DNA of 62,444 nucleotides, filler included, from Asterionella formosa (GCA_002256025.1; 11 parts of 11 records of this genome joined end to end with filler, not necessarily neighbours in it), one strand, 5' to 3'. Shown: positions 1 to 62,444, counted from the first letter of the whole stretch. A program made the numbers and translations. The notes: generated by a model from the sequence alone, not told the origin.

Positions 1-480
1 CTGCAAAGGACTTTTTATACATGGGAGGACCCCTTCAATTTCTTCTTTTCCTTTCTACAACTGCGATCGTTGCTACAGCATTGCCTTGGTGGCTCGCATG
101 GTTTGTGACGTCGGCTATGTTTATTGTAGCCTGTGCTATTCGTCTGTCAAATGGTGCCATCAAATCTTTTTTCTTCAAGGAAAATATTGAAAAAGATACC
201 CCTTAGTGAGGAGGCAAAGAGGAACCCATTGACAACTTAGGGTCACTTTAGTGATCACTACAACAAGGAGCATCATTTAGCAATTTGTTTTTATGTGTTT
301 TAACATTAATCATTTGGTTTAAGCCGTTGAGAAGCACATTAGCAGCTATGATCATACTACCACTTAATTAGTTTTGGTATCCATGATTGTTCAGGGTTTG
401 TCTAAATTGGCTTCACAGAGTAATTCATTACTGTGTTACCAATTGAATCACCTGCTGCTACTAGCAATGCTCTCCTCAAT

Positions 481-748
481 TGTTGGAGAAAATATTTTTG
501 GAAAGAAAATCCCTGTATGAATTACCTACTACATATTGAATCGAATGAATCAAGAAAGAATATGGTACCAGAGAATTCGAAAACAATCTACGCCAACAGT
601 TAAAAACCCATAATTCTATTAAAACTCTTAGGAAAGATTACAATCAATTACGGATACATCGTTGTTCATATCTACAGCCTATTTGGTCCCTGACGTGTCC
701 TTACAGGATACAAGAAAGCATAGAGTGCTTCGGGACGCAATTTCAACA
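481..748 (+). repeat. Predicted 5' LTR (268 bp)
   Basis: Starts TGTTG and ends CAACA (inverted termini), about 130 bp upstream of the gag ATG; the 3' LTR is not in the contig, so the boundary cannot be confirmed. Confidence 0.7.
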
Positions 749-763
749 GTTTTAATAGAATTA
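749..763 (+). promoter_or_regulatory. PBS position, complementary to the element's own LTR (611-625) rather than tRNA-like
   Basis: GTTTTAATAGAATTA directly follows the LTR-terminal CA, has no TGG start, and is the exact reverse complement of TAATTCTATTAAAAC at 611-625. Confidence 0.65.
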
Positions 764-881
764 GCCGGCCAGGAAGAGCCGTGATACCACAATCAGCAAC
801 AGGTGGACCATTGAGAGTCCGGAGACAAGATCTGAGGGTACCAGACCATCCAGAGTCTGAAGAAGTCGCACAAGGCGCATC

Positions 882-3800
882 ATGAGTGGCAAAGGAAAGT
901 TCACCAAGAAGGCTCAAGCCAAGGGCAAGTTTCAAGCCAAGGGAGGAAGCAAAATTGCTTCTCACTCCATCAAGAAGTCAGTCAATGACTATAACTACTA
1001 CCTCGGATCAGCAAAGCAGGCATCTGACTATGAGACTACTACTGAGTATCTCATCAACTACATCAAGAAAGTGTTCGATTATGGCAGCGACATTGGAATC
1101 GTGCTCAAGTCATTAGAACCAATCAACACAGCGGTATGGAAGCCAAGAATGCAAGTGAGCATTGCAACAACAGAAGAAGATTGCGCTGCAGAGAATCGAC
1201 AATATGAGATTGAGTTCAAGGCCGATTATGACACCTACAGTAAAAGGGTACAAGCCTGCGACTAAATTTTCAAGAAAATCGATATTCTATGTCGATCATT
1301 TTAGATGCGATGAGAACGCTTTTATTTACAAAGCAAAAGGAAGGAGAAAGTCTACAAAACTACACCAAAAGATTTCGTGTGGCACGAGATGTGCTCAAGT
1401 CACACATGGGAGGACCCATTATCCTCACCAAGTTTGTTGAAGCCATGGACGGATAAAACGAGACCAACTTCAAGCTACGAGATAAATTTCGTGAACAAGC
1501 TTTCAGTCAATTTATGGCATATTTATATCTCGATAATGCTGATCTAGCCAAATACGGATCAATTATGACAGGGCTGAACACTCAACAATCACTTGGCGAC
1601 AATCAATACCCGAAGACCATTACTGACTCAAATAATGTTCTAAGCAACCATTGGTTTGACATAACAAATAAATCCAACTACAAGAAACCATGAGATAATG
1701 ATAAAGAGAGGAAACAAAAGGATGCAGGGAAGGAAGATGAAGATGTGAACTTATCGTTTGCACAGTTAGAAGGAAAATGTTACTGCTGCGGAAAAGCAGG
1801 TCACAAATCTCCTTTGTGCCGAGACAAGAACAAACCCAAAGAGGAATGGGCTATCAACAGGGCCCAAAGCCATGCACAGGCACAGGCTTCTACATCAGAC
1901 ACAAGTACAGTTAACTCTGTTAATTCCAACAACCTGCCATCATCACAAGCTTCACAACAAGCAAATGTCAATCAATTTGGATGGGCGGGAGCTCATATGA
2001 AGCTACAATTTTACCAAGCATCTGAGATGCGTGACTGGATACTATTGGATAATCAATCAAGTGTCACAGTCTTTTGCAATCCAAAAATGGTTGAAAACAT
2101 TCAAATGTCAACCAATGGAAGCATGCACCTGGCCACAAATGGTGGATCCATGGTCACTAAAATGAAGGCTGATCTTCCACAATGGGGAGAAGTATGGTTT
2201 AATGAAAAGGCAATCACAAACATCTTCAGTTATGCCGAAATGGCAGATAGGTACAGAATTACCTATGACTTTGAGAAAGGAGATGCATTCATTGTTCATT
2301 TGCCTGACAAGACAGTTCGATTTGAAAGAATTGGGATGAACTTATATGTTTTCAAGCCAACTACAAGAATTAGAGCGGAGAATGCTCAAATGTTAAATAC
2401 ACTTGAAGAAAACAAAACATATTACACTGAATGTCAATTTCAGAGAGCTAAGCGAGCTCGTGATCTATTTCATGCCTTGGGTACACCATCAATTAATGAT
2501 TTCAAGGCAATAATTTGTATGAATACGATCAACAATAATCCAGTGACTACCGATGATATCAAAATTGCAGAGAAAATTTTTGGACCTGACATCAGAACAC
2601 TAAAAGGCAAGGCAACTCGTCGCAAGCCGCTGCCAGTCGTGAACGACTACATTGAGATTCCTAAGGAGCTCATCCAAGCTCAACGCGAAGTGATTCTTTG
2701 CATGGATGGAATGAAAGTGAATGGACAATCATTTCTCACAACAATTTCTCGAAACATTATGTATAGGACAGCGCAATGGGTCAAGAATCAGACAGCTGAA
2801 GTCTATCGAGATGCTTTGATTCAAGTATTTCGTGTTTATAATACCGGAGGATTTAAAATTACAACAATCCACTGTGACAACGAGTTTCGACCTTTGATGG
2901 AACAAATTTCCAATGAATTTCAAGTCACTATGAACTACGCAAACCCACAAGAACATGTTCCTGAAGTGGAGCGAAATAATCGAGTGATTAAAGAACGCGT
3001 GCACGCAGCTTATCATCGATTACCTTTCAAACATTTGCCACGACTGATGATTAAGATTCTAGTGACAGAATCTGCAAAGAAACTGAATTTCTTTCCGGCA
3101 AAGAACGGGATATCCCCGTATTACAGTCTTCGTATGATTCTACATCAACGAAACCTGGACTATGCTCGACATTGCCAGTATACATTTGGCACTTATGTCC
3201 AAGCAAATGAAGAACCTGTGTTTTCAAACACAAATGCACCACGCAGCCTAGATTGCATTTATCTACGCTGCAATGACAATGTGCAAGGGGGTCATGAATT
3301 ATTACACCTACCTACAAATTCATTGATCACTAGACAAACAGTTACTCCTCTACCATTTACCCCAGCAATCATGAATCAAGTACACAACCTTGCTGTGCAG
3401 GAAAATATGCCAGATGGTCTCAAGATATCAAATCGAACGGGACAACTATTTTATGATAGTGCTTGGATTGCAGGAGTGGATTATGATAATGAAGCATTTG
3501 AAGATGCACAAGATGGAGATTATGAAGATCAAGACGATAGTGAAAACGAAAGCAATGATGAAATTCTCAGAGAAGAAGACTATGATGAAATGACTCCAGA
3601 TGAAATATACGAAGCAGAACAGCTTGAATTAAACAACAATACTCAAGAGGATGACCCTGAACCTGACAAGGGCAACAATGAGAATAATATTGAAATGAAT
3701 GCAGATGAAATCCAAGATGAGGATGAAGAACCAGCAAATGAAACTGAAAATGAAGAGACAATGTTAGAAGTCAATCCAAGCACTGAGGATGACACAGACC

Positions 3801-5597
3801 CAAATGTTAGAACTACAAGGTCTGGAAGAGTCTCAAGACCACCATCAAAACTAACTATGGTCCAAAATCATTTGCATACCCAAGCACACTATCAAGAAGA
3901 ATACACGACTGATAATGCGAAAGTGATCGCAAAGACAATGTGTTATATGAATGAGATGTGTATCGATAAAGAAGCATTTCACTTTGTTCAGTCATACAGC
4001 TTAAAGAAAGGCCTCAAGAAATTTGGCCAGAAAGGAAGAGACGCTGCTTATAAGGAAATGAAACAACTACATGATACAGTTGTGTTTGAACCGATTAGGA
4101 TTGAAGACCTACCTGATATAGACAAGGGTTGTGCAATGGAAAGTCTAATTTTTTTGGTTGAAAAAAGAGACAAAAGCATTAAAGGCAGAGCATGTGCCAA
4201 TGGCAGTTCGCAGCGTGAATACATGGAAAGAGATGAAGCAGCCAGTCCAACTACCATGACTGAATCTTTTATGATAACAGCAACAATTGATGCGAAGCAA
4301 AATCGCGATGTTATGACTGCAGATATACCCAATGCATTTGAGCAAGTGGATATCGATGAGAAAGAAAAAGGGGAACAAATCATTATGAAGATTAGAGTTT
4401 TACTTGTCAATATGTTGACAGAACTCAGCCCCGAGACTTATGAAAAACATGTTGTTTATGAAGGAAACGACAAGGTCCTATATGTTAGGATGATCAAGGC
4501 ATTATATGGCATGTTACAGTCATCATTATTATATTACAAGAAATTTCGGAAGGATATTGAGTCAATTGGATTCAAGGTAAACCCATATGATCCATGTGTT
4601 GCAAATCGCATTGTTAATGGCAAACAGCACACAGTTACTTGGCACGTAGACGATTTGAAATCAAGTCACGTGGACAGGAAAGTGAATGATCAAATTTTGG
4701 AATGGCTCAAAAAGAAATACGCTTCTGACGAAATTGGTGAAGTCAAGGTCATGCGTGGAAAGAAGCATGATTATTTGGCTATGACGCTAGATTACTCTAT
4801 TCCAGGAGTGTTGAGGGTGGACATGACCAAATATGTGAAGTCAATGATTAATGATTTTCCGGATAAACTTGAAGGTGTCGGAAAATTTCCATGGACAGAT
4901 AAACTGTTCACAGTTGATACGAAATCAAAGAAGCTTGAACATGAAAAAGCAAAAATATTTCATACTTTTGTTATGAAAGGAATGTTCCTATGTAAGCGAG
5001 GAAGACAGGACATTCAACCGGGAATTGCATTTCTGGCGACCCGAACTACCGAACCAAATGAAGGTGATTGGGTAAAATTAGTCAAGATCATGAATTTCTT
5101 GAAAGCAACTCAGAACGAGGTTGCATTTATGAGTGCTGATGACACTCAGAGCATTAAATGGTACGTTGATGCGGCGTTTGCAGTGCACAAAGATTTTAAA
5201 AGTCACACAGGAGCTACAATGTCACTTGGAAACGGAATTATCTGTTCTATGTCTACGAAACAGAAAGTGAACACTAGAAGTTCGACTGAAGCAGAATTGG
5301 TTGGTGTCGATGACATCATATCAAAGGTGTTCTGGACGAAAATTTTTTATTGAAGCACAAGGACACAAGGTGACTACGAATGTCATTTACCGTGACAACA
5401 CTAGCGCAATGAAGCTAGAAGCAAATGGAAAAGCAAGTTCAGGAAAACGCACGCGACATTTCAACATCAAACATTTTTATATTACTGATCTTATTGAAAG
5501 AAAGGAAGTACAAATCAAGTACTGTCCATCGGATGCAATGTTAGCAGACTACATGACAAAACCACTGGTTGGAACGAAATTTATTCATTTTCGTCAG
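882..5597 (+). pseudogene. Disrupted gag-pol polyprotein
   Basis: Gag is broken near 1255-1265 (apparent deletion or frameshift), with in-frame stops near 1454 and 1690; 1202-aa open pol frame at 1745-5353; frameshift near 5340 in RNase H. Confidence 0.9.
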
Positions 5598-5697
5598 NNN
5601 NNNNNNNNNNNNNNNNNNNNNNNNNNNNNNNNNNNNNNNNNTTAATTAATTAANNNNNNNNNNNNNNNNNNNNNNNNNNNNNNNNNNNNNNNNNNNN
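5598..5697. other. Artificial contig linker N44-TTAATTAATTAA-N44 (also at 11294, 16986, 22676, 28366, 34052, 39736, 45421, 51098, 56775)
   Basis: Identical 100-nt spacer with stops in all six frames; flanking genes are cut off and unrelated. Confidence 0.98.
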
Positions 5698-5832
5698 TAT
5701 ATGTGTTTAGAAAATCAAAGGCCTGTCCTCATCGGTTTACATTTCAGGAGCATTTAGTTGATTTCAAAACCGTTCAACGGACCATTTAACGGATTTAGCG
5801 AATATTGCATTTCTTCTTTTTGACGCTTGTTC
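5698..5832 (+). repeat. Left arm of a 135-bp inverted repeat bounding contig 2
   Basis: Reverse complement of 11159-11293, one mismatch by eye. Confidence 0.95.
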
Positions 5833-6197
5833 CTCCTGTACACAGCTTATTTACAAGTTGGTTTTCGGCAGGTTGCCCCTCACCGGTAAATATATCATTT
5901 ATCCGCAAAACTTGCCGACTGGCTGGCTGTTCATAGAAACAATCAAACCATTTACAGTGCCTGGTACCAGGGTACCTGGTACCTGGTACCGGTACACAAA
6001 ATGTAACAGGCATCGTCACATGAGTGATCAAAAATACCTACACCGTCCACGTAAACCGTATGGTTTTACATTGCATGTGCGTAAATAATACCGGTAAACA
6101 AAAGTGTCTCTGATATATTATTTAAATAAAAACAAAAAGATAATATCGATCACATTTTATTAGCTACTCCTCTGGGGTTGTCATCTAACACTGGGAG

Positions 6198-6395
6198 CAC
6201 TGCCTTTAACAGGAAACGAAAGTACCCTGTATTGGCAACTGTTGGTACGTTTTCAACCGGTTTTCGTCCTCAAAATCCAGTCATACCTTGTATTTAGCAT
6301 TGCAATGTTTTCCAATACAAGGTACCGGTCATTTGATTTGTTTCAATACAAGGTGATGTACCATTCCAATACAAGGTTCACCTTGTAACCTTGTG
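6198..6395. repeat. Cluster of CCAATACAAGG-like motifs in both orientations, resembling TE subterminal repeats after a CACTG
   Basis: ccctgtattgg, ccttgtattt, ccaatacaagg, tcaatacaagg, ccaatacaagg within about 200 bp; no matching opposite end found. Confidence 0.4.
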
Positions 6396-7128
6396 TGCAG
6401 AGTGCAGGGTAGTTGAAATCTTGAATCAGGTTCACTTTGCCATTGTTTTGCCCCCAACTTTCCACTAGTAAGAAATGGAGGAAATGATGTATTTATATTT
6501 TTTAATGTCTGATGTGATGGTGCATGTTGCCTTTTCTGGAAATAGCCATCATCACAAACAACCTTGAAAGCCCAATTCATTAAATGGTGATCAAAATATG
6601 ATGGTGACAAAAAATTCGTTGAGAAAAAACATGAGCTCCAACTCTATGGGATTCATTGCTTGCTGATGCTTCTCTAATGGGAATTCACAAATTGTTTGGT
6701 AGAGGAGAATGTTTCAATTGATCTAACAAAAATCCTTCCATGCTCATCATTTTCAAAATACTGTTTACTTTTTTCCTGAAATCAATTCAAGCAAAGTGTA
6801 CCGTCTTCTTGCTCCTCCTCATAGAGGCAATATCACTATCACTACAATCCGGGAAATTATAATTTTCTTTGGGGAAACAAGATACATTATAGGATAATGG
6901 TTGCTGAATGTAATCAGCTCCAGTTCTGCTCGTGAAATAGAGTTCAGAAGGTGTTGTGGTACAAGATTCTGACAATGTAATTGATGTCGGAAATATCTGG
7001 TGTTCCTGTGAACAAACATAACACCAACCAAATGGTAGGAAAGTGCTAGTATTTGAGCAAATTATGTGATGCAGTCTGGATGGTTTCCGATTTTTCCTCA
7101 CTTTGTAGCCGCATAGTGGACACCAGTT

Positions 7129-9960
7129 CATCTGCAAATAAAAACTATCATGAATAAAGGATCAAGGGTATCATACACTAAGTGGCACAGGATTTTTACA
7201 TATATGATAGTTTTTGGATCAAAAATATGATCAATGTATCATATAATTATGATCATACAGTAAACTTTTACCAAGCTTGAAGTATGATGATACTATCATA
7301 GTTATAATACCATTGCATCATATAATTAGTTGAACAGAGTCCTATGATGTGTATACTTTTGTCATGCATCTATCTTAGCATGGTCGTAATTCTCATCGAT
7401 ATCACTGTCTAAAATAGGATGAAATTAATCGAAATTTAGAACTATGTTTAAGAATGGTTCTATGTTTCTATATCTTGAGTGGCTACAGAATCTTCTACAA
7501 TGCTCTCATCGCAATGATTGGTGCTTCAGCTGCTTTCACTTCCAGCTTCCCCCCAATCCAATTCTGAAGGTTGTTGTAGTACTGGTTGCCTTGCCGTTGT
7601 TCCCATGCTTTGTTCCATTTACTCCTGATGGATCTGAGTTTGCATTCACGCATTTTCTTATTACTATTGAATCGGTTTCGTTGTTCCAATCAGCCATAGT
7701 AACAAAGAGAAGCAATTCATGATTGTTAGCTGTTCATGTTTTGCTTACACAACAACATGCATTTCGCTTCTATCTTCACTTACCACAAATTGAGGAAGTA
7801 ACTGATGCATATTCTGTAAAAGAATGTGTCAGTTGAAGATTGAATAAGAAAGTATCGATCAATAAATGGGCTCCAATGCTGCTGTTGTTTGTAACTTACA
7901 AAAACTGTTTGTCTACCATTATCCTGAAAGAAGCAACACATATGTGTCAGTTTTTCTAAGATTCGTGGATTGATCCAAAGATGATAGCACTTACCGATTT
8001 CTTTTGTCCGCATTGATGGTTGGCCACCAAATCGAAAGAGAGCTATTGAATCACTGAAAGGGGACGAGTAATTCCGTATTTGTAATCCCAACAATTGATC
8101 ATCCTGGCAATTGCTCTTGACATGCCGTGATACTATGCACAGCTTGTTGATTCCGCCCTTCTCCATCATATCCACTCCTTCTTAGCCGCATGGTGGCCTG
8201 TATCATCGTGTTGTCTTGTAAATTCAGTTTTTCGCATCATGTGTTGCTTGAGATCCTTCATTTCAGGAAGTGTATGCATGACAAGGAACATGAAAGGCAT
8301 TTGCTCTTGACTTACCATCAATTGATCCCGCCCTTCTTCGTAGTCAGCACTCTTTCTAAGCCGGAAGTATCATTGTGTTGTATTTTCACTTTCGTTTTCC
8401 GCGCCATCATGTGTGATGATCCTTCATTTCAGGAGCAAAGTGTATGCATGACAAGGAACATGAAAACATGTGTTCAAATGTTTCAGCCATGAAAACATCT
8501 ATAGAAAGATTTGTAAGTTTAAATGTAAATATAGTTGAATATTTGCATTGTTTTAAACACGCTCAGCATTATACGGCACATCCTGTGTAAACTAATATCA
8601 ATTTTGATTATACATAATTCAAATATATACAATGCATGATGAGTTCATAGTTTTCCATGACCTGTTGAATTTCTTCAATTTGTTTTGTGTCAATTCTTGT
8701 ACCTACAAAGTCAGTGGCTGATTAAATTAAGCCCCTTAATAAAGGGAAGTTATCACCAATTTTTCAAATGGTCGAAATCATACATTTATGTATATAGACA
8801 CATTGACTATATACATTCGAAAAATTCATATGGCCTTCCAGTAGTACTGTATAGTACTTGCTGGGTATTACTACTATCATGGGAGTACCACAACAATGCA
8901 GCGGAAAACTGAATATGCTCATGTGTTTAGGATCATTTGATCATATTTCTAAGATCAATTAATCCTGATTCTTGAAAATAAATTTTTGATCTTTCATTTT
9001 CTTATCAACGACACCATTTATCATATGATCAATATGTTATGATCAAAGGTATAGGATAAACGAATCTTTATCATATGATCAATATGTTATGATCAAAGGT
9101 ATAGACTGGCTGGTGGTCGATAGGCCAAAGTGTCTCGCTTTTCATGAACATCGACTACAAAGTACTAGTGCTTTTGTCGAGGTTTGTGTCTAAATCCAAC
9201 TGCTGCCATCCATTGAAATATTCCAGATACATCAAAGAATAGCTACGCTCCTGTCTTCAAAGGTAAGGAACTAGTACGATGACAAAGAAAATCTAATGAG
9301 ACATGAAAATTACAAAACCAGAATCACTCTGTTACTATAAATAGACGGCACAGTCTAATGCTTCTTTGTGCATATCGCCTGCTATGCTGCGTTTCGATTC
9401 TAGATGTATTACGTTCTTGTTAGAGAGACAATGCTGTTCTACAATGGATGTTGTTTAGCTATAATTGAGGTTGTAACACTGATTGATGCTCTGGTGACAG
9501 ACCGGAAATATTCGTCTTGTGTGATGAGCCATTTCGTTTTCATTGGATTTCTTTTCAAGCTCTTAACAGATTGCATACAAACATACTGTGCACTGTAGAT
9601 GATGACGATTCATCGAAGACATATGATGACTTGAACGACAAATGAAGATTTTATCACAAACACTTGTTCCTCTTGACATGGCTGCTTTGTCGTTGTTGCA
9701 AGAATCAGTGTGAGGACTGGAGAGGATGATGAACCAAACCACATTACTTTAACTGGTACATTATCCTACCAAGAAATTTAAATAAAGGAACCTAAAAGAA
9801 ACAATGCATATAATAATTGAATTTCCATAGTCAAAAGGGTTACTATTTAAATTATGAGGGCATTTATCAAAATTATTAGATGACATAACGAAAAATTATG
9901 ATCAAATGATCATAATCTTATGATGCATAATAGGAATATGATGGTTTTCATTTGCAGACA
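7129..9960 (+). mobile_element. Non-autonomous TIR DNA transposon, copy 1 (2.8 kb, both ends present)
   Basis: 23-nt TIRs CATCTGCAAATAAAAACTATCAT and TGTCTGCAAATGAAAACCATCAT (revcomp); TT on both flanks; TGATCATA-rich subtermini; homologous segments at 13766-13930, 18083-19872 and 56911-58018. Confidence 0.85.
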
Positions 9961-11158
9961 TTATAGATCCATTGTGTAGCACTTGACAACATGCATCTAC
10001 GCACAAATACATCAAAGTTATCCTGCCTTCAGATTATCTATGTCTTAATAGACATGAATAGTAAAACAACTTCGTTTCTATATATTATTGATGTCAATTA
10101 AGTTCATGCATATTGGTACCTGCTATACATGACAATATTGTGAAAGCAATTCCCACTCCAGCTATTGTCTTGCCATTTGTGCTTACTTTGCTTTATTCTC
10201 TCCAAACTCAAATCAATCTCTTTTGCCAGACAACTGAGCAATTTTTAGGCTCTAAGTAATTTTTATTTAAGGGCAATATGGGGCACATCGAATTTTTCGG
10301 CATTAAAATTGCTGATTTTAGCATGACAGCCAGAATAATGGTAAAATACATAGAAAGGGTACAGCAAGCATAAAACACATGAGAATGATTGTAACATGCA
10401 ACATCAATGAAAATTGAACATGATGTTTGGAGCAACCAAAGTATGAAATGCGATGTAATAAGTAGCATCAAATAAGAAATAGAAGAAATTGTTTTGTGTT
10501 AGAAATGAAGTGAAAAATAGGAGTTTCAATGGAGATGTATGCATTGTGACATTGTAGTATTACTTAAAAAGGCAATTGACTCTCCATCACCACACAATCA
10601 AAAACCGAAAAATAAAGAAAAATGCAAATACCAATTTAGACCTGCATTGTTATGTAGCATAGATGATCTGGTTGCTGCAACCAGCATGCACATCACTGTA
10701 GTAGCCTGACACCAGTAGCAGTCTTTCTGTCACAGCCAGTCATTCCTCCCAACAAACAAGCAACCCTGATCATTCCATTCCATTCTGAGCAAGCGTGATT
10801 GCCAGGCTGTTCCAGCAATATCAATTCCCTCTAGCTAAGTATTGTTATGTAGCTTGTGATATGAACTCATAGTATAAAGGTAGCAAAACCTGTTAGTACA
10901 AGAAAAGCATTGCTTGGCAGCAATATTGACAACATGATCAACAACTGTACAGATCAACAACAATACATCTTCAAAGAGTTGGCATTGATACATTGATCAG
11001 CCCTTGTGTAGATAGTTACGATGGAATCAAAACAATGCAGAATAACAAAAAATGAAGGAAGCGATCAAAATGGACCATGGAAGCAATCAAATCGGAAATT
11101 TGACAATTATATCAATGATCACATTCAGTGTTTCACTGTTGTACTCACCGAACCACTC

Positions 11159-11293
11159 GAACAAGTGTCAAAAAGAAGAAATGCAATATTCGCTAAATCC
11201 GTTAAATGGTCCGTTGAACGGTTTTGAAATCAACTAAATGCTCCTGAAATGTAAACCGATGAGGACAGGCCTTTGATTTTCTAAACACATATA
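11159..11293 (-). repeat. Right arm of the 135-bp inverted repeat bounding contig 2
   Basis: Reverse complement of 5698-5832. Confidence 0.95.
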
Positions 11294-11393
11294 NNNNNNN
11301 NNNNNNNNNNNNNNNNNNNNNNNNNNNNNNNNNNNNNTTAATTAATTAANNNNNNNNNNNNNNNNNNNNNNNNNNNNNNNNNNNNNNNNNNNN

Positions 11394-12366
11394 ATGCACA
11401 TGCCACAAAATGTTGATTTGATGTAATCTAAACGTGCCTTGTTGATACATTCAATGGTTTGATTCATTGGAAGTAGTGCATCAGAACCATTCCATATGAA
11501 ATCGGCAAGCTCTGGGTCACTCTCCACTTCTTTGCCTAACTCCGGTTTCACTGTGTATAGCCGAGTTAGGCAGGTCAACATTGGGCAAACCAATCCTGTT
11601 TGTGATTGGAAATGCCTTTCATACTACTTGGACCAGATAGCAGGGCGGGATGTTTGATTCTCTTTTGGGACCAGAAAAAAGCACATTAGATTGATATTCT
11701 GTTTTACAGTACCTGCAATTCGCGAACTATAACATCAGACTTACATGTTCACAGCAAAACTTCTTGGTCTTGAAAATAAAACTCACAACCTTTTTGACAA
11801 TTGATGGATCGGTTCAATTTTAGCTAAGCGGCCGGGAACGACGATCTGATAAGGCTGCTGAAATTGAAGATTTTTGTTAACCTCGTATGGACGAGTTTTG
11901 AACCGAATTACGATTAGTGATTGAGTTCATTGACCAATTGATAATATCCTTTGGGAAGTGAAAAATGTTATTCCCTCAGTTTGTCATGTACTTGTTGGTC
12001 CGTGCGATTAGAAAATTTATGATATGGTACCATGTTGTCCATCTGCATCCGGGAGTTATTAATGGTATCATCGACAGGAGCCATTTTTCTTGTATCAACA
12101 AGCAACTGAAAAGGAAACGTCATCATCGCTTTTCAGTGTCAATTAGCTACGGAAGCCTTTGTACTAGTAGCTGATGGTGTCCCCATCGAAGATGGGGTAG
12201 TACCTCCACTACCTCCCTGTTGCTGATTGGGTTCCTTTGGATAGTTGCCTATTCGCTTTTTATTTGTTAACTCATTTTGGTACTTGCTTCTTTGTTCCAT
12301 ACCGGCAGTATTTGCCACATGTCGCTTGTTTGTTCCATGAACCTCTTTATGGCTTCTTGAAGACAT
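11394..12366 (-). pseudogene. Degraded, possibly intron-containing coding remnant of unknown family
   Basis: Short coding-like ORF pieces on the minus strand with GTAAGT...AG intron-like segments near 11650-11745; lies inward of a TIR-family end. Confidence 0.3.
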
Positions 12367-12568
12367 TGTACTACTAGATAACTGTTGTCGTTCTCTTTCT
12401 TAAAGTTCGATGATCTTAAATTCAGGTGTTGCAAGCCACAATGAAATGAATCATCAGCCACTACATATAATATTTTACGCTGTCTAGATATGATACCATA
12501 AAATCAACAGCGCTATTAACATTATCATATACAAAATCAGAACCGAGTTTGAGTAATAGCATATCTTG

Positions 12569-13004
12569 TTTTCAATTATACGATTATACAATCCTAAAAA
12601 TGTGATGATTTACTGTTCCGCTGCAGTAGCAGCAGTCATGAACATATGGTGTTCTGTTGCTTGCTTACTACTCCGACTACTCTCTTTCAATTTTACGATT
12701 GTACAATCCTAAAACTATGATGATTTACTGTACCGCTGCAGTAGCAGCAGTCATGAACAAATGGTGTTCTGTTGCTCGCTTACTACTCCGACTATTATTT
12801 TTCAATATTATGATCATACGATCCTAAAACTATGATGATTTTATGTCCCGCTGCAGTAGCAGCAGTCATGAACATATGGTGCTCTGTTGCTTGCTTACTA
12901 CTCCGACTACTCTCTTTTCAATTTTATGATCATACGATCCCAAAACTATGATGATTTACTGTCCCACTGCAGTAGTAACAGTCATAAACATATGGTGTTC
13001 TGTT
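12569..13004. repeat. Tandem array, about 3.8 copies of a 115-116 bp unit
   Basis: TTCAA anchor at 12571, 12686, 12801 and 12917; core ccgctgcagtagcagcagtcatgaacatatggtgttctgttgc. Confidence 0.95.
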
Positions 13005-13093
13005 TTATGATGTAGTACCGGTACACATGAAAAACTCCCGCTGGAGTATGTTTAAGGGTAATGAAGCCATCAATGTGGTACTTGGATGAAAAT

Positions 13094-13771
13094 CGTTGGG
13101 AGGCAGGACAACAACAAATTGTAAACTAAACGCACATTTCCTTTTTTCTCAGTTGATTCGCTCAACAGCTCGTTTCTCTTGTTGGGGAGCACCAATGTAA
13201 AACAAAACAAAGAAAAATTGGTAAGTGCTCTTGTCATTGGACTTATTCACTTCTGATGGAACATCCCTGATGGACACGCCACTTTACCTTCTCTCAAAGT
13301 TAAGCTAACGAAAATGAATCGGTAAGTTTTATTCGGCAACATTGGAAACCTGAAACTTTCTTATTCAAGAGTAATTTCCTGACAATTTACTATTACAGAC
13401 TTATGCATCACTTGCTTTGATTTGGCTGTGGTAAGTGAAGCAAGCAAGAGGATACGATGGAATGGCGTAATGTTGTGTCAATGTAACATGAGTAGCTAAC
13501 AAATCATTCCTTCTCATTGTTACTGTAACTGCATAGGACAATAAAACCAATCAAACAACGGAATAGTTGGCGAGTTTAGAGTGACACTAACAGCAGGAAA
13601 AGAGACACGACATTAGGAGGCACTACCTCACATATGAGTCAGAATAGAGGAAGGAAAGTGCGAGACAGGAACAATATACATTGAGCCGAGTAGAGAGAGA
13701 AACGTTGGGTCGCTGGCATGTAGAATAATAGATAGCATATACATTGTGTGATGATAATGTTCTTATTATCA
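13094..13771. mobile_element. Possible solo LTR or other insertion inside a TIR-family end
   Basis: (C/T)GTTGG...TATCA termini; interrupts homology to the TIR-family subterminus; no TSD seen. Confidence 0.3.
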
Positions 13772-13930
13772 TTGTACTTCAAGGTCGGTAAAATATTAAT
13801 AAATCATCATAGTTATAGGATACTTTGATCATAATTTTGATCCAAAAATTATCATAGATACGAAAATCCTGTGCCACTTATTGTACGATACCCTTGATCC
13901 TATATGCATGATACTTTTTATTTGCAGACG
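13766..13930 (-). mobile_element. Terminal segment of the CGTCTGC-TIR family (diverged relative)
   Basis: Aligns to the revcomp of 7129-7295 and ends TTTTTATTTGCAGACG. Confidence 0.85.
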
Positions 13931-15263
13931 TACTTCTCCCCAAGAATTAAATCTGTCAGATGGATATGCTGGCTCTCTAGTTGACCGTGTTGTTGAATAC
14001 AGGAATCGTGAAGATGCTCGAAATGGAATTGACCTTGATGCCCAAGCCCGTCAACGCAAGGAAACTGCCCAAGCCCATCTCGACTCCCAGAAGAAAAGAA
14101 TCTCTGCTGGCCTGTTGGCATCTGCTGGCATTCATGCTCTTGGACCAAATGTGCTTGCATCTGCACTGGTGAGGCAGAGAAAGGCAGAGGAACTGGTTAC
14201 TGAGCGTCAAAACAAAAGTCAGCATGAATTTATGAAGCTAAGGAACAAATTTATGGCTCTACGCGCAGCCAACAAGCCTGAGCGAGCATATGCTGTCAGT
14301 TCCTGAAATTAAGATCCTTGTGCGATGGTTTCGACGCAACGGAGATTTCATGGTACCACAAACAAGACAACCCTACTTATCTGCTTGGGAGAGACCTCAC
14401 TCCGAGGAGACCAGCAGGTGCCAGCAGAAGAGATCAAAACTGCTGTGTTTCTTGCTGCGAGTCCCATCCCCCCTATTCTCCCCCCCCCCCTTGGCCTGCA
14501 GTTGACAATTGTGCTGACACATAATTGGGAAATTGACATTGCAGTCGCACTGCCTTGCATGCTTCGGGCATGAAAGAATGTAAAGGGTGGCTGGCTGAGA
14601 GGAGGAACATGAAGGACAGCGACGAAACAAGGTGGCGGAAGCGAAAGCAGAGCAAGGTTGAGGCGAAGGTGGAGAAGCAAACAAGCAATCAAACAAAAAA
14701 TTCTCGCTTGGCTGACATCTGTCATAGTATTAATACCAAACCAGTAGCCTGATGTAAGCAGAACACTAAATAGTGACGAACGTAAATAATCAATCCCTAT
14801 ATAAATCTATATCAAACCATCATCAAAACGAATGAAAGTAAGATTATTGACACAAAGAATGAAATAATATTTGAATTAAAAGGCAAACGCATTATTTTTT
14901 AAGGTTTAAAAAATGAAAACAATGAATAATAAATGGGTAGATGATGCAACGGACAAATAATATTGTGGCAGGAAAAAGCTTTAGAGTAAACAATAGGGTA
15001 ATCGAAACCAGAATTTGAATATAAAATTGTCTTCAGGTACGAAGTAAAAAATATGTATTGATAGTCATACAAAACGACCATAATTATCAACTTTAAAAAC
15101 TTCATATCTCTTGAATTATGACGCTTCATTACTAATTAAACAGACCTATTGAAAGCGGAGAGCCTGTTCTACATTTAGCTACGTACTTGATTTGTTTTCA
15201 CCATGAAATTTGACTTAAATAGTTTGAGTCGAAACATGGGGTAAACTATATATGACTCTCAGT
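13931..15263 (+). mobile_element. 3' remnant of a DNA transposon: frameshifted transposase-like C-terminus plus an AT-rich terminal region
   Basis: ELNLSDGYAGSLVDRVV...RISAGLL...LSVPEIKILVRWFRRNGD resembles C-termini of diatom DDE-type transposases (recalled, not searched); cut at its 5' side by the TIR end. Confidence 0.4.
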
Positions 15264-17089
15264 TTTTAGGTGGTACCAGGTACCTGGTACCTGATGGATG
15301 CGCATACATACATGTCAGTACGAAATGGTGTGTTGTAGAATCTTGTCGGCATGAACTTTTCTTTGTCCTTGTCATTAAATATTGCGAAACCATATGATCG
15401 GTCTACATTTTGCCACGGCCCACCTTTGTCATTGCTAGCTACGGATGTGCTCATTTGTATGAAGCGACGATCGATTATCGCAGCAATCAACCGAAGTCCA
15501 TGCTGTCTCGTCAATCTCTGAAATTCTAGGAAGTATCCAGCAAAATTGCAGGTTGTAGTAGTATCTTATGATAGTTGCATGTTGGTGGTAATGCGACCAC
15601 AATTCTAACAGCTCGTTGCATGTGTGGATGTGAATTTAAAATAGAATGTTGATGAGTAGATATCATGACAGCCATAAAAATGTGCGTTTGATTATGTAGT
15701 CATCTGATTTATTGTCATACTTCTTCGTTTTCGTTGCCAATTCAAGCCCAGCAATTGATTGCCAACTATCTTCGATTTACCACCCAGTTCTTATTGCTAG
15801 AAAAACCTTCGAATGTTTTCATCTTTTCATTACCGACTTCAAGTTTTTAAACTCTGGCGCATTATTGATTGGTGAATTGAATCAAGCAGCCAGCTTTCTG
15901 GATTCTCTATCACCATGTCATGCAAATTTGTCACTGAGGGTCCACCATTTGTTGCAAGCTGATAAAGCAGGTCGGGTAGTTAAAAATTCACACAAATAGC
16001 ATGATTCTTTGATGGATTTAAAAGATGATTGAATTCGCTCCATAAGCCTATCATTGAGGCTTCATGAGCGATACATTCAACCGAAGAATCAGGCCATTAT
16101 TGAATGTTGTCAACAAATTTCAACAGAACAAGTAGAACTGACACTACTAATAGCTAGCTATTCATTTCATCTACATTCTATCATTTGGTTGAGGTTGAAA
16201 TGAAGTGATAGTGAGTCGTAATTTACATCTTGTGTGTATACTATAGTTACAATATTTTTTGTCATCTGCTCCGCCCTGCAACATGCGTATTATCAGTACT
16301 TTCTGTATTAGGTATCGATGGGTGTGGTCCGCCCGAGGTAGAAGTCGTTCTCATGTGTACATTTTGTACCGACCATTTTTTTGGTGTCCTCGGTTTGACC
16401 TAAAATTCAGGGTGTGAATTAGAAGTCTTTTTCTTTGTACAGATATTCCGTAGAACAGGGGATTACCAAACATTGGACATTTTTTGATCGTCAGACATTA
16501 TGAAAAAAAAATTTCAACGATTTCTCCATATTCTAAAACATAAATAGCTCTATTCAAAGCAATGTTCATAAATATATTCCCACCAAATGTCGACTACTAT
16601 ATGGCTTTGATTTTGATGACTAACGAGAAAAATCCAATTGGACTACCCAAAAGGTAGGTGAAAAAAGGATTCCTTCCATATTTCCACTTTTTGGAACTCG
16701 TTTTCTTCTCCATTAATCTTGTCTGTTGCGTTGTTGCGGGTTTGAGCATGTGAATTTCTCGGTAGGTCTTACATAATTTCACATTCAGAAGTTTCTGGTT
16801 TAAGATGTTTCTGGATCATTCATGCGAGACAACAGAGCCCATCATTGTTGATATGGTTATTCAGTCTTTCAAGTAGCTATTGTGGAAATATACCAAGTGG
16901 CTAACTCCTAGGGTTAATTTTCCCATTGTGAATATGAGGCATTATATTATGTGTTGAACATTTATGATACCGGGGAATAATGGATNNNNNNNNNNNNNNN
17001 NNNNNNNNNNNNNNNNNNNNNNNNNNNNNTTAATTAATTAANNNNNNNNNNNNNNNNNNNNNNNNNNNNNNNNNNNNNNNNNNNNTCCG

Positions 17090-17225
17090 ATAATTGTACA
17101 AAGATTCCAAAATGTGCCAACTTAAATATTCCAAGTAGTAATTGATGAAGAGCCTCAAATGTAGTTGCACCAAATAATCCTTCTAAGTCACCACCAAAGA
17201 AATGATTTATTAGTGCAGGCATAAT
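17090..17225 (-). pseudogene. Plavaka/CACTA-related transposase-like fragment
   Basis: FGGDLEGLFGATTFEALHQLLLGIFK resembles the FGGD..G..GA.P.E.LH...LG motif of Plavaka-type transposases; runs into the contig edge. Confidence 0.45.
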
Positions 17226-18082
17226 ATGGGTGGAGCATCTGACGAAAATCGGTGTTGAGGTTTTTTTGACGCCAATGTGGGCTTGCTTGCTGGCTGAACT
17301 TCTTGCAGATGAAGACATTGAGTAACCTGGGACTGTGAAGCCAAAGGATAAAGAAAAATCTACGACAAGGGTGGTGAGATAGTGTTTAGGAGGGGGGAGC
17401 AAAAGTTATCATAGCTGAACGCATTCGAAAATTTGTATAGACAATAGATGGTGGCATGCCATCGCTGCTCTTGGCTGACAGCTGCCAATTCAAGTACAAA
17501 CACAACAAGGGTGTACTAAAGAAAGTCCAATTTTAATCGACTGGCTGATACTTAGTTGTGAGACTCAGCCACCATTCTGCAATGGGGTGGACTTTGATCA
17601 TTGCTTTGTTCAAAGCACAATCAATTCAAATGCTGTCCAGTGAAACAGCCAATGAAAACAATTGTGGTGGCGAAAAAGTGCAGAACAGATCAAGAGCGAG
17701 ATTTCATAGGAATTAAAATATCAGGGCATATATGATGCACTGCTCCTTGTGTAGACTAGCTATATTTGATCATTTGCTTATTTCATACTATACAGGTGCA
17801 TGGATGACTCCTCCCACCCTTTCATTAGATATGCAGCCATGTTGCGATAATTCTACAGGACCTATAGGATTGGTAGTCTGGTAGTTATCATTTCCGCATT
17901 GTATATACCAATAGGACTCATGTATGCATGCATGCTGCGATAATTCTTACAAGACATAAAAATTTGGTAGCTTGCACTTGGGGTTAGTATCACTTCCGTA
18001 CTGTATACAGCAGGGGGGGAAAGGGGTTGCATGCATGAGCGAATACTCCGGTATAAACTATGATCTTTCATCAATGAATTTT

Positions 18083-19872
18083 GATTCGTTTATCCTATAC
18101 CTTTGATCATAACATATTGATCATATGATGAACGGTGTTGTTGATGAGAAAATGAACGATCAACATTTATTTTCAAGAATCAGGATCAATTGATCTTAGA
18201 AATATGATCAAATGATCCTAAACACATGAGGATATTCAGTTTTCCGCTGCACTTTTGTGGTATTTCCATGATGGAAGTAATTACCAGCAATTATACAGTA
18301 CTACCAGTAGGCCATATGAATTTTGGTCAATATGTCTATATACATCAATGTATGATTTTGACCATTCGAAAAATTGGTGATGACTCCCGTTTATTAAGAG
18401 GCTTTCTTAAATCAGCCACTGACTTGTAGGTAGTACAAGAATTGACACAAAACAAATTGAAAAAATTCAACAGATCGTGGAAAAATATAAACTCATCATG
18501 CATTGTATAAATTTGAATTATGATGACTCCTGTTTATTAAGGGGCTTAATTAAATCAGCCAGCCACTGACTTGTAGGTACAAGAATTGACACAAACAAGA
18601 AATTTAAAAAATTCAACAGGTCATGGTAACTCATCATGCATTGTATATATTTTAATTATGTATAATCAAAATTGATATTAGTATACACTGGATGTGCCAT
18701 ATAATGAACGCTTTTAAAACTATGCATTTGTTCAACTATATATACATTTAAACTTCTTACAAATCTTTTTATATATGTATTCATGGCTGAAAAATTTGAA
18801 ATCATGTTTTCATGTGGTTCCTTGTCTTGCATTCACTGCTTTGCTCCTGAAATGAAGCATTATCACACATGATAATGCGGAAAACGAAAGTGATAATACA
18901 GCACAATGATGTTTGTGGTTTAGAAGAGAAGGGCGGAATCAATTGATGGTAAGTCAAGAGCAAATGCCTTTCATGTTCTTTGTCATGCTGCATCCACTTC
19001 CTCAAATGAAGGATCTCAAGCAACACATGATGCGAAAAACTGAAGTGACAGTACAGCACGATGATATACCATGCGGCTAAGAAGGAGTGAATATGATGGA
19101 GAAGGGCGGAATCAACAGGCTGTGCATAGCATCACGGTTTGTCAAGAGCAAATGCCAGGATGATCAATTGCTGGGATTTCAAATACGGAATGACTCGTCC
19201 CCTTTCAGTGATTCAATAGCAGCTCCTTTTCGATTTGGTGGCTGGCCAACCATCAATGTGGACTAAAGAAATCGGTAAGTGCTATTAGCCATCTTTGGAT
19301 CAATCTACAACTGTTAGAAAAACTGACACATATGTGTTGCTTCTCTCAGGATAATGGTAGACAAACAGTATTTGTAAGTTACAAACAACAGCAGCATTGT
19401 AGCCCATTTATTGATCTATACTTTCTCATTCAATCTTCAGCTGACACATTGTTCTTTTATAGAAATATGCATCAGTTACTTCCTCAAATTGTGATAAGTT
19501 CAATAGAAGCGAAATGCATGTTGTTGTGTAAGCAAAACATGAACAGCTAACAATGAATTGCTTCTCTTTGTTAGTATGACTGATTGGAACAATGAAATGG
19601 ATTCAATAGTGCGTAAATGCAAACTCAGAACCCTCAGGAGTATATGGAACAAAGCAGGTGAACAACGGCAAGTTAACCAGTATAACAACCTTCAGAATTG
19701 GGTTGGGGGGGTATGTGGAAGTGAAAGCGGCACCAACAATCATTGCGATGAGAGCATTGTAGAACATTCTGTAGCCACTAAAGTTATAGAAACATAAAAC
19801 CATTCTTAAATATAGTTCTAAATTTCGATCAATTTCATCCTATTTTAGACAGTGATATCGATGAGAATTTCG
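18083..19872 (-). mobile_element. CGTCTGC-TIR family copy 2 (internal part, reverse orientation)
   Basis: Colinear with the revcomp of about 7380-9066; carries a private tandem duplication of about 140 bp at 18379-18660. Confidence 0.9.
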
Positions 19873-20418
19873 ATCAGGGTGAAGGTTGTGATTTTGGTGA
19901 AAATTCATATTATATATCTTGACTGGCTACTGAAAATGTTTCCATGTCAAAGGTCTTTGCTAAAACTCATTTTGGAAAAATTATTACAGATTGGATGGAG
20001 ACAAACCACTCATCACCTGTACCAGGTAAAGTCTTCCCTGTTTACATCTTAGAAGGCATGACATCAATTCATCAGGTGTGTGATATTGCTTTGAATAAAC
20101 CTCTCAAGGCTGCAATCAAGAAGCTTTTTTCTGATTTCAGGCAAAAAGCCATAGCTGATTACACTGCCAGAGAGCTGGTTGGTTGTGCTCTCACAGTACC
20201 GAGGGAAGATCTGGTTGGAATGATTGAGACTGCCTTGCTTTGATAAAATAAACCTAGGAAATAAGCCCAGGAGATGGATTGCAGCTGTATTTGCAACATG
20301 TGGGCAGGATCCTTGGTCAGTCAACTTGGACAGTTTTGAAAAACATCTTGTTTCCCTCAATGACAATGCAATATATTTGAACATGCAAAAATCGACAAGT
20401 CAATTGAAATTGACATAG
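19873..20418 (+). pseudogene. pogo/Tc5-like DDE_1 transposase C-terminal remnant
   Basis: VYILEGMTSIHQVCDIALNKPLKAAIK matches the DDE_1 pattern (P.G.TS..Q..D...NKP.K); frameshift near 20240. Confidence 0.7.
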
Positions 20419-20784
20419 AAACTATCATTGTAAAGTCACTAGTAATCATCAGACCAGCCATATCAGTCATTCATACTGCCATGTTATGGAAAGACATTGT
20501 AATGGCACTGTGAATAATGTATAAAGCTAGCTAGCTTGCTTACTACCTTGCTTACTACAATTTTTTAAAGTTAAAAAGTCAGAATATGAAGGTTTGAGGA
20601 ACTCTATTGGGTAATACGTCTGCAGACATAGAGTGCTTTCAATTTGCAAAAACCAATCCAGTCATGCAATGTAAAACGCCATTTAGCTATACCACACCAT
20701 TTTGGGAATGCTGGTTTTCCAATAATGATTCCCCTATAACTCCTGTCATATCTACTCAGCAGCAACCATTTGTGTTCAACAATC

Positions 20785-22200
20785 ACGCGGACTCATTGCT
20801 ATTATGTCGACCGCCTTTGCTTGTGCAGCTTGTGTTGCGGATGCTATTTGCCGCGTGAAGGCAGTGGGATGATCCTAGTGCGTTTGCTTTGCATTACTCG
20901 GGTCTTTGCGATGGTCCAACTCAGCCATTTGGTATCGAAGCCGGATCATTCGAGTCTCTAGCTTCAAATCCCCAAAATTTACGAACCAAATATATGTTAT
21001 CTACGCTTCCAGTGTCATGATTATTTGAGGGGATCAACTCTGAGATGTGATGGTACATTCAACCTCACAATATTTAATTTCGATGTAAGCGAAACTTCGA
21101 CTGCAGGTGTGATGTAAAATTGATCACACAGCTTGTGATCCAATTTGCCTCGCCTAGGCCCTATCCCGCAACCGACGAGGCAGGGGCAAATCATGATGTT
21201 ACCATGATCTCTGGGAGGAATGGAGCGATTGTTGAAGTTCTTCCTGACTTTGAGTACTTCCGTGATATCATTTTCCATTTCAAGCACTCTGTGTCAGGCA
21301 AGTCACAGGCTGCTGAAACGAAAGACAACAAGCCACAAGTCTGGTTCCCTTCCGATGCTATTCTTCAATGGGACAAAAATAGGAAGGAAAAAGAAGATCC
21401 TGAACTGTTATACAGCGTTATGGCATACCAAGGTTTTCCTCAAGAGTTTGTGGACAAATCTGCCGCAGTCCAAACCGGTCCTGGTGCCTTCCAAGGTTTC
21501 CTGTCGTTGTTCGGAAAATCGAAGACAGAGCGGCAGCGATTATTGTCTGCAGAACCGACTAGAGTTGTCAATTCCTGTGGTGAAAAATTCCAAAAATCAA
21601 GAGCCAAGCCTATTCCGGTTGAAAACGAGGATGATGTCCTTCATTTGACAAAAGAGGAATTGCCTTCATTTGAAAACGTGATGTCACCGTCAGATGCTGA
21701 GCGATTCATTCAGTTCTTAACTTTCCCTTACATTCTAATTCCTCTCATTTTAGACTTCTTTGCAAATGGTGACCCTGGACGGCTTCTGGCTTGAAAACCA
21801 AGTCTTTGCAGCTGATCGTTGGTGCATGCCTGTTTGAGGCAGGAAATTGGCGACCCACTGATTTCACGGACATAACAGAAGTTCCAGTAGTGGATCGGGA
21901 GAAGCTGAAGGCTCTTCTGGCGACCCCTCATGGCACTCTCTTCAATGAGATCGCCAAGTCTCCTGACGTTTTAACATTGTGTGTAATCAAAATGTTCGAA
22001 AGGGCGCTTGACATGGACGTTGGGAAGTACACAAAGTTGCCATCGTCTGGTCCATTGATTCTGTATACAATTTGGTTGGCTGTTGCTTCGCATTGAAGGA
22101 TAAATGAAATACGCATTAAGCAATTGAAAGAAGTTGTTGTCTGGCAGCATCTGCCTGTCATCAATATCTACAATGTAAAGGAATACGGGAGGAGGCATTT
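20785..22200 (+). pseudogene. Internal fragment of a giant protist protein (DUF3638/DUF3645-type, tentative), disrupted
   Basis: Coding-like run DDPSAFALHYSG...FEYFRDIIFHFK...ENEDDVLHL...PYILIPLILDFF...LATPHGTLFNEI with frameshifts and a TGA near 21792; no start or end of the parent gene. Confidence 0.55.
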
Positions 22201-22906
22201 GAGAGTGCTGGAGTACACATCTAGCATGTCTTTGTGTCTTCACAAAGGCACAGGAGAACCTTATCGAGACAGAGTTGGAGGCATTTTGTCTCTTTCTACA
22301 GGGATTCCGATGACAACTCTTCGTCCTGATGCTTTGCTTATCATACATGATTACATAAGCAACAGGACAATAGGTATTAAATTATCTGCGTGCGGCTAGA
22401 GTTAGATACTCTTTTTCGGGGTGAGTAAAATCTATTGAAATATTCATTAGGTTCCAGGTACCTACCAATATAATATAAATTTTGATAATATTATATATTG
22501 ACTACAATGACTACAAACAAAGAGGTATTCAATTCCATAGTAGTAGTAAGTTGAAACACATAGAGATTCCTGATTCCTGATCAGGTTATGAGTGTCAATA
22601 TATTTCGCCTCTAGTGACCTGATTAGGAACATGTACCACAATCCACTAGATGATTGATTCAAGATCAAATGGTTANNNNNNNNNNNNNNNNNNNNNNNNN
22701 NNNNNNNNNNNNNNNNNNNTTAATTAATTAANNNNNNNNNNNNNNNNNNNNNNNNNNNNNNNNNNNNNNNNNNNNTATATTGTTTCAGGAAAATAATTCC
22801 TTTTACCGTTTCTGGTTTTAATTTATTATTATACCGATAAATCCTTCCATGACAACAAAGAGTTGTATGCACATGCGTAGCTACCAGCGACAACGACAAC
22901 GACTAT

Positions 22907-24529
22907 ATGACTGATGCCATCAACGACGATGCTGCCTTGTCGAATGACTCAGCAAATAAGTCCTTCCTTGCCAAGCTCTCCTCTTCCGAACTGAGCCAAC
23001 TGGTGGCTCTCCAACTGCGACATCGGTTCGTGGATCATTTATGGACTACATCGTTGTGGCAATCCCTGCAAAAAGTGGGGGTGGTCTATCGGAATGGTCC
23101 CTATCATTTTGCTAAAGGAGGATTGATTTTTGACTCCTCCAAGGAGTTATTTCTCTTTTTGGATGAATTTGCAATACCAGACATTGACAATCGATTGGAA
23201 CTGGATGTTTACAGTAACAACAACAGTGATATGACGGAGGAAAGAAAGAGGATTGGACGAGAACTGAGAAACTCGGTGCTGTTGGATATGTTCAAGAAAA
23301 GCATGGAATCACTCAAGGGAATCAAGTCTCCGATTACGACAAGGCCTGAGTTTATGCTCGAGAAAGGAAGAAATACTAAAGTTGACAACCGTCAACGAAT
23401 CACCAGGAAGTCCAACAACAAGAGTGTCACAGTCGTGGAAGCTGGCGCTGACTTGTTGTTCAGAAATGTCAAGCGCAAAAGAAAACTAAAGGGGGACACG
23501 ACAGATCACATGCTGTCACCACAACAAGTGGCTGACATCTTCTCGTTGCAAAATATGGAAAACAGCTATCAGGGCACAACAACCGACTTTGAAGAATGGA
23601 GATTTCTCTTGTCTACTAATCATTCTGTTATGTTGCATGGTCTTGGTTCGAAACAAGAGTTGCTTGAAAAATTCTCTCAATACATTCAAGCAACACATTG
23701 TGGGGATGTTCTCGCTATTCACGGCTATCACCGCGAAGTAACAATTGAAGAAATTCTGGACTTGCTCGTGAGCCAATTTCTGGACGGCGTCGAACCAAAA
23801 CAAGTCCAAGACGTTTTTGCCTTGCGATCCACAGGCATCTCATCACCTGCCTTGCTAGGAACTCATCCATGGGTACGCCGTGCCATGGCGATAGGACAAG
23901 GGCTGGCACAGCGTGCAATCAAGTGCAAACGACCCATTTTTTGGTGCTTACACAATATAGATGGCGCAGGGTTGCAGAATAGAACTGCACAACAAGGAAT
24001 AGCAGCTCTTCTTGTAAATTCTCGGGTCACAAAGGAATCATCCGGACTTCGCTTGATTGCTTCCATGGATCATGTCAATGCTACTGCCATGCTGTGGGAC
24101 ACACAAACGCAGGCGAATCTTGCCATTTGTTGGAAACAAGTCCACACGTTTCGACCATATCTTGAAGAGATGAAGTGGGGCATGGAAGAAGAAAACCGAA
24201 AAGCAACATTGGAACGCCTCAAATCGGCAAACGAGTCTGACGAAAATGATTTTACCGAAGTATTGTCGGCTTTGTCACCTCGCCATTCCGAAGTCCTTCG
24301 AGTCCTGGCATCGCTACAGTTGAAATCACCCGACACGCCAGTTCATTATGAAGCGTTCTTTCTCATGTGCAAGCACAAGTGTGTAGTTGCATCAGACAAA
24401 GATTTACTTTCCTTTTTAACCGAATTGGTTGATCATGGAATTGTTGAGAGGGGGAGAGACGGAGGTAGAGAAATGTTGAAGATTCCATACAGCGAAGAAC
24501 GACTGCATTTCATTTTAGAGAATTGCTAA
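22907..24529 (+). CDS. ORC2: Origin recognition complex subunit 2
   Basis: EWRFLLSTNHSVMLHGLGSKQELLEKF, LHNIDG, LIASMDHVNA..LWD, HTFRPY..E, FLTELVDH motifs; 540 aa. Confidence 0.9.
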   Translation: MTDAINDDAALSNDSANKSFLAKLSSSELSQLVALQLRHRFVDHLWTTSLWQSLQKVGVVYRNGPYHFAKGGLIFDSSKELFLFLDEFAIPDIDNRLELDVYSNNNSDMTEERKRIGRELRNSVLLDMFKKSMESLKGIKSPITTRPEFMLEKGRNTKVDNRQRITRKSNNKSVTVVEAGADLLFRNVKRKRKLKGDTTDHMLSPQQVADIFSLQNMENSYQGTTTDFEEWRFLLSTNHSVMLHGLGSKQELLEKFSQYIQATHCGDVLAIHGYHREVTIEEILDLLVSQFLDGVEPKQVQDVFALRSTGISSPALLGTHPWVRRAMAIGQGLAQRAIKCKRPIFWCLHNIDGAGLQNRTAQQGIAALLVNSRVTKESSGLRLIASMDHVNATAMLWDTQTQANLAICWKQVHTFRPYLEEMKWGMEEENRKATLERLKSANESDENDFTEVLSALSPRHSEVLRVLASLQLKSPDTPVHYEAFFLMCKHKCVVASDKDLLSFLTELVDHGIVERGRDGGREMLKIPYSEERLHFILENC

Positions 24530-24714
24530 TCAATGTGAATGGAGGGTTGTTTCGTTGAGTGAGCTGCACAACAAGGCGATCCAGCAACTGACAATCAGTC
24601 ACGCGAGAGGCGATATCAAGTAGAAGGCAGCCATTCAGAAGCAAGCCTATGTCGTACAAAGGGAACCTTTGGTCTTAGAACCCAGAAATGTCATTATTTC
24701 AAGAATTAATCCTT

Positions 24715-26616
24715 CTATAACTTGGGCGGTTCCATTCCGTCATCGAACTTGTGATTATTGAGAACATTCCTTAGTAGACTCCGACAATCCACAGCGGCGC
24801 CAAGTTTGATGCAAAGCATGTAGGCCCCGGCAAGTTTTCGGTGAAGGGTATAGACCTCCTCTGGAGGAGGCGTTAATCGATGCTGCATGAATGCCGACGT
24901 GTGTTCCCCAAGCCGAGAGCTTATGTTAGAATCCCGAAAATTGAATGGCTCGTCTGAGGCAAAAGGCTCGCCGACCGTGAAGCCGCTCAATTTGTGCGCC
25001 TCTCGCATCACGTCATTTTCTTCGCCGGTCAAAAAGTTCATTTTGTGCGACAACTTCATGAGCGTGCTCTCGTCCCGATTGGCGTTGGCGCATACAATAC
25101 GCAAATAGCCATCCACGAACAATTTCGAGTATTCACGTGTAGCCCCAAAGTCAATCAAAAAGGTCGTTCCACTGCCAACATCGTAGAGAAAATTGCCCCA
25201 GTTTGGGTCTGTCTGCATAAATCGCCAGGCGAAAAGCTCTTGAATTGTCAGGTAGAGAATACAAGTACCGATTCTGTTTCGTTCCTCTTGGCTGAGATGA
25301 ACCACCTTATCGATCGTTCCTCCGTGACAAAATTCGCTGGTGATGATTTCTGATGTTGTCAACTCATCATAAACATCTGGTACAACAAAACGTTCTTTAG
25401 TAAGAACAGGATCAGACTCGACCAAATTCTTGAATCTTCGCTGGTGATCCCTTTCACGCAAGTAATCACATTCTACTTTGAGTTCGTCACGTCCGACGCG
25501 GACTACATTGTCAATGAAAAGACCCTTCGGTGCTAAGCCTGTCATTTTGACCAACATTGTCAAGTTTCTCAAGTCAGATTCGATTGAGTTTGCTACTCCA
25601 GGATATTGTACCTTGACAACTACATCCTTGATTTCAGACCCAACAGCTAGCTTTGCCCTGTGGACTTGCCCTATCGACGCTGCAGCAAACGGTAGCTCGT
25701 CAAACTCGACAAAAAGATTACGCCAATCAAGTCCAAGTTGAGATTCCATCTGCTTAATCAACTGCGATTTGGGCATTGCATCGGCTCCTTGGCGCACTTG
25801 ATTTAGAGCTCTGGTGAGAGCAGGAGGGAGCAGCGTCTCGTCTTGAATACTCAGCATTTGTCCCATTTTCAGAGCAGCTCCTCGCATTCTACACAGTGTG
25901 GCAGACAATCGATCGGCATTGGCATCAGTTCCTATGATACTCGTCGACGTCGATCCTCCACCCACAAGTCTCGAAGACCATTCGCCCAAGGCTCCAAAAG
26001 CAAGGCCAACCCCAAGTTGAGCAAAGCCAACGGCTCTCCCTGTCCGAGTCGCAGGAACAGGTCTCCCTTCTTTGAGTCTCTCATACTGCAGATTGGAGAC
26101 CATTGTTTCTCCGAGGTGCGAATGAATCGTGTGTATGTATGCGGTGTTGGAAATAGTATCCTCGTTGGAAGTAAGTTTGGACGGTGGCTCTATTTCGACG
26201 TTCGCGACAGTTGGATCTACTGGCGATTGATTCATGTGTACGTCATCGATGGTTGGAACAGTATCACCGTTCGAAGTGTTCTTGTATATTGATTCCATTT
26301 CAACATTCGAAGTTGGGTTGGGTCGTTGAAGTAGGTTTTGAGGCTCCGGACAAGGCGATGTGGGAGTAGCCATGACTAAATGTTCAGTTTTGGAAGTCAA
26401 GGGTTGCTGAGCCTGCATAGTATTCACTTGCTGTGTCCTTCTCTGCCGATAAAAATATTGTTGAGCTGGAACTGCAGAGGCTCTTGTCAACAAATCAGCT
26501 CCATGAACTACGACACGATTGGCAATTTCAGTGGATTGCTCCGTCGCTCGAGTTGCCGCTGCTTGAGCGACCATTCGAAACCCCATCGCCACGCGGATCC
26601 ATCCAGACGAAGTCAT
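24715..26616 (-). CDS. COQ8: ABC1/COQ8 (ADCK3/4-like) atypical kinase, mitochondrial
   Basis: LCRMRGAALKMGQMLSIQD, AAASIGQVH, VKVQYPGV, MQTDPNWGNFLY, IDFGA, PPPEEVYTLHRKL; 633 aa. Confidence 0.93.
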   Translation of the reverse strand: MTSSGWIRVAMGFRMVAQAAATRATEQSTEIANRVVVHGADLLTRASAVPAQQYFYRQRRTQQVNTMQAQQPLTSKTEHLVMATPTSPCPEPQNLLQRPNPTSNVEMESIYKNTSNGDTVPTIDDVHMNQSPVDPTVANVEIEPPSKLTSNEDTISNTAYIHTIHSHLGETMVSNLQYERLKEGRPVPATRTGRAVGFAQLGVGLAFGALGEWSSRLVGGGSTSTSIIGTDANADRLSATLCRMRGAALKMGQMLSIQDETLLPPALTRALNQVRQGADAMPKSQLIKQMESQLGLDWRNLFVEFDELPFAAASIGQVHRAKLAVGSEIKDVVVKVQYPGVANSIESDLRNLTMLVKMTGLAPKGLFIDNVVRVGRDELKVECDYLRERDHQRRFKNLVESDPVLTKERFVVPDVYDELTTSEIITSEFCHGGTIDKVVHLSQEERNRIGTCILYLTIQELFAWRFMQTDPNWGNFLYDVGSGTTFLIDFGATREYSKLFVDGYLRIVCANANRDESTLMKLSHKMNFLTGEENDVMREAHKLSGFTVGEPFASDEPFNFRDSNISSRLGEHTSAFMQHRLTPPPEEVYTLHRKLAGAYMLCIKLGAAVDCRSLLRNVLNNHKFDDGMEPPKL

Positions 26617-27133
26617 ATTTGTGTGAAGATGAAGGATGGCCCGAGTCGCCTTGAGCTATTCGAGCAATGGTGGTGGCAGCGACGTTGTCATTCTAGTAGT
26701 ACTGGCACATGGGATAATGCGCTCACCATGAAGAACATGATCATGTTCTCATGATGATGATGATGATGATGTGGGAAATACCGGTAACTGTGCCAGCAGG
26801 ACGACGACGAGGACATGCCGATGATGAGCACAGACAGGGATACAGTACAATACCCGTATGTCGTACTGTATAGTGCGGTAGACGTCTGACTCAGATAGAA
26901 GCACGCAACCCGACCAAGCATTTCCTATATTCAGGTACGTATACAATAGTATGTTCGGATGCGATTCGCGAACACCACCCGCGACCAAGAAGATCAGGAA
27001 AGGTGGTGACAAGCAACCGTGATGATGCTGTCGCCATGATCATTGCTACCTGGTGGTACCTGCTACCAGGTAGTCACAATGACAAAGGCAAAGTCCTTTA
27101 ATTCACTATTTCAGTCATCATGCACTTTTGGGA

Positions 27134-28365
27134 ATGATCGAGGAAGCCGGAACCCTCTCATGCAGAAGGCAGACACCATGGACACCGACATATCCAGGTG
27201 GCGCCCATGCTCGATTTGATTGTCGAGCGGGATTATCTACTGATGGTATGATTGCAGCATGTCTTGACTGTCGTAGCGAGAACTCCATCGCCATTCTGGA
27301 TTTCATTCAAACCAAAATTCGAGGAGCTATGGAAGAAAATTTAGAGTTTAGCGTTTTGCTAGAAGATTCTCATATAGGAACTGCTAGGGGTGTTAAAGCA
27401 ACGAAAGTAGTGATCGTGATGGACGACGCGGAGCATTCTAAAGATTGTTGGAGTCAGGATGAATTCGATGTGATTCGGAAACGATTTCCACCTTCCAAGG
27501 CTGTCGAAGACTCAGTGGAAGCAATGCTGGAACTTGCTGCGCTTAAGGATCACGTCTATGGCAGAGGCAACCCCGCATCAGTTCACTGTCCTCTCAACTT
27601 CGTCAAGCTTTTATGTACTTTTTTGTCTTTGGAATGTTTGGGAATTGTAACTGTCTCACACTCGCCACTTCCACTTGATGATGAAATTGACGCTTTTACT
27701 GCTCATTTATTGATTGGTCTCGTCACACATTCATCTCGTGGTGTGGTGGAGCCAGCTGCTATCGCTGCACTGCGTGTGTTGACGGGGGTCAGCCAGGGCC
27801 AAGCGTCAATCTGCCACGCTGCGTTCATCCCGTCGTTCATCGGGACCGGTACAGATAGATCTGGATCACTTTGTCGTATTATGGCTGGTAGTACATCCAC
27901 AGTGACCTCACCACAGTCAGTCTCGAGTTGGAACATTCATGCTCTTACCTTGTTGGAAACGAACCTCGACGACATTACATCAGAAACATTGGCTTTCTCT
28001 ATCCAGTCCCTAATCGACAATGGAGCTGTTGATGCTTGGGTGACTCCAATAATCATGAAAAAAGGTCGGCCTGCTCATACACTAAGTTGTCTGTGTGAGT
28101 CATCTGATGAACTTGTTGACAAACTCTTGGAAGTCTTGTTTCGCCAAACTACAACTCTGGGAGTAAGAATCAAACGCAATATTGAACGAGCAGCTTTGCG
28201 ACGCAAATTTCTGAAGATCCAAACACCTTATATTGACGAGCAACTAAAGGGCATTGTTGACGTGAAAGTGGGGTATTTGAATATGGAGGTTGTCTCCCTA
28301 AAGCCTGAGTTTGATCATTGTAAGGTGATATCACTCAATACTGGGGTGTCTATCAAACGAGTCTC
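27134..28365 (+). CDS. larC: LarC/DUF111-like protein (nickel-pincer cofactor biosynthesis family), divergent N-domain, 3' truncated
   Basis: C-domain LLETNLDD...GAVDAWVTPIIMKKGRPA...FRQTTTLGVR...VKVG...KPEFDHC is typical LarC; N-terminal FDCRAGLSTDGMIAACLD is a weak match to FDC.SG.SGDM..GALLD. Confidence 0.8.
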
Positions 28366-30104
28366 NNNNNNNNNNNNNNNNNNNNNNNNNNNNNNNNNNN
28401 NNNNNNNNNTTAATTAATTAANNNNNNNNNNNNNNNNNNNNNNNNNNNNNNNNNNNNNNNNNNNNAAGAGTTTGTCGTTGATTTCTACTGAAATACTAAC
28501 AGCCATTTGGTAGGTGTCATATACATCTAACAGTCACGTATAAAACATTTTTCTTTCTTTCTAGTTGACCATGTGAAGAATTCTTTTCTTGAAGGAAACC
28601 TGAGGAGAGGCGGCGGAAGCGACCAGCGTGTATTTGTATCGAAAATACCGGCAAGTTGCGGTCATTTTGCTTAAAAGACATTTTAATTCGGGATAAAGAT
28701 AGGTACATATTTAGTTTCAGCTACGCAACTTGCGGGTAGCAGCAACAAGCAAAGTGTAGATTTCAAAATAACAGAAAGTTCAATCACCGCCATCAAACAA
28801 GAACCATTCTGAAATATTTACGAACCCGGAAGAGGCTGAAAAGGACTACCGGTACCGATACCGTTCCGCCTCTATTACCCCTAACACAAAGAAAATTTAG
28901 TGATGAGGACTCGAGAGTGGTACCGGTACAAGTACCTACCTGCAGCACAGCCATTTTATGAATGGTGGTTGGTAGCCTTTTAGACCACCGGTATACATAC
29001 CAGGATATGTACATATACTTATACAATTACCGCTAGACTACCAGTACTAGGTACCGGCAGCTGAATGCTCACTGTACTTTACTCCCCACGTATTAGTTAT
29101 ATTTAGTATGTATGACATCCCGGTATGTATTGTGCACGCCGGTAAACCATGTACAGGAAGTATGAAAAAACATAATTGTATGCAAATCCAACACAATACC
29201 GCTCCAAATGGTTGACTCTTTGTAGTTTCATTTCATTTCTTTGGCCTTCAAGCGGTTCACCCACAGTTTGCTGGAAAATGGAAACATATATGCATTCATC
29301 AAGCAAGCAAGGTCTTGCCCGATGTGATGGACTATAATGATACACAATGTTCCATTGGAGTAATGGTCGTCCTTGTAGTCATTGCTTATCTTTAAATTAG
29401 CTCACAAGTATAATCAACAAGAAAGCATTCTATTTTAGAGCGCATTTTTTAATGCATAAACCTCGAGTTACGCCTTTCGATTATTCAAGTGGTAGCACAT
29501 CACAATTCCCTCATATGCGTATAACAGGTATCTGGAGCTCCATATCTATTTCCCTTTTGTTACCTGATCCAGTAGGTACCAGTTTCTTTTCAACAAACAT
29601 GGCACACACTATAGCCTTGATATACTAAGGGCTTAAACAAAGTAGTGGTACCAGGTGAGTAGATATGATCAAGAGCCAGATTGCTCAGAACTGATCCACA
29701 GGGAATATTATTTGCAGTCCAGCGAGAATTAGAAGACTTACACAGGATAATATGAGCAAAACACTGGTGCTTGCCACCAATATCTGAGGTACAACTTTTA
29801 TCAAGTATACCAATCCTTCCCTGGAACAGTTCAACTTCTTGCACCAATCACTCCAAGGCAAAATACATTCTTTCTACAGCCAAGGTGCAAATAGTGTTGG
29901 CAAGCATTTGTTGCTTATACGCGTTATTTAGTAGATACTGCAACTGTGATCCCCCCTCAGACCCGATCCCATTTGCATCATGAAAAAGGTATACCACAGC
30001 TGCTCAAGATAACAGGCTAGTTCAACTTTTTTGGGAATAATGCATCAGGACCAGAAGTGCCTCTAGTAGATAGCAGAGGGTATAATAGATTAAAAGTGCA
30101 GTAA

Positions 30105-30791
30105 TCAGGATTGATTGCTGCCAAATGAATAACCAGCAGTTCTGCTCTCAACACCAAACCTCAAAGGTGGATGATCAGAAGGATCATCATCGATAGACAT
30201 GAGCAGCCCTTTCTCGTCGGTCAATACTAAGAATGGTTTATTTTTTCTCATGATCAGGTGCTTGACACGACCTGAGATACCCAAGAGAGAGTTAGAACTC
30301 TTGTTCATCATATCTTTCCCCGATGAAACCTGCATTGAGAGAACATTTTCAGAAAAGGAGGATAACGAGGGTTCGATGGACATGTCATCTTCAAAGACTT
30401 CAGCAATGGGCACATGCCATCCTTTGTTTCGACTCCCAACTCCGAACGGTGATTTGTTCCTATTGGGCCGTTTGGAGTACTGAAGTGGTGATTGCTCTGG
30501 GATCGAAACTGAAAGACTCAAAGATCGATCAGAAATATTCTTCATCCTCGATTGACGCTTGGCTTTCATTGCGATAGACAACTCCAAGAGATCCACAGAG
30601 GTACGGCCCTCAACAAAATCATCGTTGGAGGAAATCGATCCAAAAAACGAAGCTGAGGAAGCCAACGAGACATTTTCAGCACACAAAGGGTTTCCACGCT
30701 CAAAAGCAATAAAGCTGCCAGCCTTTGAAAACACTTCATCGTACTCCTCCTCTCGTTTCCAGCATCTAAGTCGGAATGGTTGTTGTCTCAT
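30105..30791 (-). CDS. Hypothetical Ser-rich protein (228 aa)
   Basis: Uninterrupted ATG-to-stop ORF, more GC-rich than its flanks; no recognised domain. Confidence 0.55.
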   Translation of the reverse strand: MRQQPFRLRCWKREEEYDEVFSKAGSFIAFERGNPLCAENVSLASSASFFGSISSNDDFVEGRTSVDLLELSIAMKAKRQSRMKNISDRSLSLSVSIPEQSPLQYSKRPNRNKSPFGVGSRNKGWHVPIAEVFEDDMSIEPSLSSFSENVLSMQVSSGKDMMNKSSNSLLGISGRVKHLIMRKNKPFLVLTDEKGLLMSIDDDPSDHPPLRFGVESRTAGYSFGSNQS

Positions 30792-31546
30792 TTTAATAAG
30801 TAACGATAACCTTTAGTCGGCATGTGAAATAGCACTTGTTCCCACAACTTGATTGTGAGAACATCTATCGCTTTTTTGGTTGTCCAGCTTTAGTCGGAGG
30901 TTGGAGGGAGTACCTAGTACTTGCCTCATGCTGTATCGACCTAATGCTGATGGTATTCAGCATCCTCACTTTTTAGCGATGGCTGAGCGTCTTTTGTGAT
31001 ACAATGGTACACATTCATTCCAAATATATGCTTTTTGGCGAAAAATTGCACGTCGTCTGTAACTTAATCTAAATACATACTAAGTCTCCTCTATACAATT
31101 GGTATGCCTCTTTTCTAAATAATACATATATGGATAACATATAAACATACATAATCACACTTTCATATTGTATATATTGAAATATACCTAAAATCTGTAG
31201 ATGGTCACTTTTGTTCGCCTGTTTTCTTCACCAAAACACGCAGATTTCCCAATNNNNNNNNNNNNNNNNNNNNNNNNNNNNNNNNNNNNNNNNNNNNNNN
31301 NNNNNNNNNNNNNNNNNNNNNNNNNNNNNNNNNNNNNNNNNNNNNNNNNNNNNNNNNNNNNNNNNNNNNNNNTCACCAAAACACGCAGATTTCCCAATAC
31401 ACGCATTTTCTTTCAGTTCAGGTTTTCTAAGAACCATTCATTGCGTCAATCAACTCAAAATACGGTCGTATCACCGGTCTCTCTTCATCTAATAAAGGTC
31501 AACAATATAGACGCCTTCAAAAATTGATGGAAATCCAGCAAAGACG

Positions 31547-31996
31547 ATGTTTGAAGTCAGAGTTGAAATAGATCGACGCCTAAACGGCGATGAACAAGCC
31601 ATGAAGGCTGGATTCGCCATTGCTACCTTCCTTTTCATCTTCTTCGGATTAGCATATTGCATTTATTGCTATACACTGTGTTTAGTCACGAAATCCCCTG
31701 ATCGAGATATTGTCCTTGCCTTCGACGAAGAAAACATCGGGAAGTGTCATGACGTGTCCAAGACTGAATCCGACGGCTCTCAAGAGGGCCCACAAGAGGT
31801 GACACAAAGTTCCACAGCTGGTGTTATGACCACATGTGACGTGCAAAAGTGTGCTTTTTCGCATTGCGACGCATGTAAAGAGACAGCAAGTGGAACAATA
31901 TTTGTATCAGTTGGCAAGGATGTGGATTGGTCGTTAGCAGGTATCATCCCGGCGAAGTGGATAAAGTGGCAGGAGAGTCGATGCAGGTGGAAATAG
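31547..31996 (+). CDS. Hypothetical single-TM protein with Cys-rich C-terminal motif (149 aa)
   Basis: Hydrophobic GFAIATFLFIFFGLAYCIYCYTLCLV; CDVQKCAFSHCDAC motif. Confidence 0.55.
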   Translation: MFEVRVEIDRRLNGDEQAMKAGFAIATFLFIFFGLAYCIYCYTLCLVTKSPDRDIVLAFDEENIGKCHDVSKTESDGSQEGPQEVTQSSTAGVMTTCDVQKCAFSHCDACKETASGTIFVSVGKDVDWSLAGIIPAKWIKWQESRCRWK

Positions 31997-32131
31997 TTTG
32001 ATGCCAACTATTTCAATGAAAGTATTTGGGGCTGAAATGAAATTATGTGCAACTGTTCCCCTTTAACCAATCGATCGCTTTAACTATTTCTCGAACAGCC
32101 CTTTCACTAAATAGATGCCAGAGAATGGTGC

Positions 32132-34051
32132 TGTTAAATTGTCTAGCTTAATTAATTGAGAATATCACAGATGTCACTTTTAAGATCTCTAAAGATGAAA
32201 ACTTATTTTCACTTTACACTTTACAATATTGTGTTTATTAATTGTCTACCTGATCTTGTTCTTTCATGATTACTCAAGTAATCCCATGCAAAACATCTCA
32301 CACTTTTGATCATGTTAATATGATTTTGCTCGCTTTTACAATCTATGAGCATCTTAATCCATGTGACAATAAATGAGCATCTCAATTCATTGCAACATGA
32401 AATTGCATGACTTGGCTTCTAATCAACTCGATTCATAGGATTCCATATATTTTGTCACCTTCCCTGATCTCAAAACCAGCAATCCATGGTCTCATTCCTA
32501 CTAATATGACTTGCATGAGTTTCATGAAAGTTCTTAATGACATTCTTTGAGAGTAGGTCTGCAGGATTGTTCAAAGTATTCACATAATCAACTCTAATAT
32601 CCCTAGCCTTCACCTTTTCTCGAATGAAATGATATCTCACATCGATTTGCTTAGTTATTGAACCAACCTGCTGATTCTTTGATTAAAAAATTGTATTCAG
32701 CAATGATACTGGGCATTTTCACACATTGAACTTCATTGAATAGATTCATTATAAAAATAGTTTCCTTTGATCCATCTGATAGCGCCAAGTACTCTGCTTC
32801 AGGGCTGGAAACAATAACAATCTTTTGTCCTTTTGAAATCCAATTCACAAGCAATGCACCATCAACTGTGCCTAAATATGCACTTGTCGATTTCCTGGTA
32901 TCTGGATTGTCTCCAAATGAGCTATCTACCATGTCTTGGACTCATGATTCATGTGGTGGTCTCATTTTTAATTTTCTGTTTCTTTCATCAGTTGCAATGA
33001 ATCCTAACAAACGTTCAACAGCACTCCAATGGGCCTCTCCTGGATTCTCTAAATGTTGGGAAAGTTCCCAATATTCATTTGCGCATACTGGTCCAACTTT
33101 CTTCACAAAATATAACATTTCACCAACCGTAAAACAATATTCTTCATGGAGAGTGACTTTGTCTGGTAAATTTCTGGGAAAATTTCCAGGCAATGCTGGG
33201 GTTAATTCATCTCTTGGATACTTCCAAAAATATATTTAAAATCTTGGAACATAACATGCTCAACTCCAAATAACGTCCCACTTTATCCTATCCCCAATCG
33301 TACTACACTCCCAAATGATTCTTCACAGGGCCCAGCTCCGCCTTGAATGTAAAATGTTTCTTGATTTCACTTTTGAACCATTTAAAAATCGATTGGCTTT
33401 CAAACAATTGCACAATCATCGACATGTGTAGCAAATTTTAGTGGGATTAGTGCATTGTTTTCCTTTACAAAGAATAAACATGGATCAACCTTGCTTTGCT
33501 GAAATCCAACATTGGTTAGGTTTTTAACCACTTTCTTGAAGAATTGAAGCGCTACTTGAAATGTGCTATACATGGCCTTCTCCAACAATCTAAAGAATTT
33601 TCTTTTCATTGTTTCTTCTGTTTCGAAACCAAACTCTAAAGCCCCATCTGGCCCATTACAATAGATTTATGCTCGTCCATCTGTCCACCAAGAAAAGCAG
33701 CTTCGACATCAAAGAGCGATCTCACACCCATCTTTGTCCCCAGACATATCCCATTTGTGTAGCGATAGGGCAAATATCATATGCATTGAAGAATCTGTTT
33801 CAACTGGAGCGACTGAATCAGTGAAATCTAGTCCAGGGATCGGAACATTGCCTTTCACTACAATATGTCCTTTGTATCTAACACTTTTATCCTGCTCGCA
33901 CTTCTTGAATAACCAGCATGTGCCTAATGGCCTTCTTACATTGAGATTGTCAGGAAGAACCGCCCATTTTCCAAACATTTGGCTTGTAGAAGTTATTGAT
34001 TTCCTTTTTTATTAGCAACACTCTATTGCTTGCTCTTATCGCCTTTCATAG
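32132..34051 (-). mobile_element. Decayed Ty1/Copia 3' half (RT, RNase H, PPT, 3' LTR)
   Basis: LGTCWLFKK..YKGHIVVKG..PGLDFTDSVAPV, KAMY, SKVDPCLF, HVDD, VDSSFGDNPDTRKSTS, SSPEAEY; many stops; purine run AGGGAAGG followed by a TG...CA segment at 32457-32132. Confidence 0.85.
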
Positions 34052-34151
34052 NNNNNNNNNNNNNNNNNNNNNNNNNNNNNNNNNNNNNNNNNNNNTTAAT
34101 TAATTAANNNNNNNNNNNNNNNNNNNNNNNNNNNNNNNNNNNNNNNNNNNN

Positions 34152-36839
34152 CAGGAAGTCAAATCAGTAACGATGAAAAATCTTGATGACTCGTTGAGGG
34201 AGGCCGAAACCAAGGTAGCGGAACATCAGGAAAATACAGCAGTGAAGATAAAGCATCTTGAAGACTCCTTGAAGGAGGTTGAAACCAAGGAAGCGGAACT
34301 ATCATCCCTTTCAACGCCATCTTCATCCGACAGTGGTGATCGTCTGAGCACCTTGCAAAGCCACCTTTTCTACAACGAGTCAGAGAATTCCAATTCTTCA
34401 GTTTGTGTCACCACAAAAAATGTTCGCACCGAAAATATCACAACAAATTTACCGGAAGGCTTCGACAGCTACTCCCATGACAGGCTTGCATCGATAAAGA
34501 ATGATTTCAACAAGTCAGACACTACCAAGGATCTCAGCGGGTCGATTAATTTTGTGTTGGACAAGTCCGCTTTCGAGCCTTCGACTTTCTTAGCTCAGGA
34601 TTTCGAAAATAATTGCTCAAATGATGACCGTAGCCTTTCTGAGCAAATGACTTACGTGGAATCTTCGCTTTTTGGTGAATTCTATGTCAAATCTTCAGGT
34701 TCCTTGGAAGAACAGGAAGTTAGACACAAGGAGGTACTCAGGGCACCAAAATCATTATTACAAGGCCCAGACGAACAGCGACAATCGCCTGAAAAATCCC
34801 AAGTGTCTGCAACCACTGCCCTTCAATGTTTGCAAAAGAACAATGCTGGAGTCCAAAAAGTTCTGACGTCATCATCGTCCAAGGTGATAACTGCAAAACT
34901 TCAAGACCCGACAACCCATGACGACACCCCAAAAAAATCTTCCAGAAGCTTGTCACGTATTGAGAACACTTCTGATGAGGATGATGAAATTTTCAGTGGT
35001 ATTGACGAAGAAGCTTTAGAAGCTCCCAAATTGTTCTGTACAGATCACGGGGCAATGGTGCAGGATTCAAAGTCATACAAAGCAGCTGCGAAATCTATTA
35101 ATTATCTAGATGATCAGACCGAAATTGGGAGTAAAGGATCGTCATTCAAATTGAATAACTCTTTTGATGAAGATGTTTTTTCTGGTGTTTCAGATTCTGT
35201 TGATTCAAGCAACATTTTGAGCAAGCTTGAAAATGGAAAGCAATATTTTGCTTCAAGATTGCAGACACCACCACCACCACCTCTTCCAGGAAGTCACTTT
35301 GGGACCGTACTAGACAGTTCAGCAATGCTGGAGACTGTTCATTCTGTCATTACTTCTTCGGTTCTTGCTGGCGAGACTTCAAACACGCAAAACTCTATCA
35401 GCCAACTCATGCACTTTGATCGGACCACCATTATAGATGAAAGTGCAACGGCCACCGAAAAAATTGATCCACAAAATCAAGTGATTCAAAAGCGCATAAC
35501 GCATAAACAAAAGTCTCTCCTTGTCCCAAGAAGTGATGACACTAATTCTACAATGCATGCCAAGCCCATGTTTGATTCACATTTACTCAAGAAAAGATCT
35601 TCAAGAGTAATCAACCTGGAAAATGACAAAGAACCAATCAATGACAAAAAATTATGTGAAAAGTATTCAGAGGGTCCTTTCTTCCGCTTCGGATCAACAG
35701 TTGTTGACAATTTCGTTGTTGGTATCTGTGCCCCTATTGGAAATGGACATGGTATTGACGACGACAATGATGACCTACGGATGTCAGATGCACAATCAGT
35801 TGCAAGCAATACCGCTAATGTCAGTATTGCAGAGTCCGAATTGAGCGAAGAGGAGAAGAATGTCTGGAATGCCCGGGACCGCCGCGATCACAATTCAAAT
35901 ATGAAACCGATTGAGCAGCCACCAGCTGAACCAAAACCGCAAAATGCTGGCCAAGCTCACAACACTCTTAAATCTATTATTGGAGCTATACACACCTTGC
36001 CTCAAGATATCCCCAAAAAGCCCACCACATATGACTTACCTGGGCTTGGCTCACCAACGACTTCAGAGAGTAGTGTTTCTGGGTCTGGGACAAGCGCCCA
36101 AGTGTCATCCTCTGACATGTCTTCCAAAATGATGATTTTCGAGGATTCAACAGATGACACGTGCAGAAGCTATGATGGGCGAGCTACTCCCCATTCAAGA
36201 GCTACAACGGGAACCTCATCAGCTGGTTTATCGGCTCAAGTTCAACTCGCCCGTCCAACGACGACAGATGTCCTTTCTCAAAATCAGGGTCGAATTCTGG
36301 AAAATTTCACCTCGTCTTTAAAGCGGAAAGGAATTGAAGTCCTTAAGTTGAGCCGTGACTTAAGGTGGCAATTCCGACACTTGACAGTGTCGAGCGAGAC
36401 CAGGTTGATTAAACAGGAAGCCAGAAGTGATCACTACTCCGTTCCTCTAGGCATTTTATGGCAGAAGCGATTCAATCTCAAAGGGAAGGAATCCAGTGTG
36501 TTATGCATTGACAACCAAGGTCATGGAGGCATGGTTATTGAAGACCTTCGTAGTGTGGCTGCTTCTACAAAAGCTGACAGTCAGCACCCAATCCCGCGAA
36601 AGTTCGCTAATAAGTTTAGTGATTCGGTGTCGGTAACTATTACCTATAGTCTTGGAAAGTCTACACGATTCTTGATACTACGGTGTCAAACAACAGAGGA
36701 AGCACATTTCGTCTGTACTGGTTTGCGAGTTTTGATTGATGTCTTGCGACGAGAAAAGGCATACAAGTTGGATGCCCTCTTGACACGCAATGAAAATGAT
36801 GGGGATTATGTCGCTGATGAATCTGCCGATGCACAATAG
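34152..36839 (+). CDS. Large low-complexity protein with N-terminal coiled coil and C-terminal PH-like domain, 5' truncated
   Basis: At least 888 aa open frame; C-terminal GIEVLKLSRDLRWQFRHLTV...LILRCQTTEEAHFVCTGLRVLID has a PH-like strand/helix pattern. Confidence 0.75.
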   Translation, partial: QEVKSVTMKNLDDSLREAETKVAEHQENTAVKIKHLEDSLKEVETKEAELSSLSTPSSSDSGDRLSTLQSHLFYNESENSNSSVCVTTKNVRTENITTNLPEGFDSYSHDRLASIKNDFNKSDTTKDLSGSINFVLDKSAFEPSTFLAQDFENNCSNDDRSLSEQMTYVESSLFGEFYVKSSGSLEEQEVRHKEVLRAPKSLLQGPDEQRQSPEKSQVSATTALQCLQKNNAGVQKVLTSSSSKVITAKLQDPTTHDDTPKKSSRSLSRIENTSDEDDEIFSGIDEEALEAPKLFCTDHGAMVQDSKSYKAAAKSINYLDDQTEIGSKGSSFKLNNSFDEDVFSGVSDSVDSSNILSKLENGKQYFASRLQTPPPPPLPGSHFGTVLDSSAMLETVHSVITSSVLAGETSNTQNSISQLMHFDRTTIIDESATATEKIDPQNQVIQKRITHKQKSLLVPRSDDTNSTMHAKPMFDSHLLKKRSSRVINLENDKEPINDKKLCEKYSEGPFFRFGSTVVDNFVVGICAPIGNGHGIDDDNDDLRMSDAQSVASNTANVSIAESELSEEEKNVWNARDRRDHNSNMKPIEQPPAEPKPQNAGQAHNTLKSIIGAIHTLPQDIPKKPTTYDLPGLGSPTTSESSVSGSGTSAQVSSSDMSSKMMIFEDSTDDTCRSYDGRATPHSRATTGTSSAGLSAQVQLARPTTTDVLSQNQGRILENFTSSLKRKGIEVLKLSRDLRWQFRHLTVSSETRLIKQEARSDHYSVPLGILWQKRFNLKGKESSVLCIDNQGHGGMVIEDLRSVAASTKADSQHPIPRKFANKFSDSVSVTITYSLGKSTRFLILRCQTTEEAHFVCTGLRVLIDVLRREKAYKLDALLTRNENDGDYVADESADAQ

Positions 36840-38454
36840 AAGTAAACCATGATTCCTGGGAGGTAAATCATATTAACGCAAGCCACAAAGTGGTGATCCA
36901 TCCCCATCTCCCCCCGATCATCCTTCTTCCTTCTTATCAGTTGTTTTGTGAATGGGCAGGGAAATTCTATTTGGCTAGTAAAGTAATATGAAATATTATG
37001 TATTCGTTCGATAAAAAAGAAACTCTGTTACTAGATTATTATTTGTTGAGGATAAACGACTAAGTGTATAAGTAAAATTTGTCTGAGGATTCCTCAACTG
37101 AATGATTTACTTGTGGTATTTTACTGTCAAACAAAGATAAAATTGCTACCTGGTACTGTCCAGCGATGAAGATGACTATGTATTTTATACCGAATATTGA
37201 AAGGAAATTCACATGCATTGTCTTCAATCCTCACGCTTGTACACGCGGGAAAAAGGTATAGAGCAGCACGGTGATTTGTACCAGGTACCAGACTAGCAGA
37301 AATTGCCTAAGAAGAATAGACAAAAGCTATATCTGAGTATGAGAGAAAATGAAGCTTTAGGTTATGTAGGACGGTACTCGCCAGTATCATAGGAAGGCTA
37401 AAATTCTTTGTAGTCGCGTCTTTGAGGCTCGAAAACTAATCCATGTAAAAATGCGGACTAGCAATGTGTTCGAGTTTATCGAGGACTCAATCCTGGGTAC
37501 CAGTACCAGTTCTGGCACCAGGCACAAGGTGAAGAGTTGAGATTATGGTACCTGGTACCACGTACCACCTAAAAACTGCTTTGAACCTCTATCGAAATTT
37601 TTTTACCACTTTGAACCACCATATGTAGAATAACACGTTTTGTCAGGAATTTCTGATAGTTTACAATCTGAAACGATCCGTCTGTAGCTGAGCATGTAGC
37701 GCTTCTCTGAACACTGGTAAATACAGGTACCCTGGTACCTGGTACCAGTACTGTTTCTGAAATTTGTTTGCATCAATTTTTTCCACGTCCATTGGAACTA
37801 ATTATTTAGACCATTCAATTGGTGTAATGGTCGTTCTTATCATTTTCGATTTGGTATCATTTTTTTTGAAAAAGTATCATGTAACGGCTGCTCGATTTAA
37901 ACCGAAAAAATCCATTCTCCACAAAAATAAAAATGAAATTGTATCACCAAAAAGTATCACGAAAATTCAACGGAAACAGGCTGGTTACAATCATGTGCAT
38001 ATCCCTCCAGGCTTCCCTCCAGACTTTTTCGATAATTTTCCATTACTAAAACCATTTTGGAAAACTACGCGAATTATGTACCAGCATAGAATATATAGCT
38101 GACATACCTGCCAAATTCTTGATTTGCCATGAGTCAACACAGACATGCAAGATCATCTATACACTTCTTCTTACACTTCCGCTTGCCATCGTCCCCTTTC
38201 AGGTTTACAAGCAATCAGCACCATGTCATCATTGTCACTGCACAATGATGAACAAGTGGATCAACATTGGACTGAAGGTGCCATGAATATCAATGAAATA
38301 TGATAGTATTATACAGTGGATAGGATCTAAGTATACGGATGCGTTGATATGTACATCACTATAATATGATTTGTGATATGGATTGATGCATATCACATCC
38401 CGGTATCCTCAACAACCAGCCATCACGTTAATTGTTGTGTCGTCTTTCTTTGTT

Positions 38455-38831
38455 TTAGCTATATATATGCTCAGATCCGTTCCATTGCAAATCTTCCTTC
38501 AATAGGTCAAACTCGTCATCCTTGAGCATTTGCCTTCCAGCAGTGGCATCGTAGGACTGAAGCGCATCTAGAAAGATACACTCCTTTTCGGCTACTGTGA
38601 GACGAATGAGTTCCCCACTTTCCGGATCGACGACACAGTATTCCTCGTCAGGACAACTTTCGTTTTTGCTTGATTCCTATGGGGAAAGATGGAAGTAAGA
38701 ATTTTTATTTACTCATAAATAGTTACTAACAAAATGGTTATTTGTTTTTAATCAAGTACAGCCATTTGCAAATAACCGGACGCTGGTGTCGTTTCTTTTG
38801 CTCCATCGACCGAGTCGGACAGAAGTGTCAT
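38455..38831 (-). pseudogene. PGRL1: Truncated PGRL1-like (PGR5-like 1) fragment, two exons (38831-38760, 38676-38455)
   Basis: Manual translation EEYCVVDPESGELIRLTVAEKECIFLDALQSYDATAGRQMLKDDEFDLLKEDLQWNGSE matches the PGRL1 motif E..FL.ALQ..Y.....M...EFD.LKE.L.W.GS; 83-nt GT-AG intron; stop 4 codons later; absent from the ORF track. Confidence 0.75.
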
Positions 38832-39139
38832 GTTTATGTCAGTTCTTGTCACATCTCTTCGTTTCAACTCCTCTTATTCGAAACCGTTTGATACGGCGGG
38901 ATACAACCTTCCTCGCTGTTTCCCAAGTCCAATGGTACCACCAGAATGCAGCAAAGTTTTCTTCCCATTCATGATCCTTGGTACTTCGTCATGTTGTGGC
39001 ATTCTACCCCCTGCTCCATAACCACAGCCACCCTGTCGCGGGCCGTTGCAACGCACGATAATGGGTGATGCACCAAATTTTTCCGGTATAATAGAGGAGG
39101 GGGGGGCAGCGCTTTGACTTTCACAGCCTCTCTAAGAGC

Positions 39140-39336
39140 ATCGCCACCGCATCGACCAAATACCAAGCCAATTGAAGTTGCGGGTCATTACACGTCATGA
39201 TGCGTTGTTTTGGTCGAAAAAGCAAAAATATTTTAGCCACCGCATCGACCAAGACCAAATATGCTTTGGTCTTGATCGAGGATGACCCCCTTATCGACCA
39301 AATATCTGGTATTTGGTCGATTAGACTCCGACTGTA
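39140..39336 (-). mobile_element. Single end of a Tc1/mariner-type MITE-like element
   Basis: Ends ...GACTCCGACTG|TA; repeated TCGACCAA/TTGGTCGA motifs forming palindromes. Confidence 0.45.
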
Positions 39337-40964
39337 GCCAAATAAAAGGAGCATTTCTATTGGTTTAGATTGTGGTTCGCGCCGGCAACATAACGTCAAC
39401 TGTTTCATTGATCCACAAACGCTTACAATACACATTTACCTTACTCTCTTGATGTAGACAAATAATAAATTTAAGTACAAAAACCTTTGAATAATACCGG
39501 CAGCTATCTATAAAATATTGTCCTTCGAGTCTTCGACGATCCCAGTAGGATATCGTCATCCATTGTTGTCAAAGCAGGATGCTACGTGAGAAGGAGCAGC
39601 AGGAGAGCAGGAGCCGCAGGAGCAGCAGGAGCAGCAGCCAACGAGGATGATTCATTGTCGGTTTCAGACAGAACCAAAGTTGGATTATTTTGGCGCTGTC
39701 AAGAGCAACAATCGATAGCGATATGCGAGTTTCGTNNNNNNNNNNNNNNNNNNNNNNNNNNNNNNNNNNNNNNNNNNNNTTAATTAATTAANNNNNNNNN
39801 NNNNNNNNNNNNNNNNNNNNNNNNNNNNNNNNNNNTTTATTTGCTTGCTATTTTTGCTATTATATCACCAAGCGAGGGATAACTCATGATATGTCATGCT
39901 TTTGTTTTCAACATTCATTTAACATTTGAACAGGCCTTTTCAGAAAAGCAGTGTTCTTTGGAAAGTAGGAGTGATAGCAGATGAAATGACACAATATAGA
40001 GACCTGCAATGGAAGCCTTCAAGGTGAGCTGAATCTTCAGTTTTCATAATTGTATCAGAATAGCGAGCGATAAATCACATGGTTCTGTTATTGTTCTCTA
40101 CATTTATTTTACATTTAAGCCGTCCATTTCACAACAGGAGCCATCTTTTTTAATGCATCAGTGAGTTGTGGTGCTGCCTGGTGGCTGGCTAATACCGGTG
40201 TTCTGCTGTCAATTTGACTGCTCTGTGAAACAGTTGAATAGCACATGTGTGTGTTGCTTTCTGCTGTTGCTAGTTCTATTAAATGAATAACTGACACACT
40301 GTTCTTTTGTAAATCTTTGCAGGTCAATGAAGAAGTCATTTCAAGGAAAGGGAGGAAGCCAGTGTGATACATTCCTGTTGCGATTTTGCAGCATGCTGAT
40401 GCCTTTTCAAGAATGAATAATTTTTTCATTAAGAATGAACGGTTTCTGTTTGTCTTGCATTGTCCTTACAGACATCTCATGATGCCTGCCTTTTCAAGAC
40501 TGAAGATGCCATTCTGAAAGAACTGTTCTGTTTGATTGCATATCGACATTTGGTTCCCATGTAATGTGAAATACCAGCAGTTGAATTAGAAATCAAAATA
40601 TTTGATTGTACTTTTAAATTACGTAAACAAATTTAATACATTATGTGAACTATATTATAGAATTACGTCAACAAAATTATAAGGCAATGTGAACTAAATT
40701 ACAGAATTAAGTGAAGTATTTCAAATAATTTTGTAAAGTAATTCAAATAATTACGTGAAGTATTTCAAATAATCACATAATATAGTGATGATCAGGAATG
40801 CATGCATGATACTCTGATCAAATAATTAATGTGATGTATTCAGATAATATATAGATATATTCAAGTAAGCATTTTGATGTATTCAACTAATTCATGTGAT
40901 CCATTCAAAATCAACTAGGCTTATTTACGTGATGGTCACTTCACGTGATATGCGGCTTACATGT

Positions 40965-41589
40965 AGCAAATGAACTGGATGATCATGAAATAACTGTGCT
41001 GCGCTAACTGGGTGTAATTCTTGGGGTTTAGTAGAAGAGGTTGGTGAACTTTTGCGTCTTCCTCGTGAATGATCAGACTGAGTTGTCAATACTACTTGTG
41101 CCGGGACCTTTCTATCTTCCAATTGACGGTGTCCTGTGCTTGTTGCTTTATTCCTGTCACACGATTCTGCCGATCCACTAGGCACTCGATCCACTGACGA
41201 CAATGGCGCTCGCTTCATTTTCATGTTCTCTTGATGAAAGCGATACCTCTGTTCAAGGGGAGTGTCTCGACTGGGCTGATGCTGTCTTGATGAGCTTCCT
41301 GAACCAGCAACAGGAGGGGGACTGAGGGGCCTTACAACATGTCGTCGTGTTTGGTCACTTTGTCGATGATCATTCTCTGACTGACTCAAAGTTCTGGTGC
41401 GATGAATTCGTACCTCCTCTTCCAAACGGCTGCTAAATCTGGCGCTTTTACTATGAGCCTGCTGCTTGATATCATCCAGTGACGAAATGGATGGCTTGGA
41501 CCTTGCTCTACCTTCAATGACAGCATAGAGATCAACGAACGACTCCTCGTCAGAATCCAAGTCTTGGATATCCTCATAAGTAGTAGCAA
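40965..41589 (-). pseudogene. Inverted partial duplicate of the gene at 43908-45251
   Basis: Colinear with the revcomp of 43984-44605, scattered substitutions and one 3-nt indel; frame still open (ORF 40925-41593). Confidence 0.92.
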
Positions 41590-43907
41590 TCATCCCAATA
41601 AGTCGTGTGTTTTCTTAATATCTAAACAAATATTATTTTCATGATCCCAATCAACAAAAGCGAAATGAGGGGTTGATCACTGCATTTCGATTTTCAACTT
41701 CGATATATTGACGAATCTTGGCTGCAATGGTACACCATTTCAGTCTTAGGCTTTATGAGAAAGCTTAAATCTGGATAATCTGGATGCTTCCAAGATTTGA
41801 CAAGAAATGAAGAAGGTGAAAATCGCAAATTTTGTCGATTTCATAATTTCGGAGATTCACCACCACTCACATGTCTGTTCGTAGAAACCTTCACAGGCTT
41901 TGCTCTCCCTGCTGTGATCACAAGAACACGGTTAAGCCAGTTGTAAATATGCACAGGGAACATTGCTAGATCACGCACCATAAAAATTGAATCATCACAC
42001 ATCACCTGAATCATCGTCGTTGTCATTGTCATCTTTGTCATCCTTGTCAACTGTCATCTTGTTTGTATTGTATTGTATTGTATTGTTGGATGTCTCACAA
42101 CATCAGACTAGTTGATTGTTGGGATTATGTACTAGCTAGTAGCAGCTTGGAGGTGAGGGAGGGAAGCAATTGTCTGTTTTCCCTCATGTGGCAAACAAAC
42201 CAAGACACCGCCCCCTATTCCCCCATGTGACAACCAGCAGACCAGATATTGAAGCACATATTTGTCTACCAGAATCTCACTCCAGCATTCCAATTCCATA
42301 CCTCGCCCATCTTGCGGAAGCAACTGTAACAACAGTACGAGGAATGGCTTGACTTACAAGAAAACTGGCATATTCTTGAAAGTCCAAGAAACATCGCTCC
42401 TGCAGGGCGGACATCAGCAATCAGGCAAGGAACCAAATTGCGGAGATATCGAGAAACATTTCACACAATGGAGCATCAAGGGCAGCAGGACAGGGGAAGG
42501 AACCTGCTGGGCGAACATCAGCAATCAGACAAGGAACCAAATGGTGGAGATTTCAAGAAAAACTACAACCAGATGAGCATCAAGGACAGGGGAACGAACA
42601 ACCAGGTATTTCAATGTACAGGTGTAGTGATGGAGGTGTCATGGGGAATTGCAATTGTCAGATGGATTGTTTGGGGATCAAGTTTTGAAACTGCCATTGC
42701 ATGCGAATTGCCTAGCAAATGGCCTACAGATCTTTCAGATCATCAAAGTGCTGCTAAACATATGCTACTAGTATCAAATCATTAATGCCTATTGGTTTTC
42801 ATCATTTTACCTGTTGTTCATTAGTTCATCAATGCAGCCAAAAGTACTACCACCCTTGTCAATCAGCTGCTTGATATCATATCATTGCTTGTGGTTTTCT
42901 CCAGCTATATTGTTCTTGAGTGACATCTTAGTGGCCAAATTTAGAAAGGATTGGTAATGTAAGGGACTATGGGCATTTGTTGATAGACCCTAATGTAAAT
43001 TCGGTGAAACTCGAAAAAGCATTTTTATCTATTTGGAAAAACAGGCTTAAACAACCCGGAAAATAACAACGTTTGACTACGCCGAAGGTTGCATGTAATT
43101 TGAACCGGAAAATGTCGTGGGAGTCAAATTGCCCACGGAGAAATGTTGTTAAGTATCACGATAACTATATTTAAGCCAGCAGGGGAATTACTATACAATA
43201 CCAGGCACCAGGTACCTGGTATCAGGCGTACCAGGGTACGGTTAGTCCCGGTTTACTGCTGGTAAACATTTATTTTCCTTGCCCGAAATGTCAGGGATGA
43301 TAGAAATCGTCATCGACATCCTGAACAACGTTTACTTTGTCGTCGAATGTTTAGGATGCTTCGATTCTGATGTCTCTATGGATGAAGGAATGTTCTTCTC
43401 CTGGTGACCCTGTCTTGCTGTACAGGTACCCTGGTACCAGGTACCAGGTACCCGGATAACAAATATCAAGATTTTACTTCTAGTTAGTCGATGTGAGCAA
43501 AGGATGCCCGGTTGATCATTAAAATAATAACAATTTGTGATTGGTAGATGGTCGTAAAATGGGTATCCCTCGGGGTCATCTGAGAGCAAAGAACCAATGC
43601 ACCGTCAGTTCTGCAGTTCAACCAGCAAGTTGCATTCCATCATCATCATGCGAATTGCTCAGGACTCAGGACTGATGATCAAGGTATGCTGGTATATCAA
43701 AGAACATTGCTATTGTTCCGATATTTTCTCCGAAGTCACAAGAATGCTGCAACCCAGCCAACGTTGATGGCTGAAGCAAAATTTACGGCCTAAATCAATG
43801 TGATTTTATTTTGTTCCTCCGTGTCGTTACGATACGCTCCACCTAAACACATAATTTTTGTGTGCAATAATAATTGAATCAGTTGTTAAAGACACATCAA
43901 TACAAAC

Positions 43908-45251
43908 ATGGCAATTTCAAAGCAAACCGAATGTATGAGACTGGACGACGACGATCAAAGGTCGATGGAAAGTATCATCAAGCTTGCTACTGCTTATGAG
44001 GATATCAAAGACTTGGATTCTGACGAGGAGTCGTTCGTTGATCTCTATGCTGTCATTGAAGGTAGAGCAAGGTCCAAGCCATCCATTTCGTCACTGGATG
44101 ATATCAAGCAGCAGGCTCATAGTAAAAGCGCCAGATTTAGCAGCCGTTTGGAAGAGGAGGAACGAATTCATCGCACCAGTACTGTGCTTCAGTCAGAGCA
44201 TGATCATCGACAAAGTGTCCAAACACGACGACATGTTGTAAGGTCCCACAGTCCCCCTCCTGTTGCTGGTTCAGGAAGCTCATCAAGACAGCATCAGCCC
44301 AGTCGAGACACTCCCCTTGAACAGAGGTATCGCTTTCATCAAGAGAACGCGAAAATGAAGCGAGCGCCTTTGTCGTCAATGGATCGAGTGCGCAGTGGAT
44401 CGGCAGAATCGTGTGACAGGAACAAAGCAAGCACAGGACACCGTCAATTGGAAGATAGAAAGGTCCCGGCACAAGTAGTATTGACAACTCAGTCTGATCA
44501 TTCACGAGGAAGCCGCAAAAGTTCACCAACCTCTTCTACTAAACCCCAAGAATTACGCCCAGTAAGCGCAGCACAGTCCTATCATGATCGTCCAGTTCAC
44601 TTGCTTTCCATACCGTCCATACCAAGGAATCTTGGACCCCTGATACCCATCTCGGAAACCAGCTTGAAAACCTCAGACGGCAAGACTGCTACTACAACGC
44701 GGCGTCCTTTGGGTAGACCAGCAGTTCGCATCGAGAAATTGAAGGGAGACGAGGATCCTGGACCTCGACCTCGATGTGACGTTATAGTGACCACACAAGG
44801 GAGAAATGGTCTCACTATGCATCAGAGACAAGTGGCTACTACTGCTTGTGCTGCGGATAGAAATCACATCATTGGACAAAAGCAAAGTGCTTTGCGTCAA
44901 CCAAGACCTGAAAGTTCATTGAACAGTGTGGAACCAGATCCATGGGATCACACCGACGACAAGTTTATGTGTACCGACGCTACGGTAACGAGCAATTCGG
45001 ATACAAAAACGTCATCTTTGCAAGCAAAAAAGCAAACGCGAAAACTTTCGTGGCAAAGTATCACCGCCTTGAAGTCAACAACCATGCTGTCGCGTCGCGT
45101 GTCATATGATAATGCAACTGCTTGGTCAGCGACACGCAAATTGTCGTCCTCATCTCCTTGTGAGGCGCCAGCATCTGGTCTCCAACGCGAGGATGAACAA
45201 GAAATGACAGATAGTAGCAGAAAGAAGTACATGGACATGTTGTTCAGTTAA
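43908..45251 (+). CDS. Hypothetical disordered Ser/Arg-rich protein (447 aa)
   Basis: Long uninterrupted ORF with CAAACATGG start context; no recognised domain. Confidence 0.7.
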   Translation: MAISKQTECMRLDDDDQRSMESIIKLATAYEDIKDLDSDEESFVDLYAVIEGRARSKPSISSLDDIKQQAHSKSARFSSRLEEEERIHRTSTVLQSEHDHRQSVQTRRHVVRSHSPPPVAGSGSSSRQHQPSRDTPLEQRYRFHQENAKMKRAPLSSMDRVRSGSAESCDRNKASTGHRQLEDRKVPAQVVLTTQSDHSRGSRKSSPTSSTKPQELRPVSAAQSYHDRPVHLLSIPSIPRNLGPLIPISETSLKTSDGKTATTTRRPLGRPAVRIEKLKGDEDPGPRPRCDVIVTTQGRNGLTMHQRQVATTACAADRNHIIGQKQSALRQPRPESSLNSVEPDPWDHTDDKFMCTDATVTSNSDTKTSSLQAKKQTRKLSWQSITALKSTTMLSRRVSYDNATAWSATRKLSSSSPCEAPASGLQREDEQEMTDSSRKKYMDMLFS

Positions 45252-45520
45252 TTCATCATTGAGTAGTGGTATTCGGGGAAATCAAAAGAACTAGTAACGT
45301 AACGTAACGTAACGTAATAGTCCGAATGATGGATTTACCTAGCTTTAAATAATTGTGAGAGCTCTATGCATGGTTTCTTCAGGTAGTGGACTCAATACTA
45401 GTATAGGTGTCAGTATTCGANNNNNNNNNNNNNNNNNNNNNNNNNNNNNNNNNNNNNNNNNNNNTTAATTAATTAANNNNNNNNNNNNNNNNNNNNNNNN
45501 NNNNNNNNNNNNNNNNNNNN

Positions 45521-46311
45521 CCAACATGCAAGCCTTCATTTGTTTTTTGATAAGTTGCAACATTGGTGAAATTTGTGCAATCTTGTTTGCTACGATAGCT
45601 GGATTTCCTGAACCACTTACTGCCATGCATCTGTTGTGGGTCAACCTAGTGACTGACGGCCCACCTGCAACTGCCCTTGGATTCAATCCAGCAGCGCCTG
45701 ATCTTATGTTACAAAAACCTCGTCCCAGTGATGAGCCGATTATGACGCGATGGTTGCTGACACGATATTGCTTGACAGGATTATACGTGGGACTTGCAAC
45801 TGTTGGAATTTTTGTGGGTCACTATTTGAATCAAGACATTAGCCTTGGACAGTTGGCATCTTGGAGTCAGTGTGGAGGAAATTGGTCACCGAAGGGCGGG
45901 GCGGAGATGTGCACTGCGCTTTTTGAAGGATCGGGAAGAGCGCTGCCTCAAACACTGTCGTTGACTACTCTCGTTTGCATGGAAATGTTCAAGGCATTGT
46001 CTGCCGTTTCCGTTGATAACTCGTTGTTTCGAGTCGGACCACTGGAAAACCCTTGGTTAATTCTCGGCGTAAGTGTCCCCTTTCTGCTTCATCTCGCTGT
46101 ATTGTATAGCGCAACACTTGGTTTTCCTGGGCTTGGTGACGCATTTGGTATGGTGCCTCTATCGATTGAGAATTGGTTGTCGGTGCTTTGTTGGGCATTA
46201 CCAATTCTCGTGGTAGAGGAAATTTTGAAGGCCGTAGGTCGCTGGGTCAATGCTGAGTCAGCATTGAACGCCGCGGCCTCCAAGCAGATAGAGTTTTCGA
46301 GCTATTTATGA
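45521..46311 (+). CDS. SERCA/ECA-type (P2A) Ca2+-ATPase C-terminal part, 5' truncated
   Basis: NMQAFICFLISCNIGE, LLWVNLVTDGPPATALGFNP, RYCLTGLYVGLATVG, TLVCMEMFKALSAVS. Confidence 0.92.
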
Positions 46312-46538
46312 ATGCTATAATAGAGTTTCATTGGCATTTCAGGTATATATCTACAAGGGAAAGCGAACTATTAGTCTAGGATACTTCTGTTCTGTCATGG
46401 TGTGGATTGTGACCCATTTATTCAATATAAACTGTATGTCACTGTATCTTAGCAGTTGGAAAAAATGCAAAAGCTTACTTTATTATATTAAGGAACGACA
46501 ATTGAAGCCAAATGGCGCTCTTGCTCACACAAAAGATA

Positions 46539-47267
46539 TTACAAAGTGGCAACCAGTGGAGGGACAACAATGACCGCAACCACACCGGTAATCAGGGTTC
46601 CCACGACCACGCCGTGTTTGGCATTTTGCCACATGTGGAAGCGTTTAACATCTCTTGCTCGCTTCTTGAAAACATGAGACACTTGCTCCATTTTTGATGC
46701 CTTGTCGCCTAGAGCATCAAGTTTTCCCTCATTGTCCAAGATTAATTGTATATTGTCATGCATTTGGCGTTTGCAGTTGTCAATCTTCTCGTTGACCATT
46801 GCCAGTCGTCCCATGTATGCTACTTCTTCCATTCGTTGAAGTAAGCACGGTGCAAAGGTTTCTTGACAAGCCAAGACTCCCCCGTGCTGCCATTCAAAGT
46901 CCCTCTGTCTATTATTTTCAGTCATCAAGACTATCTTCTCCAAAAACGATTGAGCTTGATCTTTCTTAACGCTGCGATCGTGTACACAGCAAACCATCCA
47001 AATGAACAAAGCACCAGTGGTCAGATCCTTCTCGTACACGTGAAACTTGGCCCCACAAAGGTCTGATTTTCGTGGCTGGTGAAACTCGAACCCTGGCGTA
47101 GCGCGCTTTTTCATCAAATCCCTGGCAACTCGTGTGACTGCACCATTGTGTGTTGTATCTTCTCCTGCCTCGGCGAGAATGATGTTATCTCGGCTTATGC
47201 AGCTCCAGAGAATACCTTGTGTGGAGCGATTGCTTCGGGTCAGGATACTTTGGTTCGTCGTTGTCAT
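46539..47267 (-). CDS. VAMP7-like longin R-SNARE
   Basis: Longin-like N-domain (ILWSCISRDNIILAE...AQSFLEKI), synaptobrevin coil (KRQMHDNIQLILDNEGKLDALGDKA...FKKRARDVKR), C-terminal TM. Confidence 0.85.
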   Translation of the reverse strand: MTTTNQSILTRSNRSTQGILWSCISRDNIILAEAGEDTTHNGAVTRVARDLMKKRATPGFEFHQPRKSDLCGAKFHVYEKDLTTGALFIWMVCCVHDRSVKKDQAQSFLEKIVLMTENNRQRDFEWQHGGVLACQETFAPCLLQRMEEVAYMGRLAMVNEKIDNCKRQMHDNIQLILDNEGKLDALGDKASKMEQVSHVFKKRARDVKRFHMWQNAKHGVVVGTLITGVVAVIVVPPLVATL

Positions 47268-48240
47268 GGTTGTTCGATTAATAAAATAAAGAGGGAGTCT
47301 ATTTAAAACGTGTATTGAGAAAATGATGGTCCCAGGTACCTACCGGTACTTCGTTTCCGCGAATATTGTGACACGGAAGAAGTTACCGGTATCATTTATA
47401 ACGTGGTCGAATCATGTGTGGGCATTACCTGATGGTATTCTCTATATTCTAGTATAGTTTGACTCATGTAGCAATCATATGCCGTTATATAAAATATTAC
47501 CGGTCTATAATAAAATAATTGCGTGACTGACGAACGTAGATCGTGTTGACTGACAAAACTTCTTTACTCTTATACGGTATATATACCGGTATATATATAT
47601 TTATATGAAGTAGTTTTTTTGCATCCTCACTCACGATAGCAGTACCTTGTACTCATGCGTACATCACATAAAGTGGTACCTGTTACAGTACACCAACGGG
47701 TAGAGAGGAAGAACACGAAGCAAAAGCACCCTGTACTCGACCAGATAACGTACAAAACTTGTAGCGCTGCACCTGTACGTAGTATACCCGGTACGCACCC
47801 TGGTCGTGATGTATTTACAAGCAAGAAGATTCGTGTGGTTGTTTTATGATGTGCTGCAACCGAACAGTATATACCGTATTATAGATGGATCTGTAGCTAA
47901 GCGCAAGGCACACATTAGGGCTATTACACCGGAAAAATCGTACTAGGAATTGGTGAAGCCATTTTGTTTGCTTTCGCCCAGAAGGTGAGTACGGTACCTG
48001 CTACCTGGTACCTGGAGTACCCGGTACCTGCGTGCGTTGTAGCCCAACATTGAAGTACGACCGGTATGCATAGACCAAGCAAGGATTTCTTGTTCTTTCA
48101 GCCAACATTTTAAGATTCAGGATCATTCGTTTGTATGTACCACCGTATGCCTTTTACGCCAGCCTCCTTTTGTTAGAGTTTTTTTGTAAATATATCGAAC
48201 TCCGTCACTGTTTCATGGACCATATCTTGTTGCCTACACC

Positions 48241-49101
48241 ATGTCCAACTCAAACATAGCCATGACAGAGCCTGACATTTATGGTCAGAGACACCCCATT
48301 GAAACAGCAGAAATGATTGAGAAGGGATTGAAGGATATTGAGACTGAACTTGCAAAGATTCCCACTGAGGACAAGGTGGGATGGGAGCAAGCCAAGCAAA
48401 AATGCCCAACCTTGACGGGCGACGATTCCAAACTCATGTTTCTTCGAGCTGAAGTCTTTAACGCAGATTTGGCAGCTGCCCGACTTTGCTCATACTGGAC
48501 CAGGCGAATCAGTCTCTTTGGTCCTGACAAGGCCTTTTCGCCATTGACACAGCAGGAAGGGCTCAAGGACGAACACATAGTTCTTGGAATGGGGTTCATG
48601 CAACTGCTGCCTGACAAAGACCCCATCGGAAGAAGTTTTTTCTTCGTTGATCCCTCCAAGCAAGATAGTACCAAGTATAGCAGAGATCAGATGATCAAAG
48701 CTGCTTGGTACCTCTTGCTCGCTGGATTAGAAAACGAGGAAGCACAGAAGAAAGGAATCGTCTTTATATCTTACCCGAGACACACTAAAGCTTCACAATT
48801 TGATAGGGTTACTGTGCAAGCGATTGTATCCAGCATCCGGAGTATTCTGCCAGTCCGTGTGGCTGCTTTTCACATTTGCCATCCACCTTTCTTCTTTGCC
48901 ATGATCTTTCCCATTGTCAAGATTTTCTTGGGAGCACGCCTTCGTAAGAGAGTGCTAGTTCATTCTGGCGGCGATGCCAAGGTATTGAAGCAAATGGAAC
49001 ATTATGGCTTGTCAAAGTACCACTTGCCAACTGAGTTGGGCGGGGACATCAAGCTGGATGTCAATAAATGGCTCACAGACCGTGTGGCCATTGGAAAATG
49101 A
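48241..49101 (+). CDS. CRAL-TRIO/Sec14 lipid-binding protein
   Basis: LMFLRAEVFNADLAAARLCSYW, LPVRVAAFHICHPP, RLRKRVLVH, LPTELGG. Confidence 0.92.
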   Translation: MSNSNIAMTEPDIYGQRHPIETAEMIEKGLKDIETELAKIPTEDKVGWEQAKQKCPTLTGDDSKLMFLRAEVFNADLAAARLCSYWTRRISLFGPDKAFSPLTQQEGLKDEHIVLGMGFMQLLPDKDPIGRSFFFVDPSKQDSTKYSRDQMIKAAWYLLLAGLENEEAQKKGIVFISYPRHTKASQFDRVTVQAIVSSIRSILPVRVAAFHICHPPFFFAMIFPIVKIFLGARLRKRVLVHSGGDAKVLKQMEHYGLSKYHLPTELGGDIKLDVNKWLTDRVAIGK

Positions 49102-49959
49102 AAAAAGTAGGGGATTGCTCATCCACTTAGCTTTCAATGTTTCCCAATCAATCCATTATTGAAAGGAATTTGTGAAATACTGAGTTTGGGCCAATGGTGT
49201 TTGTGCCTATTATACTTATAATTATATATTAGTCTTCATGTTGAGAGAACCAGAGTCAAACTCCATTGAATAGAAAATATGCTATATCCAAAGCAACCAA
49301 CCCAACAAGTTTGCATCTAAAAAGTTGAATCACAAGGTGGCTGACACACCAAATGATCAACTCAGCTCATCTAATAATATAACCAACAACCAAACCAAGG
49401 AATTGAAACCAAAAAACAGACAGCTGACTTGAACGATTGTTGGCAACACAAGCAACACAAAAAATGTTTATTTCTCTTCTACTTTCCTCATTCATTGACT
49501 CAGCTGATTGTACCGTAGTTATTGTCCACCATGCTGTGGAAGTGATGCATTTCTAACACACAAGTCCATTTTGTACCATTTTAACACTGCGCATTCTAGA
49601 AGATATAGCGAGGTTGAGCAATCCTAATAAATCATGATTGAAATGAACATGCTGGAAGCGACAGTCACAATTTATTTTTCGTAAGTGATGAAAAATAAAT
49701 TACTTTTTGTGGTTTTCGTGGTAGAGTACTGTTGCAACGGAAAATTTCTGATGGTACTAGTTGGTAGTACCAGGGTACCTGGTACCAAGTACCGTATTGC
49801 GTATGGACTTTTTGAGAATCCGAGAGAGGAAAGAAGAAACCGTTGAGCAAAATGCTTCCTATATAAGCAAGAAACACAGGCGTCACGTATACGGTACTTT
49901 GCATTCAAAAACTTTATCAAGACAATTATAAGAAATAGCTCTACAATCGCCGCGGTACT

Positions 49960-51097
49960 ATGCAAATTGAAATACTGAATTGTTCCGAGTCAGACTCGCG
50001 TCGAGACTCAAACTGCAGTTCTCTCACCGGCTTTGCTGACAGTAGCGCACTTGATGATGGACCTGACGATCGTTTGCATGTGACCCAGAGTTTGCTTTGC
50101 GGCAGATCGAAGGAGCTGTCCCTACTGTATGATGCACTGGATCGGGTCTTTGACGCCAACGCTGACAAGGGATCGTCCGAGGTAGTGCACGTACGTGGGC
50201 AAAGCGGGTGTGGGAAAAGTTCCATCGTCGAGAAACTTCGAGAGTCAGTAGTGGAACGAAATGGATTCTTCGTCAGTGGCAAGTTCGACCATTTCCGCAG
50301 CCAAGAACCATTTTCAGCTATTGCCTGTGCTTTTGCTGATTTGTGTGACTTGGTTTCTCAAAGCGACGACTTAGTAATAGTCAAGAATGCATTAGAAGAG
50401 GCACTTGGATCAGAGATAAAGGTGCTGCTCAACTTGATCGGCAACCTGTCATCACTAACCGATGAGTCACCAGAAGTTAAACCAAATGCAAATGCCGGCC
50501 ATGTATTCACTAGATTCAAGTACCTATGTCAAAAATTCCTAAACTGTTTGGCTACAGCAAACCACCCAGTTTGTGTTTTTATCGATGATATACAATGTAA
50601 GTCAACAAGTCTATTTGCAGGGATCCGGTAGAAATTATCTCACTTTTTGTTTACAGGGGCCGATGGGGCAAGTCTTGAGGTCCTTCAAGCTTTGTCTATG
50701 CATAGAGAATCGAGCCACGTCCTCCTTATTTTTGCGTACAGGGACGAAAAGATGCCTGATTTTCCCTTCTTTCAGCCCACATTAGAAACCGATTGTAAAC
50801 TGCTCAGAACAGACATTGACCTGGGGAATATCAGTCTCGAACATGTCAATGAAATTGTCTCGCACCTCTTGGAAATGAAACCCATTGAGACAATGGCCTT
50901 GGGTGAGCTTGTACACAGGAAAACAAGTGGTAATCCATACCACGTACTTCGGTTCATGGAAATGTTAGACGCCGAAAAATTCTTAACATATTCTGATAAT
51001 AATGAACTCTGGACCTGGGATATGAGTATGATTCAAGCTGGAACAAACGTCTCCGACCAGGTAGGTGAGTTGGTTGCAAGCAAGATACAACGAGTTC
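49960..51097 (+). CDS. AAA_16/STAND-like ATPase (HstK-type ATPase domain), intron 50597-50656, 3' truncated
   Basis: CGRSKEL, Walker A GQSGCGKS, SGKFD, Walker B FIDDIQ|WAD restored by a 60-nt GTAAGT...TACAG intron, AYRDE, KTSGNPY. Confidence 0.88.
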
Positions 51098-51263
51098 NNN
51101 NNNNNNNNNNNNNNNNNNNNNNNNNNNNNNNNNNNNNNNNNTTAATTAATTAANNNNNNNNNNNNNNNNNNNNNNNNNNNNNNNNNNNNNNNNNNNNTTA
51201 AAGGGTTCCAATCATCTGCCAATCTTGCAGTTCGTCCTCATCACTGCTAATAATAGTACAGCC

Positions 51264-52193
51264 ATGGGGATCCATCAAATTCTGACTTGCCGTCGCCAAC
51301 TGCCTATCATTGTGTATTGCTGGCTAGTACTAACATCAGTTGTGCTAATACTACTCAGCAAAGCAACAGCAGCATGGATATCATCACCCCTGCCTTGCGC
51401 GACGAGAATGAAAATACCGGTTGAGTCGCATCAATTCGGGCGCCTGCGCCTTGTGGTACTCTCATCTTCATCCACGTCTGCGGCTGCTGCTGCGGTTGAC
51501 AGCCCCATCAACGTTTCCGGTGTCACACTCAAACTGGCGTTCGATCAACACTGGGCTGTGGCAGAGAGGGCATCCAATACGTCCGAACGATTTACATCGT
51601 CGGGATCGTTAGATTTGGTCCATCGACTTCGTGCTTGCAGTGATGCCGTCTTGGTAGGTCGTCGGACAGTCCAGAACGACGATTGTACCTTGACTGTACG
51701 ACGAGGCGTCCCTTTCACCCAACAGCCTGTCCGAGTGATCGTTGACTCCAAACTATCCCTATTTACTAGTGATCGTGACACCGACTACAAAATATTTTCG
51801 GACGGGTTGCCACTCCTTGTGTACTATGAAGAAGACCAACGTATGGGAGGGTTAAGCGAGGACTTGGTAGCTATTCAGAAGGGACCATCAGGTTGGTTGC
51901 CTACTTCTCATATCATCCATGACTTGAACTCCAAACACATTCATCATGTCATGGTGGAGGGAGGCCCAGCAACAGCCTTGGCGTTTCTGAAGGATAAGAC
52001 GTTGGATCGAGCCATTCTTATTTTCGCTCCATTAACCTTTCAACAACCATATCCATCACAGATCAATGAAGATGTGTTGCAACAAGGTGGACTGCAAAAA
52101 TTGGGACAATTTACATGCGATGGAGATCGAGTGGAGTGTTGGTCGAAACCTGGACTACCATGGCCAACCGAACGTTTGCAAGATTGGCCATGA
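51264..52193 (+). CDS. Stand-alone RibD C-terminal (reductase)-like protein, probably plastid-targeted
   Basis: VTLKLA, VHRLRACSDAVLVGRRTVQNDDCTLTVR, QPVRVIVDS, VMVEGG; hydrophobic signal peptide then ATAA-W and a Ser/Arg-rich transit-like stretch. Confidence 0.85.
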   Translation: MGIHQILTCRRQLPIIVYCWLVLTSVVLILLSKATAAWISSPLPCATRMKIPVESHQFGRLRLVVLSSSSTSAAAAAVDSPINVSGVTLKLAFDQHWAVAERASNTSERFTSSGSLDLVHRLRACSDAVLVGRRTVQNDDCTLTVRRGVPFTQQPVRVIVDSKLSLFTSDRDTDYKIFSDGLPLLVYYEEDQRMGGLSEDLVAIQKGPSGWLPTSHIIHDLNSKHIHHVMVEGGPATALAFLKDKTLDRAILIFAPLTFQQPYPSQINEDVLQQGGLQKLGQFTCDGDRVECWSKPGLPWPTERLQDWP

Positions 52194-52457
52194 TTCGCTT
52201 GCTTTTTATCGTTCTCAAGAGCAACTATAAATGCACCATGCACTTTTTATTAACAGGTATAACGGACGGATTCGACGTGTTTCTATAGTTTATTTCCGCT
52301 AAAAGGTATTGCTAAACATTTGCATGCGCATGAAGATATCCAAAGTTTTACTACTCTAGAATGGAAGGGTCGTATCTAACTATTTTTTAGCAGTGTTTTG
52401 TTTCAAGGCGCATGTTGTGGAGATGTGTCGTAGTATTACTGCCGGCTGATGATGGTT

Positions 52458-55400
52458 TCATCCGCGAGGTCGGGTTCCCATCTTCATGACTGTCGATGAA
52501 AAATTACGTTCGATTTCATCTTGAGGCAATGCACCAGCTGCATCGTTCGCGGCTACTGCTTGATGTGCAAAACTAGCAACAGAAGCATCAGACGACGATG
52601 GGTTACGGATATGCATAGATGTAGAAAAAGCAGATGCATCGGAATTGGTACGAGAATGCTGCCGGTTGGGTAAGGATGGAAGGCGACGATGAGACACACC
52701 GACTGACGACGATGCTCGCATGCGAGCCTGGTCCATGAGAGATGGTTGATAATCAGATATCTCACCAAAGGACGCCACTTGCACTAGCCGCTGCTCCCCA
52801 GAAGGAGACAAATGAATGTTACTCCCTTGATCGCTCTTGCTTGAACCTGAGGTGAATCTACCACCTACTCGGGGTACATCTGAAGCAGTCTTGCGATGAG
52901 CGATTGGAGTAGCTTTATCTCGTCCTTTTGGTGCTTCTAAAGGGCGAGCCAATAACTCATCCAAGCGCGACGATGGAGTTAAGGGGTTTCCGACCTTCAA
53001 TCTCGTTTCCTTGCCGCTGTCCGAAGAATGTATCGTATTGGTAAAATCAAAGTTGGAAACCGGTCCATCTGATTTACTACGACCATGACGTGGAGGGGAT
53101 CCAGACTCAAGCTTTTCTGTCAACTCAAGTTTATCAAAATCAACAGACTTGGACGAAGGCAATTCTTTATCCATAAAAGCGCGTTCGATATCCTCTTGAG
53201 TGATACCAGTACGATTCGCGCTCCAAGCATGATTCCGCGACATGTCGAGCGAGGAATCAGAATCGAAACCGCTATCATTGCCACTGGTCGGGTATTCATA
53301 GTCCAGTACCAGAGGAGCTCCTTCTTTGTTTGGTTCACAAAGGACTTCACCAATAGCCATGATATCACCACGGCTTCGTTGGGCACCGTAAAAGACAATG
53401 GTTCTGCACAACATAAGGGAAACAAATACTGAAACCACAAGGAGCGGGAAAATAGCAGAATAGTCGCCGCCAGTATTGCCAAACGTGGCACCACTGTCAA
53501 ATGCGCTAATGGTCAACGTCAATATTAGCATAATTCCTAGGTGAGCTCGGTATGTAACAACATGACTCGCACCCATGACGCATAGTATTGCGACACATGG
53601 AAATGCTGAAAGGCTGGCACCGAATCCAATGTAGCCTGATATGAGATTGACAAAGTCCGTGAAAAAGTGACTTGCAATACATCCCGTGAACAATGGACCC
53701 CAGAACTGACCACCAACAATGCCTGTTCCTAGGCTGAGACCAGTTACAACAATCTTGGATACACCAATCAATGCTGAGCATCCCATGCTAAATCCAGCGG
53801 CGGCAGTCGTTTCATCGCCCAAATCAGTAATGCAGAATCCATAAGCGGTAAGGCCAGCCGACGGTGTCCCCTTCTTGCCGAAAATTGGAAGAGGGCTTCG
53901 GCCTTTATCAATCATAGTTTGTAATTGAGCTTCGCCCCAAAACATAACATGAGGGACAAACATACAAATGACCCCAACGAGAAAACCAGCAACGGCCCCA
54001 GAAACCGCAGCGCGTCTAGGCTCCCCAATAATCCTAATCGTGAAGATTCGTTTCAGATAGGCACTTGCCGACTCGATGAAATAAGCAGCCTCCTTGTGTC
54101 GCTCACTACCTGATTTCTTGAATAAAGGAGTTGTCTCTTCATAAAGATAGTTTTCAGTTTCAGTTTGACTTTCATTTTGAAAATTTGACTTCATTTCTAC
54201 GTTTTCTCCTTGGCTTCGATAATGCCCTCGTCCCTGTCCTTCGGCGCTGAACATACTATGGACTAGGTTCTTTAGTTTCATCACCCCCTTGACGTAGGCG
54301 TACCCGATCGCTGCACCATAGATACCGTAAACAATAGCGTTTGCGAAAATATAACTTGGCAGTGTTGCTGTTAAGAATGGATATTTATAATATCCCGTGA
54401 CTTGGTCTCCGGTGACAATTCTATTGACCAAGACAGCAACAATCGATGCAATGGTGGCAGGCGACAATGCTTCAAAGTACTGTAGTCCCATTCGATGTGG
54501 AATTTCCAAAACAAACAAGGCTCCCGCCATGGGGAAACCGAAAAACCCAGCAATTGCGGCAGATGCGGCGGTTAGGTTCATGACTCTAGCTTGAAGTATC
54601 GATTGTTTGCAGAGAACGCCAATGTAAGAACCAAACATTCCCGATGTCAAGACAAGCGGAAGTTCTGGTCCTAAACTCAATCCTGATGACATTCCAGCAG
54701 TAGAAACTGCAAACAATTCCCAAAATGTTTTGTAGTCTTGGACACCACAAGAGTGAATGGCATGGATCCATTCGTTCTGTCCTGGAATTTTGTGGGGCAC
54801 AATGCTAACAATGTAAGATAATATGCCTCCAAAGAAGGTGGGCGCCATCCACATGTAATGCGGCAACGGAAATATGCCATGCATATCCGTGAAGAATCCC
54901 CAAAGGAAAAGTTGAGAAGGAATTGTATTCCAAACAAAATGTACCCCTGCACTAATGATGCCTTTCCATAGAGCGGTATAAACTCCCATAACAACGCCAA
55001 GAATGACAGCCCAGCTGAATTGTTGTAATGATGTGAATTCTGGAACTTCAGGATTGTAAAACAAGTGTCGAAACCAACCAGCCAAGTTCCATTCACTGCT
55101 CTCATCAAAGTATGGCTCCCCATCGTCGTCGTGTTTCAAGTCTGACAAGAGCCAATCTGTCGGATCCAAGAAGTACTCTATTTTGTCCCACCATGACATG
55201 TGGGTAGTAGTTTCATGCATCAGTGGCTGCTTTAATTCAAATGGAACTGGAAGGGAAGGCGCAAATGGCAGTTGTCCCACCTTAATGACAGATGGTGCCA
55301 AAGCTCCATATTCCAACATGGTTGAAAATTCATTGACATCGTTCGATTGTGCCATGGCCGAAAATCTGGAAATAGATTTTAGTTGCTGGTTTTGTGCAAA

Positions 55401-56006
55401 CGTGTTTATGTGCGTGCCAACGACGGGAGACAGCGTGTTTGAGTGATGAGGGGGTATGGCCTCATCCATCAACTCCCCGGCATTGAGGGAATGTCGAAGC
55501 GAGTCCCAAGAGGCCATACTGCTCCTTGGGTCGTTACCATTCTTTCCCCCATGATACCGAGACGAGCTGCCAGCATTTGAATGTCTAATGGATTCCGAGT
55601 CAGTGGCTCCTGAAGTAAATGAAATGTCACGAATCGTAGGCAATCTGTTGTTATTGGGCGGTTGAATACCTGACAAGAAGGACGGGAAAGTGAAAGTGTC
55701 GTCGTTGTTCTGCTCCTTTGGTGGCTCCTTATCCTTGTCGACCTGTAACAGTGCTTGGCTTTTCCGTTTCTTTTTTTTCTTGCTCTTTTTAGTAGTGAGA
55801 TTCGTTTGGTCCGTTGCCAATCGCCCAGGACCATGTTGATAAAAGGCGCCTCGTGTAGATCCATCTGAATCCACTCTTGTTCGGACCATAGTAGGATTAT
55901 TATTATTGTTATTACTATTATTTGCCCGTTGTTCCTCGTCCGCGGTGGTAGCACGTGGTTGTTCCTCTGTTTGATCTTGTGAGGATTGGGGTTCGTTCGA
56001 TTTCAT
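52458..56006 (-). CDS. CLC-family chloride channel/transporter with long disordered tails (1182 aa)
   Basis: SLGPELP, AAIAGFFGFPMAGALFVLEIPH, FWGE, VGGQFWGPLF; multiple TM helices. Confidence 0.88.
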   Translation of the reverse strand: MKSNEPQSSQDQTEEQPRATTADEEQRANNSNNNNNNPTMVRTRVDSDGSTRGAFYQHGPGRLATDQTNLTTKKSKKKKKRKSQALLQVDKDKEPPKEQNNDDTFTFPSFLSGIQPPNNNRLPTIRDISFTSGATDSESIRHSNAGSSSRYHGGKNGNDPRSSMASWDSLRHSLNAGELMDEAIPPHHSNTLSPVVGTHINTFAQNQQLKSISRFSAMAQSNDVNEFSTMLEYGALAPSVIKVGQLPFAPSLPVPFELKQPLMHETTTHMSWWDKIEYFLDPTDWLLSDLKHDDDGEPYFDESSEWNLAGWFRHLFYNPEVPEFTSLQQFSWAVILGVVMGVYTALWKGIISAGVHFVWNTIPSQLFLWGFFTDMHGIFPLPHYMWMAPTFFGGILSYIVSIVPHKIPGQNEWIHAIHSCGVQDYKTFWELFAVSTAGMSSGLSLGPELPLVLTSGMFGSYIGVLCKQSILQARVMNLTAASAAIAGFFGFPMAGALFVLEIPHRMGLQYFEALSPATIASIVAVLVNRIVTGDQVTGYYKYPFLTATLPSYIFANAIVYGIYGAAIGYAYVKGVMKLKNLVHSMFSAEGQGRGHYRSQGENVEMKSNFQNESQTETENYLYEETTPLFKKSGSERHKEAAYFIESASAYLKRIFTIRIIGEPRRAAVSGAVAGFLVGVICMFVPHVMFWGEAQLQTMIDKGRSPLPIFGKKGTPSAGLTAYGFCITDLGDETTAAAGFSMGCSALIGVSKIVVTGLSLGTGIVGGQFWGPLFTGCIASHFFTDFVNLISGYIGFGASLSAFPCVAILCVMGASHVVTYRAHLGIMLILTLTISAFDSGATFGNTGGDYSAIFPLLVVSVFVSLMLCRTIVFYGAQRSRGDIMAIGEVLCEPNKEGAPLVLDYEYPTSGNDSGFDSDSSLDMSRNHAWSANRTGITQEDIERAFMDKELPSSKSVDFDKLELTEKLESGSPPRHGRSKSDGPVSNFDFTNTIHSSDSGKETRLKVGNPLTPSSRLDELLARPLEAPKGRDKATPIAHRKTASDVPRVGGRFTSGSSKSDQGSNIHLSPSGEQRLVQVASFGEISDYQPSLMDQARMRASSSVGVSHRRLPSLPNRQHSRTNSDASAFSTSMHIRNPSSSDASVASFAHQAVAANDAAGALPQDEIERNFSSTVMKMGTRPRG

Positions 56007-56459
56007 TCTTTGGTGTTTGGATTGGACCTCGTCGTTCGGTTTGATTCGTTGGTTCGGTTCGGTTCCCGTTCCGCTCGTTTCGTTTCGTTCTGCCTTGGGA
56101 GAGTCAATGTACGTTGCTACTATCGTATTGTATTGTATTATATTGTAATGTCAAGATCTGCCCTTGTGTAATGTGGCGATTGCTGATCTCGATATGATAG
56201 TAGGCCAACAGAGAGAAAAGCTTCCGAAAAAACATCAATACTATGCACTACATCATGTGAAATAAGAAGCGCATCATCTGCACCTGTCAATCACAATACA
56301 AACATACCAGCACCATCAGTACTACACAAGATAAATATATATTTAATTTATTTTGTCGGCTTCCCGCCATCAACTCCGGTTGTCGCGGGAGCCATGAGGA
56401 TATCCTATTATTATATATATACCGCTGGTATCTAACATTTGATACTCCAGTAATACCTG

Positions 56460-56562
56460 CAAGTTGCGGTTAATTGTGCTGAAACTAAAACTTTAGCTAT
56501 CTTTATCCTATATTAAATTGTTTGTTTAAGCCAAATAACCGCAACTTGGTCGTGCCACTGTA
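56460..56562. mobile_element. Tiny MITE-like remnant
   Basis: 13-bp perfect inverted repeat CAAGTTGCGGTTA (56460-56472) and TAACCGCAACTTG (56536-56548); right end GCCACTG|TA is Tc1/mariner-like. Confidence 0.5.
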
Positions 56563-56910
56563 CATAGCCGTATCTTCTGTTGGTATTGATGTGAACAAAA
56601 AGTTCCCGCCACCAACAAGCAATGATCATGAGTTCCATAGGTACCTGGTGAAGTATCTAACTAGAAGTAGTAGTATTTGTTGAATATATGAGCTTATTAA
56701 TTAATCCTTATGTATAACTCATTTCCTGAACTGACATCAAAGTATAGAATGGGTGTTAGTCGAGTTCTCTCATTNNNNNNNNNNNNNNNNNNNNNNNNNN
56801 NNNNNNNNNNNNNNNNNNTTAATTAATTAANNNNNNNNNNNNNNNNNNNNNNNNNNNNNNNNNNNNNNNNNNNNGGGCATTCAACTTGTGCTTGCTTCTT
56901 GCATTTTTGC

Positions 56911-58018
56911 AGTATAGACTGGCTGGTGGGCGATAGGCCAAGCAAAGTGTCTCGCTTTTCATGAACATCGACAAGGTACTAGTGCTTTTGTCGAGGTTTG
57001 TGTCTAAATCCAACTGCTGCCATCCATTGAAATATTCCAGATACATCAAAGAATAGCTACGCTCCTGTCTTCAAAGGTAAGGAACTAGTACGATGACAAA
57101 GGAAATCTAATGAGACATGAAAATTACGAAACCAGAATCACTCTGTTACGAAAAACAGACGGCACAGTCTAATGCTTCTTTGTGCATATCGCCTGCTATG
57201 CTGCGTTTCAATTGTAGATGTATTACGTTCTTGTTAGAGAGACGATGTTACGGAGAAGTAGATTGTGCTGTTCTATAATGGATGTTGTTTACTAGCTATG
57301 GTTGAGGCTGTAACACTGACCGATGCTCTGGTGACAGACCGGCCGGAAATATTCGTCTTGTGTGATGAGCCATTTCGTTTTCATTGGATTTCTTTTCAAG
57401 ATCTTAACGGATTGCATAATATGAACATACTGTGCAATGTAGATGATGATTCATTGAAGACATATGATGACTTGAATGACAAATGAAGATTTTATCACAA
57501 ACTCTTGTTCCTCTCAACATGGCTGCTTTGTTGTTGTTGCTGCAAGAATCAGAGTGAGGACTGGAGAGGAAGATGAGCCAAACCACATTACTTTCACTGG
57601 TACATTCTCCTACCAAGAAATTTAAATAAAGGAACCTAAAAGAAACAATACATATAATAATTGAATTTCCATAGTCAAAAGGGTTACTATTTAAGTTACG
57701 AGGGCATTTATCACAATTATTAGATGATGTAACGAAAAATTATGATCAGATGATCATAATCCTATGATGCATCATGGAAATATGATGGTTTTTATTTGCA
57801 GACGTCATAGGACCATGCTTAATTATATGATGCAATGGTATTATAACTATGATAGTATCATCATAATTCAAGCTCGGTAAAAGTTTACTGCATGATTATA
57901 ATTATATAATACATTGATCATATTTTTGATCTAGAAACTATCATACATGTAAAATCCTTTGCCACTTAGCGTACAATACCCTTGATCCTATATTCATGAT
58001 AGTTTTTATTTGCAGACG
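56911..58018 (+). mobile_element. CGTCTGC-TIR family copy 3: right part (to 57804) directly followed by an inverted left terminus (to 58018)
   Basis: 56911-57804 is colinear with 9099-9960; 57805-58018 is colinear with the revcomp of about 7129-7350; both end TTTTATTTGCAGACG. Confidence 0.9.
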
Positions 58019-60792
58019 TTTGCTTGCCTGCCAAAATGGAATGCCTTATATTTAAGGGAGATGGATTACTGACATCTATTGCCCCCCTATGGACTGCCGT
58101 TTACTTAAGGAAAATGGACTGCCGAAAATGGATCGGAGTAGGATGAGCTAAGTGAATGCACGAAATGATGGTTTTCTGTAAAGTGTCAACGGCAATTCCA
58201 TTATTTACATCACTGCCATCTTCTAGCATGCTCCAAGGTATACTAACTCTGTTCATTGTTGTCTCAAACATCGAGTCTTCATCAAATGGATCTGGCTTGT
58301 TGGTGGACAATTCGACTTTTTATGGGATTGATATTGTCGCATCCTGCTTGCTTCGTCACAGTGGCGTCTGATAGCCTTTCCGGTCAACTCCTTCGCTAGA
58401 TTGGATAGGTAGTGACAAATAAATGAATGATTGTTCAAAAGCGAGTTCCTCAATCAGTCGTTGAGTATCAAAACTCAAAACGTTATGGTAGGCCAAAGTC
58501 AGGCTTCCATCTCGTCATTGAACCGGTATTTTCGTCAGATATGATCAGCCGTTAAATTTTAGCTATAAATTTGTAATATTTTTGCTGCATGTCCTACACT
58601 ATCTCAAATCAGATCTCCGTAGCAAGTTATAGTGCTCAAGTGTTGGCTTTTTTCCGCTGCTCTACAATAGTATTGTTTCATTGCTTTCTAATCACAATAT
58701 TACTTTTATTACTTTTATATACTAATCATCTACACTGACAACGAAAAATCGTCAATATCAATGAGCTATCGCAAACTCGCTCAGCAAAAAAGCCGGAACA
58801 TGATGGAACTGGTGTTCTGCATGAACTCATATTCAACAAGGAATAGAGGACAGGTATGTGCTTGTTGATTTTTTGTTGTCACGTTTGAGTTCCAACCATG
58901 GTCAACCATACTACTAATTATTATACATATTTCATTCTCTTGAGAACTTTGATGAAGGCACCTGTCATGTTACTCCTCAACTTCCTGACAACGCCAACAA
59001 ATCACCGTACACTGGTTGAACCCTTGTCCCATGAGGTGAAGTATGTTGCTAGTCGATTGTTATTGTTTTTCACAAGGTATAATATACATGCATTGACATT
59101 ATTCATTTCTGTTTCTTTGTTTCCCAATGCTAGCAAAGCCAATTTATTCGAAACTTGCACGAAGATTGTAAAGTCTTCAGGATGCCAACAATGTCGGCAA
59201 GATATCTTGCCAGCACCAACAAAATAGCACTCCAATACTCCCTGTCATCCTATTCAACCTTGCACTCCTAAAGTTTCAAAGCCACAAACGCCCACATCAG
59301 CAAGTAAATTTTTCGATGGATCATGCTCCTCCTCCTGCCAGATACTACCAGCAGCCTGCAACCCCAGCACCAAACCTCCACTATCAACAAGCTGGTGCTC
59401 CTCCACCACCTCCACCACCAGCATAACTCAAATCATTTCAGAAACCACTTCCTCCAAATCTATTCATGCACAATCTGAACATTTCTGAAATTTCATTGAG
59501 ACAACAAAAAAGTGTGAGTTAACATTTGTTCATGAAATGGTGTTGATAATTTTTCACACCATTTTCCTTTTCACTTTTTATTCTACTCCCTGCTTGTCAT
59601 TTTTACTCCTTACCTTTCGATTTCTGTTTCATATTTTTGTTGCTGACTAGCAACATTGTGTCGAATTTTCGATGCTAGTTACAATCATTCTTGTGTGACT
59701 TTTTTCATGCATATACTGGTGCCAGTATATTTGGTCGTCCATGCTTTTTTGATGTGTCTAAACGTTTACCTGTGAAAATTCTACTCCTGATGTTGCTTGA
59801 TGGTCCCTGCTCAAACCTAAAATGGGACTGCCGAAAAATCCACGGTGCCTCTGTATTGCCCTTTAATAAAAAAATACATTAAAAAACCAAAAATTACTTA
59901 GACACCCACAGTTCTCATCGAAAAGCAAGATGATAGCTAGCGTGGGGATTGCTTCTGGAAATGTTCAATGTCAATGTACAAATATAAAACTTAATTTTTG
60001 CATGTATCATTCATATTTCGTCCATTACACACTACCGGTACGGAATATGTGAGAAGGATTATTTTGACGTTGTCATCAACATATCCTAAGGAATACATGA
60101 ATTGCCAAGGAAATGAAGAAGGAACGTGGAAATGAGATTTCACTATCATCATGTACCGGATGAACACAACCTTGTACATCGTACTGTTTCTTAGACAAGA
60201 CTCGCGTGCTCTTCAGATTATTGAAGAAAAGCATGCGACTGACTCGAGAACCGGTACCGGTATTCTTGTTCAGAAAAATGTTTGAACCCTACCGGTTCTA
60301 CGGGTGTAAATCCTATTTATCACTCTCTATAAATATCAAAGGCCAGCATAACATTGTCATTTTCAGAAGAGTGTCATGTCGTACATGTTGAAATATCGAA
60401 CTGACATTTGCAATTGATGATGATTTCAGACAGTACGAAATTATGTAGCCTATGCAATTATGGACGTATGCGTCAAAATACTGGGATATCATACTGCCTT
60501 TCAAGGTACGCTAACACAAATTCTTAGATTAAATACATAGCGTCCTTTCCACGATAAAAGGAAATGTCAATGATACAAAGCAAGCCAATTTCAACCTGTC
60601 CGGGACTTGTCCTTGATGTTCGAACTTTTTGTAAAAACGACTGTGAACTTTTGACCGAGGCATATACCGGCATTGGTTCTGAACACATGTTAAACCTGAC
60701 GAAACACGAACATCGTTCATGTTCCCTCGGGGATTGGTGTCTTTGGGTTTTCAGTTCACCATGGTCAGGACTTTTGACATAAATTCTATCAA

Positions 60793-61878
60793 ATGACTGC
60801 ATTTCATCCAACACCACAATCATTCATCAAGAACCAACAAAAGCAACAGCAGCTCCCTCGAAAAGGCTACAGGACTTGGATCAGTTTGGGAGACGAAGAG
60901 ACCAACATGAAGCAGGATGAAAGTGTTCAACTCAGAGGGCACAATATACGCAACACCATCATGTTGCCTTCTACCGTAACCAAACGAACCAACCGGTTGC
61001 ATAATTTAGTTCGCACTGCTCCAAAAATTAACGCATTTTCACCCAATAAGGCAGGCAAGCCTCTACGAAAGCATCTCATTTCAACAAAACTACTTTCGAC
61101 ACGAAGGCTCACCGACCATGACGAAAGCATGAGCCGTCCCCTCTTGCCGCTGACAACGTCGTTTGACTCAACGAAGGTTAACGCAATGATCATAAGCATT
61201 GGCGGTCCCTTGGACACCTACTTTGAAAGGATCGACAAAGTAAGAAAAAGTTGCCCTGTCGCATCTGACAGGGTAGGAAACGAAAGAGGTGTCAAGGTAG
61301 GAAACGAAAGAGGTGTCAACGAAATTTACAGAACTGCTTGTTCGACAGGGATGGACATTCTAAGTCAACGACGAAGTAGATCAACTAACCGTCACCATCT
61401 GGATTTCTTCGATATATCGCAAGAGATTTCCCTGATTGGTCAGGCAGTCGTTCCCTGGAAGACCTGCTTGAAAAGTGAGATTGTTCATATACCATCCCTT
61501 AAGGTACCTCAGCGCGACCCAATGCTAGAAATTAGCTGTAAGAAGCCCTATAAGGTAGAAGTCATTCCAAGGAAGCAACGCAACACGATTGATCCAGAGA
61601 TGGATTCCCAGAAAGTATCGAAAACAGAAAGGAAGCAAAAGAAGAGGCGATTTCTGAAGGTACCAGAAGGCTTTGCAGCTCAAATCAACGTGATGACTGG
61701 TCTCGTCGACCTCTTGTGTGTTGATCCGAGCCAAATCGCTCCAAAGGTAGAATTTATTCCTGAACTAACAAGGTGCACACAGGTTTGCATTCCGATGTCG
61801 GCGACTGCTTTGATCTCTCCGAGATCATTCCCTGATCTCGAGGTGCGTAGTGTACAAATGCGAAACTCTGCTGCGTAA
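60793..61878 (+). CDS. Hypothetical basic protein (361 aa) with an in-frame 24-nt tandem duplication (VGNERGVK-VGNERGVN)
   Basis: Long uninterrupted ORF; no recognised domain. Confidence 0.55.
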   Translation: MTAFHPTPQSFIKNQQKQQQLPRKGYRTWISLGDEETNMKQDESVQLRGHNIRNTIMLPSTVTKRTNRLHNLVRTAPKINAFSPNKAGKPLRKHLISTKLLSTRRLTDHDESMSRPLLPLTTSFDSTKVNAMIISIGGPLDTYFERIDKVRKSCPVASDRVGNERGVKVGNERGVNEIYRTACSTGMDILSQRRSRSTNRHHLDFFDISQEISLIGQAVVPWKTCLKSEIVHIPSLKVPQRDPMLEISCKKPYKVEVIPRKQRNTIDPEMDSQKVSKTERKQKKRRFLKVPEGFAAQINVMTGLVDLLCVDPSQIAPKVEFIPELTRCTQVCIPMSATALISPRSFPDLEVRSVQMRNSAA

Positions 61879-62444
61879 TCACTAGTATTTAATTGTGACT
61901 TGTAGTATTAATGCAGAATTTTAATTCATGTTCCACATTACAGCTCTTAGCGAAATTTCAATTATACATCGGAACACAAGATCCTGATGATTGCTATGGA
62001 AAACATTCACTTGTAATACGTGTCACAGGCCATGTATATATACCAATACAACCACGTCAACCAACTGCGCAAGTTTTAACTGATTATGTATATGGAATCA
62101 GTATATGTATAATTTTTAGATGTCAAAGAGGAATGAATGGCCAGCCATTTGAGTTCAAGGATAAGTTTCAAGATGGGGAACATCTCGGGAACCATGCAGA
62201 ATTTGTGCCATCTGAAATTTTCCCCAAGACTTCTCAGCACACCGAGCTCGTTCTCTACCTAGCATGCCATACCCGCGAACTTGATGATATCAACTGTTGA
62301 CATTACGTTTATGCTCCACATCTCTACTCGATAGCATTTTATGTAGTCTAGCGATCCTATCGAATTCCAGTTATTCCCGGGTCGTCGATATTCTTCGAAT
62401 GCATATTGCAGGTTACGAAAGTGATGCCATGATCAACTCACATG

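Follow-up and report, generated by a model that had tools for sequence, protein, structure and literature searches.

A Ty1/Copia-type LTR retrotransposon at the beginning of a 62,444-nucleotide stretch of Asterionella formosa DNA (GCA_002256025.1; the whole stretch is termed the window) carries, directly behind its 5' LTR, a primer-binding site (PBS) that is the exact reverse complement of a segment of the same LTR, and this self-complementary arrangement recurs with other letters in related diatom-type families. The window element belongs to a high-copy family of Ty1/Copia-type LTR retrotransposons from a diatom-like freshwater alga, and the copy seen here is defective. The element probably shares with a broad clade of related diatom Copia families a tRNA-independent, Tf1-type self-priming of reverse transcription. 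The anatomy of the element, the LTR boundary, the significance of the match in comparison with chance and, across eight families, a conserved layout with compensatory changes were observed directly; from these features we infer a transcription start at the LTR segment, a cleavage by RNase H and the use of the segment (the LTR arm) as the primer. The first-pass annotation had claimed that the element's own RNA, in place of a tRNA, acts as the primer, a claim which is supported by the LTR boundary, by the co-varying relatives and by the diversity of PBS sequences that lack TGG.

The window is a chain of contigs and not a single locus, its pieces being about 2.7-5.7 kb in length (most of them about 5.6 kb). 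Ten N44-TTAATTAATTAA-N44 linkers join the pieces, and an additional gap of 119 N is located at 31254-31372. The other pieces harbor ordinary eukaryotic genes, including those of ORC2, an ABC1 kinase, a cation ATPase, synaptobrevin, a CRAL/TRIO protein and a CLC channel. The piece at 1-5597 consists of a unique flank of 479 nt followed by the retrotransposon, whose features are collected in Table 1 together with those of the related families. The defects of the window copy are plain: gag undergoes a frame change near 1260 and contains two in-frame stops ahead of the CCHC knuckle, the ORF at 1745-5353 (1202 codons), which encodes the CCHC knuckle and the Copia-type polymerase, is ended by another frame change, and the RNase H end lies in a different frame and is cut at 5597. 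The 3' LTR of this copy is absent from the window because the assembly linker cuts the contig at 5597, and no second LTR or element copy was detected when 400-900 was compared by blastn with the 62,444-base window.

Table 1. Features of the window copy, and LTR, arm and PBS positions in the eight families (a slash in the arm-start context marks the start of the arm; shuffles are LTR shuffles)
Element	Feature	Position	Strand	Remarks
Window copy	5' LTR	480..748	+	269 bp, TGTTGG...TTCAACA; limits from depth step, flank contig end, loose ends and metagenome copies
Window copy	Putative U3	480..610	+	131 nt; if transcription starts at the arm
Window copy	Initiator-like CCCATAA	606..612	+	CAY+1A, +1 = T611; from sequence context, function putative
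Window copy	LTR arm, proposed self-primer (first RNA bases)	611..626	+	611-625 pairs with PBS; T626 pairs with A748
Window copy	Rest of putative R-U5 (loop between arms)	627..748	+	121-122 nt
Window copy	Primer-binding site	749..763	+	Exact reverse complement of 611-625, directly after LTR
Window copy	5' untranslated leader	764..881	+	
Window copy	gag region, broken	882..1744	+	ORF 882-1265; three-frame translation
Window copy	gag CCHC - protease - integrase (putative) - RT - RNase H	1745..5597	+	Cut at 5597
Window copy	Assembly linker N44-TTAATTAATTAA-N44	5598..5697	.	Takes away 3' end and 3' LTR of the copy
Window family	LTR; arm; PBS	480-748; 611-625; 749-763		15 nt (+1 bp with terminal A); shuffles 0/5000; context AACCCA/T
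L008	LTR; arm; PBS	ends 264; 129-144; 265-280		16 nt (+1); shuffles 0/5000; context CATCTC/A
L009	LTR; arm; PBS	4700-4963; 4799-4814; 4964-4979		16 nt; shuffles 0/5000; context GATCTC/A
L010	LTR; arm; PBS	4406-4535; 4451-4464; 4536-4549		14 nt; shuffles 0/5000; context CAATCA/C
L020	LTR pair; arm; PBS	8692-9184 and 14154-14646; 9034-9048; 9185-9199		LTRs 97.8% identical; 15 nt (+1); shuffles 0/5000; context GTTCTC/A
L092	LTR; arm; PBS	188-405; 337-350; 406-419		14 nt; shuffles 0/5000; context CTCTCA/C
L105	LTR; arm; PBS	102-464; 334-347; 465-478	reverse	Reverse-complement coordinates; 14 nt; shuffles 0/5000; context GGCTCA/C
L073	LTR; arm; PBS	26-373; 137-150; 374-387		13/14, one mismatch; shuffles 1/5000; context TGGTCA/C

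The Ty1/Copia assignment is based on the RVT_2 reverse transcriptase and on the TG...CA direct LTRs with a polypurine tract, as found in the window LTR and in the true LTR pair of L020. The pol ORF of the window has 597 homologues at E<=1e-20 among 3,470 candidates. All 120 of these homologues that were listed carry a precomputed RVT_2 domain (PF07727); most of the 120 are gag-pol proteins of 1,550-1,700 aa, many of them from contigs of 5-6 kb, and the named homologues among the matches listed belong to the diatoms Fragilaria crotonensis, Nitzschia inconspicua and Nitzschia sp. An intact protein of 1624 aa (P0001), which shares 94% identity with the window pol, gives a PF07727 match at 1142-1372 (E 2e-11). 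The CCHC knuckle lies on the N-terminal side of the pol ORF. In Ty1/Copia elements the integrase is encoded ahead of the RT (order gag-PR-IN-RT-RH). A domain search of three proteins gave no rve match and, upstream of the RT, a sub-threshold match to SH3_retrovirus (integrase C-terminal) at 814-867, with E of 0.039 and 0.025 in two of the three. The junction (C/A/G)AGGAGTG-TGTTGG, conserved at 11 sites in 10 loci, represents the polypurine tract before the 3' LTR. Most of the public runs in which the element occurs are metagenomes of fresh water or lakes; an 'algae metagenome' is also among them.

The limits of the LTR were checked on contigs of public runs over 1-1600 and on metagenome copies. 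At the 5' side, the DNA contig depth of run X1 rises about 400-fold, from 3,375 in the bin 379-432 to 1.47 million in the bin 487-540, the unique-flank contig of run X2 stops exactly at 480, and loose ends with differing sequence precede 479/480 in the public run contigs. At the 3' side, where the LTR reads ...AATTTCAACA up to 748, contigs exit the element right behind 748 into mutually unlike sequence (X19, n=6; X2, n=9; agreement 0.48). The metagenome copies L001 and L002 read from the pol 3' end through CAGCAGGAGTG into TGTTGGAG..., the sequence before the TGTTGGAG junction in both, after the pol 3' end, being CCAGCAGGAGTG. In a further copy (L005), an unrelated flank runs up to the same TGTTGG, from which L001, L002 and L005 align onward, and upstream of which they differ. 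Since the depth and loose-end contigs agree with the metagenome copies, the LTR of this high-copy family is placed at 480-748, and its end at 748, as claimed by the first-pass annotation, is borne out by the contig loose ends and the metagenome copies.

Behind this end comes GTTTTAATAGAATTA at 749-763, of which TAATTCTATTAAAAC at 611-625 is the exact reverse complement, a relationship that had been reported earlier and is read directly in the sequence. With T626:A748 included, the exact pairing run amounts to 16 bp (611-626/748-763), and a repeat search and a blastn comparison extend the pairing to 19 bp (611-629/745-763) with one mismatch. Even with up to two mismatches allowed, the 15-mer matches the 62,444-base window only at 611-625 (+) and at 749-763 (-), 0.33 matches being expected. 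The three bases TGG are not present after the LTR of the window copy, as had been stated earlier. The PBS is identical in all five copies of the family that cover 749-763. A chance inverted repeat in AT-rich sequence, which had been named as a case that would refute self-priming, might be favored by an LTR of only 35% G+C, and its probability is nevertheless negligible: none of 5000 mononucleotide shuffles of the window LTR yielded an anchored complement of at least 15 nt (maximum 11; expectation 3.9e-6), the corresponding shuffle counts were 0/5000 in each of seven families and 1/5000 in the eighth, and the expected number of anchored complements per family ranges from 5e-8 to 4e-6.

Relatives of the window element were collected from public contigs. 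A scan of metagenome contigs with a gag query gave seven loci, four of which belong to the window family, and an alignment of 28 polyproteins against prokaryote genome records led to 23 diatom-type Copia contigs that had been mis-binned in MAGs; when the same MAG records were searched again, L073, L092 and L105 were added, plus many fragments without a 5' end. Neither the pol protein nor the 28-polyprotein alignment found relatives in viral contigs. At each locus possessing a gag 5' end, the LTR end was located and the complement of the following bases was sought in the LTR. Five loci that contain the PBS or less and too little LTR upstream (L003, L018, L055, L056 and L108) were left out, as were L019 and L015, which come without upstream sequence, and L079 and L116, which belong to the L092 family and stop inside its long leader. 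L004 (64% gag identity) begins inside gag, without upstream sequence. L006 (39% gag identity) was unusable, with no LTR pair and no PPT motif found, and L007 was dropped as spurious, being a dense prokaryote-like contig.

Among the ten copies or families with a readable LTR end and enough LTR, seven displayed an exact complement, one a near-exact complement, one a doubtful result and one a negative result. The doubtful case (L107a), on a degenerate contig with many stop codons, has 12 exact nt that lie 2 nt off the decayed terminus, and the negative case (L107b), on the same contig, is complementary at 10/14 positions. The first-pass annotation had proposed that the complementarity between PBS and LTR be followed into relatives, and there it is perfect over 14-16 nt in seven of the eight families, the remaining one having a single mismatch (13/14). 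In all eight families the PBS complement starts at the first base after the LTR, the 3' end of which was verified by independent copies in the window family and L020 only, was set in L008, L010, L073, L092 and L105 by the conserved ...CAACA terminus mirroring TGTTG, and is ambiguous by up to about 6 nt in L009. The spacing of the parts is flexible: the stretch between the LTR start and the arm (the putative U3) spans 45-342 nt in the seven families whose LTR start lies in the contig, the LTR ends 69-237 nt from the start of the arm (131-165 nt in five families out of eight), and the loop between the arms is about 55-225 nt. In L010, PBS and gag ATG overlap.

None of the 11 PBS sequences available (those of the eight families and of L018, L055 and L056) starts with TGG, and their letters differ from family to family, which together argue against a host tRNA common to them all. 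Most Copia elements follow the conventional route, in which the 3' end of tRNA-Met or a tRNA half acts as the primer (PMC6317226). For the present families, priming by a host tRNA, by half of one or by some other host RNA, with an incidental match to the LTR, is highly improbable, since the PBS not only differs among the eight but co-varies with each family's own LTR; the window contains no tRNA gene, the region 400-950 has no Rfam match, and the window PBS has a G+C content of 20%.

The distribution of the self-complementary PBS was viewed on a FastTree phylogeny of the 413-aa RT-RH region, which comprises 127 sequences (116 of the 120 proteins and 11 loci; four with fewer than 380 aligned residues were dropped, and the placement of L006, resting on 95 aa, is to be ignored). 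Families with a PBS-LTR complement are found on both sides of the midpoint root. It is probable, with somewhat less confidence than for the families examined, that this whole, diverse clade of diatom Ty1/Copia elements replicates without any tRNA and that the first 14-16 nt of the element's own RNA serve as the primer. Hundreds of homologous polyproteins related to this clade are present in public data.

The sequences of the paired arms change in concert. Pairwise gag identity among the eight families is 19-64%, and the five families with pol are 41-95% identical to P0001 in the RT-RH region. When the families are placed in the register of the LTR end over 14 positions, 111 of the 112 cells are Watson-Crick pairs and none is G:U, and all 14 anchored positions vary, with two or three pair types each; the eight families are phylogenetically related and therefore do not represent fully independent cases. 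Formal counting of pairs was confined to the window family and L008, because a MAFFT alignment of five R-U5-PBS segments missed the register of the arms. The segments of these two families align gap-free in the arms, where 10 of the 16 pairs are unchanged, six are changed on both sides and none is changed on one side. Compensatory changes in relatives, which had likewise been put forward as a check on self-priming, are thus present as six double and no single changes in this comparison, the letters differing in each family. When the 3' partner was slid by 1-3 columns, pairing between these two rows fell from 100% to 29-45%, and the shuffle control gave 7/500, a control that is weak with two rows only. 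The 4-5 copies of the window family show no variation in the arms, an observation that adds nothing because most of the surrounding sequence (most of 655-810) is equally invariant; of the 40 variant sites with the best support (among 176), the arms contain none, with about one expected.

In the predicted minimum-energy folds, the arms are fully paired in all five families folded (z -2.8 to -4.1), including all 16 arm bases of the window copy. A fold that is both predicted in all five and conserved might be explained by a long-range stem of the leader that acts in packaging, dimerisation, translation control or presentation of the PBS, with another primer being used, and fungal GalEa Copia elements do carry a conserved hairpin of unknown role at the position of the PBS (PMC5445492). 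Such a purely structural stem is unlikely in view of its position: the right arm starts in every family exactly at the first base after the LTR, where the 3' end of a primer must sit, the left arm is located at an initiator-like motif, and no alternative PBS-like sequence is present after the LTR. The pairing itself leads in the same direction, as the lack of any G:U in 112 cells agrees better with copying from a primer template than with selection solely for an RNA stem, which is expected to tolerate some G:U. The absent G:U pairs would accordingly reflect a templated relationship, in which the PBS may be re-copied from the primer in each cycle.

The position of the left arm also bears on where the transcript begins. 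Mapped starts of the FCP genes of Phaeodactylum are surrounded by CAY+1A, and for diatoms an initiator-like consensus, TCAH+1W, has been proposed (Kadono et al. 2015, PMC4686930). TCAHW, which occurs at only 1-6 sites per LTR, puts +1 on the first or second base of the arm in seven of the eight families; the arm of the window family has CATA of the CAYA type, with +1 at T611 and CCATA instead of TCAHW. In 8/8 families the beginning of the arm falls at an initiator-like motif or 1 nt into it, and this indirect but consistent evidence suggests that the transcript begins with the LTR arm. RNA contigs cover 515-654 (X19) and 579-713 (X8), as expected from the U3-R end of full-length RNA. One RNA contig (X8 record 27) spans 630-754 and crosses the LTR/PBS junction, which hints that PBS-bearing RNA reaches at least to 630. 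The RNA depth shows no step at 611 in these assembled contigs, which cannot show RNA ends, and 757-810 is not covered by the RNA contigs of X19.

A start downstream of the arm, for example at 647-669, would leave the PBS to pair with the 3' U3 copy of the arm, thereby circularising the RNA or priming from the 3' region, and we know of no precedent for priming or circularisation through such a copy. The RNA contig depth rises at about 650-668, from 309 to 16,096 in X19 and from 1,132 to 2,433-5,960 in X8, and the two TCAHW sites of the window LTR have +1 at 647 and 669, near which a start downstream of the arm may lie in the window family. The excess of RNA ends at 748, where the contigs enter non-element sequence, and it is absent from 757 onward, hence from the PBS and gag bins; because it leaves the element at 748, it probably represents LTR-to-flank or host transcripts and not genomic RNA. 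Taken with the contig spanning 630-754 and with the placement of TCAHW exactly at the arm in the other seven families, this renders a downstream start with pairing to the 3' copy very unlikely.

Under the preferred self-priming reading, the RNA would begin within the LTR at the initiator-like CA/TCA motif (about T611 in the window copy), and its first 14-16 nt would fold back across the remainder of R-U5 to pair with the PBS that adjoins the LTR. On the model of Tf1, the RNase H of the element would cut after the paired stretch, that is, after 625 or 626 in the window copy, and the freed 3' OH would be extended by copying U5 from A748 backwards, which would give the minus-strand strong-stop DNA. 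Because the primer would later be copied back into the PBS, both arms would change jointly and retain perfect Watson-Crick pairing. All copies of the window family keep the mismatch C627/C747, which suggests that the primer of the window copy ends at 625 or 626, since a longer primer, once copied back, would be expected to erase this mismatch.

To our knowledge, self-priming has been experimentally established only for the Tf1/sushi (Gypsy) elements. In Tf1 and Tf2 of Schizosaccharomyces pombe, as in the window element, the PBS after the 5' LTR has its complement in the RNA of the element itself instead of in a tRNA, this complement is located at the start of the transcript (a putative start in the window element), and the fold-back sets the 3' end of the primer on the first base of the PBS, so that U5 is copied next. 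The window element is not a member of the Tf1/sushi clade, because its reverse transcriptase is of the Copia type (RVT_2), whereas the Tf1/sushi elements belong to Ty3/Gypsy, with a Gypsy-type RT, an integrase behind the RT and chromovirus affinity. The mechanism has been shown experimentally in the latter, whereas in the window element, of a diatom-type stramenopile host, the start site and the RNase H cut are putative. The Tf1 RNA's initial 11 bases pair with the PBS and are cut off between bases 11 and 12, and this duplex of 11 nt differs from the 14-16 nt of the diatom-type families (PMC7175516).

Within Ty1/Copia, the closest parallel is provided by the plant TAR elements, for 89% of which (among 203 elements) self-priming has been predicted (Neumann et al. 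2019, PMC6317226); Houba and Osr-1, which are included in TAR, are cited in the same work as the subject of an earlier self-priming proposal. The TAR elements likewise lack a tRNA-type PBS, and their self-priming was predicted in silico. They differ in being elements of green plants, the survey having been conducted without diatoms, and they were compared with the diatom clade by description only. The fungal GalEa elements are also Copia elements without a tRNA-type PBS, in which a pairing element occupies the PBS position and the pairing can extend to the LTR's last A, as it does in three of the eight families of the window clade (PMC5445492). In GalEa, however, pairing involves a local 9-bp palindrome and a nearby hairpin, and its authors found no complement in the LTR (PMC5445492), whereas the PBS of the window clade is not palindromic and has an exact LTR complement 55-223 nt upstream; the Conserved Hairpin Site of GalEa does not occur in the window-clade families.

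The CoDi groups are also Copia elements of diatoms (Maumus 2009, PMC2806351; Llorens 2009, PMC2774666). Term searches of the accessible text revealed no mention of a primer-binding site, tRNA, self-prim or priming in Maumus 2009 (PMC2806351), no 'self-prim' in Llorens 2009 (PMC2774666), and no PBS or tRNA terms in Filloramo 2021 (PMC8147415). A description of self-priming in diatoms was not found in titles and abstracts, subscription journals and Repbase reports being outside this coverage. The earlier suggestion that self-priming is undescribed for Ty1/Copia is out of date, as it has been predicted for plant TAR (Neumann 2019, PMC6317226). The mechanism is known, and what is new is the host group, the diatoms, and the Copia clade; less is novel than had been claimed, and the comparative support is strong.

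Within Copia, self-priming has so far rested on in-silico prediction in one plant lineage, and a second Copia clade in distant hosts (stramenopiles), with unusually clean compensatory change, points to a wider distribution of the mechanism. It is also relevant to the idea, discussed in PMC3601003, of self-priming in early LTR elements. For practical purposes, annotation pipelines that demand a tRNA-type PBS will mis-score diatom Copia elements, and the link between the initiator motif and the partner of the PBS offers a testable prediction of transcription start sites in diatom LTRs. If the self-priming reading is true, the start site of the promoter and the PBS would be mechanically coupled and would co-evolve, and, along with plant TAR and Tf1/sushi, self-priming would be a recurrent or ancestral property among LTR retroelements and not a curiosity of the Gypsy side.

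Between families, the junction at which the polypurine tract, (C/A/G)AGGAGTG, directly meets the LTR start, TGTTGG, was found to be near-invariant, the LTRs being otherwise unalignable; its positions in the related Copia loci (L numbers, from metagenome contigs and mis-binned MAG contigs) are listed in the table. LTR length could be as short as 130 bp, as in the L010 family, where the PBS (4536-4549) overlaps the gag start codon and only 5 nt separate the LTR end from the ATG.

Four of the related loci (L001 at 1-2652, L002, L009 and L010) displayed either the order pol 3' end, single LTR, PBS and gag, or overlapping contig ends, the overlap reaching 121 nt in L010 and 447 nt in L009. Such arrangements may reflect two LTRs collapsed in assembly, tandem elements or one-LTR circles. 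The sole true LTR pair found, that of L020, is flanked by GGCAT (8687-8691) versus TGTGC (14647-14651), with no matching target-site duplication, and is adjoined by an inverted gag fragment; these two features together suggest recombination or nested insertion.

The MAG-derived loci (L008-L030 and L031-L119) originated from records G001-G022, and 23 diatom-type Copia contigs were located within MAG records whose labels name bacteria or archaea. The presence of diatom-type Copia contigs in MAG records is eukaryotic contamination of the bins. Inspection by eye further revealed that L079 is a chimeric contig, because its bacterial biotin-carboxylase-like N-terminus runs into, and is fused with, a retrotransposon leader.

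The window itself is a chain of contigs, each of about 2.7-5.7 kb and the majority of about 5.6 kb, which are joined by ten identical linkers, N44-TTAATTAATTAA-N44, and interrupted by one extra gap; adjacent pieces are therefore without physical linkage. Several other repeats were observed along this chain. The second contig piece carries a 135-nt inverted repeat at both ends (99% complementary), which represents either a pair of terminal inverted repeats or the result of a fold-back during assembly, the underlying repeat call also spanning linkers. Another inverted repeat pair of about 625 nt (447 + 178 nt, 96% complementary) encloses about 2.4 kb, and the ORF beside it gave no match in a Pfam search. 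A further dispersed repeat family, whose copies lie in both orientations and share 82-97% identity, is spread over three or four contig pieces, and a unit of about 115 nt is repeated four times in a tandem array. Lastly, a weak RT-like tblastn match to Copia pol (33% over 64 aa) on the minus strand is possibly a relic of another retroelement.

Positions of junctions, joins and repeats (own contig coordinates for L loci)
Feature	Sequence	Position
Polypurine tract/LTR junction	L001	1700
	L002	904
	L008	5346
	L009	4694
	L010	4400
	L012	4614; 8325
	L017	1733
	L019	5814
	L020	14148
	L022	1852
Linkers	window	5598-5697; 11294-11393; eight further sites
Extra gap (119 N)	window	31254-31372
135-nt inverted repeat	window	5698-5832; 11159-11293
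~625-nt inverted repeat pair (40965-44605)	window	40965-41589; 43984-44605
ORF beside this pair	window	43890-45251
Dispersed repeat family	window	7125-9972; 18083-19876; 56971-57954; 13751-13934
Tandem array	window	12569-13040
RT-like match (-)	window	33415-33597

Within the window element, RNA contig depth at 649-756, over the final ~100 nt of the LTR, amounted to 2-50 times that of the remainder of the element in X19 and X8, two RNA runs from separate studies, and the high-depth contigs exit the element at 748 into dissimilar sequences. The diatom initiator-like motif TCAHW occurs in this LTR with +1, the inferred transcription start base, at 647 and 669. The RNA excess may derive from LTR-driven read-out, or from an LTR piece residing within an expressed host gene.
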